This document shows positions 1-64,000 of a stretch of DNA of 64,000 nucleotides, piece after piece. A program made the translations under genes and the position numbers. The notes under the pieces were generated by a model. That model had not been told where the DNA came from and ran no database searches. It saw only the letters and a list, made by a program, of their open reading frames with translations. This stretch comes from an alpha proteobacterium SCGC AAA536-G10 (GTDB lineage Bacteria; Pseudomonadota; Alphaproteobacteria; Puniceispirillales; Marisalimonadaceae). Each line of letters begins with the position of its first letter. Position 1 is the stretch's first letter. The DNA lies in NCBI GenBank assembly GCA_000384615.1, contig ARQU01000003.1, forward strand, positions 104,751 to 168,750. The letters are read 5' to 3'.

Positions 1-889
1 ACGCTCCACCCATTACCCCAACGGGAGAAATATTGAATTTTCTTAAATAATCTGTAATTACACCTAAAGATGTTGTCCCAATGGTCATCATGATTGTAGA
101 AATAAAAAGAATGTTAGCAATTTCATTTTTATTAAAATTACCTATATCAGAAAGCCAGGGTCCTGCCCATAACCCTAATATTGCAAGTCCAGTTCCTCCG
201 GCGATTCCGGATAATGGACCAATTCTCCAAAAAGCGTAGCTAGTATAAATATCTTGTAACACTTTCAAAATCGGTAATGTCTCTTCATTATTAAGAGTTT
301 CCTTTTTTTCTGGAACCACGAAAAAAATCAGTAATCCAATAAAGATTGTAGTTACTCCAAGGAATAAATAAACCCCTCGCCAATCAGTTATTTGTAATGC
401 CATTTCCAAGGGTGTAGACGCCACAATAGCGCCCATACCACCTGCTGACATGAATAGACCTATCAGCAGTGGTAGTCTTTCTTTGGGGAACCAAACGGCA
501 AAAGCTTTAAATGCTCCCATTAATGCGCCGGAAACTCCTAACCCTATTAAACCTCGAGCTATAACAAGTGACCAAACGTCATTTCCCAGACTGAATAATA
601 TAGCTCCGGTAGCAGCTACTAAAAATAGAATACTTTGAACTCTTCTAGCACCATATTTATCAAGTAGAACTCCCAAGGGTAATTGAAACAAACCAAATGT
701 TAAAAAATATGCAGATGTAATTAAGCCAAGTTGTTCTGCATTCAGACTTAAATCATTACTTAAGTAGGGAGCAAGAACCGCATTAGTAGATCGGTAAAGG
801 TAAGATAAAAAATATCCGCAAGCGAAAGGTAAAAAAATAAAAGTGAATTTTTGAAAGTTTGTTTCAGGAAGAATATTCATTCGTCTCAT
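1..889 (-). CDS. MFS transporter, N-terminal part (gene runs off the left edge of the window)
   Basis: Absent from the ORF track because it is open at the window edge. My reverse-strand translation from ATG 887-889 (alternative ATG 878-880) reads MRRMNILPETNFQKFTFIFLPFACGYFLSYLYRSTNAVLAPYLS...LPLGVLLDKYGARRV... It has repeated hydrophobic helices and the MFS loop 2-3 signature (G-x-L-x-D-x-x-G-R-R). Confidence 0.75.
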   Translation of the reverse strand, partial: MRRMNILPETNFQKFTFIFLPFACGYFLSYLYRSTNAVLAPYLSNDLSLNAEQLGLITSAYFLTFGLFQLPLGVLLDKYGARRVQSILFLVAATGAILFSLGNDVWSLVIARGLIGLGVSGALMGAFKAFAVWFPKERLPLLIGLFMSAGGMGAIVASTPLEMALQITDWRGVYLFLGVTTIFIGLLIFFVVPEKKETLNNEETLPILKVLQDIYTSYAFWRIGPLSGIAGGTGLAILGLWAGPWLSDIGNFNKNEIANILFISTIMMTIGTTSLGVITDYLRKFNISPVGVMGGA

Positions 890-1000
890 ATCTGTAAAAC
901 TCCAAAAATTATTGTTGAATAAATGATTTATAGACTTTGAAATTAGATTCGATCAAATTAGTATATCAACTCTTACAATTGTAGCATAATGATTAGAAAG

Positions 1001-1030
1001 TTGACGTTTACTTTTAAGAGTATTTATAAT
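1001..1030 (+). promoter_or_regulatory. Candidate sigma70-type promoter for the amidohydrolase gene
   Basis: TTGACG (1001-1006), 18-nt spacer, TATAAT (1025-1030). It is followed by the Shine-Dalgarno AAGGAGAG (1038-1045) and ATG 1050. The -10 overlaps the track ORF start at 1029, which argues for 1050 as the real start. Confidence 0.4.
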
Positions 1031-1049
1031 GATTGGCAAGGAGAGTTAT

Positions 1050-2237
1050 ATGAGAATATCTAATGAAATTATAAATATTGTTCCTGAAATAAAAAAATGG
1101 AGACAACAATTGCACGCGCATCCAGAGCTTGGATACGAAGAGGAATGGACATCTAATTTTGTTGCAGAAAAACTAGAATCTTTTGGCTTAGAGATTCATA
1201 GAGGGTTAGGAAAAACTGGAATTATTGGGGTTTTAAAGGGCCTTGACCCTACCCTTGGTGGTGGAGGGAATAAGGCAATTGGTTTAAGAGCAGATATGGA
1301 TGCTTTACCAATGACTGAAGAAAACGACTTTTCTTATAAATCAAAATTTGAAGGCCGTATGCATGCATGTGGTCACGATGGTCACACAGCTATGCTACTT
1401 GGAGCAGCTAAATTATTATCCTTAAAAAATGATTTTAATGGAACAGTATATTTCATATTTCAGCCAGCAGAAGAAGGTGGTGGTGGTGGCCTTGCAATGA
1501 TAGATGACGGTTTGTTTGAACAATTTCCTATGGATAGTGTGTGGGGGATGCACAATTGGCCAGGTATGAATGAAGGTACTGTTGCTATACATAAAGGTTC
1601 TGTGATGGCTGCTGCCGATAAATTTGAAGTTACCATAATTGGAAATGGTGGTCATGCGGCAATGCCTCAAGCAACAAATGATCCTGTTTTAGCAGTCACT
1701 GCTATTGTTCAAGCCTTGCAGCAAATAGTTTCACGTAAACAAAATCCACTTGATGCAGTTGTTGTTTCTGTAACTCAAATTAATGCAGGATCTGGATTTA
1801 ATATTATACCTCAAAAAGCAGATTTTATTGGTACTATTAGGACTGTTAATCCTGATACCAGAATAAATGTTCATAAACAGTTTACAGAAATATGTAATGC
1901 AACGGCACTAGCTTATGGATGTGTAGCAGAGGTGTCTGTTATTAAAGGTTATCCAGTAACGGTAAATGATGTTCAATCTAGTGAAAAAGCAATTGAAGTT
2001 TCGTCCAATTTATTTGGTAAAGACTCAGTAAAAACTAACATGGCTCCTTCCATGGGAGCAGAAGATTTTGCTTACATGTTAGAAAAAATTCCAGGATCAT
2101 ATATTTGGTTGGGTGCGGGCGAGGGAAAGTCAGGTTGTATGCTTCATAATACTAAATACGATTTTAATGATAATATTATACCTTTAGGTATTTCATACTG
2201 GGAACAATTAGTTAAATCAGAATTACCTCTTAGATAA
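1050..2237 (+). CDS. M20-family amidohydrolase (hippurate hydrolase / N-acyl-L-amino-acid amidohydrolase-like)
   Basis: Track ORF 1029..2237. Typical M20D motifs are present: HAHPELGYEE, LRADMDALP, MHACGHDGH, FQPAEEGGGG and a dimerisation-domain region. A strong SD precedes ATG 1050. Confidence 0.85.
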   Translation: MRISNEIINIVPEIKKWRQQLHAHPELGYEEEWTSNFVAEKLESFGLEIHRGLGKTGIIGVLKGLDPTLGGGGNKAIGLRADMDALPMTEENDFSYKSKFEGRMHACGHDGHTAMLLGAAKLLSLKNDFNGTVYFIFQPAEEGGGGGLAMIDDGLFEQFPMDSVWGMHNWPGMNEGTVAIHKGSVMAAADKFEVTIIGNGGHAAMPQATNDPVLAVTAIVQALQQIVSRKQNPLDAVVVSVTQINAGSGFNIIPQKADFIGTIRTVNPDTRINVHKQFTEICNATALAYGCVAEVSVIKGYPVTVNDVQSSEKAIEVSSNLFGKDSVKTNMAPSMGAEDFAYMLEKIPGSYIWLGAGEGKSGCMLHNTKYDFNDNIIPLGISYWEQLVKSELPLR

Positions 2238-2279
2238 TATTAATAGACTTGTTTACAGTTTACTAATATATATCCATAT

Positions 2280-2540
2280 ATGAAAAACATTTTATTACTA
2301 ATAATTGTGGCATCATGTGTTCTTCTAATAATCACAATTTTTGCGATCAATCTGTGGTTGCAAATGTCAGACGTTGCAATTAGCTACAATGGTAAGATTG
2401 CAATCTTTTTGGGCGCTTTTTTTACTATATTGTTAGGTTCTGGTCTAATGTCCTTGGCTTTCTTTTCTTCTCGACATGGATTTGATGAGCAAGTGGACCA
2501 TGATTTAGAAGATTTATTCAAAAAATTCAAAGATCGTTAA
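2280..2540 (+). CDS. Small membrane protein, unknown function
   Basis: 86-aa ORF with two long hydrophobic segments and a charged C-terminus. No recognisable family. Confidence 0.5.
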   Translation: MKNILLLIIVASCVLLIITIFAINLWLQMSDVAISYNGKIAIFLGAFFTILLGSGLMSLAFFSSRHGFDEQVDHDLEDLFKKFKDR

Positions 2541-2570
2541 TATTTAGACAAATATTATTTTTTGTTTTTT
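2538..2570 (+). terminator. Candidate intrinsic terminator (all-AT stem)
   Basis: TAATATTT (2538-2545), loop AGAC, AAATATTA (2550-2557): a perfect 8-bp stem followed by TTTTTTTGTTTTTT. The stem has no G-C pairs, so it is weak. Confidence 0.4.
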
Positions 2571-2590
2571 GCCGATAAATTAGGAGTTGC

Positions 2591-4201
2591 ATTATACAAA
2601 AAATCTTTAAAGAATTATCTCAAAAAATATCAGATAATGAATTACAATTTTCGAATCTAAAATTTTCATCAATATTAAAGTTTAAAACAGAAATTTTAGC
2701 AGGCTTAACAGTTGCTCTAGCATTAGTACCTGAGGCTGTGTCTTTTTCATTTGTTGCTGGAGTTCATCCTTTAGTAGGCTTATACGCGGCTTTTATAGTT
2801 GGATTAATCACGGCTTTAATTGGAGGAAGGCCTGGTATGATTTCCGGTGCAACAGGTGCATTGGCAGTTGTTATGGTTGCTTTAGTTTCTTTACACGGTG
2901 TTGAGTATTTATTCGCCACGGTTGTATTGATGGGAATCTTTCAAATTACCGCTGCTTTTTTAAGATTAGGGAAATTTATTAGACTAGTTCCTTATCCTGT
3001 TATGCTTGGTTTTGTGAATGGTTTAGCCATTGTTATTTTTTTAGCTCAAATGTCCCAATTTCAAATAACAGATTTATCTGGAAACAAACAGTGGATGGAA
3101 GGACAAACTTTGCTAATTATGCTTTTGCTTGTAATTATTACCATGATTGTAATATGGGGGATGCCTAAAATAACTACTATTATTCCAGCCCCTTTAGCAG
3201 GCATAATTTTCGTAGCTGTGCTTGTTATATCACTAGATATAGATGTTCCTCGTGTAGGTGATCTTGCTTCCATAAAAGGAGGGTTACCAACATTTCATAT
3301 TCCATCAGTTCCTCTTAATACCGACACTCTTTTAATAATACTTCCATATGCCTTGATTTTAGCAACAATCGGTTTGATTGAGAGTTTATTAACGCTCAAT
3401 TTAGTGGGTGATATTACTGGAAAAATTGGAGGAGCGTCTCAGGAGTGTGTCGCTCAAGGTATTGCTAATATGGTAACTGGTTTTTTTAGTGGTATGGGTG
3501 GTTGTGCAATGATTGGTCAATCAATGATTAATGTAAAATCTGGTGGCCGTACAAGAATATCTGGTATTATGGCATCTTTGTTTTTACTCTTATTCATTGT
3601 AATTGGATCTTCTCTTATCGAGCAAATTCCCTTAGCAGCGTTAGTTGGTGTTATGTTTATGGTAGTCATTGGTACTTTTGCTTGGCAGAGTATTTTGGTT
3701 ATTAAACGTATTCCAAGAACAGATGTGGTCGTTATGATAATTGTTACTGCCATTACTGTTATCTACGATTTGGCAATTGCCGTTATATGTGGAGTTATTG
3801 TTTCGGCTCTTGCCTACGCTTGGAATAATGCAATTCGGATAACAGGCAATGTTGCGATAGATGATAATGGTAACACAATTTATTATATAGAGGGTCCTTT
3901 GTTTTTTGGATCTGTCCAAGGCTTTTCAGAAATATTCAATATAGAAAGTGATACTGATATCGTGGTTGTTGATTTTATCAATAGTCGTGTCGTAGATCAG
4001 TCAGCGTTACAAGCAATAGAGGATCTTGCTGTTAAATATAAAAAAAGAAAGAAACAGTTACAATTGAGACATTTGTCAACGGACTGTCATTCCTTACTAA
4101 GGAAGGCTGGTCAGTTAGTTGTAGATGCTGATGACGATCCTAGTTACGGTTTGGCTGTTGACTATGGTGTGAAACCAGGAGTTTTTGGAAAAACTCATTA
4201 A
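2591..4201 (+). CDS. SulP-family anion (sulfate) permease with C-terminal STAS domain
   Basis: Track ORF 2738..4201 starts at a GTG. The frame is open from 2579 and encodes the conserved SulP N-terminal segment (KTEILAGLTVALALVPEAV) upstream of that GTG. The STAS-like C-terminus is DIVVVDFINSRVVDQSALQAIEDL. The start codon is uncertain (see findings). Confidence 0.85.
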   Translation: MIQKIFKELSQKISDNELQFSNLKFSSILKFKTEILAGLTVALALVPEAVSFSFVAGVHPLVGLYAAFIVGLITALIGGRPGMISGATGALAVVMVALVSLHGVEYLFATVVLMGIFQITAAFLRLGKFIRLVPYPVMLGFVNGLAIVIFLAQMSQFQITDLSGNKQWMEGQTLLIMLLLVIITMIVIWGMPKITTIIPAPLAGIIFVAVLVISLDIDVPRVGDLASIKGGLPTFHIPSVPLNTDTLLIILPYALILATIGLIESLLTLNLVGDITGKIGGASQECVAQGIANMVTGFFSGMGGCAMIGQSMINVKSGGRTRISGIMASLFLLLFIVIGSSLIEQIPLAALVGVMFMVVIGTFAWQSILVIKRIPRTDVVVMIIVTAITVIYDLAIAVICGVIVSALAYAWNNAIRITGNVAIDDNGNTIYYIEGPLFFGSVQGFSEIFNIESDTDIVVVDFINSRVVDQSALQAIEDLAVKYKKRKKQLQLRHLSTDCHSLLRKAGQLVVDADDDPSYGLAVDYGVKPGVFGKTH

Positions 4202-4279
4202 TTTGCTCAATTCTGTTGCAGTCATATTTCAATACTTCAACATTTTTTTAGGACTTGACTCTTAGTTAATTTTATAGGA

Positions 4280-4305
4280 GAACAAAATATGAACAAAATA
4301 TGAAC
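4280..4305 (+). promoter_or_regulatory. Tandem alphaproteobacterial-type LexA (SOS) boxes, GAAC-N7-GAAC-N7-GAAC
   Basis: GAACAAAATAT occurs three times in tandem (4280-4312). GAAC tetramers lie at 4280, 4291 and 4302, each spaced by 7 nt, and they overlap the umuD start codon. The direct-repeat GTTC-N7-GTTC (GAAC-N7-GAAC on the other strand) is the described alphaproteobacterial LexA operator. Confidence 0.7.
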
Positions 4306-4809
4306 AAAATATGTCTGGAATTAAAAATGATGAATTTAGAAGTGACTAAAAAAATCCTAGCCCAAAATGGACACTATAAAACTTCTAATAAACTAGAAGT
4401 ATTTAAGCCGTGCTTAAATCGTTCTCAAACTCTTCCTCTTTATAGCTCTAAAGTTTCAGCGGGTTTCCCTTCTCCTGCAGATGATAACTTAGAAAAAAGT
4501 TTAGATTTAAACAGTTATTTAATTAAACGTCCAGCGGCAACCTTTTTTGTTCGTGTTAATGGTGACTCAATGATTAATGCTGGTATCAATGATAATGATA
4601 TTCTGGTTGTGGATAGAAGTATTAAACCAGCACATGGAAAAGTAATTATTGCTGTTTTAGACGGGCAAATGACTGTTAAAAGATTATATAAGCGTTCTGG
4701 TAAAATAATATTGATGCCAGAAAATGACTTATACAAACCAATTGAAATCCAAGATCATATGAACATGGAAATTTGGGGAGTAGTTACAAGTTCGGTTCAT
4801 TTTTTATGA
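4300..4809 (+). CDS. umuD: UmuD-like S24 peptidase (translesion polymerase V accessory subunit)
   Basis: Cleavage-site region VSAGFPSPADD, catalytic Ser in NGDSM, Lys in TVKRL. It sits immediately upstream of umuC with a 1-nt gap. The start could also be 4327. Confidence 0.85.
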   Translation: MNKICLELKMMNLEVTKKILAQNGHYKTSNKLEVFKPCLNRSQTLPLYSSKVSAGFPSPADDNLEKSLDLNSYLIKRPAATFFVRVNGDSMINAGINDNDILVVDRSIKPAHGKVIIAVLDGQMTVKRLYKRSGKIILMPENDLYKPIEIQDHMNMEIWGVVTSSVHFL

Positions 4810-4810
4810 T

Positions 4811-6133
4811 ATGTACGGATTAGTTGATTGTAATAATTTTTATGTTTCCTGTGAGCGAGTATTCAATCCATCGTTGAGGAATAAGCCTGTCGTAGTATTA
4901 TCCAATAATGATGGCTGTATTATTGCTAGATCTAATGAAGCAAAAACTCTAGGTATACCCATGGGTGCTCCATTACACTTATATAAGACACTAATAAAGC
5001 AAAATAAGATTTTGGTATATTCTTCAAACTATACTTTGTATGGAGACATGTCTTCTCGAGTAATGAATTCACTAAATTATTTTGTACCTGATATGGAAAT
5101 ATATTCTATTGACGAAGCCTTTCTTAGTTTAAAAAAATTTAATAATAAAACTTTATTAGATGAAATGTTTACAATTAGACAATCTATTTATCAATGGACA
5201 GGTATACCTGTTTCAATTGGAGTAGGTCCTACTAAAACGTTAGCAAAATTAGCAAACAAGATGGCTAAGAAACATTCGTCTAACGGTATTTATATTTTAA
5301 CGATATCAAATCAATTGACTAATATATTAAATGATCTTCAGTTAGAAGATATTTGGGGAATATCAAAAGGTTGGGCTAACCGTTTGAAGTCTATAGGAAT
5401 TAATAATCCTCTTCAATTACAACAATCAGATCCTTGTAAGGTAAGAAAGTTAATTTCAGTTGTTGGTGAACGTATTGTTTATGAGTTAAGAGGAAATTCT
5501 TGTCTTGCTTTAGAAGAGGTAGTGAATAAAAAATCTATTACAGTTTCTAGATCTTTTGGCAAAATGATTAATGATAAATATAATTTAAAAGAAGCATTGG
5601 CAAATCATGTAGCAAGAGCAGCAGAGAAACTTAGGCATCAAGACAGTTTATGTGGAGAAATTTGTGTTTTTATTAATACTAATCGTTTTAGAAAAAAAGA
5701 TTTACAATATAATAATAGCGCAACATTAACTTTTAGTGATTTGACAGATAATACAACTGTCATGATTCAACAAGCGTTCAAGTTGTTAGAAGGTCTTTAT
5801 CGTCCAAATTACAATTATAAAAAAATTGGAGTTATATTACTTGATCTAAAACAAAGAGAAAAAGACTTTATAAATAAGCATTATATCATTCAGGGTAACT
5901 TATTCACATATAATAAAAATGAAAAAATAAATGCTAATCAATCTGATATTGATATTAAAATTTTAGATAGTATAAACGCTAAAATGGGAAAGATGTCAAT
6001 ATTTTATGGTTCTCAAGGAATTACAAAGCAACGCAGAAGAGAAAAAGTAGAAGAAGATAAATGGAGAATGCGGTCTGGTTATAAATCCCCTCTCTATACA
6101 ACAAATTGGAACGATATATTAAAAGTTTCCTAG
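4811..6133 (+). CDS. umuC: Y-family DNA polymerase UmuC
   Basis: N-terminus MYGLVDCNNFYVSCERVFNP, SIDEAFL motif and little-finger region. It is operonic with umuD. Confidence 0.9.
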   Translation: MYGLVDCNNFYVSCERVFNPSLRNKPVVVLSNNDGCIIARSNEAKTLGIPMGAPLHLYKTLIKQNKILVYSSNYTLYGDMSSRVMNSLNYFVPDMEIYSIDEAFLSLKKFNNKTLLDEMFTIRQSIYQWTGIPVSIGVGPTKTLAKLANKMAKKHSSNGIYILTISNQLTNILNDLQLEDIWGISKGWANRLKSIGINNPLQLQQSDPCKVRKLISVVGERIVYELRGNSCLALEEVVNKKSITVSRSFGKMINDKYNLKEALANHVARAAEKLRHQDSLCGEICVFINTNRFRKKDLQYNNSATLTFSDLTDNTTVMIQQAFKLLEGLYRPNYNYKKIGVILLDLKQREKDFINKHYIIQGNLFTYNKNEKINANQSDIDIKILDSINAKMGKMSIFYGSQGITKQRRREKVEEDKWRMRSGYKSPLYTTNWNDILKVS

Positions 6134-6146
6134 AATAATGATAATA

Positions 6147-7421
6147 CTAAGATTTTTTATTTGAAGGAAGAGGAATACAGCTTAGACCTGAAGTCCATAG
6201 TTCTGCACAAACTGAGCGCGCCTGGTACTCAGCCAATTCAATAAATCTAACTCTCCATAAATATTCCAAACTTTTATTTTCATTGTTAGTTTTAGTTATT
6301 TTACTTAAAGAAGCAGGCAAATTACCAAGTTGCTCTGGAACAATATTTCTAGCATTACGGGCTGCTTTATGAGCATTTAATCTATTTTTAAAAGCACCTA
6401 TTTGTATAAACCAGTCATCATGTAAACTATTGGACAATGAAAGATTAACAACTTTAGTAGGTATATTAAAATTTTTTATATTTTTTTCTGTAATAGTTAG
6501 CTTAGGACGGTTTTTAGGTAGTTCCGATGGTTTTGCTATTCTAACAAGAGGTTTAGAAGGAACTGTTTTAAAGTATTTATTAAGTAACTTAATCATATGT
6601 TTATCACGTGAGCGTGCTTTTTTACCACCAAAAACAACACCAATAATTCTTTGACCGTTTCTTTCTACTGAAGCTACAAGATTGAAGCCAGAAGCATTAG
6701 TATAACCTGTTTTTATACCGTCAGTACCAGAATAACTACCTAATAAATTATTATGGTTGGTGTATTTAATACCTTTGTAAACAAAAGATTTAGTTTTAAA
6801 TAATTTAAATAAATTAGGATGTTTTTTTCTAATGGCCATACCTAGAATTGCCATATCTCTTGCTGTAGACAATTGTCCCCTATTAGGTAAACCCGATGCA
6901 TTTTTAAATATTGTACGTGTCATACCTAACTTTTTAGCTTTTTTAGTCATTAGTTTAGCAAAATTTCTTTCAGATTTCGCTAAGTTTTCTGAGACAACTG
7001 TGGCTACATCATTTGCTGATTTAGTGATCAAAGCTAAAATAGCATTTTTGACGGTGATTTTAGAGCCAGCAGCAAGATTTAACTTAGAAGGTGGTTGTCT
7101 TGCTGCACGTTTAGAAATTTTAAATTTAGTATTCATAGATATTTTTTTTGATTTTAGTGCATCAAATATCATATATAAAGTCATAATTTTTGTTAAAGAA
7201 GCTGGATAATTACGTGTGTCAGCATTTGTGTTATGGTAAATACGTTTAGTATTTTCATTTATAACAAAAGAAGCATATTTAGCATTAGCAGTAGATACAA
7301 AAATTAAAGAAGTCAGAATAAGTACAAAAAATTGGCTTAGATTTTTGAAATAAGACAAACTGTATTTTTTATAAGATAAAAATTTATGAAAACTCACTAT
7401 ATCAATGTAATTTTTAAACAA
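6147..7421 (-). CDS. D-alanyl-D-alanine carboxypeptidase (S11, PBP5/6-like) with C-terminal SPOR domain
   Basis: SxxK motif in PASLTKIMT, SxN-like SANDVA, KTGYT motif. The C-terminal WFIQIGAFKNRLNAHKAA... is typical of a SPOR domain. An N-terminal signal or anchor is present. Confidence 0.85.
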   Translation of the reverse strand: MFKNYIDIVSFHKFLSYKKYSLSYFKNLSQFFVLILTSLIFVSTANAKYASFVINENTKRIYHNTNADTRNYPASLTKIMTLYMIFDALKSKKISMNTKFKISKRAARQPPSKLNLAAGSKITVKNAILALITKSANDVATVVSENLAKSERNFAKLMTKKAKKLGMTRTIFKNASGLPNRGQLSTARDMAILGMAIRKKHPNLFKLFKTKSFVYKGIKYTNHNNLLGSYSGTDGIKTGYTNASGFNLVASVERNGQRIIGVVFGGKKARSRDKHMIKLLNKYFKTVPSKPLVRIAKPSELPKNRPKLTITEKNIKNFNIPTKVVNLSLSNSLHDDWFIQIGAFKNRLNAHKAARNARNIVPEQLGNLPASLSKITKTNNENKSLEYLWRVRFIELAEYQARSVCAELWTSGLSCIPLPSNKKS

Positions 7422-7735
7422 AATTTATATCCAAAGATCAAATCTAACAATATTTTTCAGCATGAATATTAAAAAAATATAATCCAAACTAATTGAAAAA
7501 TACATCATTTAGATTATTTTTTTAACAAAATACTATATTTAGTATAAAATAGAAGCAATAATTATGGAAGAGCATATTAAAAAAAATTATTAACTTAAAC
7601 TTGTTGAACGTTAATATCGTTATTATATTATTAACACAACATCACTATTAAGCCGAAAGTCCAAAGACGTTGCATAATAATAAAGAGTTAAAATTTCATA
7701 TAGAGTATAGTATAAGAACTATACCATTGTCTGTT

Positions 7736-8059
7736 ATGAGTAAAAATAGTGATGAGAACGATGAAGTTGATGGAAACACAAAATTAGCAACAAAGCCAAA
7801 AACTAAAATTCCATCACTTTACAGAGTTTTAATGATGAATGATGACTATACGCCAATGGAATTTGTGATTGAAGTTTTAGAAAAATTTTTTCAAAAAAAT
7901 AGAGAAGAAGCAACACAAATAATGCTTCACGTTCATCAGCGTGGAGTTGGTGTTTGTGGAGTTTACACATATGATTTAGCAGAAACAAAAGCAATGCAAG
8001 TAATGAATTATGCCCGTAAATATGAACATCCTTTACAAGTGCAATTAGAGAAGGAATAA
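7736..8059 (+). CDS. clpS: ATP-dependent Clp protease adaptor ClpS
   Basis: Track ORF 7670..8059 uses an upstream TTG; ATG 7736 (MSKNSDEND...) gives a typical length. The conserved core is [24 protein letters not shown]. Confidence 0.85.
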
Positions 8060-8061
8060 CA

Positions 8062-10386
8062 ATGTTATCTAAATCCTTAGAAGAAACCTTAAGGCGAGCA
8101 ATGACAAATGCGTCTTCGTTAAAGCACGAGTTTGCTACATTAGAACATTTACTTTTTGCTCTGTTAGAGGATCAAGATGCGATAGAAGTTTTAAAAGCTT
8201 GTTCAGTGAATGTAAAAACTTTAGAAGAGGATATAAATAAATATTTAAAAGAAGATTTGAAGGCAATTATTGCATCAGACTCTGAAACTGACACACAGCC
8301 TACTGCTGGATTTCAAAGGGTTGTGCAAAGAGCTGTAATACATACACAATCTTCAGGTAGAAATGAAGCAACTGGGGCAAATATTTTAGTGGCAATGTTT
8401 TCTGAAAGAGATTGTTATGCAGTTTATTTGTTACAGAAACAAGATATGAAACGTCTCGACGCAGTTAGCTTTATGAGTCATGGCTTAGCAAAAGATCCAA
8501 ATTACGCAAAACCCACTTCACCTTCTGGTGCTGAAAGTGATGTAGAAGATACAGATAATAAAAAAAATGAGAAGGCTCTAGACAAGTATGCTGTAAACTT
8601 AAATGAAAAGGCAGCTGAAGGAAAAATTGATCCTTTAATAGGAAGACAACAGGAACTGGACAGAACTATTCAAGTTTTGTGTAGAAGAACCAAAAATAAT
8701 CCTTTGTTGGTTGGTGACCCTGGAGTTGGTAAGACTGCAATTGCTGAAGGCTTGGCTGATAGAGTGGTAAAAGGAAATGTACCTGAAGTTTTACTAAATT
8801 CTGAAATATATGCTCTAGATATGGGTACATTGCTTGCAGGAACTAGATATAGAGGCGATTTTGAAGAGCGACTAAAAGCCGTAATGAAAGAAATTGAATC
8901 GAATCAAAATGCCATATTATTTATTGATGAAATACACACCATAATTGGTGCTGGAGCCACTAGTGGCGGTGCAATGGATGCTTCTAATTTATTAAAACCA
9001 GCGCTTCAAAATGGTGGCTTGAAGTGTATAGGTTCAACTACATATAAAGAATACAGAGGATACTTTGATAAAGATAGAGCATTAGTTAGACGTTTCCAAA
9101 AAATAGATGTTTCAGAGCCAAATATTGATGACACAGTAAAAATTTTAATGGGATTGAAATCTCGTTATGAAGAACATCATAAACTAAAATTTACAAATAT
9201 AGCTATTAAAACTGCAGTTGAATTATCTGCCAGGTACATAAATGACAGAAAATTACCTGATAAAGCCATAGATGTTATAGATGAAACAGCAGCAGCACAA
9301 ATGCTGAAAAATAAATCTAAACGTAAGCGTATTATAGGCAAGGCTGAAATAGAAGAGACTATTGCATTAATTGCAAGAATTCCTGCTAGAAATGTTTCAA
9401 CTGACGACAGAAAAGCACTTTCTAAGTTACAAGATGATTTAAAAAGAATGGTTTATGGACAAGATAAAGCCGTTACGGAATTAGTTTCAAGCATTAAATT
9501 GTCTAGGGCAGGTTTAAGAGAGGGTGAAAAGCCTGTTGGTTGTTACTTGTTTTCTGGTCCAACAGGTGTTGGTAAAACTGAAGTCGCGAAGCAATTAGCT
9601 GAGGCTATAGGTGTAAAACTCATCAGATTTGACATGTCAGAATATATGGAAAGACATACTGTTTCCAGATTAATCGGTGCTCCCCCAGGTTATGTAGGGT
9701 TTGATCAAGGAGGTCTTTTAACTGACGCGATTGATCAGAATCCTCATTCAGTATTATTATTAGATGAAATTGAGAAAGCGCATCCTGATCTATTTAATTT
9801 ACTCTTGCAGGTTATGGATCATGGTAAACTAACGGATAATAATGGTAAGTCCATTGATTTTAGAAATACAATACTAATTATGACTACTAATGCGGGAGCA
9901 CAAGAGTTATCAAAAGCGGCAATAGGTTTTAAACAAGAAAGCCGTGAAGGTGCTGATGGTGAGGCTATCGACAAACTTTTTGCACCAGAATTTAGAAACA
10001 GACTAGATGCAATAATCCCGTTTGGATATTTACCTTTAGAAGTAGTTAGAATGGTTGTTGACAAATTTATTATGCAATTAGAAGTACAATTATCTGAAAA
10101 AGGTGTTTCTGTTGTATTAACGGATAAAGCTCGAGACTGGTTAGCAACAAAGGGTTATGATAAAACATTTGGTGCCAGACCTTTAGGAAGAGTTATTCAA
10201 GAACATATCAAAAAGCCGCTAGCTGAAGAATTATTGTTTGGAAGATTAGTTGATGGTGGTATTGTTAATGTAGATTTATCAAAAGATAAGTTAATCCTTA
10301 AGACAGAAAGTTCAGGTAATAAAGATAAAAAAAAGAAAATTACCGGATCTAAATTTAAAAGTAAAGATGCACCTGAGTTAACTTAA
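8062..10386 (+). CDS. clpA: ATP-dependent Clp protease ATP-binding subunit ClpA
   Basis: Clp N-domain, two AAA+ modules (GDPGVGKTA and GPTGVGKTE Walker A motifs), 774 aa, directly after clpS. Confidence 0.95.
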   Translation: MLSKSLEETLRRAMTNASSLKHEFATLEHLLFALLEDQDAIEVLKACSVNVKTLEEDINKYLKEDLKAIIASDSETDTQPTAGFQRVVQRAVIHTQSSGRNEATGANILVAMFSERDCYAVYLLQKQDMKRLDAVSFMSHGLAKDPNYAKPTSPSGAESDVEDTDNKKNEKALDKYAVNLNEKAAEGKIDPLIGRQQELDRTIQVLCRRTKNNPLLVGDPGVGKTAIAEGLADRVVKGNVPEVLLNSEIYALDMGTLLAGTRYRGDFEERLKAVMKEIESNQNAILFIDEIHTIIGAGATSGGAMDASNLLKPALQNGGLKCIGSTTYKEYRGYFDKDRALVRRFQKIDVSEPNIDDTVKILMGLKSRYEEHHKLKFTNIAIKTAVELSARYINDRKLPDKAIDVIDETAAAQMLKNKSKRKRIIGKAEIEETIALIARIPARNVSTDDRKALSKLQDDLKRMVYGQDKAVTELVSSIKLSRAGLREGEKPVGCYLFSGPTGVGKTEVAKQLAEAIGVKLIRFDMSEYMERHTVSRLIGAPPGYVGFDQGGLLTDAIDQNPHSVLLLDEIEKAHPDLFNLLLQVMDHGKLTDNNGKSIDFRNTILIMTTNAGAQELSKAAIGFKQESREGADGEAIDKLFAPEFRNRLDAIIPFGYLPLEVVRMVVDKFIMQLEVQLSEKGVSVVLTDKARDWLATKGYDKTFGARPLGRVIQEHIKKPLAEELLFGRLVDGGIVNVDLSKDKLILKTESSGNKDKKKKITGSKFKSKDAPELT

Positions 10387-10387
10387 T

Positions 10388-11530
10388 TTAAATATTAGAA
10401 TATGGCGAACCTTGTTCATTAATAAGTTTTATCTGTTTGTCAATTTCATTTGCTTCTATTTGAACAAAATTTCTAACTGCTTTTGCAAAAGATTCATTTT
10501 TAATTAAATGACTGCTGTATATTGATTCTGCAACGTACCCTCTTTGTATTTTATGATGCCCTTGGGCACCGGCTTCAACTGTTTTAATATTATTATCTAT
10601 CGCATATTCTATAGCCTGATAGTAACAAAGTTCAAAATGTAAAAATGGAATGTCAACTATAGAGCCCCAATTTCTTCCATAAAGTGTGTTGTCACCAATA
10701 AAATTTAAGGCACCTGCTACAATTTTATTATTTTGCCTAGCTATGACTAACAAAATTTTATTTTTCATAGTCTTATTGATCAAGTTAAAAAAACTTTTTG
10801 TTAAGTAAGCTCCACCCCATTTTTTATCAATGGTATTAAGGTAAAAGTTATAAAAAGAATCCCACATTTCATTATTTAATTCATTGCCAGTTACTTTTTG
10901 AATAATTAAGTCATTATTCAGAATAGTTCTTCGCTCTTTTCTAATAGCTTTTCTTTTTGAACTTTTTAATTTACTTAAAAAATCTTCAAATGAGTTATAA
11001 TCGTTATTATGCCAATGAAATTGAAGGCCTTTTCGCTTAATCCATTTTTCATTTTTCAATTTTTTATTTAAGTTGTCTGTAATAAAATTAATATGTGCAG
11101 AACTTAAATTATTATTTTGAACTATCACTTCAAACATATTTATTATTAGCTCAAATATTTTATTATTATCAGGATTCTTTGGATCAATTAAAATTCTAGG
11201 CCCTGTTACAGGAGTAAAAGGTATGGCGGAAAGTAATTTTGGATAATATTGACCACCAGCATTTTCAAATGCATTTGCCCAAGCATGGTCAAATATATAT
11301 TCTCCATAAGAATGCATTTTTAAATAATTAGGTGAGGCACCTATTATGTTACCTTTTTTATTTTTTATTATTATGTGCTGAGGATTCCAGCCAGTCTTAG
11401 CTGATACTGACTTTGAAATTTCTAATGAATTTAAAAAATCGTACGAAGTAAAAGGGTGATTACTCGTATTCAGTGCGTCCCATTCGTTTTTATTAACTTC
11501 AGCTAAGCTAGATACTAGTTCACATTTCAT
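10388..11530 (-). CDS. FemAB-like / DUF482 GNAT-fold acyltransferase family protein
   Basis: 380 aa. N-terminal W.ALN..NHPFTSYDFLNSLE.S.SVS..TGW.PQH matches the conserved start of the PF04339-type family as I recall it. Confidence 0.7.
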   Translation of the reverse strand: MKCELVSSLAEVNKNEWDALNTSNHPFTSYDFLNSLEISKSVSAKTGWNPQHIIIKNKKGNIIGASPNYLKMHSYGEYIFDHAWANAFENAGGQYYPKLLSAIPFTPVTGPRILIDPKNPDNNKIFELIINMFEVIVQNNNLSSAHINFITDNLNKKLKNEKWIKRKGLQFHWHNNDYNSFEDFLSKLKSSKRKAIRKERRTILNNDLIIQKVTGNELNNEMWDSFYNFYLNTIDKKWGGAYLTKSFFNLINKTMKNKILLVIARQNNKIVAGALNFIGDNTLYGRNWGSIVDIPFLHFELCYYQAIEYAIDNNIKTVEAGAQGHHKIQRGYVAESIYSSHLIKNESFAKAVRNFVQIEANEIDKQIKLINEQGSPYSNI

Positions 11531-11563
11531 TAGTTTATAGGCTGGGTTTTAAGAAAAAATAGT

Positions 11564-12034
11564 TTAGTTTTCAATCTCAAAAATACCTTCAATTTCAACA
11601 GGTACATTTAATGGAAGTGAAGCTGTTCCAACGGCAAAGCGTGAGTGTTTACCTTTTTCACCAAATATTTTTACAAACAAGTCTGATGCACCATTAATTA
11701 TTTTTGGTTGATCAGTAAAGTCTGAGGTTGATGCTACAAATCCTCCTAATTTGACAACCTTTTTGACTTTGTTAAGATTTCCATCACAAGCAGATTTAAG
11801 CTGGCTTAGTAAAGCTTTGGCGCAAGCTTCTGCCATTTTTATACCGTCTTCTAGGGACACTGTATCTCCAACTTTACCTTTTATAGTGAGTTCTCCATTT
11901 ATAAAAGGCAATTGTCCTGAAATAAAAACTAAATTACCAGAAATTACATATGGTACATAACTGCCTGCTGGAGAACTTGCTTCATCAAGCTGAATATTTA
12001 ATTCTTCTAATTTATCATTGATATCGTTGATCAT
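11564..12034 (-). CDS. RidA/YjgF-family protein (enamine/imine deaminase-like)
   Basis: 156 aa with typical YjgF/RidA-like segments (LVFISGQLP..., KVVKLGGFV, RFAVG...LP..V.VEIE). Confidence 0.75.
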   Translation of the reverse strand: MINDINDKLEELNIQLDEASSPAGSYVPYVISGNLVFISGQLPFINGELTIKGKVGDTVSLEDGIKMAEACAKALLSQLKSACDGNLNKVKKVVKLGGFVASTSDFTDQPKIINGASDLFVKIFGEKGKHSRFAVGTASLPLNVPVEIEGIFEIEN

Positions 12035-12049
12035 TAAAAATCCTTTGGC

Positions 12050-15000
12050 TTATGAACAGCCGGAAGTTGCACCACATGTATTACATTTCATACATGTTCC
12101 ATTTCTTACGAGTGTAAAGTTACCGCATTCACCACATGCTTCGCCTTCATAGCCTTTTATTTTAGCCTCAATTTCTTGAGCAAGATTTGGAGCCTTCGTT
12201 TCGCTAAAAACAATCGTAGAAGTATCATCATTATTTATTTCAACTTTATCTTCTTTAAGTGAAGTTGTTTGCGGCATCAATGTCACATTACTTGCACCAC
12301 CTGATACTACCTTGAGCTCTCTTCTCACAAAACCTCTACTTGCCACTTTTTCAGAAATAAGGGTTTTGCTATCACCTGAACCAGTTGTACTTGAATCTAA
12401 ATCTTCTGGCCCTACGTGTCCTAAGTCATTTCTGTCTAGATAAGATATTGCTAATTCTCTAAAAATATAGTCCAAAATTGAAGTTGACATTTTGATGGTA
12501 TCATTACCAGTAACCATTCCTTGTGGCTCAAAACGAGTAAAAGTAAAAGCTTCTACAAATTCTTCTAAAGGAACCCCATACTGTAATCCAATTGAAACGG
12601 CAATAGCAAAGTTATTCATTAATGATCTAAATGCAGCTCCTTCTTTGTGCATATCAACAAATATTTCACCTAACTTACCATTTTCATATTCACCAGTTCT
12701 TAGATAAACTTTATGGCCTCCTACGGTTGCTTTTTGGGTGTAGCCTTTTCTTCTGTGAGGTAATTTATCTCTTTCAGCTCTTACAAATCGTTCCACAATT
12801 TTTTCAACAACATCACTTGTACGTTTCGTTATGTCCTTTTCATTTGCAATATTATCTTGATCTTCGCTGATGTCGTCTTCATCTAGTAAGGAGGAGTTAA
12901 GTGGTTGGCTTAACTTTGAACCATCTCTATATAATGCATTTGCTTTAATTCCCAACTGCCAAGATAGCATGTAGGCATCACTACAGTCCTCTATGGATGC
13001 ATCATTTGGCATATTTATTGTTTTCGAAATGGCACCAGATATAAAAGATTGTGCAGCTGCCATCATTTTAATATGACTGTCTACTGATAAAAATCTTTTG
13101 CCTATTCGCCCACAAACATTAGCGCAATCAAATACATCAAGATGTTTTTTATTTAAATGAGGTGCACCTTCAAGTGTCATTGCTCCACAAACATGAATAT
13201 TAGCTACGTCAATTTCTTCGGCAGTAAAACCTAAAAATTCTAGCATATTAAATGTGAAATCATTCATTTGTTCAGTAGATATGCCTAGAGTATTTTTACA
13301 AAAATCTTCACCTAGGGTAAATTGATTAAATACAAATTTTATGTCAAATGCAGACTCTAAAGAGCTTTCAATTAACTGGATTTCTTTGTTGGTAAATCCT
13401 TTTGAAATTAATGCATTATGACTTATAGCTTGACAATCTTTTAAGCTACCAGTGCCAACAGCATACCTTTGCATATCATCAATTTGATCTCCGTCATATC
13501 CTAAATGTGCTAAAGCTTCAGGAACCACTCGGTTGATGATTTTAAAATATCCACCACCAGCTAATTTTTTAAATTTAACCATAGCAAAGTCTGGTTCTAT
13601 CCCAGTGGTATCACAATCCATAACTAGACCAATTGTTCCAGTTGGAGCTATTACAGTAGCTTGCGCATTTCTATAACCATTTTTTTCACCTAACGACAAA
13701 GCTTTTGTCCACGCCTCTTTGGCTGCAGAAATTAGATTTTGATCTGGGCAATCTTGAGACATAAGAGGAACTGGATTAATAGACAAGTCTTCATAGCCTG
13801 TAGTTTTACCTTCTGAAGCTCGTTTGTGATTACGTATAACTTTCAACATGCTATTTGCATTTTCGTTATATTTTGGAAATGGCCCAAGTTCCCCAGCAAT
13901 TTCTGCTGATGTTGCATATGAAATACCAGTCATTATAGACGTAAGTGCTGCACATACAGATCTTCCTTGATCACTATCATAAGGAATACCCCAGGACATT
14001 AACAAACCACCTATATTTGCATATCCCAATCCAAGTGTTCTGTATTCATAAGATCTTTGTGCAATTTCTTTTGAAGGAAATTGTGCCATCATTACAGAAA
14101 TTTCGAGAGTTAGTGTCCATAGCCTTGTAGTGTATTCATATGCCTTTATATCAAAAGAAGTGTCATCTTTTTTGAATTGCAATAAATTTATGGATGCTAG
14201 GTTACATGCTGTGTCATCAATAAACATATATTCTGAACACGGATTAGAAGCATTTATTCTTCCAGCTTCTGGACAAGTATGCCACTCATTGATAGTAGTA
14301 TCATATTGAAGCCCAGGGTCTGCACAAGCCCAAGCAGCTTCAGAGATTTTAGACCACAAATCAGATGCAATAATTGTGTTGTGAACACCTCCATCTGTTC
14401 TTCTTATGAGGTCCCATTCACCTTTTTGCTGTACTTTTTCTAAAAATTCATTACTCACTCTTACCGAATTATTAGAGTTCTGCCCAGAAACTGTTAAATA
14501 TGCCTCACTATCCCAATCTGTGTCGTAGGTTTGAAACTCAATTTCTTTAAACCCTTGACCAGCAAATTGCATAACTCTTTGTATATAGTTTTCTGGTATC
14601 ATAACCGCACGGCAATTTAAGATTGCTTTTTTAAGTTCAGTATTGGTTTTAGGGTTTAATCTTTCTTTGTCATCATAACTATCTAAATTACATGCATCCA
14701 TTACGGACTTTAAATTTTTGGCTGTTAATTTTGATCCTGCAACTAATGCAGCTACTTTTTGTTCCTCAATGACTTTCCAATTGATATACTCTTCAATGTC
14801 GGGATGATCTATATCAACGGTTACCATCTTTGCAGCTCTTCTCGTCGTTCCACCAGATTTAATGGCTCCGGCAGCTCTGTCACCAATTCTTAAAAAACTC
14901 ATCATTCCTGATGATCGTCCACCACCAGACAAACCTTCGGTACTGCCTCTTAATTTTGAAAAATTTGATCCAGTTCCAGATCCATACTTAAAAAGTCTAG

Positions 15001-15664
15001 CTTCTCTTACCCAAAGGTCCATAATTCCACCCTCGTTTACGAGGTCATCTTGAACGGATTGAATAAAACATGCATGAGGCTGAGGATGTTCGTAGGACGA
15101 CTGTGATTTCACTAGTTTTTTGGTTTCAAAATCAACATAATAATGTCCTTGACTGGGGCCATCTATCCCGTAAGCCCAGTGTAACCCAGTATTGAACCAT
15201 TGTGGTGAGTTTGGTGCGCACATTTGAGCTGCAAGCATAAACCTCATTTCATCAAAATATATTTTTGCATCTTCTTCAGTGGTAAAATATTTTCCTTTCC
15301 AGCCCCAATAAGTCCATGTTCCTGCTAATCTATCAAAAACTTGTTTAGCCGACTCTTCACCTTTATATCTTTTATCTTTTGATATTTTATTTAACTTTTC
15401 CGTATCGGGCTCAGATCGCCATAACCAATTAGGAACATTTTTTTCCACTACTTTTTTAACAAATGCGGGAACACCTGCTTTACGAAAATATTTTTGTGCA
15501 ATTATATCTGCGGCCACTTGAGAATAGTTGCCAGGAACTTCAATGTTTGGAGCACTAAAAACTATTGTTCCATCTGGATTTTTAATTTCGCTAGAAGTAG
15601 TTTTGAATTCTAAACCAGCGTAAGCATCGTTCCCTTTTGTTGTAAATTGTCTTTCAAATTTCAT
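12050..15664 (-). CDS. nrdJ: Adenosylcobalamin-dependent (class II) ribonucleotide reductase
   Basis: 1204 aa. Active-site region NPCSEYMF, long alphaproteobacterial-type architecture, C-terminal Cys cluster [28 protein letters not shown]. Confidence 0.95.
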
Positions 15665-15740
15665 CTTTTTTCCTTTTTACAATAAAGAAAACAATAATTG
15701 TGTATTTGTCAGATTTTATTGTTGAAATCTCATAATCTCT

Positions 15741-15749
15741 TGTGGATAA
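15741..15749 (-). promoter_or_regulatory. Perfect DnaA box (TTATCCACA on the nrdJ strand)
   Basis: The plus strand reads TGTGGATAA at 15741-15749, 77 nt upstream of the nrdJ start codon. Confidence 0.55.
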
Positions 15750-15859
15750 ATTGTTTAAATTTTAACAAAATGTTATGATGCTTACAATTTCCTATAAATA
15801 AACTCTTGTTTTTCCTTAATTTAATTTTATTTATTTGATTTTCGTCAATTAATACGGCC

Positions 15860-15868
15860 TGTGGATAA
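15860..15868 (-). promoter_or_regulatory. Second perfect DnaA box, same orientation
   Basis: The plus strand reads TGTGGATAA at 15860-15868. Both boxes share the extended 11-mer TGTGGATAAAT. Confidence 0.55.
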
Positions 15869-16002
15869 ATACAATATATAGTAACAACGAATATTTAAAC
15901 TACATGATTTAGTATGCATCAGTAAAGTGTATAATTCAATTTTTTTATTTTTTTTTTAACTATCTAATTTTACTTAATTTTTTACTATTTAATAAAGAAT
16001 TT

Positions 16003-16040
16003 AAAAATAATAAATATTCATTGTAATATTTATTATTTTT
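16003..16040. repeat. Perfect 16-bp inverted repeat (38-bp all-A/T palindrome) upstream of mlaD
   Basis: AAAAATAATAAATATT (16003-16018), spacer CATTGT, AATATTTATTATTTTT (16025-16040). It lies 51 nt upstream of the mlaD ATG. Confidence 0.6.
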
Positions 16041-16090
16041 ACAAATAAGTTATAGTATCTAAAAATATGAATTAATTAGGAAGTCATTTA

Positions 16091-16534
16091 ATGAGATATA
16101 GTTTAGTCGAAATATTCTTGGGAGCTATCGTTTTGCTTACTGCAATAGGCTTTTTAGTTTTAGGAATGCAGTCAATAAATAGTCAAAAGGATGGGTATAA
16201 TATTTCGTTAATATTTGGTTCAACTGCAGGTTTGAAAAATGGGGATGATGTAAAAATTTCTGGAATTAGTGTAGGTAAGATTACTAAATTAGAACTTAAT
16301 CAAGATGATTATAATGCAAAAGTAGATATTATTATCAATAACAATATAAAAATCCCAGATGACTCCTCAGCTAAGATTACCTCTTCCAGTCTTTTAGGAG
16401 GAAACTTTTTAGATATAATACCTGGCTCATCTGAAAAAAATCTAGGGCCAAGTGATATAATATACGATACGACAGATCCAGTAAATTTTACAGATATGCT
16501 TGGAAAAGTTATATTTTCAGGCAATAAACAGTAA
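16091..16534 (+). CDS. mlaD: MlaD-like MCE-domain protein (outer-membrane lipid asymmetry system)
   Basis: N-terminal TM helix followed by an MCE domain (GLKNGDDVKISGISVGKITKLEL...). Confidence 0.8.
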   Translation: MRYSLVEIFLGAIVLLTAIGFLVLGMQSINSQKDGYNISLIFGSTAGLKNGDDVKISGISVGKITKLELNQDDYNAKVDIIINNNIKIPDDSSAKITSSSLLGGNFLDIIPGSSEKNLGPSDIIYDTTDPVNFTDMLGKVIFSGNKQ

Positions 16535-16555
16535 TAAAATAATTTAGGTTTTCTT

Positions 16556-16969
16556 ATGAAACTAATGGAGCTAATTTTTTTTATAATATTTGTTCTTTTT
16601 CCTAAAATTGCATTTTCGTCTCAATGGATTGAAGGAAATAAATTGGTTATTCAAGGTCTAGATAAAATTACAGCAAGGATAGAAACTTTTGAAGTAGAGG
16701 TGGGTCAAACGCATAAGTTTGGGGTATTAGATATTTTTGTAGAAAGATGTGTTTTTTCAAAACCTATATTTAAACCTGAGTCACTAGCATTTATAAAAAT
16801 AAAGGATAACTCCGATAGACTTTCAGAAGTAAAGTTTAATGGATGGATGTTTGCATCTAGTCCAGCTCTCAATGCTTTAGAGAATCCAGTCTATGATGTT
16901 TCCATCCTTGCCTGTAAAAAAGTTGACAAACAATTAAAAAAATCATCATCAGTTGAAGGTAAACAATAA
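16556..16969 (+). CDS. DUF2155-family periplasmic protein
   Basis: Signal peptide plus the conserved LDKITARIETFEVEVGQTHKFGVLDI..ERC...P...PES.AF block, which as I recall is characteristic of alphaproteobacterial DUF2155. Confidence 0.7.
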   Translation: MKLMELIFFIIFVLFPKIAFSSQWIEGNKLVIQGLDKITARIETFEVEVGQTHKFGVLDIFVERCVFSKPIFKPESLAFIKIKDNSDRLSEVKFNGWMFASSPALNALENPVYDVSILACKKVDKQLKKSSSVEGKQ

Positions 16970-17565
16970 AATTCCGTTTTTAATCCAATTGCTTTATTTA
17001 GATCTTGTTTGAATTTAGTTTTTTTAATTTCATATGCACCAAACTGCATCAGATGATCATTTAGGAATTGGACATCTAATATTTTAAAACCACTTTTCCA
17101 TAATCTTGCAACGAGGTTTATTAAGGCAATTTTACTTCCATTAGAAATACAGCTAAACATTGATTCTGCAAAAAAAACTCCTCCTAGAGCTACTCCGTAA
17201 ATTCCTCCGATTAATTGATTATTTTGCCAACATTCAATTGAATGTGCATATTTCAATTTATTTAAAGCGATAAATAAATTTTCTATTTCATCGTTTATCC
17301 AAGTTTCTGTTCTGTTTATAGTGGCACATGATCTAATTACATCTGCAAAAGCTTTGTTCATAGTAATTTCAAACGGTCTTTTTTTTGCCAAACGAATTAG
17401 ACTTTTTGAAGCCTTAAATTTGTAGATTGGTATAAGGGCTCGATATTCAGGATCAATAAAAATAATTTTTTCATCTTTTCTGCTATCAGCCATGGGAAAA
17501 ATACCAAGCGTATAAGCTCTAACTAATTGTTCTGGCGATATTGATGGAGGGTATCTGTTGCTCAA
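16891..17565 (-). CDS. aat: Leucyl/phenylalanyl-tRNA--protein transferase
   Basis: LVRAYTLGIFPM, WINDEI, ECWQNNQLIGGIYGVALGGVFFAESMF and LDVQF..DHL..FGA motifs. Its 3' end overlaps the convergent DUF2155 gene by 79 nt. Confidence 0.9.
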   Translation of the reverse strand: MSNRYPPSISPEQLVRAYTLGIFPMADSRKDEKIIFIDPEYRALIPIYKFKASKSLIRLAKKRPFEITMNKAFADVIRSCATINRTETWINDEIENLFIALNKLKYAHSIECWQNNQLIGGIYGVALGGVFFAESMFSCISNGSKIALINLVARLWKSGFKILDVQFLNDHLMQFGAYEIKKTKFKQDLNKAIGLKTEFYCLPSTDDDFFNCLSTFLQARMETS

Positions 17566-17593
17566 CTAGATTTTCTAACATAAATAATGAATA

Positions 17594-18937
17594 TTAATTG
17601 GCATTTAATAATTTATTTTCTAACCACCTAATATCATAGGAACCTTTTTTCATTACTTCGGTGTTTAAAATATCCCTATGTAAATCTATAGTGGTGGAAA
17701 TTGGTTCTATCACAATTTCTCTTAGAGCTTGCTTAAGTCTTAGAATGCATTGATTTCTGTTATTTCCATGCACAATCAGTTTAGCAATTAAACTATCGTA
17801 ATACGGGGGAACTTCGTATCCTGAGTATATGCAAGACTCAATTCTAACACCAAGCCCACATGGAGAGTGAAATTGTAAAATTTTACCTGGAGAAGGTATA
17901 AATGTTCTTGGATCTTCTGCATTAATTCTACATTCAATTGCATGACCATTAATTTTTACATCATTTTGTTTGAAAGATAATGGTAGGCCAGCTGCGATCA
18001 TTATTTGTTCTCTTACTAAATCTATTCCCGTAATTGCTTCAGTAATGGGGTGTTCTACCTGAAGTCTTGTATTCATTTCTATAAAGAAGAACTCATCATT
18101 TTCGTATAAAAACTCAATAGTACCTAATCCTAAATATCCCATTTTCGACACAGCATTTGATGCTATCTCACCTATAGTATTCCTTGTTTTATTATCTATG
18201 GCGGGTGACGGTGCTTCTTCAATAACTTTTTGATGACGTCTTTGAATAGAACATTCTCTTTCGCCAAGATGAACAGTATTGCCAAACTTATCAGCCGCTA
18301 TTTGTACTTCTATGTGTCTTGGATTTTGAAGATATTTTTCAATATATACACGGTCATCACCAAATGCCGCTTTTGCTTCACTTTTAGCCGCTGTAAAAGC
18401 TGATTCAAGTTCTTCTTCATTTAAAGCGACTTTCATTCCTCTACCGCCACCTCCAGAAGCTGCTTTAATTAAGACAGGGTAACCAATTTTTTGGGCTTCT
18501 TCATAAGCATTTTCGAAATCATAAATATCATTTTCAGAACCAGGAACAAGAGGTATTCCTAGTTTTTGCGCTGTTATCTTTGCTTCTATTTTGTCTCCCA
18601 TGCATCTTATATGTTCCGGTTTTGGTCCTATAAAAACAATGTTATGGGCTTCAACAATTTCAGCAAAATCTGGATTTTCAGACAAAAAACCAACTCCCGG
18701 ATGAATAGCGTCAGCTCCGACTAACTGAGCGGCCGTTATTATTGCTGGTATATTCAAATATGATTTTGAAGATGGAGCAGGGCCGATACATACACTTTCA
18801 TCAGCTAATCGGACATGTATTGAATCATTATCTGCTGTGGAGTGAATAGCAACGGTTTTGATATTTAGTTCTTTACAGGCCCTTAAAACTCTTAAAGCCA
18901 CATCACCTCGGTTTGCTATTAAAATCTTTGAAAACAT
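17594..18937 (-). CDS. accC: Acetyl-CoA carboxylase biotin carboxylase subunit
   Basis: Track ORF starts at TTG 18955. ATG 18937 gives the canonical [12 protein letters not shown]-terminus and removes the overlap with accB. An ATP-grasp domain is present throughout. Confidence 0.95.
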
Positions 18938-18947
18938 GATGAACCTA

Positions 18948-19421
18948 TTACTCAATCACAACCAGTAATTGATTGAATTCTATTGGTTGACCATCTTCAA
19001 AACCTATGTGAACTATTTTTCCAGATTTATGTGCGGTAATTGAATTCATTACTTTCATGGCCTCAATAATGAGTAATGTATCGCCAATTGACACTGAAGA
19101 ATTTAACTTAATAAATGTTTCCTTACCTGGCTCTGGGGATGAATACGCTGTACCAACCATTGGCGAATTGACTGCACCTGGATGTTTGTTGTTAAACTTT
19201 TCAGGTTTTTCTTCTATTTTGATATTATTTTCTGAAATATTCGCTTTTGGAGTTTTAACAATAGTTTTTTCAGGACTTGGTGAATTATTCAGATTATTTT
19301 TAATTTTTATTTTAAAATGCTCAGCTTCATATTCTAATTCTGATAAATCATTATTATTAACAATATCAACAAAGTCTTGAACTATATTAAGGTTTTCTTT
19401 ATTCGAATTCTTCTTATTCAT
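18948..19421 (-). CDS. accB: Acetyl-CoA carboxylase biotin carboxyl carrier protein
   Basis: C-terminal biotinyl domain with EAMKVMN (biotinylated Lys), upstream of accC. Confidence 0.9.
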
Positions 19422-19441
19422 TATTTCACCTATTTTTTTGT

Positions 19442-19882
19442 TCAGTCTTTTATAAGGTCATGAACTGCATCTACAGCAAGCAAATATGAGTTCATTCCTA
19501 AACCAGCGATTATACCTGTCACAACTGGAGAAATATAAGATTTATGTCGAAAATTTTCTCTAGCGTAAACATTAGTTATATGTATTTCAATTTTAGGACC
19601 ATTAAACATACTTAAGGCATCAAAAATACCGATGGATGTATGTGTTAATGCACCAGCATTAATTATAACTCCACATCCATCATCAATCGCTTTATGTATT
19701 TCACTTATCAATTCACCTTCTACATTTGACTGAAAAAAATGTAAGTCTAAGCTGTAATCTTTACATTTTTCTAGGCATATAGATTTAACAGTTTCTAATG
19801 AAGCTTTTCCATACTTTTCGGGTTCTCGTCTTCCAAGAAGATTTAAATTTGGTCCATTAATAATGTATAGTTTTTTTTTCAA
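19442..19882 (-). CDS. aroQ: Type II 3-dehydroquinate dehydratase
   Basis: 146 aa with INGPNLNLLGRREPEKYG and HITNVYARE..R motifs. This is the classic aroQ-accB-accC order. Confidence 0.9.
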   Translation of the reverse strand: MKKKLYIINGPNLNLLGRREPEKYGKASLETVKSICLEKCKDYSLDLHFFQSNVEGELISEIHKAIDDGCGVIINAGALTHTSIGIFDALSMFNGPKIEIHITNVYARENFRHKSYISPVVTGIIAGLGMNSYLLAVDAVHDLIKD

Positions 19883-19946
19883 AATATCCCTCCAAATTCT
19901 AAATAAAATTTAAAATTGTCGATTTTAAGACATCAAGTAAAATAAA

Positions 19947-20669
19947 TTATTTCTCCCGGAAACTTTTTATCATTTGCTTTAAATTACTTTTTTGTAAAGC
20001 GCCAGGATATATGATATCACCAATAATAAAAGCTGGAGTTCCATTTAAATTTAGTAATTTAGCCACGTCTCTATTTTTCTTAAGTTTGTTTTCAATTTCT
20101 TTGCTTGTCATATCAATTTTTAGTTGATTGATATTTAGACCAGTTTTTTCTGCAATATTAAAAATTACATCTTCTGTTATTCTACCCCTTTTTTTCATAA
20201 GTGATAGATGAAAATCATTATATAAACCTTGCTTTTCTGCGGCAAGAGCAGCAGTAGCTGCTATATATGAACTTTGAGATAATATAGGAAGTTCAACAAA
20301 AACAAAGTCGACTTTTTTATCATCAGAAATAACATCCATAATTGTGTTCACAACTGATTTACAGTAACCACAATTATAATCAAAAAATTCATAAACTGTT
20401 ATATCAGAATTTTTATTAAAAATACCAGGATTATTGATGTTTTGAAGTAAAGTAATAGCATTATTTTTTTTGTTTATTTCAACTGTTTTTTTATACTCTT
20501 CAAGAGTTGATTTAATCAACTTTGGATTTTTAATTAAATAATTTTTTATAATTTTTTCAATTTCTTCTATTTTAATTTCATGAGAATAAGAAGGAGAAAC
20601 AATTAAAAAAAGTGAGACTAAAAATAAAAGTAATATTTTAATTATTTGATTCATATAATAACCTTTCAC
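19947..20669 (-). CDS. DsbA-family periplasmic thiol:disulfide oxidoreductase
   Basis: Signal peptide, CGYC active site (FFDYNCGYCK), thioredoxin fold with GTPAFIIG near the C-terminus. Confidence 0.8.
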   Translation of the reverse strand: MKGYYMNQIIKILLLFLVSLFLIVSPSYSHEIKIEEIEKIIKNYLIKNPKLIKSTLEEYKKTVEINKKNNAITLLQNINNPGIFNKNSDITVYEFFDYNCGYCKSVVNTIMDVISDDKKVDFVFVELPILSQSSYIAATAALAAEKQGLYNDFHLSLMKKRGRITEDVIFNIAEKTGLNINQLKIDMTSKEIENKLKKNRDVAKLLNLNGTPAFIIGDIIYPGALQKSNLKQMIKSFREK

Positions 20670-20681
20670 ATATTAATTTGA

Positions 20682-22040
20682 TTATTTCTTTATCTTCATT
20701 CTAGCTAAAATATCTTCCCCCCTTAATTTATAAGAGCTAGGTATAGAAGGCTGTTTGTTAGCTAAATCTATATATTTCTTTGCTTTAATAAAGTTCTTTT
20801 TTATTAGAGCCTCTTCAGCTAGAGCAATATAGGAAATACCCTTTTTATTAATTTTGCTAGACGATTTAGCTAACAATCTCCATAAATAGCTCCATTTAGG
20901 ATTGTTTTGAAGTAATTGTTCTAAAATCAGAATAGATTGATAAAGATGTTTTTTGTTATTTGTTTGAATATATGACTTCACTAATGAAAACTTGATAAGG
21001 TCATTGGATGGATTAAATTTTTCATTATTTGAATTAATTGCTTTTTTATATTCAATTATTGCTTTTTCAAAATTTCCATCTTTATAGTAAATATCTCCGG
21101 ACAATTCAAAAAAATATGGATAGTTTTTATACTCATTTTTTAAAGTTTTAAGATATTCATGAGCTAAACTATATTTTCCAACTTTGTAGCAAGCTATTAC
21201 TTGAGAATAATTAAATAAAAATGTATTTTTATTATCTTTATTTTTAAAAATCTTATCTGGATCACTTTCATATGATTTAATTTTATTTTTAATGTATTTT
21301 AACGATATTTTATTATCGTTAATTAATACATTTTGAGTTCTATTAGGAATATATTTTATCTTGGATTTATATCTTTTTAATTGGCCTAATCTTTCTTTTG
21401 AAAATGGGTGTGATCTGTAATAACGTGTAAATGAAGTTTTATTTAACACTTCTTCATTCCTTAAATTCATTAAGAGGCGCTCCAAACCATTAAAAGGAAT
21501 TTTTTTCTTTAGCATTATTTCTAATGCATATTTATCGGCTTGTTGTTCTTGAATTCTAGAAAATTGAAGTGAAGACTTTGAAGCGAGGTCTTGTGATCCT
21601 ATAATTAAGCCCATTGCTGAATTTGCATCTAATTTTCCACCAGCAGCTAGGGCAATGCCTGCTATTGAAGCAAACTTTCCATAATTAGATAAACTTTCAT
21701 TGTTAATGGACCTTGAATTATGATGATTTAAAATTAAATGTGCAACCTCATGAGCCAGAACAGCTTGAATTTCACTTAATGAATTGGATTGTTTTATTAA
21801 ACCAGTGTTTATGTAAATTTTATTTGAACCAGTAACAAAAGCATTATATTCATCATTGGAAATTAGTCTGGGATAATAAATATTATCTTTAACTTTTGTA
21901 TCAAATGTTGTTTGCAAAACTTTATGTAAAAAAAATTCAATTTCTGCATCTCTAATAATCGAGATACTTTGAGCGGCATATGCTAGCTTTGAAACAAAAA
22001 TTAAAATTATAAAAAATAAGGTTTTTATGTTGACCACCAA
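20682..22040 (-). CDS. M48-family metalloprotease with TPR repeats (BepA/YfgC-like)
   Basis: HEVAHLILNH zinc motif, signal peptide, C-terminal TPR-like repeats. Its start overlaps the rne stop by 16 nt. Confidence 0.8.
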   Translation of the reverse strand: MVVNIKTLFFIILIFVSKLAYAAQSISIIRDAEIEFFLHKVLQTTFDTKVKDNIYYPRLISNDEYNAFVTGSNKIYINTGLIKQSNSLSEIQAVLAHEVAHLILNHHNSRSINNESLSNYGKFASIAGIALAAGGKLDANSAMGLIIGSQDLASKSSLQFSRIQEQQADKYALEIMLKKKIPFNGLERLLMNLRNEEVLNKTSFTRYYRSHPFSKERLGQLKRYKSKIKYIPNRTQNVLINDNKISLKYIKNKIKSYESDPDKIFKNKDNKNTFLFNYSQVIACYKVGKYSLAHEYLKTLKNEYKNYPYFFELSGDIYYKDGNFEKAIIEYKKAINSNNEKFNPSNDLIKFSLVKSYIQTNNKKHLYQSILILEQLLQNNPKWSYLWRLLAKSSSKINKKGISYIALAEEALIKKNFIKAKKYIDLANKQPSIPSSYKLRGEDILARMKIKK

Positions 22041-24094
22041 CCTTTTTTCTTAATCTTTCCAGAATTTGAGTTTTCATCTATTTTCATTACCTCTATGGGA
22101 ATAGATGATTTCACTTCTCTTAAATCATTTTCATCTTTAGATTTAGTTGTTATATCAAATTTTTCTTCACTTTTTTTATTTTCTGAATTTATTTTTGATT
22201 TTGATTTTCGAATTGTTTTCTTTTTAGTATTTTTATTTTTAATCTCAATGTCTTTCGTGATATCTTCATTAATTTTTACAGCACTCTTTTCACCTGACGC
22301 TATTTCTTGGACTTTTTCTTTTTTATCTTTGATGATTGAATTAACCGAATTATCAATTGATTCAATGCTTTCAGGCTTTTTTCTTTTTCTTACAGGTCTT
22401 TTGCTTCTTTTTTTTGTATTTTGACTTTCATTATTATTAGAGGATAAATTTTCTTGTTTATCTTGAGAAGAATTATTTTGTTTAAAATTATTCTTTTTAA
22501 TCACTTCCAATTTCTTTGAAGGTGGAATAATTGTATTATCATTTATAAAATTAATAGATATACCATATTTTATTTCAATTTCATTTAGATGTGACCTTTT
22601 ATTATTCAAAATATGAATGATAATATCTGAGTGTGCTGAAACAGTTATTACTACATTTTCTAATGAGCTACCTTCTTCCTCAATAGATCTTAAAATTTGT
22701 ATTGCACTAACTTCTATTGATTGTATTCTTCCTGAGCCCCCACAATGTGGGCATAATTCTGAAGAATTTTCTACTACAGAAGGTCTAAGTCTTTGTCTTG
22801 ATAATTCAAGAAGGCCAAAATTACTTATTTCACCTATTTGAATTCTGGCTCTATCTTTTCGCATAGCCTCTTTTAATTTTTTTTCTATACTAATACGGTT
22901 TTTATTTTCTTCCATATCAATAAAATCAATTACAATTAAACCAGATAAGTCCCTTAATCTTGCTTGGCGTGCAAATTCATCAGCTGCTTCTAAATTCGTT
23001 TTTAAAGCAGTATCTTCAATAGATCTTTCTCTTGTCGCTTTTCCTGAATTAACATCAATTGCAACTAATGCTTCTGTTTGATCAATAATTAGATAACCAC
23101 CGGATTTAAGTGTAATTTTAGGATTAAAAATTTCATGTAATTGTGTATCTAAATGATATTTTTGAAAAAGAGGTTTTTTTTCATCATTATACAGTTGAAC
23201 TTTTTTTGCATGACTGGGCATTAACGACTTCATGTAATTTTTACATGTTTTATAAGCTTCGTTCCCATCAACCAAAACTTCATTAATATCGTTATGATAT
23301 AAATCTCTTATAGCTCTTTTAACTAACGATCCTTCCTCATGAATAAGAAAAGGTGCATTGGATTCAAGTGTTAAACTTTTAACATTTTCCCAAATATTCA
23401 TGGAATTTGAGTAATCTCTTTTAATTTCAGTTTTTGTTCTTTTACTGCCTGCAGTTCTAACTATAACAGCCATTCCATTAGAAACATCAAGGTCATCAAG
23501 GATTTTTTTTAATCTTTTTCTATCGGTTATATTAGCAATCTTTCTACTCACTCCACCACCTCTCGGAGTGTTTGGCATAAGTACACAATATCTACCAGCT
23601 ATTGAAATATAGGTTGTTAAAGCAGCTCCTTTTGTTCCTCGTTCTTCTTTTACAACTTGCACTAATAAAATTTGGCGACGTGCTATTACTTCTTGAATTT
23701 TGTAATTTCTATAGAGATTTTTTTTAACTCTTTTAATATCTTCTTCATTTAAATCGTCAGAACTATCTTCATTTATATTATCTAATAAATTTAGATCCTC
23801 ATCTGCTTTGGCAGATGCTTCGGCTATTAATTTTTTTTTATCTTCTACAGGAATTCTGTAATAATCTGGATGAATTTCACTAAATGCTAAAAAGCCCTGT
23901 CTATTCCCACCATATTCTACGAAAGCCGCTTGAAGACTAGGTTCAACTCTTGTAACTCTAGCAAGATAAATATTTCCTTTGAGTTGCTGCCTAGAGTGAA
24001 CTTCATATTCAAAATCATCTATTATGTCGTTTGTTGTAGTAATAACCCTAGTTTCTTCGGTTTGTCTTGCGTCTATTAGTAAACGTCTATTCAT
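22025..24094 (-). CDS. rne: Ribonuclease E/G
   Basis: S1 domain (NIYLARVTRVEPSLQAAFVEYG), catalytic core (DVNSGK, CPHCGGSG zinc link) and a Lys-rich low-complexity C-terminal tail. Confidence 0.9.
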   Translation of the reverse strand: MNRRLLIDARQTEETRVITTTNDIIDDFEYEVHSRQQLKGNIYLARVTRVEPSLQAAFVEYGGNRQGFLAFSEIHPDYYRIPVEDKKKLIAEASAKADEDLNLLDNINEDSSDDLNEEDIKRVKKNLYRNYKIQEVIARRQILLVQVVKEERGTKGAALTTYISIAGRYCVLMPNTPRGGGVSRKIANITDRKRLKKILDDLDVSNGMAVIVRTAGSKRTKTEIKRDYSNSMNIWENVKSLTLESNAPFLIHEEGSLVKRAIRDLYHNDINEVLVDGNEAYKTCKNYMKSLMPSHAKKVQLYNDEKKPLFQKYHLDTQLHEIFNPKITLKSGGYLIIDQTEALVAIDVNSGKATRERSIEDTALKTNLEAADEFARQARLRDLSGLIVIDFIDMEENKNRISIEKKLKEAMRKDRARIQIGEISNFGLLELSRQRLRPSVVENSSELCPHCGGSGRIQSIEVSAIQILRSIEEEGSSLENVVITVSAHSDIIIHILNNKRSHLNEIEIKYGISINFINDNTIIPPSKKLEVIKKNNFKQNNSSQDKQENLSSNNNESQNTKKRSKRPVRKRKKPESIESIDNSVNSIIKDKKEKVQEIASGEKSAVKINEDITKDIEIKNKNTKKKTIRKSKSKINSENKKSEEKFDITTKSKDENDLREVKSSIPIEVMKIDENSNSGKIKKKGWWST

Positions 24095-24506
24095 AATTGG
24101 TCTCCAATATTAATGTGTGATTAAAATTTTTACAACACACTATTTATTTGAATGAGGATTTATGAAAACAAATAAGGAAGCAACACCTAAAACGTGTTTT
24201 ATTAATTATTATAATAAAATAATAAAATACTTAATATTTTAAAATATTAAAAAACCTTTAAAAAATAATATAATAACAAATACCCTATAAATGATAAAGT
24301 AAGACTTGATTTCAACCCATTCTATTTAAACACGTATTTTGTGTTTCAGTTAATCTAATTATACTGTTTAATTTTAATAAACTTAATTATAATCAAATTA
24401 TTTAAATTCCATAACTATTTATATATCTATAACCTTATCAAGACAAACTTTATTTTTTGTTGTATTTAATTATTAACTAAACTTAAGGTAACCAAAAAAG
24501 AACATT

Positions 24507-25776
24507 GTGATAAATTTTAAATATACTCTTAACAATTTTTTCTTAATTACTATTTTTTTTGTTTCTTTACTCTTAAAAAATTCCAATGGGTTTGCTGATC
24601 AAAAAAACAAATTAGAAAAACTTTCTACTAGTTGTTCAATACATGAAAATAAAATTATATGCAGTAATTTTAATATAAATAACACATTCAAAGTTGGTTT
24701 ATTAAATGATCCATATAGAGTATTTTTAGACTTTGAAAAAAAAATTATTTTTAATAATAAAAAAAAATATAAAAAATAAATTTATTAAAAACGTTAGGTT
24801 TAATTCAACAATTAGTTCTGTGCCCAGACTTGTTCTGGAATTAAAAAAGCCCGCAATTATTTCTGAAATAATATATAATAAACATACTAATAATTTCGTG
24901 AATTTAGAAATTCGGTTTTCAGAGACAACAGTCACTAAATTTTCAATTGCAAAGCATATTTTAAAAAAAAATAATGGGAATATTTTGTTGTTTGAAGAAG
25001 AATTAAAAATCTCAAATTATAATAAATCTTTCAAATCAAAATCAGTTAAAGTCTCCAATGAAAAATCTAAAATTTTAAAAAATAATACCTCGAATGAAAA
25101 ATACATTGTATTTATTGACCCAGGTCATGGTGGCAGAGATCCTGGAGCTATAGGTCGTTTAGGCACACTAGAGAAAAATATAACATTAAAAATGTCTATT
25201 ATGTTGAGAAAAGCTCTAAAAAAGTTCAAAAATATTAATCCTATGTTATCTCGTAATAAAGATATTTATTTATCTTTAAAGGAAAGAACAAATCTAGCTA
25301 AAAAAAATAATGCAGATATACTAATATCTATACATGCCGATTCTAGTAGAAATATTAATGCGAAAGGGATATCAGTATTCAGTCTTTCTGACAAAGCATC
25401 GGATAAAGAGGCAAGAATGCTTGCTAAACGAGAAAATAAAGAAGACAATTTCTTTTCAAATAAAAATAGGATTAAAGATCCGATTATATTTGACACTTTA
25501 ATTAAAATGTATCAAAGAGAGGCAATGAATGATAGTGCTTTTTTAGCAAAAAAAATACTTGCTAATCTTGAAAAAACAAAATTAGCAGTTAATAGAGGTC
25601 ATAGATTTGCAGGTTTTTCAGTATTAAAATCATATGAAATTCCGTCGGTTCTTATAGAAATTGGTTTTTTGTCAAATAAACTAGAAGAAAAAAAATTGCT
25701 AAATACAAAATATTTAAATGAATTAAGTAATAGTTTAGCAGCAGCAATTAATAACTACTTTCATATTCATAAATAA
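24507..25776 (+). CDS. amiC: N-acetylmuramoyl-L-alanine amidase (AmiC-like: signal peptide + AMIN-like region + Amidase_3), split by a 1-nt frameshift in an A9 run
   Basis: Track ORFs 24507..24779 (signal peptide, PYRVFLDF) and 24733..25776 (PRLVLEL, then IDPGHGGRDPGA...HADS catalytic domain) are consecutive parts of one protein in frames 0 and +1. Removing one A from 24759-24767 joins them. Confidence 0.75.
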
Positions 25777-25820
25777 TAAATTGTCCTAAAAATGTCTAAT
25801 TTACTTTTTATATAATTAAA

Positions 25821-28553
25821 ATGAAACTTTTTGCTTATTTTATAACTACTTCATTTTTACTAATTATATCAGGAATAATAATTTTTTTTTATGGCTTATG
25901 GTATTTTGGTAAGGATCTCCCAGATTATAAAGAATTATCTAAATATAATCCAAAAGTAGTTACCAGAATTCATGCAGGAAATGGGGCACTTCTTGCTGAG
26001 TATGCAATTGAAAAAAGAGTTTTCTTACCAATTAACGTAATCCCAAAAAACGTTATTAATGCATTTATTTCTGCAGAGGACAAAGATTTTTATAACCATT
26101 TTGGTTTAGATTTAAAAGCAACATTAAGAGCAATTTTAACTAATATAAAAAATATAGGTTCTGGAAAAAGACTCATTGGAGCATCAACAATCACTCAACA
26201 AGTTGCTAAAAACTTTTTATTATCTTCTGAAGTATCATTTGAAAGAAAAATTAAAGAAGCTATATTGGCAATTCGTATTGAAAGAGCATTTTCCAAAAAT
26301 CAAATTCTAGAGTTATATTTAAATGAAATCTATTTAGGTTTCAAATCTTATGGAGTTGCAGCTGCATCTTTGAATTACTTTGACAAGAGTTTAGACAATC
26401 TTGATTTAGCTGAGGCCGCTTTTTTAGCAGCATTGCCAAAAGCTCCAAATAATTATAATCCAATTTACAAATTAAAGCAGGCGGTTAATAGAAGAAACTG
26501 GGTTTTGAATCAAATGAATAGAAATGGATATATTGATGATAAAACAAAAGAATTAGAGAGTATTAAAGTAATAAATATCCGAAAATCAACGGGTATTGAT
26601 GAGGGATATGCACCGTATTTTACTGAAGAAGTAAGAAAGATTTTATTAGAAAATAAAAAAATTGGGACAGGATTATATACAAATGGGTATTCAGTGAGAA
26701 CCACACTAGATCCTTTCATGCAATTTAATGCTGATTATGCACTTATAAATGGATTAGAGAATTTGGATAAAAGACAAGGTTGGAGGGGACCACTAGATAA
26801 TCTTGATTTGCTGAAACTTACAAATAATAAAATTTTAAAATATTTACAAAACATTCAAGAAATTCTCCCAAAAAACAGAGAAGCAGCTGTAGTTACTGAG
26901 GTAAATAAGGATCTTATAAAAATTTTATTACAGAGAGGAATTTCTGCAGAGATAAAATTTTTAAATGCAGCTTGGGTTAGGCCACAAACAATTAAAAAAG
27001 ATAAAAAAAATAAATTGAATATTTATCTGGGAAATAAGTTTAAAAATTTTAAACAATTTCTTAAAGTTGGAGATGTAATCGTAGCAAAAAAAAATTATAA
27101 TAAAGATAACTTCTTTTTCTCGCTTTCACAAGTTCCAATTGTAAATGGAGCTATTGTTGCTCTTGACCCACATACAGGAAGAGTTTTAGCGATGAGTGGA
27201 GGTTATAGCTTTAAAAATAGTGAATTTAATAGGGCAACTCAAGCAAAACGTCAACCTGGCTCTGCTTTTAAACCATTTGTATATTTGGCAGGTTTAGAAA
27301 GATTTTATAAACCTACAGATCTAATTTTAGATGCAGCATTAGCCTATGATCAGTGCTCAGATTGTGAAAAATGGAAACCCGCTAACTACACCAAAAAATT
27401 TTATGGACCAAGTCCAATGAGACTTGGCATTGAAAAATCAAGAAACCTTATGACAGCTAGACTTGCCATCAAACTCATAAAAGAAGAACAACAAATAGAA
27501 AACTATATTGAAAAGGGCTATTCAAACAAAATAATTGGAGAAAAATTAAACAAAGATATTCGTTTTGTAGATTTCATCGTCAAACAAATTGCTGCAAAAA
27601 AGAAAAACTCAAAAATAATAAAAAACAAGAATATAGAAAACTTTTCTATTAAGCATAATCTTGACAAAGAACAATTGCTTTCATATATAGAACAAAATTT
27701 AAATGTAGATCAGATACATAATAAAATTTTTGTAAACAAAAGTTTAATAAATAACTTACTTAAATCTTTATCTACTAAAAACATTATCCAACATTATGCA
27801 CATAAATTTGGAATTAGCAAAGATTTACCCCCATTTTTATCAATGTCATTAGGAGCTGGTGAAACTGATTTGCTTAGTTTAACTAATGCTTATGGGATGA
27901 TAATTAATGGAGGAAAAAAAATCACGCCGACTTTAATCGATCGTATTCAAGATAGAAGAGGTTTTACTATTTATAAACATGATAAGAGATTTTGTGAACA
28001 TTGTAACGGCAAAGATGCTCGTCCTAAAAATATTCCTTCAGTAGCAATCAAAGATACAAGAGAGGAAGTTATTTCATCATCTTCTGCTTATCAAATGGTA
28101 TCAATGCTAAAAGGAGCAATAGATAGAGGTACAGGAATTGTTATAAAATCACTTGGGAAAAACTTAGCTGGCAAAACTGGAACTACAAATTCAAACACAG
28201 ACGCATGGTTTGTAGGTTTTTCAAGTGACCTAGTTGTAGGAGTTTTTGTAGGATTTGATGATCCAAGACCACTTGGTTTCAAAGAGACTGGTAGTTCAGT
28301 AGCCGCGCCAATATTTAAAGATTTTATGAAAAATGCGCTTTTGAACAGTCCAGATATCCCTTTTAGAAGACCAGCAGGAATAAAAGTTATATCTGTAAAC
28401 TCAAAAACTGGTCTTCAAGTAAGTGCTGAAGATAAAAAATCTATAATGGAGGCTTTTAAACCAGGGCAACTACCAAATTTGATGTTTGATCAAAACTTTA
28501 TTGATTTTAAAAACTCAAACACAGTTATAAAAAATCTCTCTCCTCTATATTAA
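25821..28553 (+). CDS. mrcA: Class A penicillin-binding protein 1A (glycosyltransferase + transpeptidase)
   Basis: GT51 motifs (EDKDFYNHFG, RKIKEA), transpeptidase SxxK (SAFKP), KTGTTN. It carries an unusual ~102-aa insertion encoded at about 27477-27782. Confidence 0.9.
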   Translation: MKLFAYFITTSFLLIISGIIIFFYGLWYFGKDLPDYKELSKYNPKVVTRIHAGNGALLAEYAIEKRVFLPINVIPKNVINAFISAEDKDFYNHFGLDLKATLRAILTNIKNIGSGKRLIGASTITQQVAKNFLLSSEVSFERKIKEAILAIRIERAFSKNQILELYLNEIYLGFKSYGVAAASLNYFDKSLDNLDLAEAAFLAALPKAPNNYNPIYKLKQAVNRRNWVLNQMNRNGYIDDKTKELESIKVINIRKSTGIDEGYAPYFTEEVRKILLENKKIGTGLYTNGYSVRTTLDPFMQFNADYALINGLENLDKRQGWRGPLDNLDLLKLTNNKILKYLQNIQEILPKNREAAVVTEVNKDLIKILLQRGISAEIKFLNAAWVRPQTIKKDKKNKLNIYLGNKFKNFKQFLKVGDVIVAKKNYNKDNFFFSLSQVPIVNGAIVALDPHTGRVLAMSGGYSFKNSEFNRATQAKRQPGSAFKPFVYLAGLERFYKPTDLILDAALAYDQCSDCEKWKPANYTKKFYGPSPMRLGIEKSRNLMTARLAIKLIKEEQQIENYIEKGYSNKIIGEKLNKDIRFVDFIVKQIAAKKKNSKIIKNKNIENFSIKHNLDKEQLLSYIEQNLNVDQIHNKIFVNKSLINNLLKSLSTKNIIQHYAHKFGISKDLPPFLSMSLGAGETDLLSLTNAYGMIINGGKKITPTLIDRIQDRRGFTIYKHDKRFCEHCNGKDARPKNIPSVAIKDTREEVISSSSAYQMVSMLKGAIDRGTGIVIKSLGKNLAGKTGTTNSNTDAWFVGFSSDLVVGVFVGFDDPRPLGFKETGSSVAAPIFKDFMKNALLNSPDIPFRRPAGIKVISVNSKTGLQVSAEDKKSIMEAFKPGQLPNLMFDQNFIDFKNSNTVIKNLSPLY

Positions 28554-28571
28554 CTCTGTAGGGAACTAATT

Positions 28572-29679
28572 ATGCAAACTGAAATTCAAGTAAAATTTAA
28601 AGGTATTAACGATGGTTTAAGTATTTTAAAAAAAACATTTTAATTGGGAACACTCTCTAAATCGAATTAGAGAATTGGATGAATTAATTGAAACTGAAAA
28701 TTTTTGGAATGATTCATCTAAAGCTCAATCAATTATGAGAGAAAAAAAACAAATTGAAAAAATTATTGATTTAATTAAATTTATAGAAATTGAAAAAAGT
28801 AATTTATGTGAGCTGATAGATCTAGCGGAAGAAGAAAATGATAAAGTACTAATTGCCGAAACAATTTCCCAAATAGACGATTTAGCGCAAAAATGTGATA
28901 AAATACAATTGGAAAGTTTGTTATCTGGAGAAGCAGACAATAACAATTGTTTTATTGAAATTCATGCAGGGGCAGGTGGTACTGAGGCTCAAGATTGGGC
29001 CTTAATGTTACAAAGAATGTATTCTAGATGGTCAGATAAAAAAGGATATCGTGTTTCAATTATAGAAGAAAGTTCAGGAGATGAGGCAGGTATTAAATCT
29101 TGTACTTTATTAATAGAAGGATTAAATGCCTATGGTTGGGGAAAGACGGAGTCAGGTGTACATAGATTAGTAAGAATATCTCCTTTTGACTCTTCATCAA
29201 GAAGACATACTAGTTTTGCCTCAATATGGGTTTATCCAGAGATTAATAATGAAATAGACATAGAAATTGAAGACAAAGATTTAAGAATTGATACATATAG
29301 AGCCTCTGGTGCAGGCGGACAACATGTAAATAAAACTGATTCTGCAATAAGAATTACACATTTACCAACCAACACAGTAGTACAATGCCAGAATGACAGA
29401 TCACAGCATAGAAATAAAGCTCAAGCTTTGTCTATGCTTAAAGCAAAATTATATGAAATAGAATTAAAACGAAGAGAAGAAATTAATAATCAAAGCACCA
29501 ACGATAAAGGAGAAATAGGTTGGGGAAGTCAAATACGATCATACGTTTTACATCCTTATCAAATGGTTAAAGATTTGCGTACAAATATAGAAGTAGGTAA
29601 CGCTCAATCTGTACTAGATGGCGATATAGATATTTTTATTGAATCCGCTTTAGCACTGAAAGTAGGCATGAAAAGATAA
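28572..29679 (+). CDS. prfB: Peptide chain release factor 2, requiring a programmed +1 frameshift
   Basis: ORF0 is ATG 28572 ... TTT TAA (stop 28641-28643). The main frame (track ORF 28675..29679) is open from 28630 and contains SPF and GGQ motifs. The junction aligns exactly with the E. coli RF2 frameshift position: 22 residues from the junction to the conserved W in both. Confidence 0.9.
28638..28644 (+). promoter_or_regulatory. prfB +1 recoding site, UUU UAA U
   Basis: Frame 0 reads TTT(28638-40) TAA(28641-43). Frame +1 reads TTT(28639-41) AAT(28642-44) TGG GAA ..., continuing into RF2. Confidence 0.7.
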
Positions 29680-29680
29680 A

Positions 29681-30145
29681 TCAATTATTAAGATTTTTTA
29701 CAGCTTCTAAAACCTCTTCTGCATGACCAGAAACTTTGACTTTTTCCCAAACATTCGTTATTTTACCTCGTTCATTTGATAGAAATGTAGATCTTTGGAC
29801 ACCCATATATTTCTTTCCGTACATAGACTTTTCTACCCAAACACCAAATTGTTCGCATACATCATTTTCAAAGTCAGCACCAAGTTCACAAGTAAGATTA
29901 TATTTTTCTCTAAATTTACTCTGTTTTTTTTGATTATCTTTAGAAATACCAATAACAATACAATCTAATTTATCAAATTCATGTTGTAGATTTGTAAAAG
30001 CAACTGATTCAGCTGTACATCCGGAAGTGTCTGCTCTAGGAAAAAAGAAAATAACAATTTTTTTTCCTTTATAATTTGAAATTTTAAAATCGCCTCTATC
30101 AGTTAAAATTTCAAAGTTAGGTATTTCATCATTTATTTTTATCAT
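29681..30145 (-). CDS. bcp: Peroxiredoxin Bcp (thioredoxin-dependent thiol peroxidase)
   Basis: 154 aa with FFFPRADTSGCT (peroxidatic Cys), a typical Bcp/PrxQ fold. Confidence 0.9.
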   Translation of the reverse strand: MIKINDEIPNFEILTDRGDFKISNYKGKKIVIFFFPRADTSGCTAESVAFTNLQHEFDKLDCIVIGISKDNQKKQSKFREKYNLTCELGADFENDVCEQFGVWVEKSMYGKKYMGVQRSTFLSNERGKITNVWEKVKVSGHAEEVLEAVKNLNN

Positions 30146-30248
30146 TAATAAGATCTCTTATAATTAGTATTAAAAGTTTTATTAAGTTATATTATATCAA
30201 AAGAATATATCAACTACGATTTATCTAATATTATACAAAATAGGAAAG

Positions 30249-33200
30249 ATGATGAAAAAAGTTATAATTCTTCTTTTGATATTACCTTTTTTTATATTCG
30301 GGGTAGTCACAACAATGTTTGTTTATTCAGAACAAACACAAAATTTTATAATTAAATCATTTAATTTAAAAGGTATTCTTAACAAAAGGGTAAAAAGTTT
30401 TATTTCAAGAAAAATTAATGACGAAAATATAATAATTGAAATTAGTTCTATAAAGATATTAAAACCTAACTGGCCTAATATTGTGAAAATCGAATTAAAT
30501 GATACAAAAGTTCATACAATTGATCAAAAAGAAAAATCAAATATTAAGCTCATTGAATTAGGGTTTTCGTATGATTTCTTTTTTAAAAATATTTTTTTTA
30601 ATAGAGATAATCTTGAATTTAGTTACCTAAATTTTAGAGATTTATCTTTTTATGGAAAATTAGAAAAAAATAAATTTACACCAGGACCATTATTTAAAAT
30701 TTTTTTATCAATAAATCAAAAAGGTTTTGATGAACAGCACTCATTAAAAAAATTATTACAAAATAAAATTATAATCGGAAATATTACCCTTCTAATATCG
30801 GATCAGAGAGCCGCACTAAAGCATAGTATTTTAAAAATCAACTGTAAAAATGTTTTTGTTTCCCAATATTTAAACAATGCCCGTTCTCTCAACATGAATT
30901 GTAGTAAAAACAAATTATTTAAGTTTTCGGTAAAAGCCAACTTTTTAGAAAGTTTTAATAAATTCAACCTAAGCATAGAAAATATTGACCCTAAATTATT
31001 TTTAAGTAATCTTTCACAAGAAAATGTAAAATTTGAAACAGGGCTTATTTCTGGCATTTTAAAGGGTAGATTTAATATTGTTACGGATAAGAATTTTAAT
31101 ATAGAAAGTTTTAATTTCTTATCAAAGAAATCAAAATTAATTATAAAAAATAATGATGATATTATTTTAAACTCAGAATTGAGTGGCAAATTATTATGGA
31201 ACAAAAAAGATGGTTTATTAAAGATTAATGATTTATCAATAGGTGATGTAATAATAGCCTACTCTGAGATAGATTTTAATTCTAAAAATGGTTTTACTAA
31301 TTTTGTAATAAAAAGATTATCAACAAAAATATTAAAAAACCATCTAAACTCTTATGAAAGTTACTATGAATCATTTGTTAATTTAAATATTGTAAAAAGA
31401 TTTAATGATAAATTTAAAGGAGGAAGTTTAAATCACATAAATTTGAATTTGAAATTTTCATTTGAAAATAAAATTATTATTGAAAAAATAAGTGGGCGGG
31501 CAAAATTAAGTAATATTAGGTTTGAACACAATGATAAAATCTTTAAAAAAGTATTTTGCACTATATCTGGCAACTTTAAATTTGAAGTCAATAAACATAA
31601 TAACGAAATAATAATTGACCAAAGTTGGGCAAATATAGATTTAAATGCTTTGACAGGTTTTATATTATTGAAGGGGAATAATTTAGATTATAAATTTGAT
31701 AACGCCAAAATAAAATTAAAAATTCATAAAAATAATTTTATTATTAGTAAAGCTAAATTTGAAAAAGATAATTTACAGTATTCAATTGATGACGTTGAAA
31801 TTAATGGAAGTAATTATAGAATTAAAAAAGCAATGTTATTTAGAGATAATAAACTTCAATATGTTTTAAAAGACACAGTAATTAAAAATCAATTTATTAA
31901 AAACGGGCTCCTGAAAGTAAAAAATAATAAGGAATTTTCTGATTACCTTAAGAAAAATTTTAATATAGATCTGATTGGTGATACTGAGTTTAATTTAAGA
32001 TTAACTGGAGACATTAGCAATTTAGATCTAAATTTAAAGTTAAACTCAGACTTAACTGATTCAGATTTAAAAATAAATTATTTAAACTTCATAAAGAAAA
32101 AAAATATAACATCCTCAATAAAAACTGAAATTATTTATCAAAACGGTAAGCTTGCTTTTATAAAAGATATAAATTTAAAAAAAGAAAAAAATAATTATAA
32201 AATTGGTATTGTCAAATTAGATGGTATAGCTCCAACCAAAATTTTATTAAGAAATATTAAGACTCCAAAATTAGATTTAAAACAAATATCTATCGCTAAA
32301 AAAAATAAAATATTTGACTTAAATTTTTCAGGAAAAAAAATAGATTTTTCTTATTTTAAAGATAATCTTAAAAAAAAATCCGACAATAATATGAATATAA
32401 GTTTTGAAATTACTGCTGATAAGATTATCTTAGACCCCAAAATTTCTTTGGCAGGTAGCCTAAGGGGAACAATAAACAAGTCTATCTTTGAAGCAAATGC
32501 ATTTGGACAAATATGGCTTGATAAATCATCCTTATTAGATAGTGGAAAATTTGAAATTTACACAGACGATAAAATATCGAAGCTTAACGGTTTTGGTTTA
32601 GTCGGTGGTGCAGAAACCAAAATTATTATGGAAAAAAACAAAGATAAATTTCCCAAAATTATTTTTGATACTTCTGATGGAGGTAAACTTCTTAATGCTC
32701 TTGGTTTCACAAAAAATATAAGAAGTGGTGAAATGAAAATAAATATAAATTTTTTAAATAATACATATGATCATTATAAAGGAGTTATTAAATCAAAAAA
32801 ATTTAGTCTAATTAACACTCCAGGAATAATTAATTCCTTATCTGTTTTAAGTTTTTCTGGTATTCAATCTGTTATTTCCGGTGAAGGAGTTTATTTTGAC
32901 AAAGGTAGGGCGAATATAAACGTCAAGAAACATAACTTTACATTTGATAAGGTATATCTTTCTAGTGAATCATTAGGAATTGCTGCTAAAGGAAAAATAA
33001 ATTTAAAAAGAAAATTTTTAGATATGAGAGGATCAGTCGCTCCAATTAAATTAATATCGCAAATTATAAGTGTTGTTCCTGCTGTTGGTAAGTTAATTAC
33101 AGGATTAAAAAAAGAGGGACTATTTGCAGGGCAATTTAAAATGGTGGGACCAATTGAAAGTCCCAAGGTTGAATTAAATACTCTATCATTTGCGCCAGGT

Positions 33201-33272
33201 ATTTTAAGAGATTTGTTTGCAGATGATTGGTTGAATGATAATAATTTTTTTATTAATGAGAAGTCAGATTAA
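30249..33272 (+). CDS. Large AsmA/YhdP-like (DUF3971-type) envelope protein
   Basis: 1007 aa with an N-terminal TM anchor and a long beta-rich Asn/Lys-rich body. The C-terminal block LDMRGSVAPIKLISQIISVVPAVGKLITGLKKEGLFAGQFKMVGPIESPKVELNTLSFAPGILRDLF resembles the conserved AsmA2/YhdP C-terminus. Confidence 0.65.
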   Translation: MMKKVIILLLILPFFIFGVVTTMFVYSEQTQNFIIKSFNLKGILNKRVKSFISRKINDENIIIEISSIKILKPNWPNIVKIELNDTKVHTIDQKEKSNIKLIELGFSYDFFFKNIFFNRDNLEFSYLNFRDLSFYGKLEKNKFTPGPLFKIFLSINQKGFDEQHSLKKLLQNKIIIGNITLLISDQRAALKHSILKINCKNVFVSQYLNNARSLNMNCSKNKLFKFSVKANFLESFNKFNLSIENIDPKLFLSNLSQENVKFETGLISGILKGRFNIVTDKNFNIESFNFLSKKSKLIIKNNDDIILNSELSGKLLWNKKDGLLKINDLSIGDVIIAYSEIDFNSKNGFTNFVIKRLSTKILKNHLNSYESYYESFVNLNIVKRFNDKFKGGSLNHINLNLKFSFENKIIIEKISGRAKLSNIRFEHNDKIFKKVFCTISGNFKFEVNKHNNEIIIDQSWANIDLNALTGFILLKGNNLDYKFDNAKIKLKIHKNNFIISKAKFEKDNLQYSIDDVEINGSNYRIKKAMLFRDNKLQYVLKDTVIKNQFIKNGLLKVKNNKEFSDYLKKNFNIDLIGDTEFNLRLTGDISNLDLNLKLNSDLTDSDLKINYLNFIKKKNITSSIKTEIIYQNGKLAFIKDINLKKEKNNYKIGIVKLDGIAPTKILLRNIKTPKLDLKQISIAKKNKIFDLNFSGKKIDFSYFKDNLKKKSDNNMNISFEITADKIILDPKISLAGSLRGTINKSIFEANAFGQIWLDKSSLLDSGKFEIYTDDKISKLNGFGLVGGAETKIIMEKNKDKFPKIIFDTSDGGKLLNALGFTKNIRSGEMKININFLNNTYDHYKGVIKSKKFSLINTPGIINSLSVLSFSGIQSVISGEGVYFDKGRANINVKKHNFTFDKVYLSSESLGIAAKGKINLKRKFLDMRGSVAPIKLISQIISVVPAVGKLITGLKKEGLFAGQFKMVGPIESPKVELNTLSFAPGILRDLFADDWLNDNNFFINEKSD

Positions 33273-33286
33273 TTAATTTACTTAAA

Positions 33287-34528
33287 CTAAGAACAAATTA
33301 AAAATCCATGTCTTTTTTTTCCTGATGAAATTTTTACCTTACCATTTCTAAAATCATCTATTTTTAAAATATAATTTTCATCATTTACCACAATATCGTT
33401 AATTTTAGCACCGTTACCTCTTATTAACCTTCTTGCTTCGCCATTTGTTTTTAGAAAATTTAATTCTTTTAAAGCATTGATAAAGGATATTTCAGGTTTT
33501 GATATATTTATAGTGGGTAATCCTTCATCATCTATGATTTTATTAAATAAATTAGAAGCAGAAGTTGAGATTTTTTCAGCAGCCTCTTCACTTCTACACA
33601 ATTTTGTAACTTCATTTGCTAAGATTATTTTGGCATCATTTAATTCTGCGCCTTTTAATTGCTCTAATTTATAAATCTCTGTAATTGGTAATTCTGTAAA
33701 TAGTTTTAAAAATTTTATGACATCCAAATCTTCAGTGTTTCTCCAGTATTGCCAAAAATCCCAATCAGATAATAGCTCTTCATTTAGCCAGACTGCCCCA
33801 TTAGCTGTTTTACCCATTTTTATACCACTAGTGGTAGTTAATAATGGAGAAGTAAAACCAAACGTTTGTTTTGAAGTTTTCTTTCTAATTAAGTCTAACC
33901 CAGTAACAATATTTCCCCACTGATCAGATCCACCCATTTGTATTTTACAACCGTAATCTCTAAATAAATGTAAAAAATCAAATGCCTGAAGTAATGAGTA
34001 GTTAAATTCTAGAAAGGATAAATTTTGTTCTCTATCCAATCTTAGTTTGATACTTTCCAAATTCATAAGTTTATTAATCGAAAAAGATGACCCAAAATCT
34101 CTTAAAAATGATATATAGTTTAGTTTATCTAACCATTCGGAATTATTAACTATAATTGCGTCATTTTTACTAAATCCAAATTTCAAAAATTTTTCAAAGA
34201 TAGATTTAATATTCTTTTGATTTGTTTCTATATTCTCTGTGGAGAGAACTGGTCGAGCACTATCTTTTCCAGATGGATCACCAATTTTAGTTGTGCCTCC
34301 ACCCATAAGAACGATTGGTTTATGCCCTGTTTTTTGAAACCATCGAAGCATCATTATTTGTATCAGTGATCCCACATGAAGTGAGGGTGCAGTACAATCA
34401 AATCCGATATAGCCAGTCATTTTATTTTTAGATAATTCTTGGTCTAAGTTATATTTATCAGTTATTTGATGAATAAAACCTCTTTCATTCATAATATTTA
34501 GGAAATCTGAATTTATAGATTTATTCAT
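33287..34528 (-). CDS. tyrS: Tyrosyl-tRNA synthetase
   Basis: HIGH-type motif (SLHVGSL), KMSKS-type motif (KMGKT), C-terminal S4-like domain. Confidence 0.95.
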   Translation of the reverse strand: MNKSINSDFLNIMNERGFIHQITDKYNLDQELSKNKMTGYIGFDCTAPSLHVGSLIQIMMLRWFQKTGHKPIVLMGGGTTKIGDPSGKDSARPVLSTENIETNQKNIKSIFEKFLKFGFSKNDAIIVNNSEWLDKLNYISFLRDFGSSFSINKLMNLESIKLRLDREQNLSFLEFNYSLLQAFDFLHLFRDYGCKIQMGGSDQWGNIVTGLDLIRKKTSKQTFGFTSPLLTTTSGIKMGKTANGAVWLNEELLSDWDFWQYWRNTEDLDVIKFLKLFTELPITEIYKLEQLKGAELNDAKIILANEVTKLCRSEEAAEKISTSASNLFNKIIDDEGLPTINISKPEISFINALKELNFLKTNGEARRLIRGNGAKINDIVVNDENYILKIDDFRNGKVKISSGKKRHGFLICS

Positions 34529-34548
34529 TATTAATTCTCTTTTTTATT

Positions 34549-35208
34549 TTAAATCTCTCTATATTCAGATGAATCAAGAGCATTATTTAAATATTTTCTT
34601 ATAGCTTCCATTAATTCTTCATCATGGTTTGAAAACATATGATTAGCCTCTTTTATGAATTCGACATCAATTTTAATACCCTTTTGTATAGAAATTTTAT
34701 CAACAATTTTTTGAATTGCTTCACTTGGAACTCTATTGTTATTCTCTCCATGAATTATCAGGCCTGATGCAGGGCAGGGAGCAAGAAAAGAAAAATCAAA
34801 TTTATCCGCTGGTGGTGAAACTGAGATAAATCCTGTAATTTCTGGTCTTCTCATCATTAACTGCATTCCAACCCAAGAACCAAAGGAAAATCCAGCAATA
34901 AACGTGTATCTTGAATGAATATTTTGAGATTGAATCCAGTCTAAAACAGCTGCGGCATCAGCTAATTCTACTTCACCACCCTCGTAGATGCCTTCACTTC
35001 TTCCAACTCCTCTAAAATTGAAACGTAATACTGAAAATCCTCTATTTCTAAATTCATGATACATTCCGTATGAAACTTTATTATTCATACTGCCACCTTG
35101 ATTAGGTTCAGGGTGTAAAATTAGGGCTATGGGAGAATCTGTTGAAACTCCAGAATGGTATCTACATTCAATTCTTCCGTGTGGACCATTTAGAATTACT
35201 TCAGGCAT
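34549..35208 (-). CDS. Alpha/beta-fold hydrolase (COG2945-like)
   Basis: 219 aa. Nucleophile elbow GFSFGS, FNFRGVGRSEG, and a His near the C-terminus (EANHMF). Confidence 0.7.
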   Translation of the reverse strand: MPEVILNGPHGRIECRYHSGVSTDSPIALILHPEPNQGGSMNNKVSYGMYHEFRNRGFSVLRFNFRGVGRSEGIYEGGEVELADAAAVLDWIQSQNIHSRYTFIAGFSFGSWVGMQLMMRRPEITGFISVSPPADKFDFSFLAPCPASGLIIHGENNNRVPSEAIQKIVDKISIQKGIKIDVEFIKEANHMFSNHDEELMEAIRKYLNNALDSSEYREI

Positions 35209-35426
35209 TTATTTCTCCGGTGGATTTTTATATATTTATAACATAAATTATATGGCTATAAAATTAAAAGATCATTTCTATTGACTAAAATAATTATCGA
35301 ATAATAATCTATTGTTAATCTGTCAATATTAATGAATTAAATAAAAATACAACTTATACTTAATATTTTTGAGTAATTTTAGACAATGTATAGTATATAT
35401 TATTCTTAACCTCTGCAGGCATATTA

Positions 35427-36119
35427 ATGAATATTAAAAACTTTTTTAAAGAAATAGATTCTATTATTGAGAGAGATCCTGCTGCAGGAAGTAGACTAGG
35501 AGTAATTTTTCTATATCCATCTTTTCACGTAATGTTTTTTTATAAAATTGGAAATATTCTGTGGAGGTACAATTTAAAATTTTTAGCAAGACTAATAATG
35601 CATTTTGCCAGAATATTTACTGGTATAGAAATTCATCCTGCAGCCAAAATAGGATCAAACTTCTTTATGGACCATGGTATAGGTATAGTGATAGGTGAGA
35701 CTACTGAAATAGGAGAAAATGTTACGATTTATCAAGGAGTAACTCTTGGTGGCATAATGCCGTCAGTAGAAAGTGACTTACAAAGAAATCAAAAAAGACA
35801 TCCTACAGTTGGAAACAATGTTATAATTGGTTCAGGAGCTCAAATTTTAGGGGCGATTAATATTGGTGATGACGCAAGAATTGGAGCAAACTCAGTTGTT
35901 TCAAGAGATGTTCCTGCAAACGTAACTGTTGCGGGGGTTCCCGCTAGAGAATTTGCAAGATCAGCAAAAAAAGAAACCTTTAAACCCTATGCTGTATCAG
36001 ATAGTGATGCAGATCCAAGAGAAAAGGCATTAGTATCATTATTAAAAAAAGTTGAAAATTTAGAGAAAAAAATTAAAAAATTTGAAAATGATAATAAGAG
36101 TAAAAATTTAAAAAAATAA
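35427..36119 (+). CDS. cysE: Serine O-acetyltransferase
   Basis: ERDPAA N-terminal motif, hexapeptide repeats (GIEIHPAAKIG, DHGIGIVIGETTEIG, IGSGAQILG, IGANSVV). Confidence 0.9.
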   Translation: MNIKNFFKEIDSIIERDPAAGSRLGVIFLYPSFHVMFFYKIGNILWRYNLKFLARLIMHFARIFTGIEIHPAAKIGSNFFMDHGIGIVIGETTEIGENVTIYQGVTLGGIMPSVESDLQRNQKRHPTVGNNVIIGSGAQILGAINIGDDARIGANSVVSRDVPANVTVAGVPAREFARSAKKETFKPYAVSDSDADPREKALVSLLKKVENLEKKIKKFENDNKSKNLKK

Positions 36120-36152
36120 TTACAATAGTTTTTTTTAAACAAAATAAGTAAA

Positions 36153-37274
36153 ATGAACAGACAAATTTACCTAGACTATAATGCAACTGTACCAGTTTTA
36201 GAGAAAGTAAAAAATTCTTTAATTAACTGTATGAATTTTGGCCCGTTAAACGCGTCATCAGTTCATTATTATGGAAGAAAAGGTAAAAATTTAGTGGAAA
36301 AAGCTAAACTAAATATAGCTAGATTAGTAAATGCAAAGAGTGATAATATAATTTTTACAAGTTCTGCAACAGAGGCTATAAATTTAGTTTTCAGTAATTT
36401 TAATACTATTATCGTAAGTTCTATAGAACATTTGGCAGTTTTGTCTTCTTCAAAAAGTAATTTAATTATTCCTGTAAATAAAAATGGAGTAGTTGACTTA
36501 AATGCTATGGAAACATTACTTAAAAGCATCAATAAAAATAGAAAAGAAATTTTGGTGTCAGTCATGTGGGTTAATAATGAAACTGGTGTAATACAGCCCA
36601 TTAGGGAGGTTATAAGTATTTCAAAAAAATATGGATGTTTGGTTCATTGTGATGCCGCACAAGCCTTAGGTAAAATTGAAATAAATTTAAATGAATTAGA
36701 GATAGATTTTTTAACTCTCTCAGGGCACAAAATAGGAGCTCCAAGTGGTATAGGAGCTTTGATAAATAACAATCAATTTAATTTGGCTCCTCAAATATTA
36801 GGAGGGGGACAAGAAAAGGGTATAAGAGCAGGGACTGAAAATATAATTGGAATATTTGGTTTTGGTGAGGCTGCTCAAATTATGTCAGAAATGCCTAAAA
36901 AAAATGATAATCAAGTTAAATACCTCAGAGATTATCTCAGTAATAAAATTAAAAAAATAAGACCAGAAACAATTTTTTTTGGGCAGAATAGTAATAGGGT
37001 AAGCAATACCTTACTTATGGCTTTACCAAATATACCTGGTGATTTAGCTTTAATGAAATTAGATCTTGCATCATTTTCAGTAAGCTCAGGTTCAGCTTGT
37101 AGTTCGGGTAAAATAAGTAAAAGTCATGTAATTAGTGCAATGGGATATGAAGATCTTGCGTCAAATTCAATTAGATTGTCATTTCCACCAAACGATACAA
37201 TTTTAGAAACAGAGTGCTTGATAACTACTGAAGATTTAGATAACTTGGCGGAATGTTGGCTTGATTTAAAATAA
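36153..37274 (+). CDS. Cysteine desulfurase (class V aminotransferase, NifS/IscS-like)
   Basis: IYLDYNATVP start, PLP-Lys motif SGHKIGAPSGIGAL, active-site loop SSGSACSSG. Confidence 0.85.
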   Translation: MNRQIYLDYNATVPVLEKVKNSLINCMNFGPLNASSVHYYGRKGKNLVEKAKLNIARLVNAKSDNIIFTSSATEAINLVFSNFNTIIVSSIEHLAVLSSSKSNLIIPVNKNGVVDLNAMETLLKSINKNRKEILVSVMWVNNETGVIQPIREVISISKKYGCLVHCDAAQALGKIEINLNELEIDFLTLSGHKIGAPSGIGALINNNQFNLAPQILGGGQEKGIRAGTENIIGIFGFGEAAQIMSEMPKKNDNQVKYLRDYLSNKIKKIRPETIFFGQNSNRVSNTLLMALPNIPGDLALMKLDLASFSVSSGSACSSGKISKSHVISAMGYEDLASNSIRLSFPPNDTILETECLITTEDLDNLAECWLDLK

Positions 37275-37299
37275 GTATTAATAAATTTTGGAGTAAAAG

Positions 37300-37611
37300 G
37301 TGCCTAAACTTATATTTGTTGACTCAGAAGGAACTGAAAAATCTGTTGAAGCAGAAAATGGACTGTCAGTAATGGAAGTTGCTAGAGATAATGATTTAGA
37401 AATTGAGGGTACATGTGGTGGTTCAATTTCTTGTTGTACATGTCACGTAATTATTGATAAAGATTGGTTCTCAATCGTAGGTGGTCCTAATCCTGATGAA
37501 GAAGATATGTTAGATTTAGCAGTTGGGCTTCAACCTACATCCAGATTGGGATGTCAGATAGAAGTTAGTGATAAGCTTGACGGTCTTAGGCTTTTGATAC
37601 CAGAAGAGTAA
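37300..37611 (+). CDS. fdx: 2Fe-2S ferredoxin (adrenodoxin/Fdx type)
   Basis: 103 aa, GTG start. The Cys pattern CGGSISCCTCH ... C is typical of vertebrate-type [2Fe-2S] ferredoxins. Confidence 0.85.
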   Translation: MPKLIFVDSEGTEKSVEAENGLSVMEVARDNDLEIEGTCGGSISCCTCHVIIDKDWFSIVGGPNPDEEDMLDLAVGLQPTSRLGCQIEVSDKLDGLRLLIPEE

Positions 37612-37613
37612 GG

Positions 37614-38807
37614 TTGATGATTAACATTAATCAAGTAATTCAAGATATGGATTTAAAGGGTAATCCTTCCGAGCATAGAATAGTTGTAGCTATGTCTGGA
37701 GGTGTTGATTCCTCTGTCACAGCTGCTTTACTTGTTGAAGCGGGTTTTAATGTAGTAGGTTTAACTATGCAGTTGTATGATCATGGTCAGGCGCTTAAAA
37801 AAAAGGGAGCATGTTGTGCAGGATCAGATGTAAATGATGCAAGATTAGTCTCTAGTAAACTACAAATTCCACATTATGTATTAAACTACGAAAATCTTTT
37901 TCAAGATCAAGTAATGGAAGACTTTGCAGATTCCTACCTTCGAGGAGAAACACCCATACCTTGTGTAAGATGTAATCAAACAGTTAAGTTTGTAGACATG
38001 CTTGATAGAGCTAAAAAATTAGGTGCGAGTGCTATGGCAACTGGACATTATATTAGAAGAAAAAAAAATACTGGTATCCCAAGTTTGTATAAGGGAATAG
38101 ATTCTTCCAAAGACCAGTCATACTTTTTGTTTGCAACCACAAAAAATCAACTTGAGTTCTTAAGATTTCCCTTAGGTTCATTAACTAAAAAAGAAACAAG
38201 ATCTATAGCTAAAAAATATAATCTCGATGTTGCTGAAAAACCTGACAGTCAAGACATATGTTTTGTTCCAGATGGGAAGTACGCTGACGTTGTTCGTAAA
38301 TTAAGACCAGGAAGTATCGATGTTGGAGATATTGTTGATATTGAAGGAAAAAAATTGGGTCAACATAATGGTATTATTGATTTTACTATAGGACAAAGAA
38401 AGGGTATTGGAATTGGGGGACGAAAAGGGGTTAATGAAAATGATACGCTTTTATATGTTATTGCCCTGGATGCAAAAAAAAATCAGGTAATAGTAGGTTC
38501 TAAAGCATATTTGGCTTGTAAAAAAATCAAAATTAATGAATGTAATTGGATAATAGATCAACCCCAAAATAAAGAATTTAAAATCTTAGTAAAATTAAGG
38601 AATTCTTCAAAACCAGTTGAAGGTAAAATTAAAGTTGATTTTAAAACTGGTGCTTCTGATTTATATTTTAATAAACCTCAATTCGGAGTTTCGATAGGTC
38701 AAGCTGCAGTTTTTTATAATACTATAGATCATGACCACGTCTTAGGTGGGGGATGGATAACAGATGCTCCAAATATGATTGATTTGAATAATAGTATGAA
38801 TGCATAA
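37614..38807 (+). CDS. mnmA: tRNA 2-thiouridine(34) synthase MnmA
   Basis: PP-loop VAMSGGVDSSV, catalytic Cys region IPCVRCN, DQSYFL, CFV motif. Confidence 0.9.
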   Translation: MMININQVIQDMDLKGNPSEHRIVVAMSGGVDSSVTAALLVEAGFNVVGLTMQLYDHGQALKKKGACCAGSDVNDARLVSSKLQIPHYVLNYENLFQDQVMEDFADSYLRGETPIPCVRCNQTVKFVDMLDRAKKLGASAMATGHYIRRKKNTGIPSLYKGIDSSKDQSYFLFATTKNQLEFLRFPLGSLTKKETRSIAKKYNLDVAEKPDSQDICFVPDGKYADVVRKLRPGSIDVGDIVDIEGKKLGQHNGIIDFTIGQRKGIGIGGRKGVNENDTLLYVIALDAKKNQVIVGSKAYLACKKIKINECNWIIDQPQNKEFKILVKLRNSSKPVEGKIKVDFKTGASDLYFNKPQFGVSIGQAAVFYNTIDHDHVLGGGWITDAPNMIDLNNSMNA

Positions 38808-39468
38808 ATTAGATCATGTTGTTATAGCGGCGAATACTTTGGAGGAGGGAACTTCTTATATAGAAAATAAGTTACATATTAAATTAAGTGATATTGGTTA
38901 CCATAATGATATGGGTACACATAATAGGGTAGTTAAGATAAGTAAAAGTGTTTACTTAGAAGTTATTTCTATAGATCCCAACTGTGTAGACTTAAAATCT
39001 AAAAGGTGGTTCAATTTAGATAGTTTAAAATTACAATCTCAGTTAAGAAAGTCACCTCGAGTAATAGGTTATGTTATCGAAAATGTAGATACAAAAATCC
39101 TAAAATATTATGAGCCCTTTTTCAGAGCATCAAGAGGCGAATATAAGTGGAAATTTGCTATGCCAAGAAATAACTCTAGCATTTTAGCAAATCAATTTTA
39201 TCTAAGTGGTATTATTCCAAGTTTAATAAATTGGGAAAGTGAAAAGCCAATTATTAAAATGCAAGATAACCATTTAAATCTAAAAAAGATTCAGATTCTA
39301 TTAACAGAAAATCAATTACGCTTTAAAAAGTTTATGAATTCTCTGGGAGTTATTGAAAAACTTAAATATTCAATAATCAAACAAAAAAATAATTTGTTGA
39401 TAGATGATTATCCTAAATTAAAAATAAATATAAATGACAAAATAAGAGACACTATTATTACATTATAA
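38800..39468 (+). CDS. VOC / glyoxalase-like domain protein
   Basis: N-terminal LDHVVIAANTLEEGTSYIENKL......GYHNDMGTHNRVVKISKSVYLEVISIDPN matches the glyoxalase-like (PF13468-type) pattern as I recall it. It overlaps the mnmA stop by 8 nt. Confidence 0.65.
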   Translation: MHKLDHVVIAANTLEEGTSYIENKLHIKLSDIGYHNDMGTHNRVVKISKSVYLEVISIDPNCVDLKSKRWFNLDSLKLQSQLRKSPRVIGYVIENVDTKILKYYEPFFRASRGEYKWKFAMPRNNSSILANQFYLSGIIPSLINWESEKPIIKMQDNHLNLKKIQILLTENQLRFKKFMNSLGVIEKLKYSIIKQKNNLLIDDYPKLKININDKIRDTIITL

Positions 39469-39535
39469 CTTTTATTTATCTTCGTAATAACTTGACTACA
39501 AAATAATTTATATTTAGTAACTATCTTATTATAAA

Positions 39536-39612
39536 GGCGGAGTAGCTCAGCTGGTTAGAGCACCGGAATCATAATCCGGGTGTCGGGGGTTCAAGTCCCT
39601 CCTCCGCTACCA
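39536..39612 (+). tRNA. tRNA-Met (anticodon CAT; elongator type, Ile2-lysidine type not formally excluded)
   Basis: Hand-folded 77-nt cloverleaf. Acceptor GGCGGAG/CTCCGCT (G1-U72 wobble), D arm GCTC/GAGC, anticodon arm CCGGA-ATCATAA-TCCGG, variable loop GTGTC, T arm GGGGG-TTCAAGT-CCCTC, encoded CCA. It lacks the three consecutive G-C pairs at the base of the anticodon stem that mark initiator tRNAs. Confidence 0.9.
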
Positions 39613-39691
39613 AATAACAATCTGAATAATAAGCCACACCTCACTTGTTATAATTATAGAATCTCAGGATGTTTCATAAAAGTCAAAGCAA

Positions 39692-39707
39692 TTGTGACGG
39701 AGATGTG
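39692..39707 (+). repeat. Left copy of 16-bp direct repeat TTGTGACGGAGATGTG (candidate att core)
   Basis: Exact match to 53363-53378. The word is G+C-balanced in a very AT-rich context, and both copies lie within 80 nt of tRNA-derived repeats. Confidence 0.7.
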
Positions 39708-39790
39708 ACCGGTTTTAATTATTTTTTATCTCTTTTTTAGTAAATTCAAAAACTTAAAAAAAAAAGTTAAATAAATTCTAAATTGGGCCT

Positions 39791-39818
39791 TTTCTGGCGA
39801 TTCATAGCCTGATATAAT
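39791..39818 (+). promoter_or_regulatory. Candidate extended -10 promoter for the alpA-primase operon
   Basis: TGATATAAT (39810-39818) is a TGn-TATAAT extended -10. A weak -35-like TTCTGG lies at 39791-39796 with a 16-nt spacer. Confidence 0.45.
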
Positions 39819-39828
39819 ATAAATGTAA

Positions 39829-39907
39829 GGTGGGGACACCTGGCTGACATACGAGCCCAATCAGTATGGAACAACTTCAATTAACATCGTGGAAGTTGAA
39901 TCCCACC
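39829..39907 (+). ncRNA. Candidate structured RNA / 5' leader upstream of alpA (not a tRNA)
   Basis: Locally G+C-rich ~80-nt segment. The outer pairing is GGTGGG (39829-34) with CCCACC (39902-07). Internal hairpins are GGCT-N8-AGCC and CAACTTC (39872-78) / GAAGTTG (39892-98). It lies directly downstream of the candidate promoter. Confidence 0.3.
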
Positions 39908-39956
39908 CAAAAAAATCGATGCCTAATTTTTAAATTTAATTAAAAAGGAGGGCATT

Positions 39957-40166
39957 ATGGCTCTATTTGAAAATAAAACATACGCAAATGGAAAAGAAAT
40001 TCTTAAATTTTTTGGAGTTACTTCGGAAACAATAAAAGATTGGATGAAGAATAAAGATTTTCCAAAACCTATTACACCAACATCTAAAACAAGATTGTGG
40101 AGATGTTCAGAAATAGAAGATTGGCTTATGGAAATGGAAATAAGACGTGATGATGGAGACCTATAA
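39957..40166 (+). CDS. alpA: AlpA-family helix-turn-helix regulator / excisionase
   Basis: 69 aa with the characteristic ...FPKPI.......W..SEIEDWL... pattern. A strong SD AAGGAGGG precedes it, and its stop overlaps the primase ATG (TAATG). Confidence 0.8.
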   Translation: MALFENKTYANGKEILKFFGVTSETIKDWMKNKDFPKPITPTSKTRLWRCSEIEDWLMEMEIRRDDGDL

Positions 40167-42436
40167 TGCTATCTTTACAGTCTTATGGAAATGCAGCTTT
40201 GAAGTTGTATGAAAATGGTTATATCCCAATTCCAATTAAGCCATTAACAAAAAGACCAATTATTTCTGATTGGCCAAATATTAAGAACGATTATAACCAA
40301 ATTGAAAATCTATCTTCAAAATACCCACATGCAGGTGTGGGTGTTCTATTAAATGATTTAATTGCATTTGATATAGATATTCTAGATGAAACATTATGCC
40401 TCTTGGTAAAAAAAATAATAACTAATGAACTTGGGGATACTATTGAAAGGATTGGCAAATTCCCAAAGAGAGCTCTTTTTTATAGAAGAGTTGGTAAGGA
40501 ATTTAGGAAACAATCCTCTAAGATTTTCAACCTTACAAAGGGTAAAGCTCAATTAGAAATTTTAGCAACTGGCAATCAGTGTATTGCTTTTGGGACACAT
40601 CCAGAAACAAAGCAACCTTATCAATGGATTGAAGACAGTCTCTTAGACATTCACATCCAAGATCTTCCTAGCGTAAATATCAAACAAGTAAAAAATATTA
40701 TTACCCAAACTGAAATACTTTTACGTAATCAGATTGAACCTAAAGAAGAAGTTAGACCAACTATAAAGACAATAATATATGAAACCAAAAAGGAAGAGAG
40801 TTTTAAGGATAAATCCTTAATACGGGGTGCTATAAAACACATAGATCCAGAAGATTATTATACTTGGATAAAGATAGGTTTCGCACTTAAAAAGTATTTT
40901 AAAGATGAAGGCTTTGAAATTTTTGATACTTGGTCAAAATATAAAATAGATGGCTCTCCATGCCCTAATTACTATAATAAAGACTTTAATAGAGAGAAAT
41001 GGAAGTCATTTAATCCAGAAAAAATAGATAAAAGAAACATATTCAAACTTGCAATACAAAATGGCTGGCAAGGAGGTAGTATTTTTGAAATTGAAAGTAA
41101 TACACACACCTCAGTAGCAAAATATCTAAAAAAGCAATTTGAATTAGACGGCCCAATACCAGTCTACGATGAGGGAGAACTTTGGAAATATAATGGTTTG
41201 TGTTGGAAGCTTGTCCCTGATAGTGACTTAAGACAGTTAGTCCATGAACTTGATCAAAAGAAAACCAAATCAGGTAAGTTGATCCATGTAAGCAAACAGT
41301 TTATAGATGGCTGCCTTCATGAATTAATGTCAATGTGTTCGGAGCCAAATTTTTTTGAAGATCAACCAATGGGAGTAAACTGTAAGAACGGTTTTTTGGA
41401 GATATCTTTCGATAAAAAACCACGGTTGTTGGATCACGATCCAAATCATAAGCAAAGATTTATCTTTGATGCCAAATGGGATGATGAAGATTTTATATTT
41501 TCTGGATATTTGAAGAAATTAATAAACGGTTGTTTTTTTGGTTTAGATGAAATTGTCAAAGGTCAATTGATTAGGCTCATTCAACAAATCTTAGGAGTAA
41601 GTATTACTGGAATTGCAACTAAACTTTCTACACCAATGTGTTTTGTCCTATATGGTCCTTCTGCAACTAATGGTAAATCTCAGATCTTAGAATTAGTACG
41701 GTCTCTTTTACCGAAAGATGCTTGTTCATCCATACCTCCTGCTGATTTAGGTAAAGAACAATATTTAATAGAATTAGTTGGTAAAATGGCTAATTTATCT
41801 GATGAGTTATCAGGTGCTAATGCAATACGTTCAGATAAACTTAAAGCAGTTGTAACGGGCGATACTGTAACGGGTAAAAGGGTTTATAAACCAGTATGTT
41901 TATTTAAACCAAATGCTATTCATATATTTGCAACAAATGTTCTTCCTAATTTTAAGGGAGGAGTAGATGAAGGAATTAATAGAAGGGTTAAAGTTATACC
42001 ATTTGATCGATCTATTCCCGTGAATGAGAGAGTACCAAGAATTGCTGAAAAAATTATTTTAAATGAAAAAGATCAATTATTTAAGTTCGCTGTAAAAGGG
42101 GCATTGGATGTTATCGAAAATGATGGCTTTATTATCCCAGATACAGTTGAATTGTCTACAGCTCAATGGTTTGAAGATTCAGACTCAATATTGTATTGGT
42201 TTAAGGAAAATCACCTTCTTGATTTATTGGACAAAAGTAAAAGTAAAAAGGTAGGCATTACAGAGGCATATTCAAAATTTAAAGCACACATGGAGGAAAT
42301 GGGAGAAGGACAATATGTTCCGACTAGAAACAGATTTGCTCAAAGAATTAGGCAATTGGTCAGAGATGATGTTGATCTTGAAATGGGTAGGGACAAATAT
42401 TCTAACTACATAAGATATAAGCAATTGGTGTATTAG
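40166..42436 (+). CDS. Bifunctional primase-polymerase / P4-D5-type SF3 helicase (phage/plasmid primase, P4 family)
   Basis: N-terminal Prim-Pol (YENGYIPIPIKPLTKRPI..W, IAFDIDI acidic motif, HPETKQPYQW) and a PriCT-2-like region (YYTWIKIGFALKKYF...FDTWS). The C-terminal P4-family helicase has Walker A GPSATNGKS, Walker B NLSDE and the INRRVKVIPF tail. Confidence 0.9.
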   Translation: MLSLQSYGNAALKLYENGYIPIPIKPLTKRPIISDWPNIKNDYNQIENLSSKYPHAGVGVLLNDLIAFDIDILDETLCLLVKKIITNELGDTIERIGKFPKRALFYRRVGKEFRKQSSKIFNLTKGKAQLEILATGNQCIAFGTHPETKQPYQWIEDSLLDIHIQDLPSVNIKQVKNIITQTEILLRNQIEPKEEVRPTIKTIIYETKKEESFKDKSLIRGAIKHIDPEDYYTWIKIGFALKKYFKDEGFEIFDTWSKYKIDGSPCPNYYNKDFNREKWKSFNPEKIDKRNIFKLAIQNGWQGGSIFEIESNTHTSVAKYLKKQFELDGPIPVYDEGELWKYNGLCWKLVPDSDLRQLVHELDQKKTKSGKLIHVSKQFIDGCLHELMSMCSEPNFFEDQPMGVNCKNGFLEISFDKKPRLLDHDPNHKQRFIFDAKWDDEDFIFSGYLKKLINGCFFGLDEIVKGQLIRLIQQILGVSITGIATKLSTPMCFVLYGPSATNGKSQILELVRSLLPKDACSSIPPADLGKEQYLIELVGKMANLSDELSGANAIRSDKLKAVVTGDTVTGKRVYKPVCLFKPNAIHIFATNVLPNFKGGVDEGINRRVKVIPFDRSIPVNERVPRIAEKIILNEKDQLFKFAVKGALDVIENDGFIIPDTVELSTAQWFEDSDSILYWFKENHLLDLLDKSKSKKVGITEAYSKFKAHMEEMGEGQYVPTRNRFAQRIRQLVRDDVDLEMGRDKYSNYIRYKQLVY

Positions 42437-42526
42437 TGTATATATTTATCTGATAATTTTTTAATAAGAATAAAACTTGAAAAACTTTTGAGAAAATAAC
42501 CTACACTCCTACACCTGTGTTGCAAT

Positions 42527-42904
42527 TTATTTAATCCAATCTTTACGCCAATTCTTTTCTAAATGACCATGGTCCACGAACCAAGCTTCTAGCTCTTTTA
42601 ATTCACGTCGAATTATTCGTCCTTGCTCTGCTCTGGCTTTAGCTTTTGCTCGTTCTAATTTTGTAAATCTACCATGTTTAGTTTTTGAATCTGCTAATCT
42701 TTTCAAACCTTCCTTGGTCCTTGGGCCTGTGCTCGCACCTCCATGAAGTCTGCAACGACCGACAGGCAGTTTAGCTGGACGTTGACATGGTGTACCTTTT
42801 CGAGTTTTTGCTTCACATCTTTTGCCTTGCCAATTAGGCCCAAAACGCCAAGGTATACCTTTTAAAAGGTTTCTTTTTGTTATCTTGTCAATACCACCAA
42901 TCAT
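42527..42904 (-). CDS. HGGxSTG-domain protein (mobile-element associated, function unknown)
   Basis: 125 aa with CEAKTRKGTPCQRPA...GRCRLHGGASTGPRTKEG, the HGGxSTG signature, followed by a basic helical tail. Confidence 0.75.
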   Translation of the reverse strand: MIGGIDKITKRNLLKGIPWRFGPNWQGKRCEAKTRKGTPCQRPAKLPVGRCRLHGGASTGPRTKEGLKRLADSKTKHGRFTKLERAKAKARAEQGRIIRRELKELEAWFVDHGHLEKNWRKDWIK

Positions 42905-43142
42905 AGGGTTTTATTATACCACAAATTAATATGCTTATCAGCCGGGTGTTTACTTGAAACTAATGCTCATGGTCGGTGAATAATGATCAATCTCATATAA
43001 TTAGACATCAATACAACAAAAATTTTCTTTGGAGGATATGTCAGATAGTTATACATAGAAAAAATACTACTATTAACCCATCCTTACCTTAAAAGATTTA
43101 ATTGTATTTTAAGTAATTAAGTTTTTAATAATTTTTTAAATC

Positions 43143-44063
43143 TCAGGTGCCAACAGCTACCAGACCCAGAACCAACCGCTTCTTTCTAATCCTGTTCTCA
43201 CGCTTAACCGGAGAGTATAAAAACGATCTCATTGAATTTTTATTCACTTTAGTGGATTCAAGTTCTGGCTGCTTATTAAAGGGAAATGAGTATGTAAGAA
43301 TACCCTTGGTGACACTGCTTGTTCTATTTGAATCGTCAGTCGCAACGTTTAAAGTAAGCCTTTCGCTCAAAGTTAGATTAACTCCTGCCTCTGTACCTCT
43401 CTCTTTAAAACCTGCGCCATCAGACCAATTATACCCCCTGGCATATATTTCTGGGTTATAAGCAAAATCAGACTTAAAACTAATGGTATAGTCAAATCCA
43501 TCTAGAGCTGTCTCAGAAATACCTTCGTAAATACGAGTGTCAGTTAGAGCCCTGTAATAGTTAGCTCTTAAACCCACACCGTTACTTAGGGTCTCCGCGC
43601 CAAGCCCCCAACGCTTATGTCCTGAGCTGAACTCATTATCTAAAAATAAATTTGCGCCATAAAGCCAAGTCTCATTATCAGACAAAGTCCTGTAGCCAAG
43701 ACCGATATTCGCAGTGTTCCTTCCATCAACCCTTGATATACTTATTTGGTTAAAAACGGCATCGCTTTCCCCTTCATTAAGCTTGATAACAGCAGTAGCC
43801 TCGCCGCCTGTTTTGTTATCATTATTAAAAACAGAAACGGAAATGTGTTTAAGATTTTCTCCTGTAGCTTTTTCACTCATAGCTGTAGCTAAAGCGTTCA
43901 ATTTTGACACAGCAGCATCAACCAAGGACCCTTTAAGCTTTTTAGTATTAGACGACTGAGCATTTAGAGCATTAATTGGCAAAGTTACGGTAAAAACAAA
44001 CGTCAATAAAACGATGACTTTGTGTATAAAAACAGATTGGCTTTTTCCCATTTTATTCTCCAT
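43143..44063 (-). CDS. Inverse-autotransporter (intimin/invasin-type) beta-barrel domain protein without a passenger
   Basis: Signal peptide (…LPINALNA-QSS). The block VDGRNTANIGLGYR...LYGANLFLDNEFSSGHKRWGLGAE...LRANYY...ALDGFDY...YNPEIYARGY...VNLTLSERLTLNV...LTYSFPF...RSFLYSPVKRENRI aligns by eye with the intimin barrel (ANLGAGQRF..LGYNVFIDQDFSGNNTRLGIGGEY..INGYFR..PANGFDI..YPALGAKLMY..VNYTPIPLVT..RYDLVQRNNNI). The protein ends about 12 aa after the pore-linker motif. Confidence 0.75.
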   Translation of the reverse strand: MENKMGKSQSVFIHKVIVLLTFVFTVTLPINALNAQSSNTKKLKGSLVDAAVSKLNALATAMSEKATGENLKHISVSVFNNDNKTGGEATAVIKLNEGESDAVFNQISISRVDGRNTANIGLGYRTLSDNETWLYGANLFLDNEFSSGHKRWGLGAETLSNGVGLRANYYRALTDTRIYEGISETALDGFDYTISFKSDFAYNPEIYARGYNWSDGAGFKERGTEAGVNLTLSERLTLNVATDDSNRTSSVTKGILTYSFPFNKQPELESTKVNKNSMRSFLYSPVKRENRIRKKRLVLGLVAVGT

Positions 44064-44941
44064 TATTCCGCCTCCACCAAAAACTCAAATCCTCGCTGCA
44101 TAATCCCTGTGACACATCTATCACCGCCACCAACACCACAAGATGCGTGACCATTACTTTTCTGTCGAATTTTACCATTACCTGTTAGAGCAAAACTCAT
44201 TTTGATACGAGAGGTTGTATTGCTTATTATAGGTTGGTAACCAGTCTTAAAAGCCGAGATTCCAAGGAGATAGCGGGTGTCGTTATCTGAAGTTGATTGC
44301 GTGGTTTCCGCACTCAGCGCATATGAGTTATTTACTGCAAAAGTTTTATCATCTGCAGCACGCTCATAATTTGTTGCTCCAGCGTTTGAGGTCCATCTAT
44401 CCTTATCAGAAACCATATAACCAGGATTTGCATTGGCTGCTAAACCACAATCTATTGGTAAATTGGCAAACCCGTTTGCTTCATCAAAACTCTCACCTTC
44501 GAGCGTCCAACAAGTTGTCCCAGCTGTGTCAGATTTGCCACGCCTGTTTGTACTAAATGTGATTACGCCCTTTGAGTATAGTTTGTTTTCAACAAGAAGC
44601 ACGGAGTGCGTATATGTCCCTAACGGTAAAGAAAGATCAACGTTTGGGGCAACTGCGGCTTCACCGCCAAGTTCTACGCGCACTTGACTAGCGACGGCAG
44701 AATAAAACAACTGTTCACACACGGTTTGGTAGTTACTAACTGTTGGTGTTTGCTGGCATAGCCAGACACCGTGTAGGTTTAGGCCCATTGCCTGAGCATC
44801 GTTTTCACACTGGTTACTTGTATCCGTAACCACTCCCGAGCTCACAGTACAGTCAGCAGATTTAGCGGAGCCAACTAACCAAGATTGAGACATAAATAAA
44901 AAAAAGGTCACTATAAACAAATACTTCATATTATACCTCAT
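44063..44941 (-). CDS. Secreted Cys-rich protein of unknown function, translationally coupled to the barrel gene
   Basis: 292 aa with an N-terminal signal peptide (alternative start MKYLF at 44929), 8 Cys, and a Thr/Ser/Asn/Gly-rich beta-type composition. Its stop TAA overlaps the barrel ATG (TAATG at 44061-44065). G+C is high relative to the host (28/60 at 44101-44160). Confidence 0.7.
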   Translation of the reverse strand: MRYNMKYLFIVTFFLFMSQSWLVGSAKSADCTVSSGVVTDTSNQCENDAQAMGLNLHGVWLCQQTPTVSNYQTVCEQLFYSAVASQVRVELGGEAAVAPNVDLSLPLGTYTHSVLLVENKLYSKGVITFSTNRRGKSDTAGTTCWTLEGESFDEANGFANLPIDCGLAANANPGYMVSDKDRWTSNAGATNYERAADDKTFAVNNSYALSAETTQSTSDNDTRYLLGISAFKTGYQPIISNTTSRIKMSFALTGNGKIRQKSNGHASCGVGGGDRCVTGIMQRGFEFLVEAE

Positions 44942-45069
44942 AATTTATACTTAACCTGTTAACGGTATCAATTTAATACACATTTAATTTAAGGCAAGAG
45001 AAATAATCGTAATTTATAAAAAAATTAGTTTTATTAATTTTGATCTAATTTAATTAAAATTATTTTGTA

Positions 45070-46449
45070 TTAATTTATACATTTTGGTTCAAATCCAAAA
45101 TTTCTATCTACAAAATAAGCTGATTTTTTTGATTTCCACATTCCATCATTTGCAACTATGATATGATCTTTGTTTGTGTAGTTCTCAATTAACCAGTCTA
45201 ATGATATAGCCATTTGGTGAGTGTGATATGCGGCATGAGCTTTATCTTTTGTATGATTCCTCATTCCTGATGGATCTTTACGTTTTCTGTATGTTTTAAC
45301 GTCTGTAAGACCTAAGTTAAGTATATCCACAGTTTTATCAATTCTTTGCTTCAATTCTTTTGGAAACTGCTTATAACCCCATAGTTCAGCTATAGCATAT
45401 AGTCCTAGCAAATTGTTTACACCTTGTGAGTGATACCATACATCTCTAACACCTCTGAAACTATTGTTATGAATATATCCGTCCCTGTAAACAACCTTAT
45501 CAGCTTTAGCAATTCCTTTTTGAATCCATCTTGCTACTTGCTCTGGTTTGTTTTTCCAAGCTAAATATGATAAAATACCAATAGTTCCGTCAGCCAATTG
45601 AATAAAACCTCTGGTATGCTTATCTAGCTTCATAGCCTTAATAGCTAACGGTTTGACATATTTTCTGTATAAAGTATCAATATACTCGTCAACAATTTTA
45701 AATTGTTCTTTGGTAAATTGATCTTTCATCAAATATGCTTGTTGCATATAAGTGGCTCCGTATATTTGAGCTTCATGTGGTCTATGCGAGATGCAAGGTT
45801 TAGTACCGTCACCTGTACCATTTCCGTAACATAGTCTATCAACTTTGCCTTGATCTTTTAATTTGCTAATTTCTTTAGAAGTTAATGTATTTAACATGAC
45901 ACTTGCTTCTGCCCAGGCTACCATAACTTCAGCAATAAGTGGACCATGCTCGTCCATTTTGTTATTCACTATTGAATAAACAATAGTTCCATGCAGTAAT
46001 GCTAGTCTATTAGAATGTTTTTCGTGATTAACATATATACTATTTGATCTTAGTTCATGATCCTTGTTCCAATCATACTCAGTAAGTTGCATTAGGTGAT
46101 CATAGTTATTTCCTTGAAGGTCAGGATTTTTTGACTTGCTCACGTGTGTTATAGCAAGATCCATCTCCCAATATGCTTTACCCCAACTTCCATGACCATG
46201 CACACCTTCTAGTGAGCAAGTTTTTTTTGTAAGTTTGTTTGCGAAGAAATATTTTGGAATAACAATATCATTCTTTGGCATTGACGAGATTACTTTTACC
46301 GTTGTTTGGCAACCTATCAATTTTAGTATAATCAGTATAAAAAGAATACCTTTGAAAAAAGATAACCAATATATACCGTAATGAGACATATGCACTTTTT
46401 TCCTAAAAGCTTCACAATAAGACATATGCCATTTGATAATCTGATCCAT
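45070..46449 (-). CDS. Predicted lipoprotein, unknown function; weak resemblance to alginate-lyase/heparinase-type polysaccharide lyases
   Basis: A lipobox-like LKLIGC follows a hydrophobic segment (probable start MSHYG at 46389). The helix-rich body has an FRGVRDVWYHSQGV segment reminiscent of the R...YH catalytic segment of PL5-type lyases. The functional call is speculative. Confidence 0.55.
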   Translation of the reverse strand: MDQIIKWHMSYCEAFRKKVHMSHYGIYWLSFFKGILFILIILKLIGCQTTVKVISSMPKNDIVIPKYFFANKLTKKTCSLEGVHGHGSWGKAYWEMDLAITHVSKSKNPDLQGNNYDHLMQLTEYDWNKDHELRSNSIYVNHEKHSNRLALLHGTIVYSIVNNKMDEHGPLIAEVMVAWAEASVMLNTLTSKEISKLKDQGKVDRLCYGNGTGDGTKPCISHRPHEAQIYGATYMQQAYLMKDQFTKEQFKIVDEYIDTLYRKYVKPLAIKAMKLDKHTRGFIQLADGTIGILSYLAWKNKPEQVARWIQKGIAKADKVVYRDGYIHNNSFRGVRDVWYHSQGVNNLLGLYAIAELWGYKQFPKELKQRIDKTVDILNLGLTDVKTYRKRKDPSGMRNHTKDKAHAAYHTHQMAISLDWLIENYTNKDHIIVANDGMWKSKKSAYFVDRNFGFEPKCIN

Positions 46450-46574
46450 AATATTTTTCTATTTATCATAACAATTTAACTAAATTATCTTTAATTTCAA
46501 ACAAATTTACCTAACAGTAATCTTACCAACGTAACTACCAACTCCAATCCATGCTCTATCGACTACGGTCAATG

Positions 46575-46667
46575 GGCAGACCACCCCTTGACCATTGTCA
46601 TAAGTTGATTAGGAATAGGGTGCAGTAACCCTTCGTTTAATATATTCCTAGCTCGTCAGGCTCATAA
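46575..46667 (+). repeat. Copy 1 of a ~95-nt imperfect direct repeat (integrase-arm-like blocks + tRNA-fMet-like core)
   Basis: Conserved blocks GGCAGACCACCC (46575-86), TTGATTAGG (46605-13), GGTGCA and TAGCTCGTCAGGCTCATAA (46649-67) recur in the same order and spacing at 52308-52398. Confidence 0.7.
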
Positions 46668-46711
46668 CCTTAAGGTCGTAGGTTCAAATCCTACCCCCCC
46701 CCCCGCAACCA
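46649..46711 (+). pseudogene. 3' two-thirds of an initiator-type tRNA-fMet gene (fragment, with expanded C tract)
   Basis: TAGCTCGTCAGGCTCATAACCTTAAGGTCGTAGGTTCAAATCCTAC-C(11)-GCAACCA matches the D-stem 3' strand, anticodon arm (CAT), T arm and acceptor 3' strand of bacterial initiator tRNA. No 5' acceptor or D-arm precedes it. The acceptor C run is 11 nt (46694-46704) instead of about 5. Confidence 0.75.
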
Positions 46712-46851
46712 ACTTATTTTATAAAATCAATAAGTTATACGCACATCAAGAACTTCGGTTTTTGGGGTTTTTTTGCGTTTTAAGCCTGATAAGGGTTTCA
46801 CCATGCCAACCATCGTGCCAACCAGTCGTCAGGTTTATTCCATTTTAATGA

Positions 46852-47133
46852 TCATAATTCATATTGTTTATACTTCTTAGCATGCTTAATAAGTTCTGCC
46901 TTATATTCTTCAGCAGAATTACAAACTTGTTCAAATTCTAAAAAATATAATTTTTGATTTGATAAAGCAAAGTATCCTTTAACTTGTAACTTCTCCATTT
47001 TTGCATTTTTGTCTTCAATGCCATGTTGAGCATTTAATGTTGATACAATTGAATTAGAATGGTCATCATTCATGTGTTCAATTATTCTATTAGATGCATT
47101 TATAAGCCAATTAGGTACTTTGCTATCATTCAT
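46852..47133 (-). CDS. DUF2470-family protein (HugZ C-terminal-like small domain)
   Basis: 93 aa with IIEHMNDDHSNSIVSTL, which matches the HMN.DH signature of DUF2470. Confidence 0.6.
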   Translation of the reverse strand: MNDSKVPNWLINASNRIIEHMNDDHSNSIVSTLNAQHGIEDKNAKMEKLQVKGYFALSNQKLYFLEFEQVCNSAEEYKAELIKHAKKYKQYEL

Positions 47134-47205
47134 TTAAATATCTCTAATTAATTATTACTTATCTATCATATCACGTATTTAAATAAATTCATTACGATAT
47201 AGCGA

Positions 47206-47598
47206 TCAAATTTTAAACAGAATATCCCAACCAGTAACAAGCACCATTAAGTTTAAAAATGCTATTATAGCAGGGGCGACGTACCCTTCAGCAGATGTCT
47301 TTACGCCATCAACAGAACCCCAATAACTATGGATAGTTTGAAAGCAAACAACAGCGCCAATACATGCTTGCACAAAACCATAGACAAATAGTAGCCAAGC
47401 ACCTTCGATAGAAGTGAATAAAGCAATAGCTAGTGTTACTGAAAAGCCGGCAGCAAAAGTACCAACAAGTCTTGTCATAATTGCACTACCTTCACCGAAG
47501 CCATATTTCTCAATGTACTTGCGTGTTTGGAAAATACATTGATAAGCATAAACCAAATTTCCAAATATTATAATTAGTATGAGTGAAAAAATTAGCAT
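47206..47598 (-). CDS. Integral membrane protein (4 predicted TM helices), unknown function
   Basis: 130 aa, almost entirely hydrophobic helices. No recognisable family. Confidence 0.5.
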   Translation of the reverse strand: MLIFSLILIIIFGNLVYAYQCIFQTRKYIEKYGFGEGSAIMTRLVGTFAAGFSVTLAIALFTSIEGAWLLFVYGFVQACIGAVVCFQTIHSYWGSVDGVKTSAEGYVAPAIIAFLNLMVLVTGWDILFKI

Positions 47599-47874
47599 GT
47601 TAGTTTAGATCTCCAACCCTTTCAATTAGGGGACAGATTTTCCATAAAATTAACACCCATCTAAAGCATAATCACAAAAGAATAACAAAAACTTGGCTGG
47701 GTAAATACTTAATATTAATATAGGCTTATTTAATTATTTGTAAATAAGTTGGTTTCAGTTGTTAAATTGGTTTAAAAGATACATTATATGTGTGAATAAT
47801 GATGGCTAAGGAAAATATCGAACATAAAACAGTAAGTTATTTTTTGATTGAAGTTTACTAAAATACATATTGTT

Positions 47875-49041
47875 CTAAAAAAATATATTTAACGTTAAAG
47901 TGATTGCATCATCATCCGATAGCTGCCCAAATGTAGACGTGGTTGTGCGTGCATTATAAAACTGGCTGGTCAATTTGACACTGGTGACATCATTGATCCG
48001 TCGCGACGCTTCCAAAGAGGCAAAGGACTGATCCGTTTTACGATCCAACGATGCCAAAAATAAAAAATTACTGTCTGCAATGTCATTAAATACAAGCCTT
48101 ACACCCGCAACACCAAATTGATTAGCTGCGGCCTGTGGACGGTCGTCATGTTGAATTTCACCAATCAAGCCAATATCCCATATTGTTTCAAATGCTCCGT
48201 AATAAGTATATTCAATCCCCGCAACAGCCGCCGCAAAATCATGAGCGCCAATTAAGCTGCTTTGGGTGCCATGAAGGCTTTCCCATTTGAGCAATGTAAC
48301 ATCGCCAGTATATTGAGCTTCAAATCCTATTGATTTTTGTAAAGCGTAATGTGGGTTTAATGCGCTTCCATTACTGTTGACAGACAAAATGGGATCACGA
48401 GCGGTACCGTAAAAAACACTTCCTGCTAGATCCCAATCTCCAGCAAAGCTAGACAAGCGTGCCGCAAAGTCATCTGCATCCTTGCCATTCTTACGCGCAT
48501 ATTGTGCAGAACTGACTGGAACTCCACTACTTGGATGCGCGTCACTATCATTAAATGTTTTTTCTCGAAAACGAGAAATATACCAAAGCTGCAGGTTACC
48601 AACATCTAGATAGCGTTCAGCAGATATAGATGGTGCCCCAAGTTTACCTGATTTACCATCATTTGCTGCAGCATCGGACTGATTAATAACATCAACAACA
48701 TTTTTACTTTCTGCCTTACCCCAAAATTCCTGACGATTTCCAACAAAAAAATCAAATCCGGCAAAGGGACTGCGAAAATAAGCCTGTCGAGCTTCAGTGA
48801 TCCGGCGACCACTATCTTTTTTATCCCCACGGAAAATGAATTCACCCACAATTCGACTTTTGTCAAAATCATGAAAGGCATCAATCTTTACTTCCACCGA
48901 GCGTCCTTCTGACGCCGTACCATCAGCATGATCAGGATAAAAATCTAGCCGTGATGAAAGCGTGCCATTAACTTTACCAGCAAAAGCCGGTTGTGTTAAC
49001 AAAAGGACAATAGCAAAGCAACGAGCATAATACGTAATCAT
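47875..49041 (-). CDS. Outer-membrane beta-barrel protein (third gene of the RND/LolA-like operon)
   Basis: Signal peptide (…TQPAFA-GK), alternating beta-strand pattern, C-terminal LTLNIFF with terminal Phe (OMP signature). A 4-nt overlap with the upstream LolA-like gene indicates an operon. Confidence 0.7.
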   Translation of the reverse strand: MITYYARCFAIVLLLTQPAFAGKVNGTLSSRLDFYPDHADGTASEGRSVEVKIDAFHDFDKSRIVGEFIFRGDKKDSGRRITEARQAYFRSPFAGFDFFVGNRQEFWGKAESKNVVDVINQSDAAANDGKSGKLGAPSISAERYLDVGNLQLWYISRFREKTFNDSDAHPSSGVPVSSAQYARKNGKDADDFAARLSSFAGDWDLAGSVFYGTARDPILSVNSNGSALNPHYALQKSIGFEAQYTGDVTLLKWESLHGTQSSLIGAHDFAAAVAGIEYTYYGAFETIWDIGLIGEIQHDDRPQAAANQFGVAGVRLVFNDIADSNFLFLASLDRKTDQSFASLEASRRINDVTSVKLTSQFYNARTTTSTFGQLSDDDAITLTLNIFF

Positions 49042-49823
49042 CGTGTCCGTTTCAATGTGGATTTTTCAAAATCACGTTCGGTCATACCGGTCTGAAACTT
49101 CCAATCGGCAAACACGAGTTCCGTTTTCTTGCCTGTCTGGTGATTAATCATAACCAAACGATTAGACCGCCAGAATTTATCTAGATATTGATTATAATCT
49201 TCATAGGTCAAGGTTTTCAAAAGTGCGTCTTTGCGGTCATAGAAATCAATTTTGTGAACGCGGTACTCAGCTTTATCCATCCAAACAATCTGGCGCTTAT
49301 AGCCACTTTTGCGATCAACCGGATCATATTCAACAACAAAACACTCAAGACCATTCAACTCTTCATCACGCAGATAATTATAGGTGTATTTTTCAACTTC
49401 CTGACTAGCGATATCTTCATACGAAAATTCACTACCCATAAAAGGACCTGCCTTATTTGACGATGCGATACGCTTAACGCGTTTCAGAGCTGGCAAATAT
49501 AGCCATTGGTCATCCGAATCAGCCTTTTTTGTGTGCGAAAGGAAAGCTGTGCCGCGCACATCACCCGGACTATCAAATATTACAAGAGACTTATCACCTT
49601 CATTATAACCCTCAAACGTTCTATTACGGATTGTACGTTCAGTTGATTGCCCATATTTGTCCATTAGGATCATTGTTATCTGTGCGGTTGAATCACCAAA
49701 CCCCTTGTCGCGGCTATCGGCTTCAATCGCAATCTCTAGTCCTTTTTTAGGCGAGGCAAATGCCGCTGTTATCATAACGGCAGTGGTAATAGCGACAAAC
49801 ATGGTTACAGTACCGAGTTTCAT
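49038..49823 (-). CDS. LolA-like outer-membrane lipoprotein-sorting family protein
   Basis: Track ORF extends to 49880, but the probable start is MKLGTVTMFVAI (49823), which gives a signal peptide. The conserved block DKSLVIFDSPGDVRGTAFL...DDQWLYLPALKRVKRIASSNKAGPFMGSEFSYEDI is typical of the LolA_like family. Confidence 0.8.
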   Translation of the reverse strand: MKLGTVTMFVAITTAVMITAAFASPKKGLEIAIEADSRDKGFGDSTAQITMILMDKYGQSTERTIRNRTFEGYNEGDKSLVIFDSPGDVRGTAFLSHTKKADSDDQWLYLPALKRVKRIASSNKAGPFMGSEFSYEDIASQEVEKYTYNYLRDEELNGLECFVVEYDPVDRKSGYKRQIVWMDKAEYRVHKIDFYDRKDALLKTLTYEDYNQYLDKFWRSNRLVMINHQTGKKTELVFADWKFQTGMTERDFEKSTLKRTR

Positions 49824-49851
49824 TTTAGTCTCCTTAGACAACATCATGAGC

Positions 49852-52182
49852 TTAAGCATTTTGTGGTGCTTCTTTAACACCTATTATTGGTGTGGTTTCT
49901 TTTTTATCCTTATCAAGGGCAATCAGCAAAGCAGGGAGCAAAGTCATATCGGCAATTAAAGCTATAACAAGGGCTATGCCTGTTAACATTGCCATATTGC
50001 TGTTCACGCCAAAGGTTGATTGAGCCAGAATAGCAAAACCAGCTGTTAGTATCAGAGTTGTAACAACGAGTGCCGTTCCAACACCTTTGAAAGCCGAAAT
50101 GACAGCATCATGCGCAGACAGTTTTAATTCGCGTCGAGCAATCTGATATTTGCTGAGAAAATGAACACTATCGTCAACCACAACGCCAAGCGCCATACCC
50201 GCAACAACAGCGACAGCCATATTGACCTGCCCCACAAGCAAACCCCAAAGGCCAAAGGCGAGTGCCGCAGGCAGCAAATTAGGTATCAAGCTGATGATTC
50301 CAAGCCGGACATCACGTAAGGCAATTAGAATAACACCACTAATCAGAAAAACAGCAATAAGGGTTCCTAGCAACATACTTTGAATATTACGTTCGGAAAT
50401 ATAGGCAAACATCACAGTAGGTCCGACAGCTGTCAGGTTAAAATCAAGCTCATCCGCAAGGTAGCTTTCAGCCCGAGCAATCCAGGCACGAAGTTCATTC
50501 GTGGTCATATCGTCTATTGTAACAATGACCTGTGTTGATGATTTGCTTATATCAAGTTGATTGTTCAAATCCAAACCGAATGGCAACGATAGCTCATATA
50601 AAAGTAGATATTGGGCGGCAAGTTCGCGCGTATCAGGCACCTGGTAAAAAGCTGGGTCACCAGCGTTCAGATCACGATTAAGACGCTTGAAGGTGTCCGA
50701 AATAGATTGTACATGTGTTACCACAGGCTCATTATTCGCCCAGGCGGTAAAATTAGATACTTTTTCAATAAAGACCGGATCGCTAATACCATTGGATTCG
50801 CCAGTAGGCAAACTAAATTGCACCTGATTGACACCAGTTAGATTGCGACTGATCCAGTCGGTATCTTGACGATACTGGACTGACTCGTCAAAATATTTAA
50901 CAAAGTCATCATTGATTTCATTGAGTGGAATAAGTGACAGAATACTAACTGAGATAATAACACTGGCAGTTAGAACCGACTTATAACGCGAAGCGACGTA
51001 GACACCAAGCTTTCCCATTTTATCATCAAGCCTTGCCAAGGTGGCTTTTGATTTCAGCGGAACGAAGCTAATGAGAATAGGTAATAGAACGATTGAAAAT
51101 ATCCAGGCAGCCATAACACCTATGGCTGTTATATTACCCAGGTCGTGAAACGGTGGGGAATCTGAAAAATTCATCGACAGAAAACCCAGAGCCGTTGTCA
51201 GACTAGTTAGAAAAATAGGTTTACCATTAACTCGTATACTGTAAAGCAAGCTGTCGCGTTGACTATGCCCTGCCCGCATCCGGTTGAACATACTTACCAA
51301 TAAATGGATTGCGTCGGCGACCGCAAGGGTGGTGATAATGGTTGGTGCACTGGCAGATGGAGGCGTTAGGCCAATGCCCATCCACCCACCAGCGCCCATA
51401 GCTACAATGATACTTGGCACAACAACAAACAGCACCAAAAATGTTGCCATTATCGATCTAAGCAATAAATAAGCGACAATTAAAATAACCAAGTACATCG
51501 CCGGCACCAATGTTGCCATGTCTAGCATTGATGATTCCAGAAACGCGTTATTCAGAAATATAACACCTCCCAAGCGAATTTTGACATTATGTTTAGCTTC
51601 GATCTCGGCAGCCATTTCGCGTGCAGCGGCTGCCACAATGGCAACCTCGTCAGCGCTTTTACCTGGCATCTGAATGGTTGCATTTACGGATGTGGCCCGA
51701 TGTTGCTTATCATGAATTTTTCCTTCCAGAGCCGGCTCAGTCGTACTCACACGATCAACCAAAGCTTGTTCATTAGCGTTCATTGACATTGCATCAGTAT
51801 ATAAATCTCGCACAATCAGATCATCACCTTCAACCTCGGTATGCTGATGATTTGACAGGCTATCAACTCGGATGGAAAAAGGAAGTTGCCATGCAATGTC
51901 AGTCAACTCCTCAACAGCGGCCAGCACCTCAGGCGCATTAGCTTTGCCTGAAATTGGATCAACAGCAAAGTTAACGTTATCTATCTTGGTATAGGTCTGC
52001 TGGATTTTTTCAAATGCTTTAAGTTGAGGATTTTCTTTTCCAAAAAACACTCTGTAATCATTGTCAAAATAAAGAAATTGGGTTCCTACGGCAGCAAGCA
52101 AGGATACAGCTGTAATAAGACCTAAAACTAGAAATCTATATTTAAGTATCCACTCGCCGTAAGAGCCATTTTGCTGTGACAT
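49852..52182 (-). CDS. RND-superfamily exporter (MMPL / HpnN-like, COG1033-type)
   Basis: 776 aa. Two 6-TM bundles are each preceded by a large periplasmic loop. The SSD-like TM region is LTSLTTALGFLSM and the second half contains GVVVDDSVHFL. G+C is high (32/60 at 50161-50220). Confidence 0.85.
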   Translation of the reverse strand: MSQQNGSYGEWILKYRFLVLGLITAVSLLAAVGTQFLYFDNDYRVFFGKENPQLKAFEKIQQTYTKIDNVNFAVDPISGKANAPEVLAAVEELTDIAWQLPFSIRVDSLSNHQHTEVEGDDLIVRDLYTDAMSMNANEQALVDRVSTTEPALEGKIHDKQHRATSVNATIQMPGKSADEVAIVAAAAREMAAEIEAKHNVKIRLGGVIFLNNAFLESSMLDMATLVPAMYLVILIVAYLLLRSIMATFLVLFVVVPSIIVAMGAGGWMGIGLTPPSASAPTIITTLAVADAIHLLVSMFNRMRAGHSQRDSLLYSIRVNGKPIFLTSLTTALGFLSMNFSDSPPFHDLGNITAIGVMAAWIFSIVLLPILISFVPLKSKATLARLDDKMGKLGVYVASRYKSVLTASVIISVSILSLIPLNEINDDFVKYFDESVQYRQDTDWISRNLTGVNQVQFSLPTGESNGISDPVFIEKVSNFTAWANNEPVVTHVQSISDTFKRLNRDLNAGDPAFYQVPDTRELAAQYLLLYELSLPFGLDLNNQLDISKSSTQVIVTIDDMTTNELRAWIARAESYLADELDFNLTAVGPTVMFAYISERNIQSMLLGTLIAVFLISGVILIALRDVRLGIISLIPNLLPAALAFGLWGLLVGQVNMAVAVVAGMALGVVVDDSVHFLSKYQIARRELKLSAHDAVISAFKGVGTALVVTTLILTAGFAILAQSTFGVNSNMAMLTGIALVIALIADMTLLPALLIALDKDKKETTPIIGVKEAPQNA

Positions 52183-52307
52183 TAAAGCACCTTTTAAAAT
52201 TACAAACTAAGTTGAAAGTATCGTTGATAAACAATATTCAAGAAATAAATACTTCAACACAAAAAAATACAAAAATAGCTTAATAAGTTAGATTTGCCAA
52301 ATAAATT

Positions 52308-52398
52308 GGCAGACCACCCTTTAACTAAATTTCAATCTTGATTAGGTAATTGGTGCATTTACAAATAAGAATGATTGATTAGCTCGTTAGGCTCATAA
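52308..52398 (+). repeat. Copy 2 of the imperfect direct repeat; tRNA-fMet-like core overlaps the integrase stop codon
   Basis: GGCAGACCACCC (52308-19), TTGATTAGG (52338-46), GGTGCA and TAGCTCGTTAGGCTCATAA (52380-98). The integrase TGA (52393-95, minus strand) lies inside the CTCATAA anticodon-loop equivalent. Confidence 0.7.
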
Positions 52399-53349
52399 TT
52401 TAGCATTAACTTGAACATATCTAAACAACTGACTAGCCGTCTTATGACCACTAATTGATGCAACTTCTGGTACGTTTAATCCTTTTTCAAACATCCTTGA
52501 TATAGCTTCATGCCTTAAATCATGAAAAGTAAAGTCAATTAAGTTTGCTCTATTACGAAGCCTTTCCCAAGATTGTCTTAAAGCTACATCAGTAATAGGG
52601 AACACATGGTCAGTGGTCCGTGGAACTTGGCTCAATATATCTATAGCTTTTTTAGTAAGAGGCACCCATCTTGAACTACCATTCTTTGTTAATGGTAATA
52701 AGACTCTTTGATTATCAATGCCAATATGTTCCCACTTCATGCCTAAAATCTCACTCCGTCTCATTCCTGTTTCAATAGCAAAATCGATAATGAGCCATAG
52801 ATACCAAACCTTTGTTTCAGAGGATGCTCTCTTTAATCTTTCATATTCACCAGGTTTTAATCTTCTTTCTCTTGGAGGATTATTTTTAGGCAGTCTTATT
52901 TTTTCAACTGGATTATCACCTAAGCTCCAACCCCATTCTATACATGCAATGTTCCATGCATGTCTGATCAAAACTAGATCATACTGACAAGCTCGAACTC
53001 CATCCTTAAGTCTTCTGTCCCTAAAAGCAGCCAGAATATGGGGGTGGAGTCTTTCTAAGGGTAAGTTCATAAGATCTTTTTCTTTAAGTAACCTTCTTAA
53101 CCTTTGATCCTCTGAAATGAACCCTCTTTTCTTTGGTGTAATTTCATATTTATATTTTGTGATAAGAGAATGAAGAGTGAATGAATGCTCTTTGATCCTT
53201 GACCATTGACCTGATTGCATTAAGACTTCTTGTTTTTTTGCCCATTTCTGAGCATCTAATTTACTATGAAATGATTTTGATATAGACCCTATGTGTTTGC
53301 TTCTTACTTGTGCTTGCCATAAGTTATTTCTTTTACGAAAACTAGCCAC
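52393..53349 (-). CDS. int: Tyrosine site-specific integrase (intact)
   Basis: 318 aa, GTG start after GGAGGG. N-terminal arm-binding-like MASFRKRNNLWQAQVR. Catalytic residues are in ETGMRRSE (Arg), HDLRHE (His-x-x-Arg), GHKT (His) and LFRYV (Tyr). Confidence 0.9.
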   Translation of the reverse strand: MASFRKRNNLWQAQVRSKHIGSISKSFHSKLDAQKWAKKQEVLMQSGQWSRIKEHSFTLHSLITKYKYEITPKKRGFISEDQRLRRLLKEKDLMNLPLERLHPHILAAFRDRRLKDGVRACQYDLVLIRHAWNIACIEWGWSLGDNPVEKIRLPKNNPPRERRLKPGEYERLKRASSETKVWYLWLIIDFAIETGMRRSEILGMKWEHIGIDNQRVLLPLTKNGSSRWVPLTKKAIDILSQVPRTTDHVFPITDVALRQSWERLRNRANLIDFTFHDLRHEAISRMFEKGLNVPEVASISGHKTASQLFRYVQVNAKL

Positions 53350-53362
53350 TTTTTTCCCTCCG

Positions 53363-53378
53363 TTGTGACGGAGATGTG
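53363..53378 (+). repeat. Right copy of 16-bp direct repeat TTGTGACGGAGATGTG (candidate att core)
   Basis: Exact match to 39692-39707. It overlaps the hairpin CTCCGT-TGTG-ACGGAG (53358-53373) located just upstream of the integrase SD and GTG start. Confidence 0.7.
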
Positions 53379-53430
53379 GCAGCTAATTTACATTAGTAAA
53401 AATATTGTTATTAAACAGAGAGTTATAAGT

Positions 53431-53488
53431 TTAGAGCACCGGAATCATAATCCGGGTGTCGGGGGTTCAAGTCCCTCCTCCGCTACCA
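53431..53488 (+). repeat. Direct repeat 2: exact copy of tRNA-Met positions 39555-39612 (att remnant)
   Basis: 58/58 identity, checked by hand, from the D-loop/D-stem 3' side through CCA. Confidence 0.95.
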
Positions 53489-53538
53489 AAAAATCAGTAA
53501 AATCAATAGTTTATAAAATCATTGCTCAGTGGTCTTGA

Positions 53539-53557
53539 GTTATACACAGTTATACAC
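53539..53557 (+). repeat. Tandem GTTATACAC motifs (candidate integrase arm-type sites)
   Basis: GTTATACAC at 53539-47 and 53549-57 (10-nt phasing), 50 nt after repeat 2. The same doublet follows repeat 3 (56533-41, 56543-51) and precedes it (56344-52, 56357-65). Confidence 0.5.
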
Positions 53558-53570
53558 TAAAATTAGGAAT

Positions 53571-53809
53571 ATGAATAAGAACCTTACAATACAAAGAATT
53601 AATGTATCAAAAGGTCTTTCTTTATATAAAACTTGGCGAAGTCCTTATTATTTTGCTCGAATTTGGGATCCTATTGAAAAAAAATATCGTTAGTAGGGGG
53701 AAGTTTAAGAGATATTCAGATGATGGTTGGTCATAGTTCTCTTCAAACTACTCAGAGATATATTGAAGCAGATAGTCAATCACAAAGGAAAGTAATTGAT
53801 TTGATATGA
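53571..53809 (+). pseudogene. Integrase remnant (N-terminal ~40 codons joined to C-terminal ~35 codons; internal deletion)
   Basis: MNKNLTIQRINVSKGLSLYKTWRSPYYFARIWDPIEKKYR-stop (53571-53693), then ...SLRDIQMMVGHSSLQTTQRYIEADSQSQRKVIDLI-stop (to 53809). The latter is the canonical tyrosine-recombinase C-terminus containing the catalytic RY. Confidence 0.75.
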
Positions 53810-53863
53810 CATAGTGAAAGGAGTAATTATGAGTTCTGTGCTCTTTTCATTACCAGTAAACTT

Positions 53864-54193
53864 TTAACTTAGAATGGTGTCTTCAAGAACTATCCCTCTA
53901 TTACTAAAAGTCTTAATAATCATATCTTCACTCTCCTTAGCATCAATTTCTTTCCAAATAGGAAGGCATGCTTTAAATGCTTTTTCATCTTTATATTCAA
54001 AAACAAAACCTAATCTTGATATATTCTCTTTGTTCCAAATTCTTAAACTTACAAAACGTAATAATCCTAATTTTTTTAATCTTTTGTAGTAAGAATCCTT
54101 TACTTGATCCCACCTTAAACTTGCAAGTTCTAACTCTTTTTCTGACATAAAATCTTGTGTGGTAAAATTAATTAACTTTGGATTAGTTCCCAT
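53864..54193 (-). CDS. Hypothetical protein
   Basis: 109-aa ORF with host-like AT-rich composition. No family recognised. Confidence 0.45.
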   Translation of the reverse strand: MGTNPKLINFTTQDFMSEKELELASLRWDQVKDSYYKRLKKLGLLRFVSLRIWNKENISRLGFVFEYKDEKAFKACLPIWKEIDAKESEDMIIKTFSNRGIVLEDTILS

Positions 54194-54554
54194 AAATTCC
54201 TCTTTTTCGACATTATCTAATTTATTAATGAAAAAATATAATATTAAGAGTTATTTTAATAGTATAATGTTTTCGGACTTACTTTATCTGTATAGTCATT
54301 GGATTTAAATATGATACTAACATTTTTCTTTGTTAATAATTGTTTGATTTAAATTAGAAATCTGGTCTGATAATTCTTTAATATCTAATTCTAATTTATT
54401 AAGTTTATCCTTAAACTCTTTTTCATAATACCTTTCACCATTACTTATTTTTAAATAATTTAATAAAATTACTATCTTTATTATTGAAAAATTATTATGA
54501 ATGCTAAATACATTTTATTTTTTTTTCATATTTTTTATCTTTAATTTAGAGTGG

Positions 54555-55016
54555 TTAAACTCCACTTTTTCTTGGGGGATCCTCTTTTATTTTATTAAAG
54601 ATTGGTGAGGTCTCAAATTTTGCATCTATTTCATTTTTTGAAAAGTATGCTTTTGATCTACAAAAAACTTCCCTCTTTATGTCATACCAAAATGTAGGTG
54701 GGTCAAATGTTCCTCCACCAATACCAGTCATATCTTTGAAAATGTCCGCATTCCAAAAAACTGATGTCCCGCATTCAACACAAAACTTTGTTGCCACTAA
54801 ATTTCCAGATTCCGTTGTATATTCAAATTTTTTTAAATCGCCAGACAATAATTCTACATTTACACTTTTAAAATAGACTGATATGCCAAATGCCGACCCA
54901 GTTCTTAATTGACAATATCTGCAGTGACAAACTGCAGAATGTTCTGGTTTTCCGATTGTTTTATAACGAACATTTCCACATGCACAACCTCCCTTATTTA
55001 ATATTTTATCTGACAT
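54555..55016 (-). CDS. GFA-family (glutathione-dependent formaldehyde-activating / CENP-V-like) zinc protein
   Basis: Zinc-binding Cys pattern GGCACGNVRY...CHCRYCQ...C.ECGT is typical of the GFA domain. Confidence 0.8.
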   Translation of the reverse strand: MSDKILNKGGCACGNVRYKTIGKPEHSAVCHCRYCQLRTGSAFGISVYFKSVNVELLSGDLKKFEYTTESGNLVATKFCVECGTSVFWNADIFKDMTGIGGGTFDPPTFWYDIKREVFCRSKAYFSKNEIDAKFETSPIFNKIKEDPPRKSGV

Positions 55017-55533
55017 AAACTTTCCCTCTAATTAAATAAATTACCTTACTTAAATTTGATTAATAAATATTTATAAGTAAATCATAAAATAAAATTGAAA
55101 TTAAAATGCTTAAATATTAACTAGTAAGGATTAGATCTACTAGTAAGATTTACAACTTTAAAAGAATTACAACCCAAATCAAAACTACTATTAGATACAA
55201 AAAGTTATAGACTTTAGATATTAGTCTTATAAACCATTGATTTATTATTAAAATAGATTTTGGAAAATATTGTCTTTTTTTAAATTAATCTAGAGTAATT
55301 TTATCTTCAACTTTAGTTGTTTTATCTAAATAGGAATTAAATAACTCATCTCTACTAGACTTTGCTTTTTGTGCTTTTTTTAATTTTTTCTCTAATTTTT
55401 ACTCTTGATTATCCATTATCTTAGTAGTGCTTATTCTTATCAATTCATAAATATATAATTTAAATAAATGAGATAAAAAGTAAAACAATTTAATGGAAGA
55501 AGTATATTGAGATAATTTATTAGTCAGAAATAT

Positions 55534-55953
55534 TTAGTAGATTAGTGTTTTGTCAGTACTTAAAACTAAATCTAATAAAGTTTTAGGTAATACTTTTCTG
55601 ATTTTTTTTCCTTTTAAGTCTAAATTTGTAACTCCTCTGTTTTCACATGACATAGAAGAGACGTAAATGGTTACCCCTTTTTTTGTAAGTACTGCCATAT
55701 GTTCTTTTAATTTGCCTGTTCCAAGACCTACTAAGTTATCAATAATGGTGTTTCTAACAAGTTGAACACCATCGCCGGATAAAAATATTTCCACCTTATG
55801 TCCTTCTTCAACAGCAGTTCTAGCAAGTAAAAAACCTAACATTGATTTAGAAACATTATTAGGACCAGACATAATATGAAATAAAATACTTTCCATTAAA
55901 ATAGTATCTTTAAAAAAATGAACATGATTTTGTATTGCAATCTTGCATTTCAT
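55534..55953 (-). CDS. DsrE/DsrF-like sulfur-relay family protein
   Basis: Probable start MESILF (55896). The pattern GHKVEIFLSGDGV...GVTIYVSSMSCENRGV resembles the DsrE/TusD fold with the conserved Cys. Confidence 0.5.
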   Translation of the reverse strand: MKCKIAIQNHVHFFKDTILMESILFHIMSGPNNVSKSMLGFLLARTAVEEGHKVEIFLSGDGVQLVRNTIIDNLVGLGTGKLKEHMAVLTKKGVTIYVSSMSCENRGVTNLDLKGKKIRKVLPKTLLDLVLSTDKTLIY

Positions 55954-56422
55954 TTTTATTAAAATAATTTTAAATAAAAGTATTTTTTAGAAAAAGATTA
56001 TAAAATTAAAAATTTACTTATGTTAATTAGAAATATGTTAAAAATTTAATCAATAATTTTAATTCAATTTAATACATTTATTAAATCAAATTAATATTCT
56101 AATGCGTTATCAATGTTCTATTAATTTATTTAAGAATCGGGTTAACGTAATGGATTAGACTTTATCAGAAACAAACATTCATAAATACTATTAGTAAACA
56201 TTTAAGGACTACTCAGTATATATAAAAACTTATATTGATAGACTATGAACACCTATTCAAACCACTATAGAAAAGAGTTTAAATGAACCTAAAACGAAAG
56301 ATAAATCTATTAGAAAAATTTAAAGAAAAAATAGACACAAAAAGTTATACACAAGAGTTATACACTTTAAATATTAATCATATAAACTATTGATATTAAT
56401 GATAAATTATATTTAGGAAAAG

Positions 56423-56470
56423 GGAATCATAATCCGGGTGTCGGGGGTTCAAGTCCCTCCTCCGCTACCA
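56423..56470 (+). repeat. Direct repeat 3: exact copy of tRNA-Met positions 39565-39612 (att remnant)
   Basis: 48/48 identity, checked by hand, from the anticodon stem through CCA. Confidence 0.95.
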
Positions 56471-56598
56471 ATAATATCAATAAAATCAATCGTTTGCAAG
56501 GTTTCAAAATAGTCTTGAATTTCTATACTTGAGTTATACACAGTTATACAGTAAAATACAGGACTATCTCTGTAAACAAAATCACACAAAGAATACAG

Positions 56599-56807
56599 AT
56601 GTCTAACGGAATATCTTTGTATAAGACTTGAAGATGTCCATATTATTTTGTGAGATTTGGAATCCAATTAAAAAGAAATATTAAACTCGTTCCACAAAAG
56701 AAATCACTAGGATTGATGCAAGACAAGTCGCACAAGAGTTGTTTTCTAAATTACACATTACAAAGTTTAAGAAAACACCTTCAAACAAACTTTACTTCAA
56801 AGATTGA
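56599..56807 (+). pseudogene. Integrase N-terminal remnant with in-frame stops and a frameshift
   Basis: MSNGISLYKT-stop-RCPYYFVR, then after a frame change IWNPIKKKY-stop-TRSTKEITRIDARQVAQELFSKL... It parallels the remnant after repeat 2 (GLSLYKTWRSPYYFARIWDPIEKKY). The rest of the gene is missing. Confidence 0.65.
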
Positions 56808-56969
56808 TCGAAGATCTTATACACATGGTGAGATAGGAGTAGGCTTTATTCAAAGTAAATATAATATGTCCTGAACATGCTATATTTAAACAACAACCAA
56901 GACTTCATTTAAGAGGAAGTAATGGTTACAAAACTTGTATTAAGTTAAGGAAAAAGAGAAAATAAATCT

Positions 56970-58187
56970 TCATTTAATTTGTCTCTTTTTATTAATTATA
57001 TTATTCGCTACAAACGCCCCATTAGATATACAAGCTTGTAACAAATACCCTCCTGTTGGAGCTTCCCAATCTAACATTTCCCCTGCAACATAGGTGTTTG
57101 GTTTATTTACAAGCATAAAATCTTCATTTATTGAATTAAAACTTATGCCACCTGAAGTAGAAATACACCGTTCTATTGAAAAAGGCTTGTCTAAAGTTAT
57201 TTTATAATTTTTTATCATATAAGCTAGATTACTGATTTGATGATTATTAGTTCCTTCTTTATTTTTAAGCTCCATAAGTAAACCGATTGCGGCCTCTGAT
57301 AATTTTAAAGTTTTACGCAAATAATTTGTAATTGTTAATTTTAACCTTGGCTTCAATAGGAGTTTCTCTATTTTTTCAATAGTAAAATCAGGTTTTAAAT
57401 CGATTGTGATTTCTGTAGATCCCATTTTATTTATACTATCTCGTAATACAGAAGAGAAAGAGTAAATAATCCCACCTTCTACCCCGTCTTTAGTGATAAT
57501 AAATTCTCCTTTTATTTTTTTATTTTTAAAGCTTAGCTCTACGGCTTTGAGAGGAAATCCTGCAAAACGATTTTTAAAAATGTTAGACCATTTTACAAAA
57601 AAACCACAATTTGTAGGTTGTATTTTTGATACCTCAATATTATTCTTTTCCAAGATTTTTATCCAAGACCCATCAGAACCTAATTTAGGCCATGACAATC
57701 CACCTAATGCTAATAAGGTAATGTCTGCATCTACTAAAATTCTTTTTATTCCTGATCTAAAGATTAGTTTATTATCTTCCCAACCAACCCAATCATGATT
57801 AATTTTCATTTTAACATCTTGATTTTTTAATTTAAATAACCACGCTCTTAAGAGGGGAGAAGTTTTGAAACTTTTAGGGAAAACTCTGCCACTTGAACCT
57901 ATAAATGTTTTTTCTCCTAACATTTCACAAAAGCTCATAAGATTTTTTTGAGAAAAATTATTCAAAATTGGTTCAAAAATCTTTGCAGTAACACCATATC
58001 TTTTTAAAAATTTTTTTCTACATTCTGAATGAGTAATATTTAAACCACCTCTGCCAGCTAGCAAAAATTTGCGACCAAAAGTTGGTTTTCTGTCATAGAT
58101 TGTTACATCAAATTTGTTTTGAGATAATAAATATGCAGCCATAAGACCAGTTGGTCCGCCGCCAATTATATTAACATTACTTTTCAA
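56970..58187 (-). CDS. HI0933/BaiN-like NAD(P)/FAD-dependent flavoprotein (TIGR03862-like)
   Basis: Dinucleotide fold IIGGGPTGLMAA and the characteristic GRKFLLAGRGGLNITHSE segment; 405 aa. Confidence 0.75.
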   Translation of the reverse strand: MKSNVNIIGGGPTGLMAAYLLSQNKFDVTIYDRKPTFGRKFLLAGRGGLNITHSECRKKFLKRYGVTAKIFEPILNNFSQKNLMSFCEMLGEKTFIGSSGRVFPKSFKTSPLLRAWLFKLKNQDVKMKINHDWVGWEDNKLIFRSGIKRILVDADITLLALGGLSWPKLGSDGSWIKILEKNNIEVSKIQPTNCGFFVKWSNIFKNRFAGFPLKAVELSFKNKKIKGEFIITKDGVEGGIIYSFSSVLRDSINKMGSTEITIDLKPDFTIEKIEKLLLKPRLKLTITNYLRKTLKLSEAAIGLLMELKNKEGTNNHQISNLAYMIKNYKITLDKPFSIERCISTSGGISFNSINEDFMLVNKPNTYVAGEMLDWEAPTGGYLLQACISNGAFVANNIINKKRQIK

Positions 58188-58216
58188 AATTATTAACCTA
58201 CTTTAAAATTTAAACT

Positions 58217-58534
58217 TTATTCTTCAAAATATGAACAAGTATAGTTAATCAATTTTGATACTTTCACTTTGAATGAAGAATTCTTGGGAATATAGAAGCT
58301 CATACCTCCTTTAATTATTTTCCATTCTGGATTATCTAGTAATTTTAAATCTAGTTCTCCTGTAAATATCTCCATTAATTCTTTTAATTGGGTGCTGAAC
58401 TCGTATTCACCTGGAAGCATCACTCCAAGTGTTTTTTTTGACCCATCTTGAAATGTGATATTACGACTAATTACATTTCCATCAAAATATATATTTGCTA
58501 ACTTATCAACAGTAACATTTTCATAATTATTCAT
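58217..58534 (-). CDS. ppnP: Pyrimidine/purine nucleoside phosphorylase PpnP (DUF1255 cupin)
   Basis: 105 aa with ANIYFDGNV.SR...DGSKKTLGVMLPGEYEF.T...E.MEI..G.L...L......W, typical of PpnP. Confidence 0.8.
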   Translation of the reverse strand: MNNYENVTVDKLANIYFDGNVISRNITFQDGSKKTLGVMLPGEYEFSTQLKELMEIFTGELDLKLLDNPEWKIIKGGMSFYIPKNSSFKVKVSKLINYTCSYFEE

Positions 58535-58661
58535 ATACTTACTTTCTTTTGTTTTTTAAAAATTATTTTAAAAGACGCTACATAAGAAATTAAATTATAA
58601 TAGTACTACATTTTTTTTTTTTTTGACGTATTATTTATATTATAGGAAACAATAATTTATT

Positions 58662-58898
58662 ATGGAGTTCGTAATGTCTGTTTATGCAATAAAAGTATGG
58701 CTTTCAAAAAGCGAGAAAGACTGGTTTTTGTATAAAGATTTAGAGGATCATGTAGTTCATACATGGAGTAGGAAAGAAAAGGCAGAGGAAGTTATGAACT
58801 TACTAGAATGTACTAAAGCAGAAATCACCGAAGATATTCCTCCTCCAGCTCTTGCAAGGTCGACAGAAAAAAAACAAAAACTTAAAGTACAAGAATAA
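58662..58898 (+). CDS. Hypothetical protein
   Basis: 78-aa ORF, no family recognised. It is preceded by a T14 tract (58611-58624). Confidence 0.4.
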   Translation: MEFVMSVYAIKVWLSKSEKDWFLYKDLEDHVVHTWSRKEKAEEVMNLLECTKAEITEDIPPPALARSTEKKQKLKVQE

Positions 58899-58913
58899 TT
58901 CATTAATTAAAAA

Positions 58914-59213
58914 TTGGAAAATATTATTAAAAAAAATGAATGGAAAGTTAGATTTGAGGTAACATTTTATGGAAATGATCCAACAAGAGGTTCTTTCAGA
59001 GAAATTAAAGAGGACACAATAGTAATTAATGAAGAGGTCCAAATAAATAATAAAGTAAATTTTGATAATGCAGAGAATGTCGAAATTAATTTTTTACTTT
59101 GGGTAGATAAATTACCAATTGAAAAACTTACTAAAGTTCCTCATGATTATAACAATTCTAATGTAAGGTATGACCAAGAATCTATTGAAGTTATAGAGGT
59201 TACAAAGTTATAA
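58914..59213 (+). CDS. Hypothetical protein
   Basis: 99-aa ORF starting at a TTG, no family recognised. Confidence 0.35.
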   Translation: MENIIKKNEWKVRFEVTFYGNDPTRGSFREIKEDTIVINEEVQINNKVNFDNAENVEINFLLWVDKLPIEKLTKVPHDYNNSNVRYDQESIEVIEVTKL

Positions 59214-59244
59214 TAATGTAAACAAAGTATTTTGGAGTTTTCTA

Positions 59245-59646
59245 ATGAGAATTGAAGGTGGATGCTACTGTGGTGAAATTAGGTACGTCTCTAATGGAGA
59301 CGCCCAAGCTTCAGTTCAGTGCCATTGTAGGGAATGTCAATATATTACTGGAGGACATCCCAACGTTTTAATGATCATGCCGTTAGATGGATTTAAATTT
59401 CTATCTGGCAAGCCTAAAGAATTTAAAAGAAATGATTTAGAAAATTCAATGACTCGCTTATTTTGTAGTAAATGCGGTACTGCTATTGGAACAAGAAACC
59501 CAATGAGACCAAATTCAATTATTTTGAAAGTAGGTACCTTTGATGATCCAGCTATTTTTGAACCTGAAATAGCTATTTTTACGTCTGATAAACAAAAATT
59601 TCATTATATTGATGATAATGTAAAGTCTTTTGATAAAAAGCCTTAA
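59245..59646 (+). CDS. GFA-family zinc protein (second copy in the window)
   Basis: GGCYCGEIRY...CHCRECQ...C.KCGT pattern; paralogous to 54555..55016. Confidence 0.8.
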   Translation: MRIEGGCYCGEIRYVSNGDAQASVQCHCRECQYITGGHPNVLMIMPLDGFKFLSGKPKEFKRNDLENSMTRLFCSKCGTAIGTRNPMRPNSIILKVGTFDDPAIFEPEIAIFTSDKQKFHYIDDNVKSFDKKP

Positions 59647-59665
59647 CGTTAATTAATAAAATCTA

Positions 59666-60532
59666 ATGTCTTATAATAAAGCCATAGAAGAAATTTCGGT
59701 TATTATTCCAACGTATAACAGGTGTGATTCATTAAAAAGAGCTATTAATTCTGTTATAAAACAAACAATTACGCCAAAAGAAATTATTATTGTTGATAAC
59801 GGTTCAACTGATAAAACTTATCAAATGGTATCATCACTATTTCCAGAAATAAATTATTTCATTGAAAAAAAAAGAGGTGTAAGTGCTGCTAGAAATAAAG
59901 GAATCTTAGAAAGTAAATCAAAATGGATTGCCTTTTTAGATTCTGACGATGCTTGGAAACCAACAAAATTAGAAAAACAGATGAAATTCTCTGTATTTAA
60001 TCAGGATAAATACAGAATTATTCATACAAATGAAACTTGGTATAGAAATAAAAAATTTTTAAATCAATTAAAAAAACATAAAAAATCAGGTGGAAATATA
60101 TTCAAAAACTCCCTTCAGTTATGTTGTATTTCTCCAAGTAGTGTAGTTCTTAAAAAGCAAATCTTTGACGATTATGGCCTTTTCGACGAGAATCTTGAGG
60201 TTTGCGAAGATTATGATATGTGGATAAGAATAACCTCAAAAGAAGAAGTTGGATTTTTAGATAGTCCATTAGTTTTAAAATATGGGGGGCATAGTGACCA
60301 ACTATCTAAAAAATTTTGGGGAATGGACAGATTTAGGATAAAATCATTAGAAAAAAATTTAATAAATGAACATTTCTCAAAATCACAAAAAATAAATGTT
60401 TTAGACACATTAATTAAAAAATTAAATATTGTTTCAGATGGAGCACTTAAAAGAGGAAATAAAGAAACTTTTAAAAAATATAATGATAAACTTCAAGACT
60501 GGTCAATTGAATTAGATAAACTTAAAAAATGA
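59666..60532 (+). CDS. Family 2 glycosyltransferase
   Basis: ISVIIPTYNR...IIIVDNGSTDKT...AFLDSDD motifs (GT-A fold, DxD). Confidence 0.8.
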   Translation: MSYNKAIEEISVIIPTYNRCDSLKRAINSVIKQTITPKEIIIVDNGSTDKTYQMVSSLFPEINYFIEKKRGVSAARNKGILESKSKWIAFLDSDDAWKPTKLEKQMKFSVFNQDKYRIIHTNETWYRNKKFLNQLKKHKKSGGNIFKNSLQLCCISPSSVVLKKQIFDDYGLFDENLEVCEDYDMWIRITSKEEVGFLDSPLVLKYGGHSDQLSKKFWGMDRFRIKSLEKNLINEHFSKSQKINVLDTLIKKLNIVSDGALKRGNKETFKKYNDKLQDWSIELDKLKK

Positions 60533-60999
60533 ATAAAAGTGAATTTTTGAATAAAATGTCAGTTAGATGGGTTATTGCTCTCAAAGAAGAGGCCAAAGTA
60601 ATTTTAGATTATTACGAAATGGCACTAGTAAATAAAAAAACTTTATATCCTATTTACAAGAATATTGAAGAGACACATTGGCTTATCCTATCTGGAATAG
60701 GAAGGCATAATTCTGCAGCCGCTACGTCATATCTTTATACAATTAGTAATGCTTCTAAATGGACGTCATGGATCAATATAGGTATTGCTGGGTCTGGCAA
60801 AGGGGATTACGGAAATATATATCTAGTGGATAAAATTTTTAATCAAAACTCTTTTATTACATATCCAGCAACCATGCCTAAATCGAATTTACCTAAGATG
60901 AGTCTATTAACGACAGATATACCAATAACGGATTATTCTTCAAAAGAATTAATAGATATAACTAAAAATCTTTTGATTTTTGATTACAAATTGGCCTGA
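60529..60999 (+). CDS. Nucleoside phosphorylase-superfamily (PNP_UDP_1 / HpnG-MTAN-like) protein, probably C-terminally truncated
   Basis: The pattern WVIALKEEAK......LSGIGRHNSAAATSYL......INIGIAGS resembles the phosphorylase fold. At 156 aa it stops about where the catalytic D-M-E region would be expected. It has a 4-nt overlap with the GT2 gene. Confidence 0.5.
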   Translation: MNKSEFLNKMSVRWVIALKEEAKVILDYYEMALVNKKTLYPIYKNIEETHWLILSGIGRHNSAAATSYLYTISNASKWTSWINIGIAGSGKGDYGNIYLVDKIFNQNSFITYPATMPKSNLPKMSLLTTDIPITDYSSKELIDITKNLLIFDYKLA

Positions 61000-61085
61000 A
61001 ACTTGGTTAGTAGGATTGTTTATCATATTTAATCTTAAAAAATTGTTTACTCATTTTATATTGCACATGACATTATTAACGTCAA

Positions 61086-61120
61086 TAGCCTAATAAAGTT
61101 AGTCTAGGCTAATTTGTTTT
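61086..61120 (+). terminator. Candidate intrinsic terminator
   Basis: TAGCCTA (61086-92), 12-nt loop, TAGGCTA (61105-11), followed by ATTTGTTTT. Confidence 0.35.
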
Positions 61121-61275
61121 CAGCTTTCCTTTAAACCAATAATGGAAAGATTATTAAAGCTATAAAAATTATTACTAAAAATATAATGATCATTATTTAT
61201 ACCACTTAAAGCTTTTAATTAAATTCGAGTTTATTAAGTAATTTTTAATATTTATCAAAAATAAGATTAATTAGT

Positions 61276-62301
61276 TTGTTAAAATATCATTTTCAAAACC
61301 CTAAAATTAAGGTTATAAATAAAGAAAATGTTTGGATAAAATTTAGCATGCAAGTTGACAAAGATACACAAACTTTAATTAATGAACGTATTAAAAACAA
61401 TGCACCTCCCTTGGAGAGCTTTTCTCCTCAAGAACTGAGAGCTTTGAGAGCTAAAATGGCAGAAACTCCAGAAAAACTTAGAGTATACATATCAAATGTA
61501 GAAGATTTCACTATTAAGGGTTCTCTTGGTCCTATAACTGTTAGAAAATATTTTAACGAAAAATCACATACACTTATAAACCAAAAACAACCATTAATTA
61601 TTTATTTTCATGGTGGCGGTTTTGTGATGGGAGACCTTGAAAGTCATGATTTAGTTTGCAGACATTTATGTAAACAAACAAATGCAACTATAATAGCTGT
61701 TGATTACAAACTAGCCCCCGAACATAAATTTCCAGCCGCAATTACAGATACAATAGATGCTATAACTGAGATTATAAGTAAAGCAGATGAATTTAATATT
61801 GATCAAAATAAAATTATTTTGTGTGGTGATAGTGCTGGAGGAGCTTTAGCTACTGTAGGAACAATTATGTCTAGAGATAAATTAATTCCAAAAGTCCAAG
61901 GACAAATACTTGTTTATCCATGGGTAGATATGACAATGTGTCGAAGATCAATGGATATAGATCTTGAAGGTATGATTTTAAATAAGAAAACTATAAAATA
62001 TTTTGCAGATCATTACTTAAATTCTCACGAAGAGCAGGTAGATTGGAGAGCATCACCATTACTAACCCCTGATTTATCTAACCTTCCTCCAACATATATT
62101 TTTGGGGCAGGACTAGATCCTCTGGTTGATGAGGGTGATGCATATAAAAGAAGACTTTTATCTTTTGGTAATGAAGTCCATTACCGATTATTTGAAGGGC
62201 AGATGCATGCTTTTGTTAGCAATTCTGTCCAACTACCAACCGCTTTAACATGCATAAAAGAAATGAGTGACGCTGCAAAAGAAATATTTTCTAGGCAATA
62301 A
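61276..62301 (+). CDS. Alpha/beta hydrolase, hormone-sensitive-lipase-type esterase
   Basis: Oxyanion HGGGF, nucleophile elbow GDSAGG, C-terminal DPL...D and QMHAF. The track start is a TTG; ATG 61348 is an alternative. Confidence 0.85.
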   Translation: MLKYHFQNPKIKVINKENVWIKFSMQVDKDTQTLINERIKNNAPPLESFSPQELRALRAKMAETPEKLRVYISNVEDFTIKGSLGPITVRKYFNEKSHTLINQKQPLIIYFHGGGFVMGDLESHDLVCRHLCKQTNATIIAVDYKLAPEHKFPAAITDTIDAITEIISKADEFNIDQNKIILCGDSAGGALATVGTIMSRDKLIPKVQGQILVYPWVDMTMCRRSMDIDLEGMILNKKTIKYFADHYLNSHEEQVDWRASPLLTPDLSNLPPTYIFGAGLDPLVDEGDAYKRRLLSFGNEVHYRLFEGQMHAFVSNSVQLPTALTCIKEMSDAAKEIFSRQ

Positions 62302-63568
62302 ATAAATTATTTTTTAAAGTCTCAGGCTTCATTTCTACTGAAAATCCACTTTCTTTTGGGAGCATATATGCTGCATTTTTTATTATACACGGATTGATAA
62401 AATGTTCATGAAGATGATCTACATACTCTATGACTTGTTTGTCTTTTTTAGCTGATACGCATATATAATCAATCATTGCAAGATGTTGTGAATATTCACA
62501 TAAACCTACACCACCTGCGTGAGGCCAAACTGGAAGATTATTTTTAGCAGCCATTAATTGTACTGCTAACACTTCATTTAGACCTCCCATTCTGCAGGCA
62601 TCTACTTGGACTATATCAATAGCTTTCTCTGATATTAATTGTTTAAATATAATTCTATTTTGAACGGCTTCACCTGTAGCTACTTTTATAGGATAAATAG
62701 CTTCTCTAATTTTTTTATGACCAATAATATCATCTGGACTTGTTGGTTCTTCTATGAAATACGGATTAAATTCAGAAAGAGATTTCATCCATTTAATAGC
62801 TTCATCAACTTCCCAAACCTGATTTGCATCAATCATAATTTTAATCTCAGGACCCAATGAGCTTCTTGCTATTTCTAAACGCCTCATATCATCTTTAAGA
62901 TTTTTACCCACTTTTAATTTTACATATTGAAACCCTTTTTTCTTCGCATCAATACATAATCTTTTCAATTTTTCATCACTATACCCAAGCCAGCCGGCAG
63001 AAGTTACATAACATGGGTAACCTTCTTTTTTTAATATAGAAATTCTGTTTGATTTTGATTGTTGATTAGAATTTAGAATATGATTAGCTTCATCTTGATT
63101 TAGAAAATCTGTTATGTGCCTGAAATCAATAGATCCAGATATTTCCTCTGGGCTCATATCTGAGACTTGTTTCCAGAGCGGTTTATTATTCATTTTTGCC
63201 AAAATATCCCAAACAGCATTTATAATTGCACCGCTAGCCATATGGATTATACCCTTTTCTGGACCAACCCATCTTAGTTGTGAGTCAGAGGTCATCATTC
63301 TTGAAAAAGAGGAAAGGTTATCTCTTATCCATTCTATATCAAGTCCTAGTACAATATGTTGTAATGCTTGGATTGCTTTACAACATAGGTCGTTGCCGCG
63401 ACCAAGTGTAAAGGCAAAAGAATGACCTTTTAATAATTTATTTTCACTTTCAAGAATTACATATGCTGCAGAGTAATCGGGATCTGGGTTCATCGCATCA
63501 GAACCGTCAAGATTATCAGAAGTAGGGAACCTTAAATCATAAGTTATTAATTTTATTATTTTTGTCAT
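62291..63568 (-). CDS. fucD: L-fuconate dehydratase (enolase superfamily)
   Basis: The N-terminus TYDLRFPTSDNLDGSDAMNPDPDYSAAYVILE is nearly identical in pattern to characterised FucD. MR/MLE-type metal ligands are in the DANQ, EEP and ...E regions. Confidence 0.85.
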   Translation of the reverse strand: MTKIIKLITYDLRFPTSDNLDGSDAMNPDPDYSAAYVILESENKLLKGHSFAFTLGRGNDLCCKAIQALQHIVLGLDIEWIRDNLSSFSRMMTSDSQLRWVGPEKGIIHMASGAIINAVWDILAKMNNKPLWKQVSDMSPEEISGSIDFRHITDFLNQDEANHILNSNQQSKSNRISILKKEGYPCYVTSAGWLGYSDEKLKRLCIDAKKKGFQYVKLKVGKNLKDDMRRLEIARSSLGPEIKIMIDANQVWEVDEAIKWMKSLSEFNPYFIEEPTSPDDIIGHKKIREAIYPIKVATGEAVQNRIIFKQLISEKAIDIVQVDACRMGGLNEVLAVQLMAAKNNLPVWPHAGGVGLCEYSQHLAMIDYICVSAKKDKQVIEYVDHLHEHFINPCIIKNAAYMLPKESGFSVEMKPETLKNNLFIA

Positions 63569-63590
63569 TTAAATTTTTGCCTTATACAGA

Positions 63591-64000
63591 TTATTTAGGC
63601 GTATAAATATTATCCCTATTTAAATCATGGACATCTCGTTTTCCACATAGAGCCATAGTCATGTCTGCTTCTGTTTTAATAATGTCTAAAGCTTTGGTAA
63701 CACCGTCTTTACCCAAAGCACCTAGACCATATAGAAAAGCTCTACCAATATACGTACCCTTTGCTCCTAGGCACATCGCTTTTATTACATCTTGACCAGA
63801 TCTAATGCCACCATCCAAATGGACTTCGACTAATTTGCCAACTTTGTCGACTACCTCTGGTAAAATATTTATTGTTGAAGATGCGCCATCGAGTTGCCTA
63901 CCTCCATGATTAGAAACAATAATTGCGTCAGCTCCTGTTTTTGCTGCTAAAAGTGCATCTTCAGAATCTAAAATTCCTTTAATAATTAGTTTACCTCCCC
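63591..64000 (-). CDS. FMN-dependent alpha-hydroxy-acid dehydrogenase (L-lactate dehydrogenase/glycolate oxidase family), C-terminal part; continues beyond the window
   Basis: The track shows only 63591..63818. My translation upstream continues in frame (GGKLIIKGILDSEDALLAAKTGADAIIVSNHGGRQLDGASST...HLDGGIRSGQDV), the canonical FMN-dehydrogenase active-site region. Confidence 0.85.
   Translation of the reverse strand, partial: GGKLIIKGILDSEDALLAAKTGADAIIVSNHGGRQLDGASSTINILPEVVDKVGKLVEVHLDGGIRSGQDVIKAMCLGAKGTYIGRAFLYGLGALGKDGVTKALDIIKTEADMTMALCGKRDVHDLNRDNIYTPK

Follow-up and report, generated by a model that had tools for sequence, protein, structure and literature searches.

Introduction

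The known elements that come closest to the locus described here appear, by analogy, to be tycheposon-like islands and accretion of the CIME type. The tycheposon work of Hackl et al. reportedly appeared later in Cell. In the preprint passages drawn on here, tycheposons target tRNAs in streamlined marine bacteria; they combine a tyrosine recombinase and a primase/replication module with cargo, and they form tandem stacks divided by partial tRNAs, with fragmented integrases left behind (Hackl et al., bioRxiv 10.1101/2020.12.28.424599). Unlike the island in our window (the whole stretch of 64,000 nt that was analysed), they were described in Prochlorococcus; the preprint text is silent on SAR116, and the same passages mention neither an att core in an integrase stop codon nor arm-complete, integrase-free cassettes that dock inside another element (bioRxiv 10.1101/2020.12.28.424599). 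CIMEs are without integration genes, keep both attL and attR, occur in tandem at a shared att site and can be mobilised by the integrase of a neighbouring or incoming element (Pavlovic 2004 and Bellanger 2011, reviewed in PMC5704250). In Dehalococcoides, a cargo island is integrated site-specifically at the single-copy small-RNA gene ssrA; its target is a tmRNA and not an initiator tRNA gene, and the abstract gives no hint of a secondary site within another element (PMC3146451).

Integrons offer a functional analogy only, namely a recombinase gene whose adjacent site gathers promoter-independent, recombinase-less cassettes. Here, however, the integrase (IntW) is not an integron integrase, the site lies 3' of the gene instead of upstream, and each cassette carries several genes, measures 1-8 kb and has lambda-like arms, with no attC hairpins. 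Also well known are attP sites of the lambda type, in which the P' arm contains the 3' end of int, and integration into tRNA genes at the anticodon loop. Williams is said to have covered the latter in a classification of 2002.

Results

Two copies of a tRNA-fMet-derived core

The 19-mer TAGCTCGTYAGGCTCATAA has exactly two copies in the window (46649-46667 and 52380-52398), and none arose in 100 shuffles. Similarly, GGCAGACCACCC occurs exactly twice, at 46575 and 52308, against an expectation of 0.04. The original prediction that 46649-46711 is the 3' two-thirds of a tRNA-fMet with a run of 11 C was borne out: the segment corresponds to positions 21-77 of intact tRNA-fMet genes in genomes of the same genus (CGCGGGGTGGAGCAGCCCGGTAGCTCGTCAGGCTCATAACCTGAAGGTCGTAGGTTCAAATCCTACCCCCGCAACCA), from which it departs by a single G->T in the anticodon stem and by the length of the C-run (11 vs 5). 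Rfam scored it as a partial tRNA (24.6 bits, under the 29-bit gathering score), and ARAGORN called no tRNA gene there. As the alignment with tRNA-fMet genes matched the genus' own, the fragment shows no sign of a foreign host. The predicted recurrence together with an upstream block also held; the 19-mer is exact, while the ~95 nt 5' of both copies align collinearly at only ~70% identity. The likeness of the two copies stops at 52398, and the integrase stop indeed falls within what corresponds to the anticodon loop: read on the plus strand, TGA becomes TCA (52393-52395), which overlaps the equivalent of the CAT anticodon (52394-52396). The features concerned are as follows.

46649..46667, plus strand: core copy 1 (O_f), tRNA-fMet gene positions 21-39
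46668..46711, plus strand: cassette-borne tRNA-fMet positions 40-77, with the anticodon-stem G->T and the C-run expanded from 5 to 11
52380..52398, plus strand: core copy 2 (O_f), TAGCTCGTTAGGCTCATAA, overlapping the integrase stop codon 52393-52395

Core copy 1 comprises the 3' strand of the D stem, the 5' strand of the anticodon stem and the loop CTCATAA (46661-46667).

A probable cargo cassette between two hybrid junctions

The stretch between the cores has a counterpart in another species (genome G011, contig C1), with 99.2% identity over 5744 nt from 46655 to 52398, so that the identity both begins and ends inside the 13-19-nt core. There, it sits between two tRNA-fMet fragments in a tRNA-fMet cassette array, with the P arm of another cassette on its left and a tRNA 3' part followed by the next P' arm on its right. 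Thus, 46655-52398 is very probably a single mobile cargo cassette (E), 5.7 kb long and integrase-less, lying between two hybrid junctions that result from its insertion. Because the near-identical block takes in the X-like sequence before core copy 2 (X2), in copy 2, X2 included, the P arm of E is joined to the 3' end of the integrase. Copy 1 would then be the X1-core of the island fused to the tRNA 3' part and P' arm of E, and the left and right crossover regions would lie within core copies 1 and 2, respectively. In the core DNA upstream of tRNA-Met, the two species share only ~75% identity; the far closer match of E therefore indicates active horizontal movement, not local decay.

46495..46632, plus strand: X1, the island-side extended X repeat, a P-arm-like module
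46633..46648, plus strand: spacer TTCGTTTAATATATTC(C) from X1 to the core, identical in L013 and L017
46712..46836, plus strand: P' arm of E, with an IHF-consensus-like site, a hairpin plus T-run and direct 9-mers
46852..52182, minus strand: cargo of E, five genes, no recombinase among them
46852-47133, minus strand: DUF2470 protein
47206-47598, minus strand: 130-aa membrane protein
47875-49041, minus strand: 388-aa putative outer-membrane protein
49038-49880, minus strand: LolA-like/DUF1329 protein
49852-52182, minus strand: RND/MMPL HAE3-type transporter
52283..52379, plus strand: X2, a diverged X-like block (~70% to X1) and P arm of E, inside the block shared with G011

The P' arm contains the IHF-consensus-like AAATCAATAAGTTA at 46724-46737 and the hairpin with T-run at about 46741-46776, a copy on which a terminator scan made no call; beyond the hairpin follow GTTTTAAGCCTGATAA, two direct 9-mers TGCCAACCA (46802-46825) and GTCGTCAGGTTTAT. 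By eye, near-identical DNA lies 3' of the intact G014 tRNA-fMet (L054) and after each of the fMet fragments within the arrays.

Such arrays are common in the genus: 30 cassettes of 1.27-8.35 kb, all with the core and P' arm architecture, lie behind intact tRNA-fMet in 17 same-genus genomes. The tRNA-fMet gene closes the rrn operon and is the sole initiator tRNA gene detected, and further fragments of it occur in the own genome on contig C21. No integrase was found across 21 array loci. The description of CIMEs fits E and the 30 array cassettes. However, CIMEs are seen as decayed ICEs or IMEs (PMC5704250), whereas these cassettes are free of integrase remnants and have complete, conserved arms. 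The system of cassette shuffling, judged from these sequences, would be live and not the fossil of an earlier host.

The X repeat

X1 consists, in order, of TTTCAAACAAATTTAC, a direct TACCAAC doublet, block A (ending in GGACTACGGTCAATGGGCAGACCACCCC), a 13-nt variable patch and block B (TTGATTAGGAAtAGGGTGCAGTAACCC). In the own genome, X is dispersed, with two copies on C1, one at each end of C28 and one on C18. Of 25 genomes of the genus, 21 had X (the own genome and 20 relatives); of 16 genomes from other genera, none did. In an alignment of 32 copies, X regularly precedes paired 9-mers, an IHF-like site and a repeat derived from tRNA-fMet or tRNA-Ser. X is a genus-specific repeat adjoining att sites. 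The possibility that the two copies belong to a dispersed repeat family unrelated to integration is consequently half correct: the family is dispersed, but it adjoins att sites.

The host island and the stop-codon site of IntW

39536..39612, plus strand: intact tRNA-Met (CAT), called by ARAGORN, Rfam tRNA 67 bits
52393..53349, minus strand: IntW, a 318-aa tyrosine recombinase (PF00589, E=1e-26)
53431..53493, plus strand: second tRNA-Met 3'-end copy, 98% identical, on the attR side and 82 nt from the integrase start codon
53494-56412: second unit, 3 kb, integrase-less, with a 43-aa integrase remnant at 53696-53776
56413..56475, plus strand: third tRNA-Met 3'-end copy, closing the second unit

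We read the tRNA-Met as elongator-type and as the attL side of the integrase-bearing island; its 3' 58-63 nt recur at 53431 and 56413 (repeat family D1). Like tycheposons, the island combines an integrase, a Prim-Pol/PriCT-2/D5_N primase, cargo, three tRNA-Met repeats and an integrase remnant. In L009, L010, L011, L013, L015 and L017, too, a tRNA-Met 3' repeat precedes the integrase by ~80 nt. Because these repeats bound the island and adjoin the integrase in relatives, the sequence makes elongator tRNA-Met the most likely integration site of IntW itself. The R, HxxR, H and Y motifs are seen in the IntW protein, which remained under every NCBIfam cut-off (15 bits vs 265 for integron integrase); its orthologs in single-cell genomes of SAR116 are 82-94% identical.

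TTATGAGCC or a one-base variant was found at the integrase stop in 9 of the 11 relative loci that have an integrase 3' end (absent in L012 and L016), and homology among relatives breaks at this core. When 46520-46667 was joined to 52399-52520, the product was collinear with L013 (86.8% over 228 nt across the junction); L013 therefore represents the unoccupied site, X1-core-integrase. Other cassette P arms and cargo occupy the same stop codon in L009, L010, L015 and L017. X with an fMet fragment lies 6-9 kb off in L010 and L017 and, in L023, ~5 kb from an integrase 3' remnant. In relatives, X-less cassettes also occupy the integrase-end core. These comparisons show the unit, its ends, its presence elsewhere, an empty site and repeated use of that site by different cassettes. 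They support, as far as sequence goes, a genuine recombination core at the integrase 3' end that imitates the anticodon arm of tRNA-fMet. The X1-core there could, however, be the right end of an older insertion and not a dedicated site.

As in lambda-type attP, the core is an anticodon stem-loop with a block of identity on to the tRNA 3' end, and an IHF-like site, paired arm repeats and an integrase reading towards the core are present. Unlike there, the integrase end is without the tRNA 3' part and the stop codon falls inside the loop equivalent. The integrase-end site therefore cannot restore a tRNA and acts as a secondary target, not as the attP of the element itself.

Discussion

Cassettes of the E type normally stand in tandem after the tRNA-fMet gene with which the rRNA operon of this SAR116 genus ends. 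We propose that E itself, which has no integrase, has a lambda-style attP made up of P arm X2, a core formed by the anticodon arm of tRNA-fMet, the remainder of that tRNA and the P' arm. The tRNA-Met island would offer a second landing site, a mimic of the fMet anticodon stem-loop laid over the last codons and stop of the integrase and preceded by repeat X1. Strand exchange between the two in or next to the loop CTCATAA would yield X1-core-tRNA3'-P' (copy 1) and X2-core-integrase (copy 2). Presumably, a tyrosine integrase performed the exchange; IntW is one candidate enzyme only, and a rather doubtful one.

A stronger version of the latter idea, in which IntW both integrates the island at elongator tRNA-Met and captures integrase-less fMet cassettes at X1-core in an attI-like manner, recruiting them into the mobile island, is unlikely. 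In its favour, the core is physically joined to IntW in most orthologs and at least four occupancy states are known at this one site. Moreover, TCATAA is common to the Met and fMet anticodon loops, an IHF-like site comes after both kinds of tRNA repeat, and a TGGCAG motif is common to both kinds of P arm. However, the core half-sites of the two tRNAs are unlike (ACCGGAA/TCCGGGT vs GTCAGGC/CCTGAAG), as are the paired 9-mers of the cassette arms and those beside IntW-family genes. Most array-bearing genomes are without IntW: of 45 same-genus genomes, only 7 have an IntW-type gene, which is a pseudogene in two of them, and a closed genome bearing an fMet cassette has no IntW-type gene. The core would also persist after each exchange without any selection.

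It is quite improbable that X is a structured non-coding RNA, or a mobile promoter or leader of downstream minus-strand operons, with an incidental link to att sites. X is G+C-rich in an A+T-rich genome, and in four of five scorable own-genome copies an ORF begins 100-127 nt downstream of X read in reverse complement. Yet an Rfam search of X gave no match, the RNAalifold consensus reached only -4.66 kcal/mol with no conserved RNA fold, and changes in the right half of the apparent hairpin are not compensated; the regular succession of 9-mers, IHF-like site and tRNA-derived repeat after X points the same way.

Homologous recombination or duplication between dispersed X repeats, in place of site-specific recombination, would suit the multiple copies of X, the contig breaks at X and the tRNA-Ser island of G003, where the same cargo has other arms. 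We consider it very unlikely for the arrangement in the window, given the low identity of X1 and X2, the end of the G011 identity within the core and not in X, and the X-less cassettes at the same core in relatives.

Hardly credible is the original prediction of copy 2 as an uninterrupted attP of a tRNA-fMet-specific integrase and copy 1 as a fossil attR from a previous, higher-G+C host, for although most IntW orthologs keep the fMet core at their stop codon, X-core-integrase is laid out like a lambda-type attP and the cargo is richer in G+C than the genome, X2 and the 19-mer move as part of the cassette and in G011 have the tRNA 3' part, not an integrase, after them, the tRNA part and ~125-nt arm are native to the genus as the standard left end of its fMet cassettes, elongator tRNA-Met repeats bound the island, and integration by an attP lacking the tRNA 3' part would split the one initiator tRNA gene detected.

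The element is chimeric, as predicted, and its cargo operon is 88-91% identical to 45%-G+C loci of other SAR116 genera, but the tRNA fragment is native. G+C is 0.41-0.43 in the outer-membrane protein, LolA-like and RND genes against 0.315 for the window, and it looks as if only this cargo was imported, from higher-G+C SAR116 relatives. The C-run has its unexpanded form in the G011 copy of E, and the run of 11 may stem from an error in assembly or amplification. In the tRNA-Ser island of G003, homology to the cargo of E stops inside an X-like motif (ending in AAATAAATAGGCAGA); together with the different arms there, this indicates that homologous module shuffling occurs.

A cassette with tRNA-fMet–derived ends is shared with another genome

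The window (contig C3:104751–168750 of an assembly of 2.16 Mb in 148 contigs; G+C about 31%) carries all the features on which the original prediction was built. The 19-mer TAGCTCGTYAGGCTCATAA is found at exactly two sites, where the chance expectation is none, and GGCAGACCACCC is also found at two sites. Upstream of both copies, approximately 95 nt align collinearly with about 70% identity. The stop codon of IntW, a 318–amino acid integrase, is the complement of TCA at 52393–52395, within the anticodon-loop equivalent CTCATAA. The features needed in what follows are:

39536–39612, intact tRNA-Met (CAT)
46495–46632, X1, the island-side copy of the dispersed repeat X
46649–46667, core copy 1 (19-mer)
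46649–46711, tRNA-fMet fragment
46655–52398, cassette E
46712–46836, P' arm of cassette E
52283–52379, X2, a diverged X-like block forming the P arm of cassette E
52380–52398, core copy 2 (19-mer)
52393–53349 (-), IntW

The tRNA-fMet fragment corresponds to positions 21–77 of the intact tRNA-fMet gene of the same genus, which is the final gene of the rRNA operon region, and differs from it by one anticodon-stem G->T substitution and by a C-run lengthened from 5 to 11 (+6 nt). As a complete initiator tRNA gene it can be dismissed: the acceptor 5' strand and the D arm are missing, and ARAGORN calls none. It scored 24.6 bits in Rfam against a gathering score of 29 bits, and an Rfam search (E<=1) of X and the fragment returned this partial tRNA match only and no other family. 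The 11-C run (46692–46704) may reflect true slippage or have arisen as an artefact of amplification or assembly; the acceptor strand is unexpanded in the tRNA and in the cassette copy of G011, a related genome.

Contig C21 of the same assembly has two further tRNA-fMet 3' fragments near its end (71–155 and 1579–1650 (-)), separated by 1.5 kb; they match the window copy even over about 25 nt past the CCA. The search of this assembly for an intact tRNA-fMet returned the fragments on C21 only, and the rrn operon is missing too; it is probably unassembled. The alignment with tRNA-fMet genes suggested in the original prediction held for the same-genus gene, with the single substitution and the C-run, while the genome's own intact gene is absent from the assembly. 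A search of 41 genomes (40 relatives and the own genome) found the fragment with its flank in 33, often in two to six copies per genome. The fragment is native to the genus and is a cassette end.

Alignment of 46655–52398 with contig C1 of G011 gave 99.2% identity over 5744 nt. There, the E unit is flanked by two tRNA-fMet fragments. Its left neighbor is the P arm of another cassette, ending ...GAGTCAGGCTCATAA, and its right end, ...X2...TAGCTCGTTAGGCTAATAA/CCTGAAGGTCG..., continues into the tRNA 3' part and the following P' arm. In the window, the corresponding end, ...TAGCTCGTTAGGCTCATAA/TTTAGCATTAAC..., leads into the integrase 3' end. Because X2 and the 19-mer are followed by the tRNA 3' part in G011, they belong to the cassette. 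On sequence comparison, both window copies are hybrid junctions. Upstream of tRNA-Met, the core DNA of the two genomes shares only 75% identity, compared to 99.2% for the cassette, so the cassette moved recently.

These comparisons replace both earlier assignments. Copy 2 had been taken for an uninterrupted attP of the adjacent integrase; however, its P arm (X2 and the 19-mer) belongs to E, and no integrase lies beside the G011 copy. Copy 1 had been taken for an attR carried over from a previous host, which is contradicted by a fragment native to the genus and by the adjoining 46712–46836, a cassette P' arm of the genus. Cassette E keeps both att junctions, the cores at 46649–46667 and 52380–52398, together with P' and P arms. 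It contains no recombinase or transfer genes: five ORFs searched against Pfam and the RND transporter searched against NCBIfam gave matches to DUF2470, LolA-like/DUF1329, and RND only.

When the window flanks of E were joined in silico, the product was collinear with L013, a locus of a relative (86.8% identity over 228 nt across the junction), in which X runs through the spacer TTTAATATATTCC and the core straight into the integrase. By this alignment, L013 is the unoccupied site.

Integrase-free cassettes are stacked behind the tRNA-fMet of the rRNA operon

In the fetched regions (same-genus rrn-end tRNA-fMet array loci L053–L058, L099, and L108–L122), an intact tRNA-fMet is followed by cassettes in tandem. 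Every cassette terminates in a fragment running from the anticodon-stem 5' strand (GTCAGGCTCATAA...) through CCA. After every fragment comes a conserved P' arm with an IHF-consensus match (AATCAATAACTTA, our reading of WATCAANNNNTTR), a hairpin with a T-run, GTTTTAAGCCTGATAA, a pair of direct 9-mers that vary by cassette family, and GTTCGTCAGGTTTAT. The stretch 46712–46836 is a P' arm of this kind; a terminator scan did not call the arm in the window copy.

We counted 30 cassettes at 21 loci in 17 genomes, 1.27–8.35 kb long with a median of 3.26 kb. Each one reconstitutes the 3' part of the tRNA and has a hairpin with a T-run of its own, and the arms fall into at least five P-arm or paired 9-mer families. 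No integrase was detected in the 21 array loci by tblastn with eight tyrosine recombinases of the own genome as queries. The cassettes contained no integrase remnants, and no autonomous fMet element was found.

The integrase-end core of a tRNA-Met island is used repeatedly

IntW is a tyrosine recombinase (PF00589, E=1e-26). The tRNA-Met at 39536–39612, which we read as the elongator type, has its 3' 58–63 nt repeated at 53431–53493 (98%) and 56413–56475 (87%), the former separated by 82 nt from the start codon of IntW. The integrases of relatives, found in single-cell genomes named "SAR116 cluster alpha proteobacterium," are 82–94% identical, and a tRNA-Met fragment lies about 80 nt upstream in L009, L010, L011, L013, L015, and L017. 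Because the tRNA-Met repeats bound the island and adjoin the IntW orthologs, the integration site of IntW itself is most probably the elongator tRNA-Met. The island also encodes a primase (40166–42436; Prim-Pol, PriCT_2, D5_N, and DUF5906 matches) and an alpA-sized ORF, and genomes G004 and G015 share both chromosomal locus and island backbone. No IntW relatives were found among viral contigs. A 43–amino acid integrase C-terminal remnant (53696–53776 (+); PF00589 positions 144–170, 19 bits) lies within the second 3-kb unit, between tRNA-Met repeats 2 and 3.

The terminal sequence of most IntW orthologs and remnants is ...GCTAGGTTATGAGCCTGAC(G), which complements (CG)TCAGG-CTCATAA-CCT; L012 and L016 are exceptions. 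The homology of the relatives ends within 52370–52389, and past this point they differ in cassette P arms:

L009, L010, L015: TTGGCAGAAC...GAGTCAGG type
L017: TTTAGCTAT-doublet type
L013: X directly

In L010 and L017, X and an fMet fragment are found 6–9 kb downstream of the integrase; in L023, such a pair lies some 5 kb away from a remnant of an integrase 3' end. Read across these loci, the integrase-end core is one that is used repeatedly. Distant IntW paralogs (35–42% identity) are arranged as an intact tRNA (Arg, Pro, or Val), an IHF-like site, paired 9-mers, and the integrase, and no tRNA mimic was found at their 3' ends.

Other islands also contain remnants of the IntW 3' end, about 140–160 nt long, that retain the fMet-like core at their end: C1:109948–110088 (+) of the own genome, L019 943–1099, L020 10001–10148, and L022 and L023 10042–10179. 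All have a similar truncation point. Those in C1, L019, and L020 directly abut the left boundary of X, and in L022 and L023 a tRNA-Ser precedes them by about 470 nt. An IHF-consensus match, ATCAA-N4-TTR, is found 10–25 nt past nearly every tRNA-derived repeat, whichever the tRNA (46724–46737, 53509–53522, and 56482–56495, and after tRNA-Arg, -Pro, and -Val at the paralog loci), and agrees with the motif TAAAATCAAT.

X is a genus-restricted repeat and a probable P-arm or island-end module

The own genome carries six copies of X, several at contig ends; X or X-like sequence is located at:

window 46495–46632 and 52283–52379
C1:105998–106112 and C1:109822–109922
both ends of C28
the end of C18

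Among 25 same-genus genomes, 21 have X (20 relatives and the own genome), and the 16 searched from other genera lack it, the genomes compared being mostly incomplete single-cell assemblies. There are one to nine copies per genome, and contigs break at X. In its alignment, a 13-nt variable patch separates two strongly conserved blocks, and the left part contains a TACCAAC/ACCAAC doublet. Four classes of sequence follow it. In three, paired 9-mers and an IHF-like site come next, and one of these, present in the contig C1 tRNA-Ser island, ends in the last 11–12 nt of tRNA-Ser. In the fourth, a spacer is followed by part of tRNA-fMet or by the core and integrase. The apparent "split" copies in L010 are deletion or truncation variants. 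Within the own assembly, we found no tRNA ending ...CCCTCCGCCA that could explain the motif after class-1 X, and no further TGCCAACCA doublet beside an integrase in the own genome.

We infer that X is a conserved DNA module that forms a P arm or an island end. A structured RNA is disfavored by an RNAalifold consensus of -4.66 kcal/mol and no Rfam match. In many copies, the right arm of the apparent hairpin GGTCAATGG/CCATTGACC is lost with no compensating change, and the same loss speaks against a lox-like 13-8-13 core.

Candidate recombinases and relation to known systems

The definition of CIMEs and site-specific accretion fits the cassettes: there is no recombinase inside, and both att junctions are kept. 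By this analogy, the cassettes would be moved by the integrase of another element. As for IntW, only seven of the 45 same-genus genomes carry a gene of its type (>=77% identity), and those of G022 (C3:4731–5570, with two in-frame stops) and G053 (C6:5072–5908, with five) are pseudogenes. A closed genome has an fMet cassette and no IntW-family gene, and the 9-mers of the cassette arms are unlike the G(T/A)CACA-type doublets beside IntW-family genes. We regard IntW as an unlikely recombinase of the fMet cassettes. An integron can be set aside: IntW scores 15.4 bits against the 265-bit cut-off of TIGR02249 and is not IntI-type, and, unlike attC cassettes, those described here are 1.27–8.35 kb long with tRNA-derived core ends, E (the one cassette whose listed ORFs entered the gene-content comparison) is multi-gene, and X has no conserved fold.

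The window island resembles tycheposons in its tRNA targets, its combination of integrase, primase, and cargo, tandem stacking, partial tRNAs, and integrase fragments. Two features appear undescribed in the parts of the tycheposon and CIME literature consulted: an att core in an integrase stop codon that serves as a secondary landing site, and arm-complete integrase-free cassettes common to the integrase-end site and the rrn-terminal tRNA-fMet. A tentative reading, which we hold to be doubtful, is that the initiator-tRNA anticodon-arm mimic over the IntW stop would be a dedicated cargo-capture site on a mobile tRNA-Met island, an integron-like platform made of lambda-type att parts and possibly run by its own integrase on two tRNA-derived cores. 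Were this capture reading true, integrase-less, arm-complete cassettes would be drawn from the pool behind the rRNA-operon tRNA-fMet and loaded onto a vehicle able to move between cells.

The flexible gene pools of streamlined ocean bacteria are large, and gene movement among these bacteria is poorly understood. The junctions described here offer concrete att sites and a defined substrate for studying integrase-less cargo exchange in SAR116. For annotation, they warn that partial tRNAs in islands can be cassette ends and not relics of a former host.

The same cargo operon is found in three states

The outer-membrane protein (OMP), LolA-like, and RND transporter genes have a G+C content of 41–43%, and their operon (47858–52182) is 88–91% identical at the nucleotide level to loci of about 45% G+C in other SAR116 genera (L094 in G031 and L095 in G039). 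This similarity suggests a recent transfer of the operon between genera. The higher-G+C history originally proposed for the element thus applies to the cargo, given its composition and its 45%-G+C relatives, but not to the att fragment, which is native.

One cargo operon is found in an fMet cassette that follows the initiator tRNA in one species, in the tRNA-Met island in a second (99%), and in a tRNA-Ser island in a third. The tRNA-Ser island of G003 (L100, G003:C3, 6592–12760) carries the cargo at 92% identity with different arms. The cargo homology of L100 ends at ...AAATAAATAGGCAGA, inside an X-like motif, and the position of this endpoint suggests a module exchange at that motif.

Follow-up and report, generated by a model that had tools for sequence, protein, structure and literature searches.

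Results

Gene layout of the locus

The window, by which we mean the whole 64,000-nucleotide stretch that was analysed, comes from the 90%-complete genome of a marine SAR116-type bacterium. The earlier note had placed three co-directional genes at 47875-52182, and three minus-strand open reading frames, all intact and full length, were recovered at exactly these coordinates. We refer to them together as the trio and singly as the pump, the carrier and the barrel:

49852-52182, minus strand: pump, an RND-superfamily transporter of lipid type (MMPL/HAE3-like), 776 aa, 12 TM helices
49038-49823, minus strand: carrier, a periplasmic LolA-like protein (PF17131), 261 aa from the probable ATG
49038-49880, minus strand: longest open reading frame of the carrier, 280 aa, reaching a GTG at 49880
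47875-49041, minus strand: barrel, a predicted outer-membrane beta-barrel of ~18 strands, 388 aa

The true start of the carrier is most likely the ATG at 49823, which is preceded by an AAGGAG Shine-Dalgarno box and gives a protein of 261 aa, the length also found for the homologues in L002 and L004. With this start the carrier abuts the pump gene and does not overlap it; the carrier stop and the barrel start do overlap, as ATGA. The sequence motifs quoted at the outset were found again, QWLYLPALKRVKRI...GSEFSYEDI in the carrier and LNIFF at the C-terminus of the barrel, and the three products are predicted, as had been proposed, to span inner membrane, periplasm and outer membrane.

Foreign origin of the trio

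The trio genes coincide exactly with a block of high G+C content (41-48% versus about 30%). Scanned in 300-nt bins, one edge of the block shows as a step from 25% to 44% G+C near 47900 and the other as a drop from 41% to 29% near 52100; elsewhere in the window G+C stays within 21-37%. GC3 is likewise 0.30-0.40 in the trio versus 0.17-0.22 in core genes. The count of 32/60 G+C at 50161-50220, on which the earlier note had based its view that the genes are imported, was reproduced on recounting. Import is shown, beyond composition, by a DNA identity of 91.6% between the trio block and its counterpart on the chromosome of a Puniceispirillales genome with 45% G+C, by a patchy distribution in the host genus and by the repeats of the surrounding island. 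The 4.3-kb block derives from a donor within the Puniceispirillales whose G+C is about 45%, and the trio is accessory cargo that the host acquired horizontally, recently and as a cassette.

The cassette and the enclosing island comprise the following further features:

46650-46710, plus strand: tRNA-fMet-like fragment (3' half), at one cassette end (sequence read directly)
46852-47133, minus strand: DUF2470 protein, 93 aa (PF10615, 3e-9), in the cassette
47206-47598, minus strand: small membrane protein, 130 aa, several hydrophobic segments, no Pfam match, in the cassette
52309-52400, plus strand: partial repeat of tRNA-fMet-like sequence and upstream arm, at the other cassette end (end-to-end comparison)
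52393-53349, minus strand: tyrosine recombinase (integrase) of the enclosing island (PF00589, 1e-26), adjoining the attR-like repeat
39536-39612, plus strand: tRNA-Met (CAT), integration target of the island (ARAGORN)
40166-42436, plus strand: P4-type primase/helicase of the island (Prim-Pol, PriCT_2, D5_N, DUF5906)
53431-53493, plus strand: direct repeat of the tRNA-Met 3' end (98%), distal island border (repeat search)

Within the host genus a 5.7-kb cassette carries the trio; it is present in only 5/25 genomes and at no fewer than three sites. This segment is common to the window, G411, G403, G416 and L005; in G411, of the same genus, it is 99.2% identical, homology starting at 46655 and ending at 52398. 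The repeats at the cassette ends share the pattern GGCAGACCACCC...TGATTAGG...GGTGCA...TAGCTCGTyAGGCTCATAA, and the one at 52309-52400 overlaps the integrase stop codon. Of the additional cassette genes, that for the 130-aa membrane protein accompanies the trio solely in the low-G+C lineage and is missing next to it in L002, G431 and G439, and the DUF2470 gene has a host-like G+C of 27%; the DUF2470 protein is probably not part of the transport module. The cassette is nested inside a 13.9-kb island that shows the hallmarks of a tRNA-targeted integrative element: the 3' 58 nt of tRNA-Met are repeated at 53431-53493 and 56413-56475 with 98% identity, and the island carries an integrase and a P4-type primase (a member of its cluster is named 'P4 family phage/plasmid primase') together with foreign composition and a patchy distribution.

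The pump is a lipid-type RND protein

The pump matches the Pfam family MMPL (PF03176) in two stretches, at 8e-35 and 120.7 bits (cut-off 20.5), with weaker matches to ACR_tran, Patched and sterol-sensing families. Its hydropathy profile, TM1 followed by two clusters of ~5-6 helices with two ~175-aa periplasmic loops between, agrees with the helix pattern of the AF2 model (pLDDT 87.3, pTM 0.85), and the protein shows the layout of an MMPL/RND transporter: 12 TM helices in two MMPL-type halves, plus a pair of periplasmic domains. The best Foldseek matches of the model are MmpL4/5, MmpL3, HpnN and NPC1/NPC1L1 (TM 0.70-0.76), with NCR1 also near the top; among the best 50 there is no AcrB-type pump. 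The sequence relation to HpnN, MmpL and NPC1 is confined to the transmembrane cores (E about 1e-7).

The best NCBIfam match is TIGR00921 (HAE3), whose 145.2 bits lie below the cut-off of 351.9, so that the pump is better described, at the level of sequence, as HAE3-like than as a scored HAE3 member. It also falls short of the actinobacterial MmpL model TIGR00833 (86.4 bits, cut-off 874.7), of the HpnN equivalog NF052374 (55 bits, cut-off 1100) and of TIGR03480, likewise HpnN (103.6 bits, cut-off 751.85). The pump had been called HpnN-like, which holds for structural resemblance but not for family membership. The earlier note had named placement in a well-characterised family with a known substrate as a refuting outcome; by NCBIfam scores the pump is no equivalog of a characterised transporter. 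Because charged and polar residues, H293 in a TM4-like helix and D670 and H674 in a TM10-like helix, are invariant among 32 homologues, we propose proton-type energy coupling.

The carrier and the barrel

By sequence the carrier is a member of the Pfam family LolA_like (PF17131, TP_0789-like), which it matches at 1e-66 and 224.6 bits (cut-off 30) over profile positions 2-184 of 184, and not to the LolA family proper. A solved LolA-fold protein, PDB 3bk5, aligns with it over 235 residues at ~62% identity (E 1.3e-92). A partial match to DUF1329 (PF07044; 42 bits, residues 35-169) is outscored by PF17131, which suggests membership of the same superfamily but of a different family. The protein begins with a Sec signal peptide ending AFA|S.

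The barrel has no sequence match in Pfam, NCBIfam or PDB, yet belongs to a large family that Pfam does not cover, with 1370 clusters at 50% identity (E<=1e-3). Its Sec signal peptide ends AFA|G, its last residue is Phe, and its AF2 model (pLDDT 89.4, pTM 0.84) is a confident, closed antiparallel beta-barrel of about 18-20 strands, as the reading of this gene as an outer-membrane protein had foreseen. Foldseek matches MOMP, AlgE, OprB, OccK and Wzi at TM 0.5-0.58, with probability 1.00 to 16-18-strand porins and AlgE. Conservation peaks in the loop that joins strands 5 and 6 (residues 101-137). None of 60 barrel-family members matches DUF1302 (PF06980) at E<=0.01.

Distribution, fusions and regulation

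The order pump, carrier, barrel is kept in 59/80 loci seeded by the barrel, which span Alpha- and Gammaproteobacteria, Acidobacteriota, Planctomycetota and Verrucomicrobiota, and in ~28/40 loci reached independently from PF17131. The earlier note had described the arrangement as widespread and suggested a survey of gene neighbourhoods; co-occurrence recurs from both starting points, and the trio is a module that Gram-negative bacteria carry very commonly. Barrel-family genes also occur apart from it, as 11/80 homologues lie in unrelated contexts, for example beside PEP-CTERM Prs-like regulators. In L020, L038, L047 and L131 pump and carrier are fused in one open reading frame, followed by the barrel gene. 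These fusions keep the signal-like hydrophobic segment of the carrier as a linker, which puts the carrier domain on the periplasmic side.

In 6/7 sampled loci the gene immediately upstream of the pump is of the TetR family, an arrangement typical of inducible efflux. It is absent from the window copy and from the SAR116 chromosomal copies, and a search of the host genome gave a single, sub-threshold TetR match, so the regulatory argument does not hold for this host. A promoter scan at the trio did no better than on shuffled sequence. No biosynthetic genes accompany the trio in the window or in the homologous loci inspected, no alkane-degradation context lies near the cassette, and the host genome has no P450. 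Some trio loci elsewhere do have catabolic neighbours: in Alteromonas the neighbour is a FadE-like acyl-CoA dehydrogenase, in Paraglaciecola a P450.

Discussion

A proposed route across the envelope

The conserved gene order, the ATGA overlap and the pump-carrier fusions argue that the three proteins are functionally linked. We consider it somewhat probable that together they form a proton-driven envelope route that would pass a hydrophobic small molecule or lipid by way of the carrier to a dedicated barrel. In the proposed mechanism, the pump would take its cargo from the inner membrane at the expense of the proton gradient and pass it to the LolA-like carrier, a half-barrel with a hydrophobic cavity, which would bring it to the 18-strand barrel in the outer membrane. 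The conserved inward loop of the barrel could then gate passage into or through that membrane. Transport most likely runs outward, whether the module exports a lipid of the envelope or expels a hydrophobic compound. Such a route would make no use of a membrane-fusion protein or a TolC channel. A classical tripartite RND pump consists of a trimeric HAE1 pump (~1050 aa), a membrane-fusion protein and a TolC-family channel. We rejected an AcrAB-TolC-type assignment, as the cassette holds no gene for a membrane-fusion protein or outer-membrane factor, the pump has 776 aa and its 50 best structural matches include no AcrB-type protein.

The same parts could work in the opposite direction: the barrel would let in a very hydrophobic nutrient, for example a lipid, a wax or a long-chain alkane, which the carrier would ferry across the periplasm and the pump insert into the inner membrane, much as NPC2 and NPC1 do. 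We regard uptake as the less likely reading, but one to be taken seriously: in an obligate alkane degrader TOL_3187 and TOL_3188 are induced specifically on n-C28 (PMC6304351), the pump model has NPC1, NPC1L1 and NCR1 among its best structural hits, PF17131 reaches 5 copies in small marine genomes of a single family, and catabolic neighbours occur as described above. NPC1, a close structural relative of the pump, works inward with a soluble carrier, an observation that speaks against an outward route. Set against uptake are the outward action of those bacterial RND transporters that have been characterised, among them the nearest to the pump (MmpL3/4/5, HpnN and AmeD), the TetR control typical of efflux, and a host and cassette surroundings devoid of P450 and alkane-degradation genes, respectively. 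A role in outer-membrane biogenesis of the Lol type, in lipoprotein sorting or in delivery of the adjacent barrel, seems quite improbable. It was put forward by Gregson et al. for TOL_3187/3188 (PMC6304351) and would suit both the fold superfamily of the carrier and its database label, 'outer membrane lipoprotein-sorting protein', but the partner here is an RND protein and not the ABC transporter LolCDE, the carrier falls in PF17131, and the barrel has the ordinary Sec signal and C-terminal Phe of BAM-dependent insertion. An accessory, mobile module that is missing from most genomes of the genus also fits core biogenesis poorly.

That the pump is simply HpnN or another known lipid exporter, so that its substrate would be known, we find barely credible. 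Weak matches to the HpnN models and the presence of HpnN among the structural neighbours are outweighed by scores far under the cut-offs and by a 90%-complete host genome in which squalene-hopene cyclase (PF13243) has no match; HpnN, moreover, operates without dedicated carrier or barrel genes (PMC6394551). There is also a slim chance that the trio is inert, hitch-hiking DNA, not expressed or decaying in this host, in keeping with its foreign composition, the lack of an adjacent regulator and the promoter scan. This is countered by the three intact frames and by protein identities that exceed DNA identity, at 93-99% among five genomes within the genus and 94% when other families of the order are compared. 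For the pump, protein identity is 94% while DNA identity is 91.6%, which, with the three intact frames, points to selection on the trio.

Comparison with known systems

The envelope route that we favour shares elements with several known systems, two of which, a Thalassolituus pair and AmeABCD, offer indirect clues to its function. In aryl-polyene and flexirubin-type export, a lipid pigment reaches the outer membrane by means of an RND-like exporter and a LolA-like protein; those genes lie inside a biosynthetic cluster, whereas the trio has no biosynthetic genes. The Lol pathway (LolCDE-LolA-LolB) likewise uses a soluble half-barrel carrier with a hydrophobic cavity that shuttles between both membranes, but its energiser is an ABC transporter in place of an RND protein, its acceptor is LolB in place of an integral barrel, its carrier is of the LolA family in place of PF17131, and it is not, like the trio, an accessory and mobile module. 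HpnN, MmpL3/4/5 and NPC1 resemble the pump in overall fold, small periplasmic domains and hydrophobic cargo, and MmpS and NPC2 are accessory soluble or periplasmic partners of lipid-type RND proteins, as the carrier would be in the trio. None of these transporters is known to work with a LolA-like carrier and a dedicated beta-barrel.

Similar in composition is a locus of Thalassolituus oleivorans, in which TOL_3187, a fused MMPL-LolA-like protein, is 42-fold up on n-C28 and TOL_3188, an adjacent domain-less 'porin', is made only on n-C28; the authors read these data as uptake-related (PMC6304351). [quoted passage not shown] It differs from the window copy in that pump and carrier are fused, and the data on it are purely proteomic.

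AmeABCD of Castellaniella defragrans is a four-part HAE3 system that confers monoterpene tolerance and dye efflux, and its deletion lowers monoterpene tolerance and raises Nile Red accumulation (PMC6394551). Its fourth protein is BNR/Ycf48-like, its carrier a DUF1329 protein of 451 aa and its barrel a DUF1302 protein of 605 aa, whereas the trio combines a PF17131 carrier of 261 aa with a 388-aa barrel of another family, and no BNR/Ycf48-like gene is found in the cassette or beside homologous trios. Like the trio, AmeABCD has an HAE3/COG1033-type RND pump of ~780 aa, a periplasmic protein of the LolA superfamily and a dedicated barrel, does without a membrane-fusion protein or TolC, and can be located on a genomic island. 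Grouped with AmeABCD are the DUF1302/DUF1329/BNR/COG1033 clusters known from Shewanella and Pseudomonas, and genes of such clusters are cofit in transposon screens (bioRxiv 10.1101/072470).

Anatomy and composition of the three genes

The three-gene operon described in the earlier note is borne out by our analysis, and the interpretation placed on it is supported. All three genes lie on the minus strand, at the coordinates that had been claimed for them.

Genes of the trio
49852-52182, minus strand: pump, 776 aa, RND superfamily, matching Pfam MMPL (8e-35) in two stretches
ORF 49038-49880, minus strand: carrier, PF17131 LolA_like, 224.6 bits against a cut-off of 30
47875-49041, minus strand: predicted barrel, 388 aa, with signal peptide AFA|G and C-terminal LNIFF

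The pump gives further, weaker Pfam matches to ACR_tran, Patched and sterol-sensing domains. Its hydropathy profile contains one N-terminal helix and helix clusters at ~217-423 and ~599-758, with the helix groups parted by two soluble stretches of ~175 residues each, a pattern that corresponds to the 12-TM RND layout given in the earlier note; the periplasmic domains are small. The conserved block reported for the carrier, QWLYLPALKRVKRI...GSEFSYEDI, is present in its ORF, and the LNIFF terminus read for the barrel was likewise found. The true start of the carrier is probably the ATG at 49823, yielding a 261-aa product, because an AAGGAG box lies upstream and a product of 261 aa is also called in two homologous loci. 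Read from this ATG, the protein has an N-terminal Sec signal peptide whose last residues are AFA|S, and the stop codon of the gene overlaps the barrel start as ATGA.

The composition reported for 50161-50220 (32 G+C in 60 bases) is correct. In 300-nt bins, G+C content steps from 25% to 44% at ~47900 and from 41% to 29% at ~52100, so the high-G+C block consists of the three trio genes alone. Their GC3 is 0.30-0.40, versus 0.17-0.22 for core genes.

Conservation of the trio as a unit

The proposed co-occurrence of the three genes was surveyed from both the barrel and the carrier. On the barrel side, with one genome per species and at least ~600 relatives, 80 loci were kept, and 59 of these keep the pump-carrier-barrel order on a single strand. 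These 59 loci come from Alpha- and Gammaproteobacteria, Acidobacteriota, Planctomycetota and Verrucomicrobiota. The remainder are loci cut by contig ends (7/80), carrier and barrel without an upstream pump (3/80) and other contexts (11/80). On the carrier side, PF17131 occurs in 193 of 401 sampled Pseudomonadota genomes, and the full ordered trio was found in ~28 of 40 loci with high- and mid-scoring matches. Most high-scoring copies lie in a trio; low-scoring matches are mostly in other contexts. Two of the 40 loci are variants in which the order is pump-carrier-pump-barrel or carrier-pump-barrel. Both layouts come from small marine genomes: one locus (L103, 2381-9161) has pump, carrier, second pump and barrel, and the other (L105, 5862-10269) has carrier, pump and barrel. 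The second pump in the former could form part of a heteromeric pump.

Pump and carrier are encoded by one open frame in at least four loci: L020 and L038 (from Marinicella), L047, and L131 (from the host's order). Pfam detects both MMPL and LolA_like in the L020 and L131 fusions, and the gene after the L131 fusion encodes a barrel homologue (30% identity, E 2e-33). In the Marinicella fusion, the signal-like hydrophobic segment of the carrier is retained and joins the pump's cytoplasmic C-terminus to the LolA-like domain, which would meet the topological need for a periplasmic carrier domain. Additional long frames were seen in the genome surveys of PF17131 and of the pump. On comparative grounds, the conserved order, the translational coupling and the independent fusions argue strongly that the three proteins act jointly.

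In six of the seven loci sampled for neighbors, the gene directly upstream of the pump belongs to the TetR family; L009, L023 (Marinomonas sp. MED121) and L039 are among the loci with such a gene. TetR control is in keeping with an inducible transporter whose ligand is hydrophobic. For the host copy, TetR control was rejected: no TetR gene is adjacent, and the genome has a single, sub-threshold TetR_N match. A promoter and terminator scan at the window trio performed no better than on shuffled sequence. Downstream neighbors of the trio vary and include P450, GGDEF and metallo-beta-lactamase fold genes. In a Paraglaciecola locus (L010, 7552-8796) a cytochrome P450 gene is directly downstream, which may tie the trio of that lineage to the oxidation of hydrocarbons or terpenoids.

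Barrel and carrier genes also occur outside the trio. In two Alteromonas loci (L071 and L084, 2440-7650) a carrier-barrel pair with no pump upstream is divergent from a FadE-type acyl-CoA dehydrogenase gene, with a gene for a small OMP_b-brl protein after it. Barrel-family members (~32% identity) with neither pump nor carrier are found at L011 (2392-7161) and L044 (2243-9711). In these two loci, among the 11 with other contexts, the barrel gene has on one side a two-component pair (GAF histidine kinase and sigma-54 response regulator) and on the other a gene for a TPR protein of 905 aa, a layout similar to that of PEP-CTERM/exosortase Prs regulators. In family f38, small (1.2-3 Mb) marine Pseudomonadota genomes carry up to 4-5 PF17131 copies per genome, a striking expansion for streamlined genomes.

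Structure of the pump, carrier and barrel

By sequence, the best match of the pump to a solved structure (E 3e-7) is limited to the membrane core. An AlphaFold2 model built with 32 homologues (pLDDT 87.3, pTM 0.85) superposes best on MmpL4/5, MmpL3, HpnN, NPC1, NPC1L1 and NCR1 (TM 0.70-0.76), the last three of which are eukaryotic sterol transporters. No AcrB-type multidrug pump is among the best 50 structural matches. The best NCBIfam model is TIGR00921 (HAE3), with a score under its cut-off. Three residues are invariant across the 32 homologues, H293 in the first half of the protein and D670 and H674 in the second; they sit in pseudo-symmetric 'VADxIH' and 'VDDxVH' helices, a pattern consistent with a proton relay.

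The carrier shares ~62% identity over 235 residues with PDB 3bk5 (E 1.3e-92), a LolA fold deposited as 'putative outer membrane lipoprotein-sorting protein' and solved without a functional study. PF17131 itself is named 'TP_0789-like' in the precomputed Pfam listing of the homologous loci. More remote kin are 9tp6, 4z48 and 3buu. The first of these was solved recently and bears the name 'Outer membrane lipoprotein-sorting protein'; its match to the carrier has an E-value of 2e-33, and our literature search found no publication on it.

The barrel matched no Pfam or NCBIfam model, and searches returned only weak, sub-threshold hints of Porin_O_P, Wzi and DUF5777. No Pfam family rose above noise among 60 diverse members of its family, and the family profile had no match, by sequence, to solved structures in the PDB. 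Family size is 1370 clusters at 50% identity with E<=1e-3, or 976 at 1e-10. The barrel belongs to a large family absent from Pfam. An AlphaFold2 model, for which 51 homologues translated from fetched loci served as input, is confident (pLDDT 89.4, pTM 0.84) and has ~18-20 strands. Its Foldseek matches in the PDB are all outer-membrane barrels of 16-18 strands, including Campylobacter MOMP, AlgE, OprB, OccK/OprD, Wzi and general porins, at TM 0.45-0.58 and 8-13% identity. The model therefore suggests a porin-like protein without a close solved relative.

Conservation within the barrel family peaks off-strand, in a 35-residue segment between strands 5 and 6 whose invariant residues in the homologue alignment are G101, W107, G108, E111, V116, D117, N120, Q121, D123, K133, L134 and G135. 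By strand counting, this segment is the third external loop, which in classical porins folds into the lumen. From the loop's conservation and this position we infer that it may be a conserved gate or binding site.

Origin of the window copy

The host genus, in the order Puniceispirillales (SAR116), has ~30% G+C and ~2 Mb genomes and is not of the SAR11 type. The pump is present in 5 of 25 genomes of this genus (the host, G000, and G411, G403, G410 and G416), and in one of six relatives that are at least 88% complete. The pump protein is 94% identical to copies from two other families of the order, and at the DNA level the 4.3-kb trio block is 88-99% identical to the copies that five other genomes of the order carry. 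One of the copies compared, on Puniceispirillales chromosome L002, is 91.6% identical in DNA to window 47865-52199; there, the trio and its flanks both have 45% G+C, and because of this match in composition the genes look native.

In the host genus, the trio travels in a common cassette that also encodes a membrane protein of 130 aa and a DUF2470 protein. This 5.74-kb segment is 99.2% identical in G411, and in the window it is nested in a 13.9-kb island whose genes include a P4-type primase and a tyrosine integrase.

Boundaries of the cassette and island
39536-39612: tRNA-Met, island border and integration target
46650-46710: tRNA-fMet 3'-half-like fragment, one cassette end
46655-52398: cassette
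52309-52400: partial repeat of the tRNA-fMet-like fragment, other cassette end
53431-53493: repeat of the tRNA-Met 3' 58 nt (98%), island border
56413-56475: third tRNA-Met repeat, closing a ~3-kb remnant

The cassette occupies three different chromosomal sites in three genomes (window 46655-52398; L125 8781-14518; L126 6022-11449). In G411 it has Ppx/GAF genes on one side and a proteasome-like/transglutaminase/ATP-grasp cluster on the other, and in G403 it adjoins a tRNA-Ser and an SLT_2 gene; no integrase was found near it in either genome. The view of the trio as island cargo was right: the three-gene block of a higher-G+C relative lies within a cassette found at three or more sites in the genus, which in turn lies in a tRNA-Met island. 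The window copy is a clean and recent horizontal acquisition.

Two further observations concern this region. The ~3-kb unit at 53494-56475 lacks an integrase, carries DUF6974, GFA and DsrE-like genes, and could be what is left of an earlier island. Within the island, 43143-44941 encodes a passenger-less inverse-autotransporter beta-domain protein of 306 aa, translationally coupled to a 292-aa protein without a family; at 40-43% G+C, this segment is likewise foreign.

Proposed mechanism and direction of transport

We propose that the RND protein would draw a hydrophobic molecule out of the inner membrane, using the proton gradient, and would hand it to the soluble LolA-like carrier. The carrier would then dock on the dedicated barrel, where the conserved inward loop would govern entry, and the cargo would reach the outer membrane or the cell exterior. 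We consider this whole scheme, a proton-driven pump passing cargo outward through carrier and barrel, to be somewhat probable. The outward direction is favored because, to our knowledge, the characterized bacterial relatives of the pump are all exporters, and because regulation by TetR is a typical feature of efflux.

The chief alternative is that very hydrophobic nutrients are carried inward. The pump fold is NPC1-like, catabolic genes neighbor some trio loci and the fused Thalassolituus homologue is induced specifically on n-C28 (PMC6304351), all of which would suit uptake. We nevertheless judge this direction rather improbable, as the cassette is without catabolic genes and the host genome lacks a P450, an absence on which a link to alkane catabolism was rejected for the window host. 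It is also unlikely that the pump is HpnN. The earlier description of it as MMPL/HpnN-like holds for MMPL, by the Pfam match, and HpnN is indeed among the fold matches, but HpnN membership was rejected: the score is below cut-off, and no squalene-hopene cyclase, and hence no sign of hopanoid synthesis, was found in the 90%-complete host genome. A role in Lol-type biogenesis, as the names of the carrier's solved relatives would have it, is unlikely, and so is the possibility that the three genes are inert cargo on the island.

The trio would be a compact envelope-spanning machine with a soluble carrier in place of a TolC duct, and as such it is relevant to lipid homeostasis in the outer membrane, to the tolerance of solvents and hydrocarbons, and to the carbon cycle of oligotrophic seas. 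More broadly, the trio might be a general inter-membrane route in diderms for very hydrophobic small molecules (lipids, waxes, long-chain hydrocarbons), one that does not rely on Lol, Lpt, Mla or TolC and is akin to an NPC2-NPC1 relay; since it would need no other dedicated parts, it would move between marine lineages as a plug-in cassette. This generalization is tentative and, in our judgment, doubtful. Were it true, the trio of surface-ocean SAR116 bacteria could handle abundant cyanobacterial alkanes or algal lipids.

The window provides a clean natural experiment, in which one 4.3-kb block has moved between families of one order and among at least three sites within a genus, and this mobility argues that the three genes are sufficient on their own. 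The trio is a well-posed problem with good experimental handles, among them the pump-carrier fusions for cryo-EM, such as the 1055-aa one of Marinicella (P0327), and the upstream TetR genes, whose effector could report the substrate.

Comparison with known systems

Our literature search found no functional study of the trio, and no paper assigning the pump or the barrel a substrate, a direction or a structure. The P. gingivalis unit PG1178-81, at most a candidate relative, is reported to be headed by a TetR gene and to respond to NO stress. The trio does not have the classical AcrAB-TolC architecture. In Thalassolituus oleivorans, the TOL_3187/3188 pair appears, from its published description, to be a fused version of this module; expression data alone have been reported for it (PMC6304351). 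The nearest characterized system is the four-part, HAE3-type AmeABCD of Castellaniella defragrans, together with the DUF1302/DUF1329/BNR/COG1033 clusters, which are cofit in Shewanella and Pseudomonas (PMC6394551; bioRxiv 10.1101/072470). AmeABCD and the trio share a logic but have different numbers of parts, and their carriers and barrels come from different families. The trio is a widespread variant of the arrangement that joins an HAE3 pump, a LolA-superfamily carrier and a barrel, and it is not surprising in kind.
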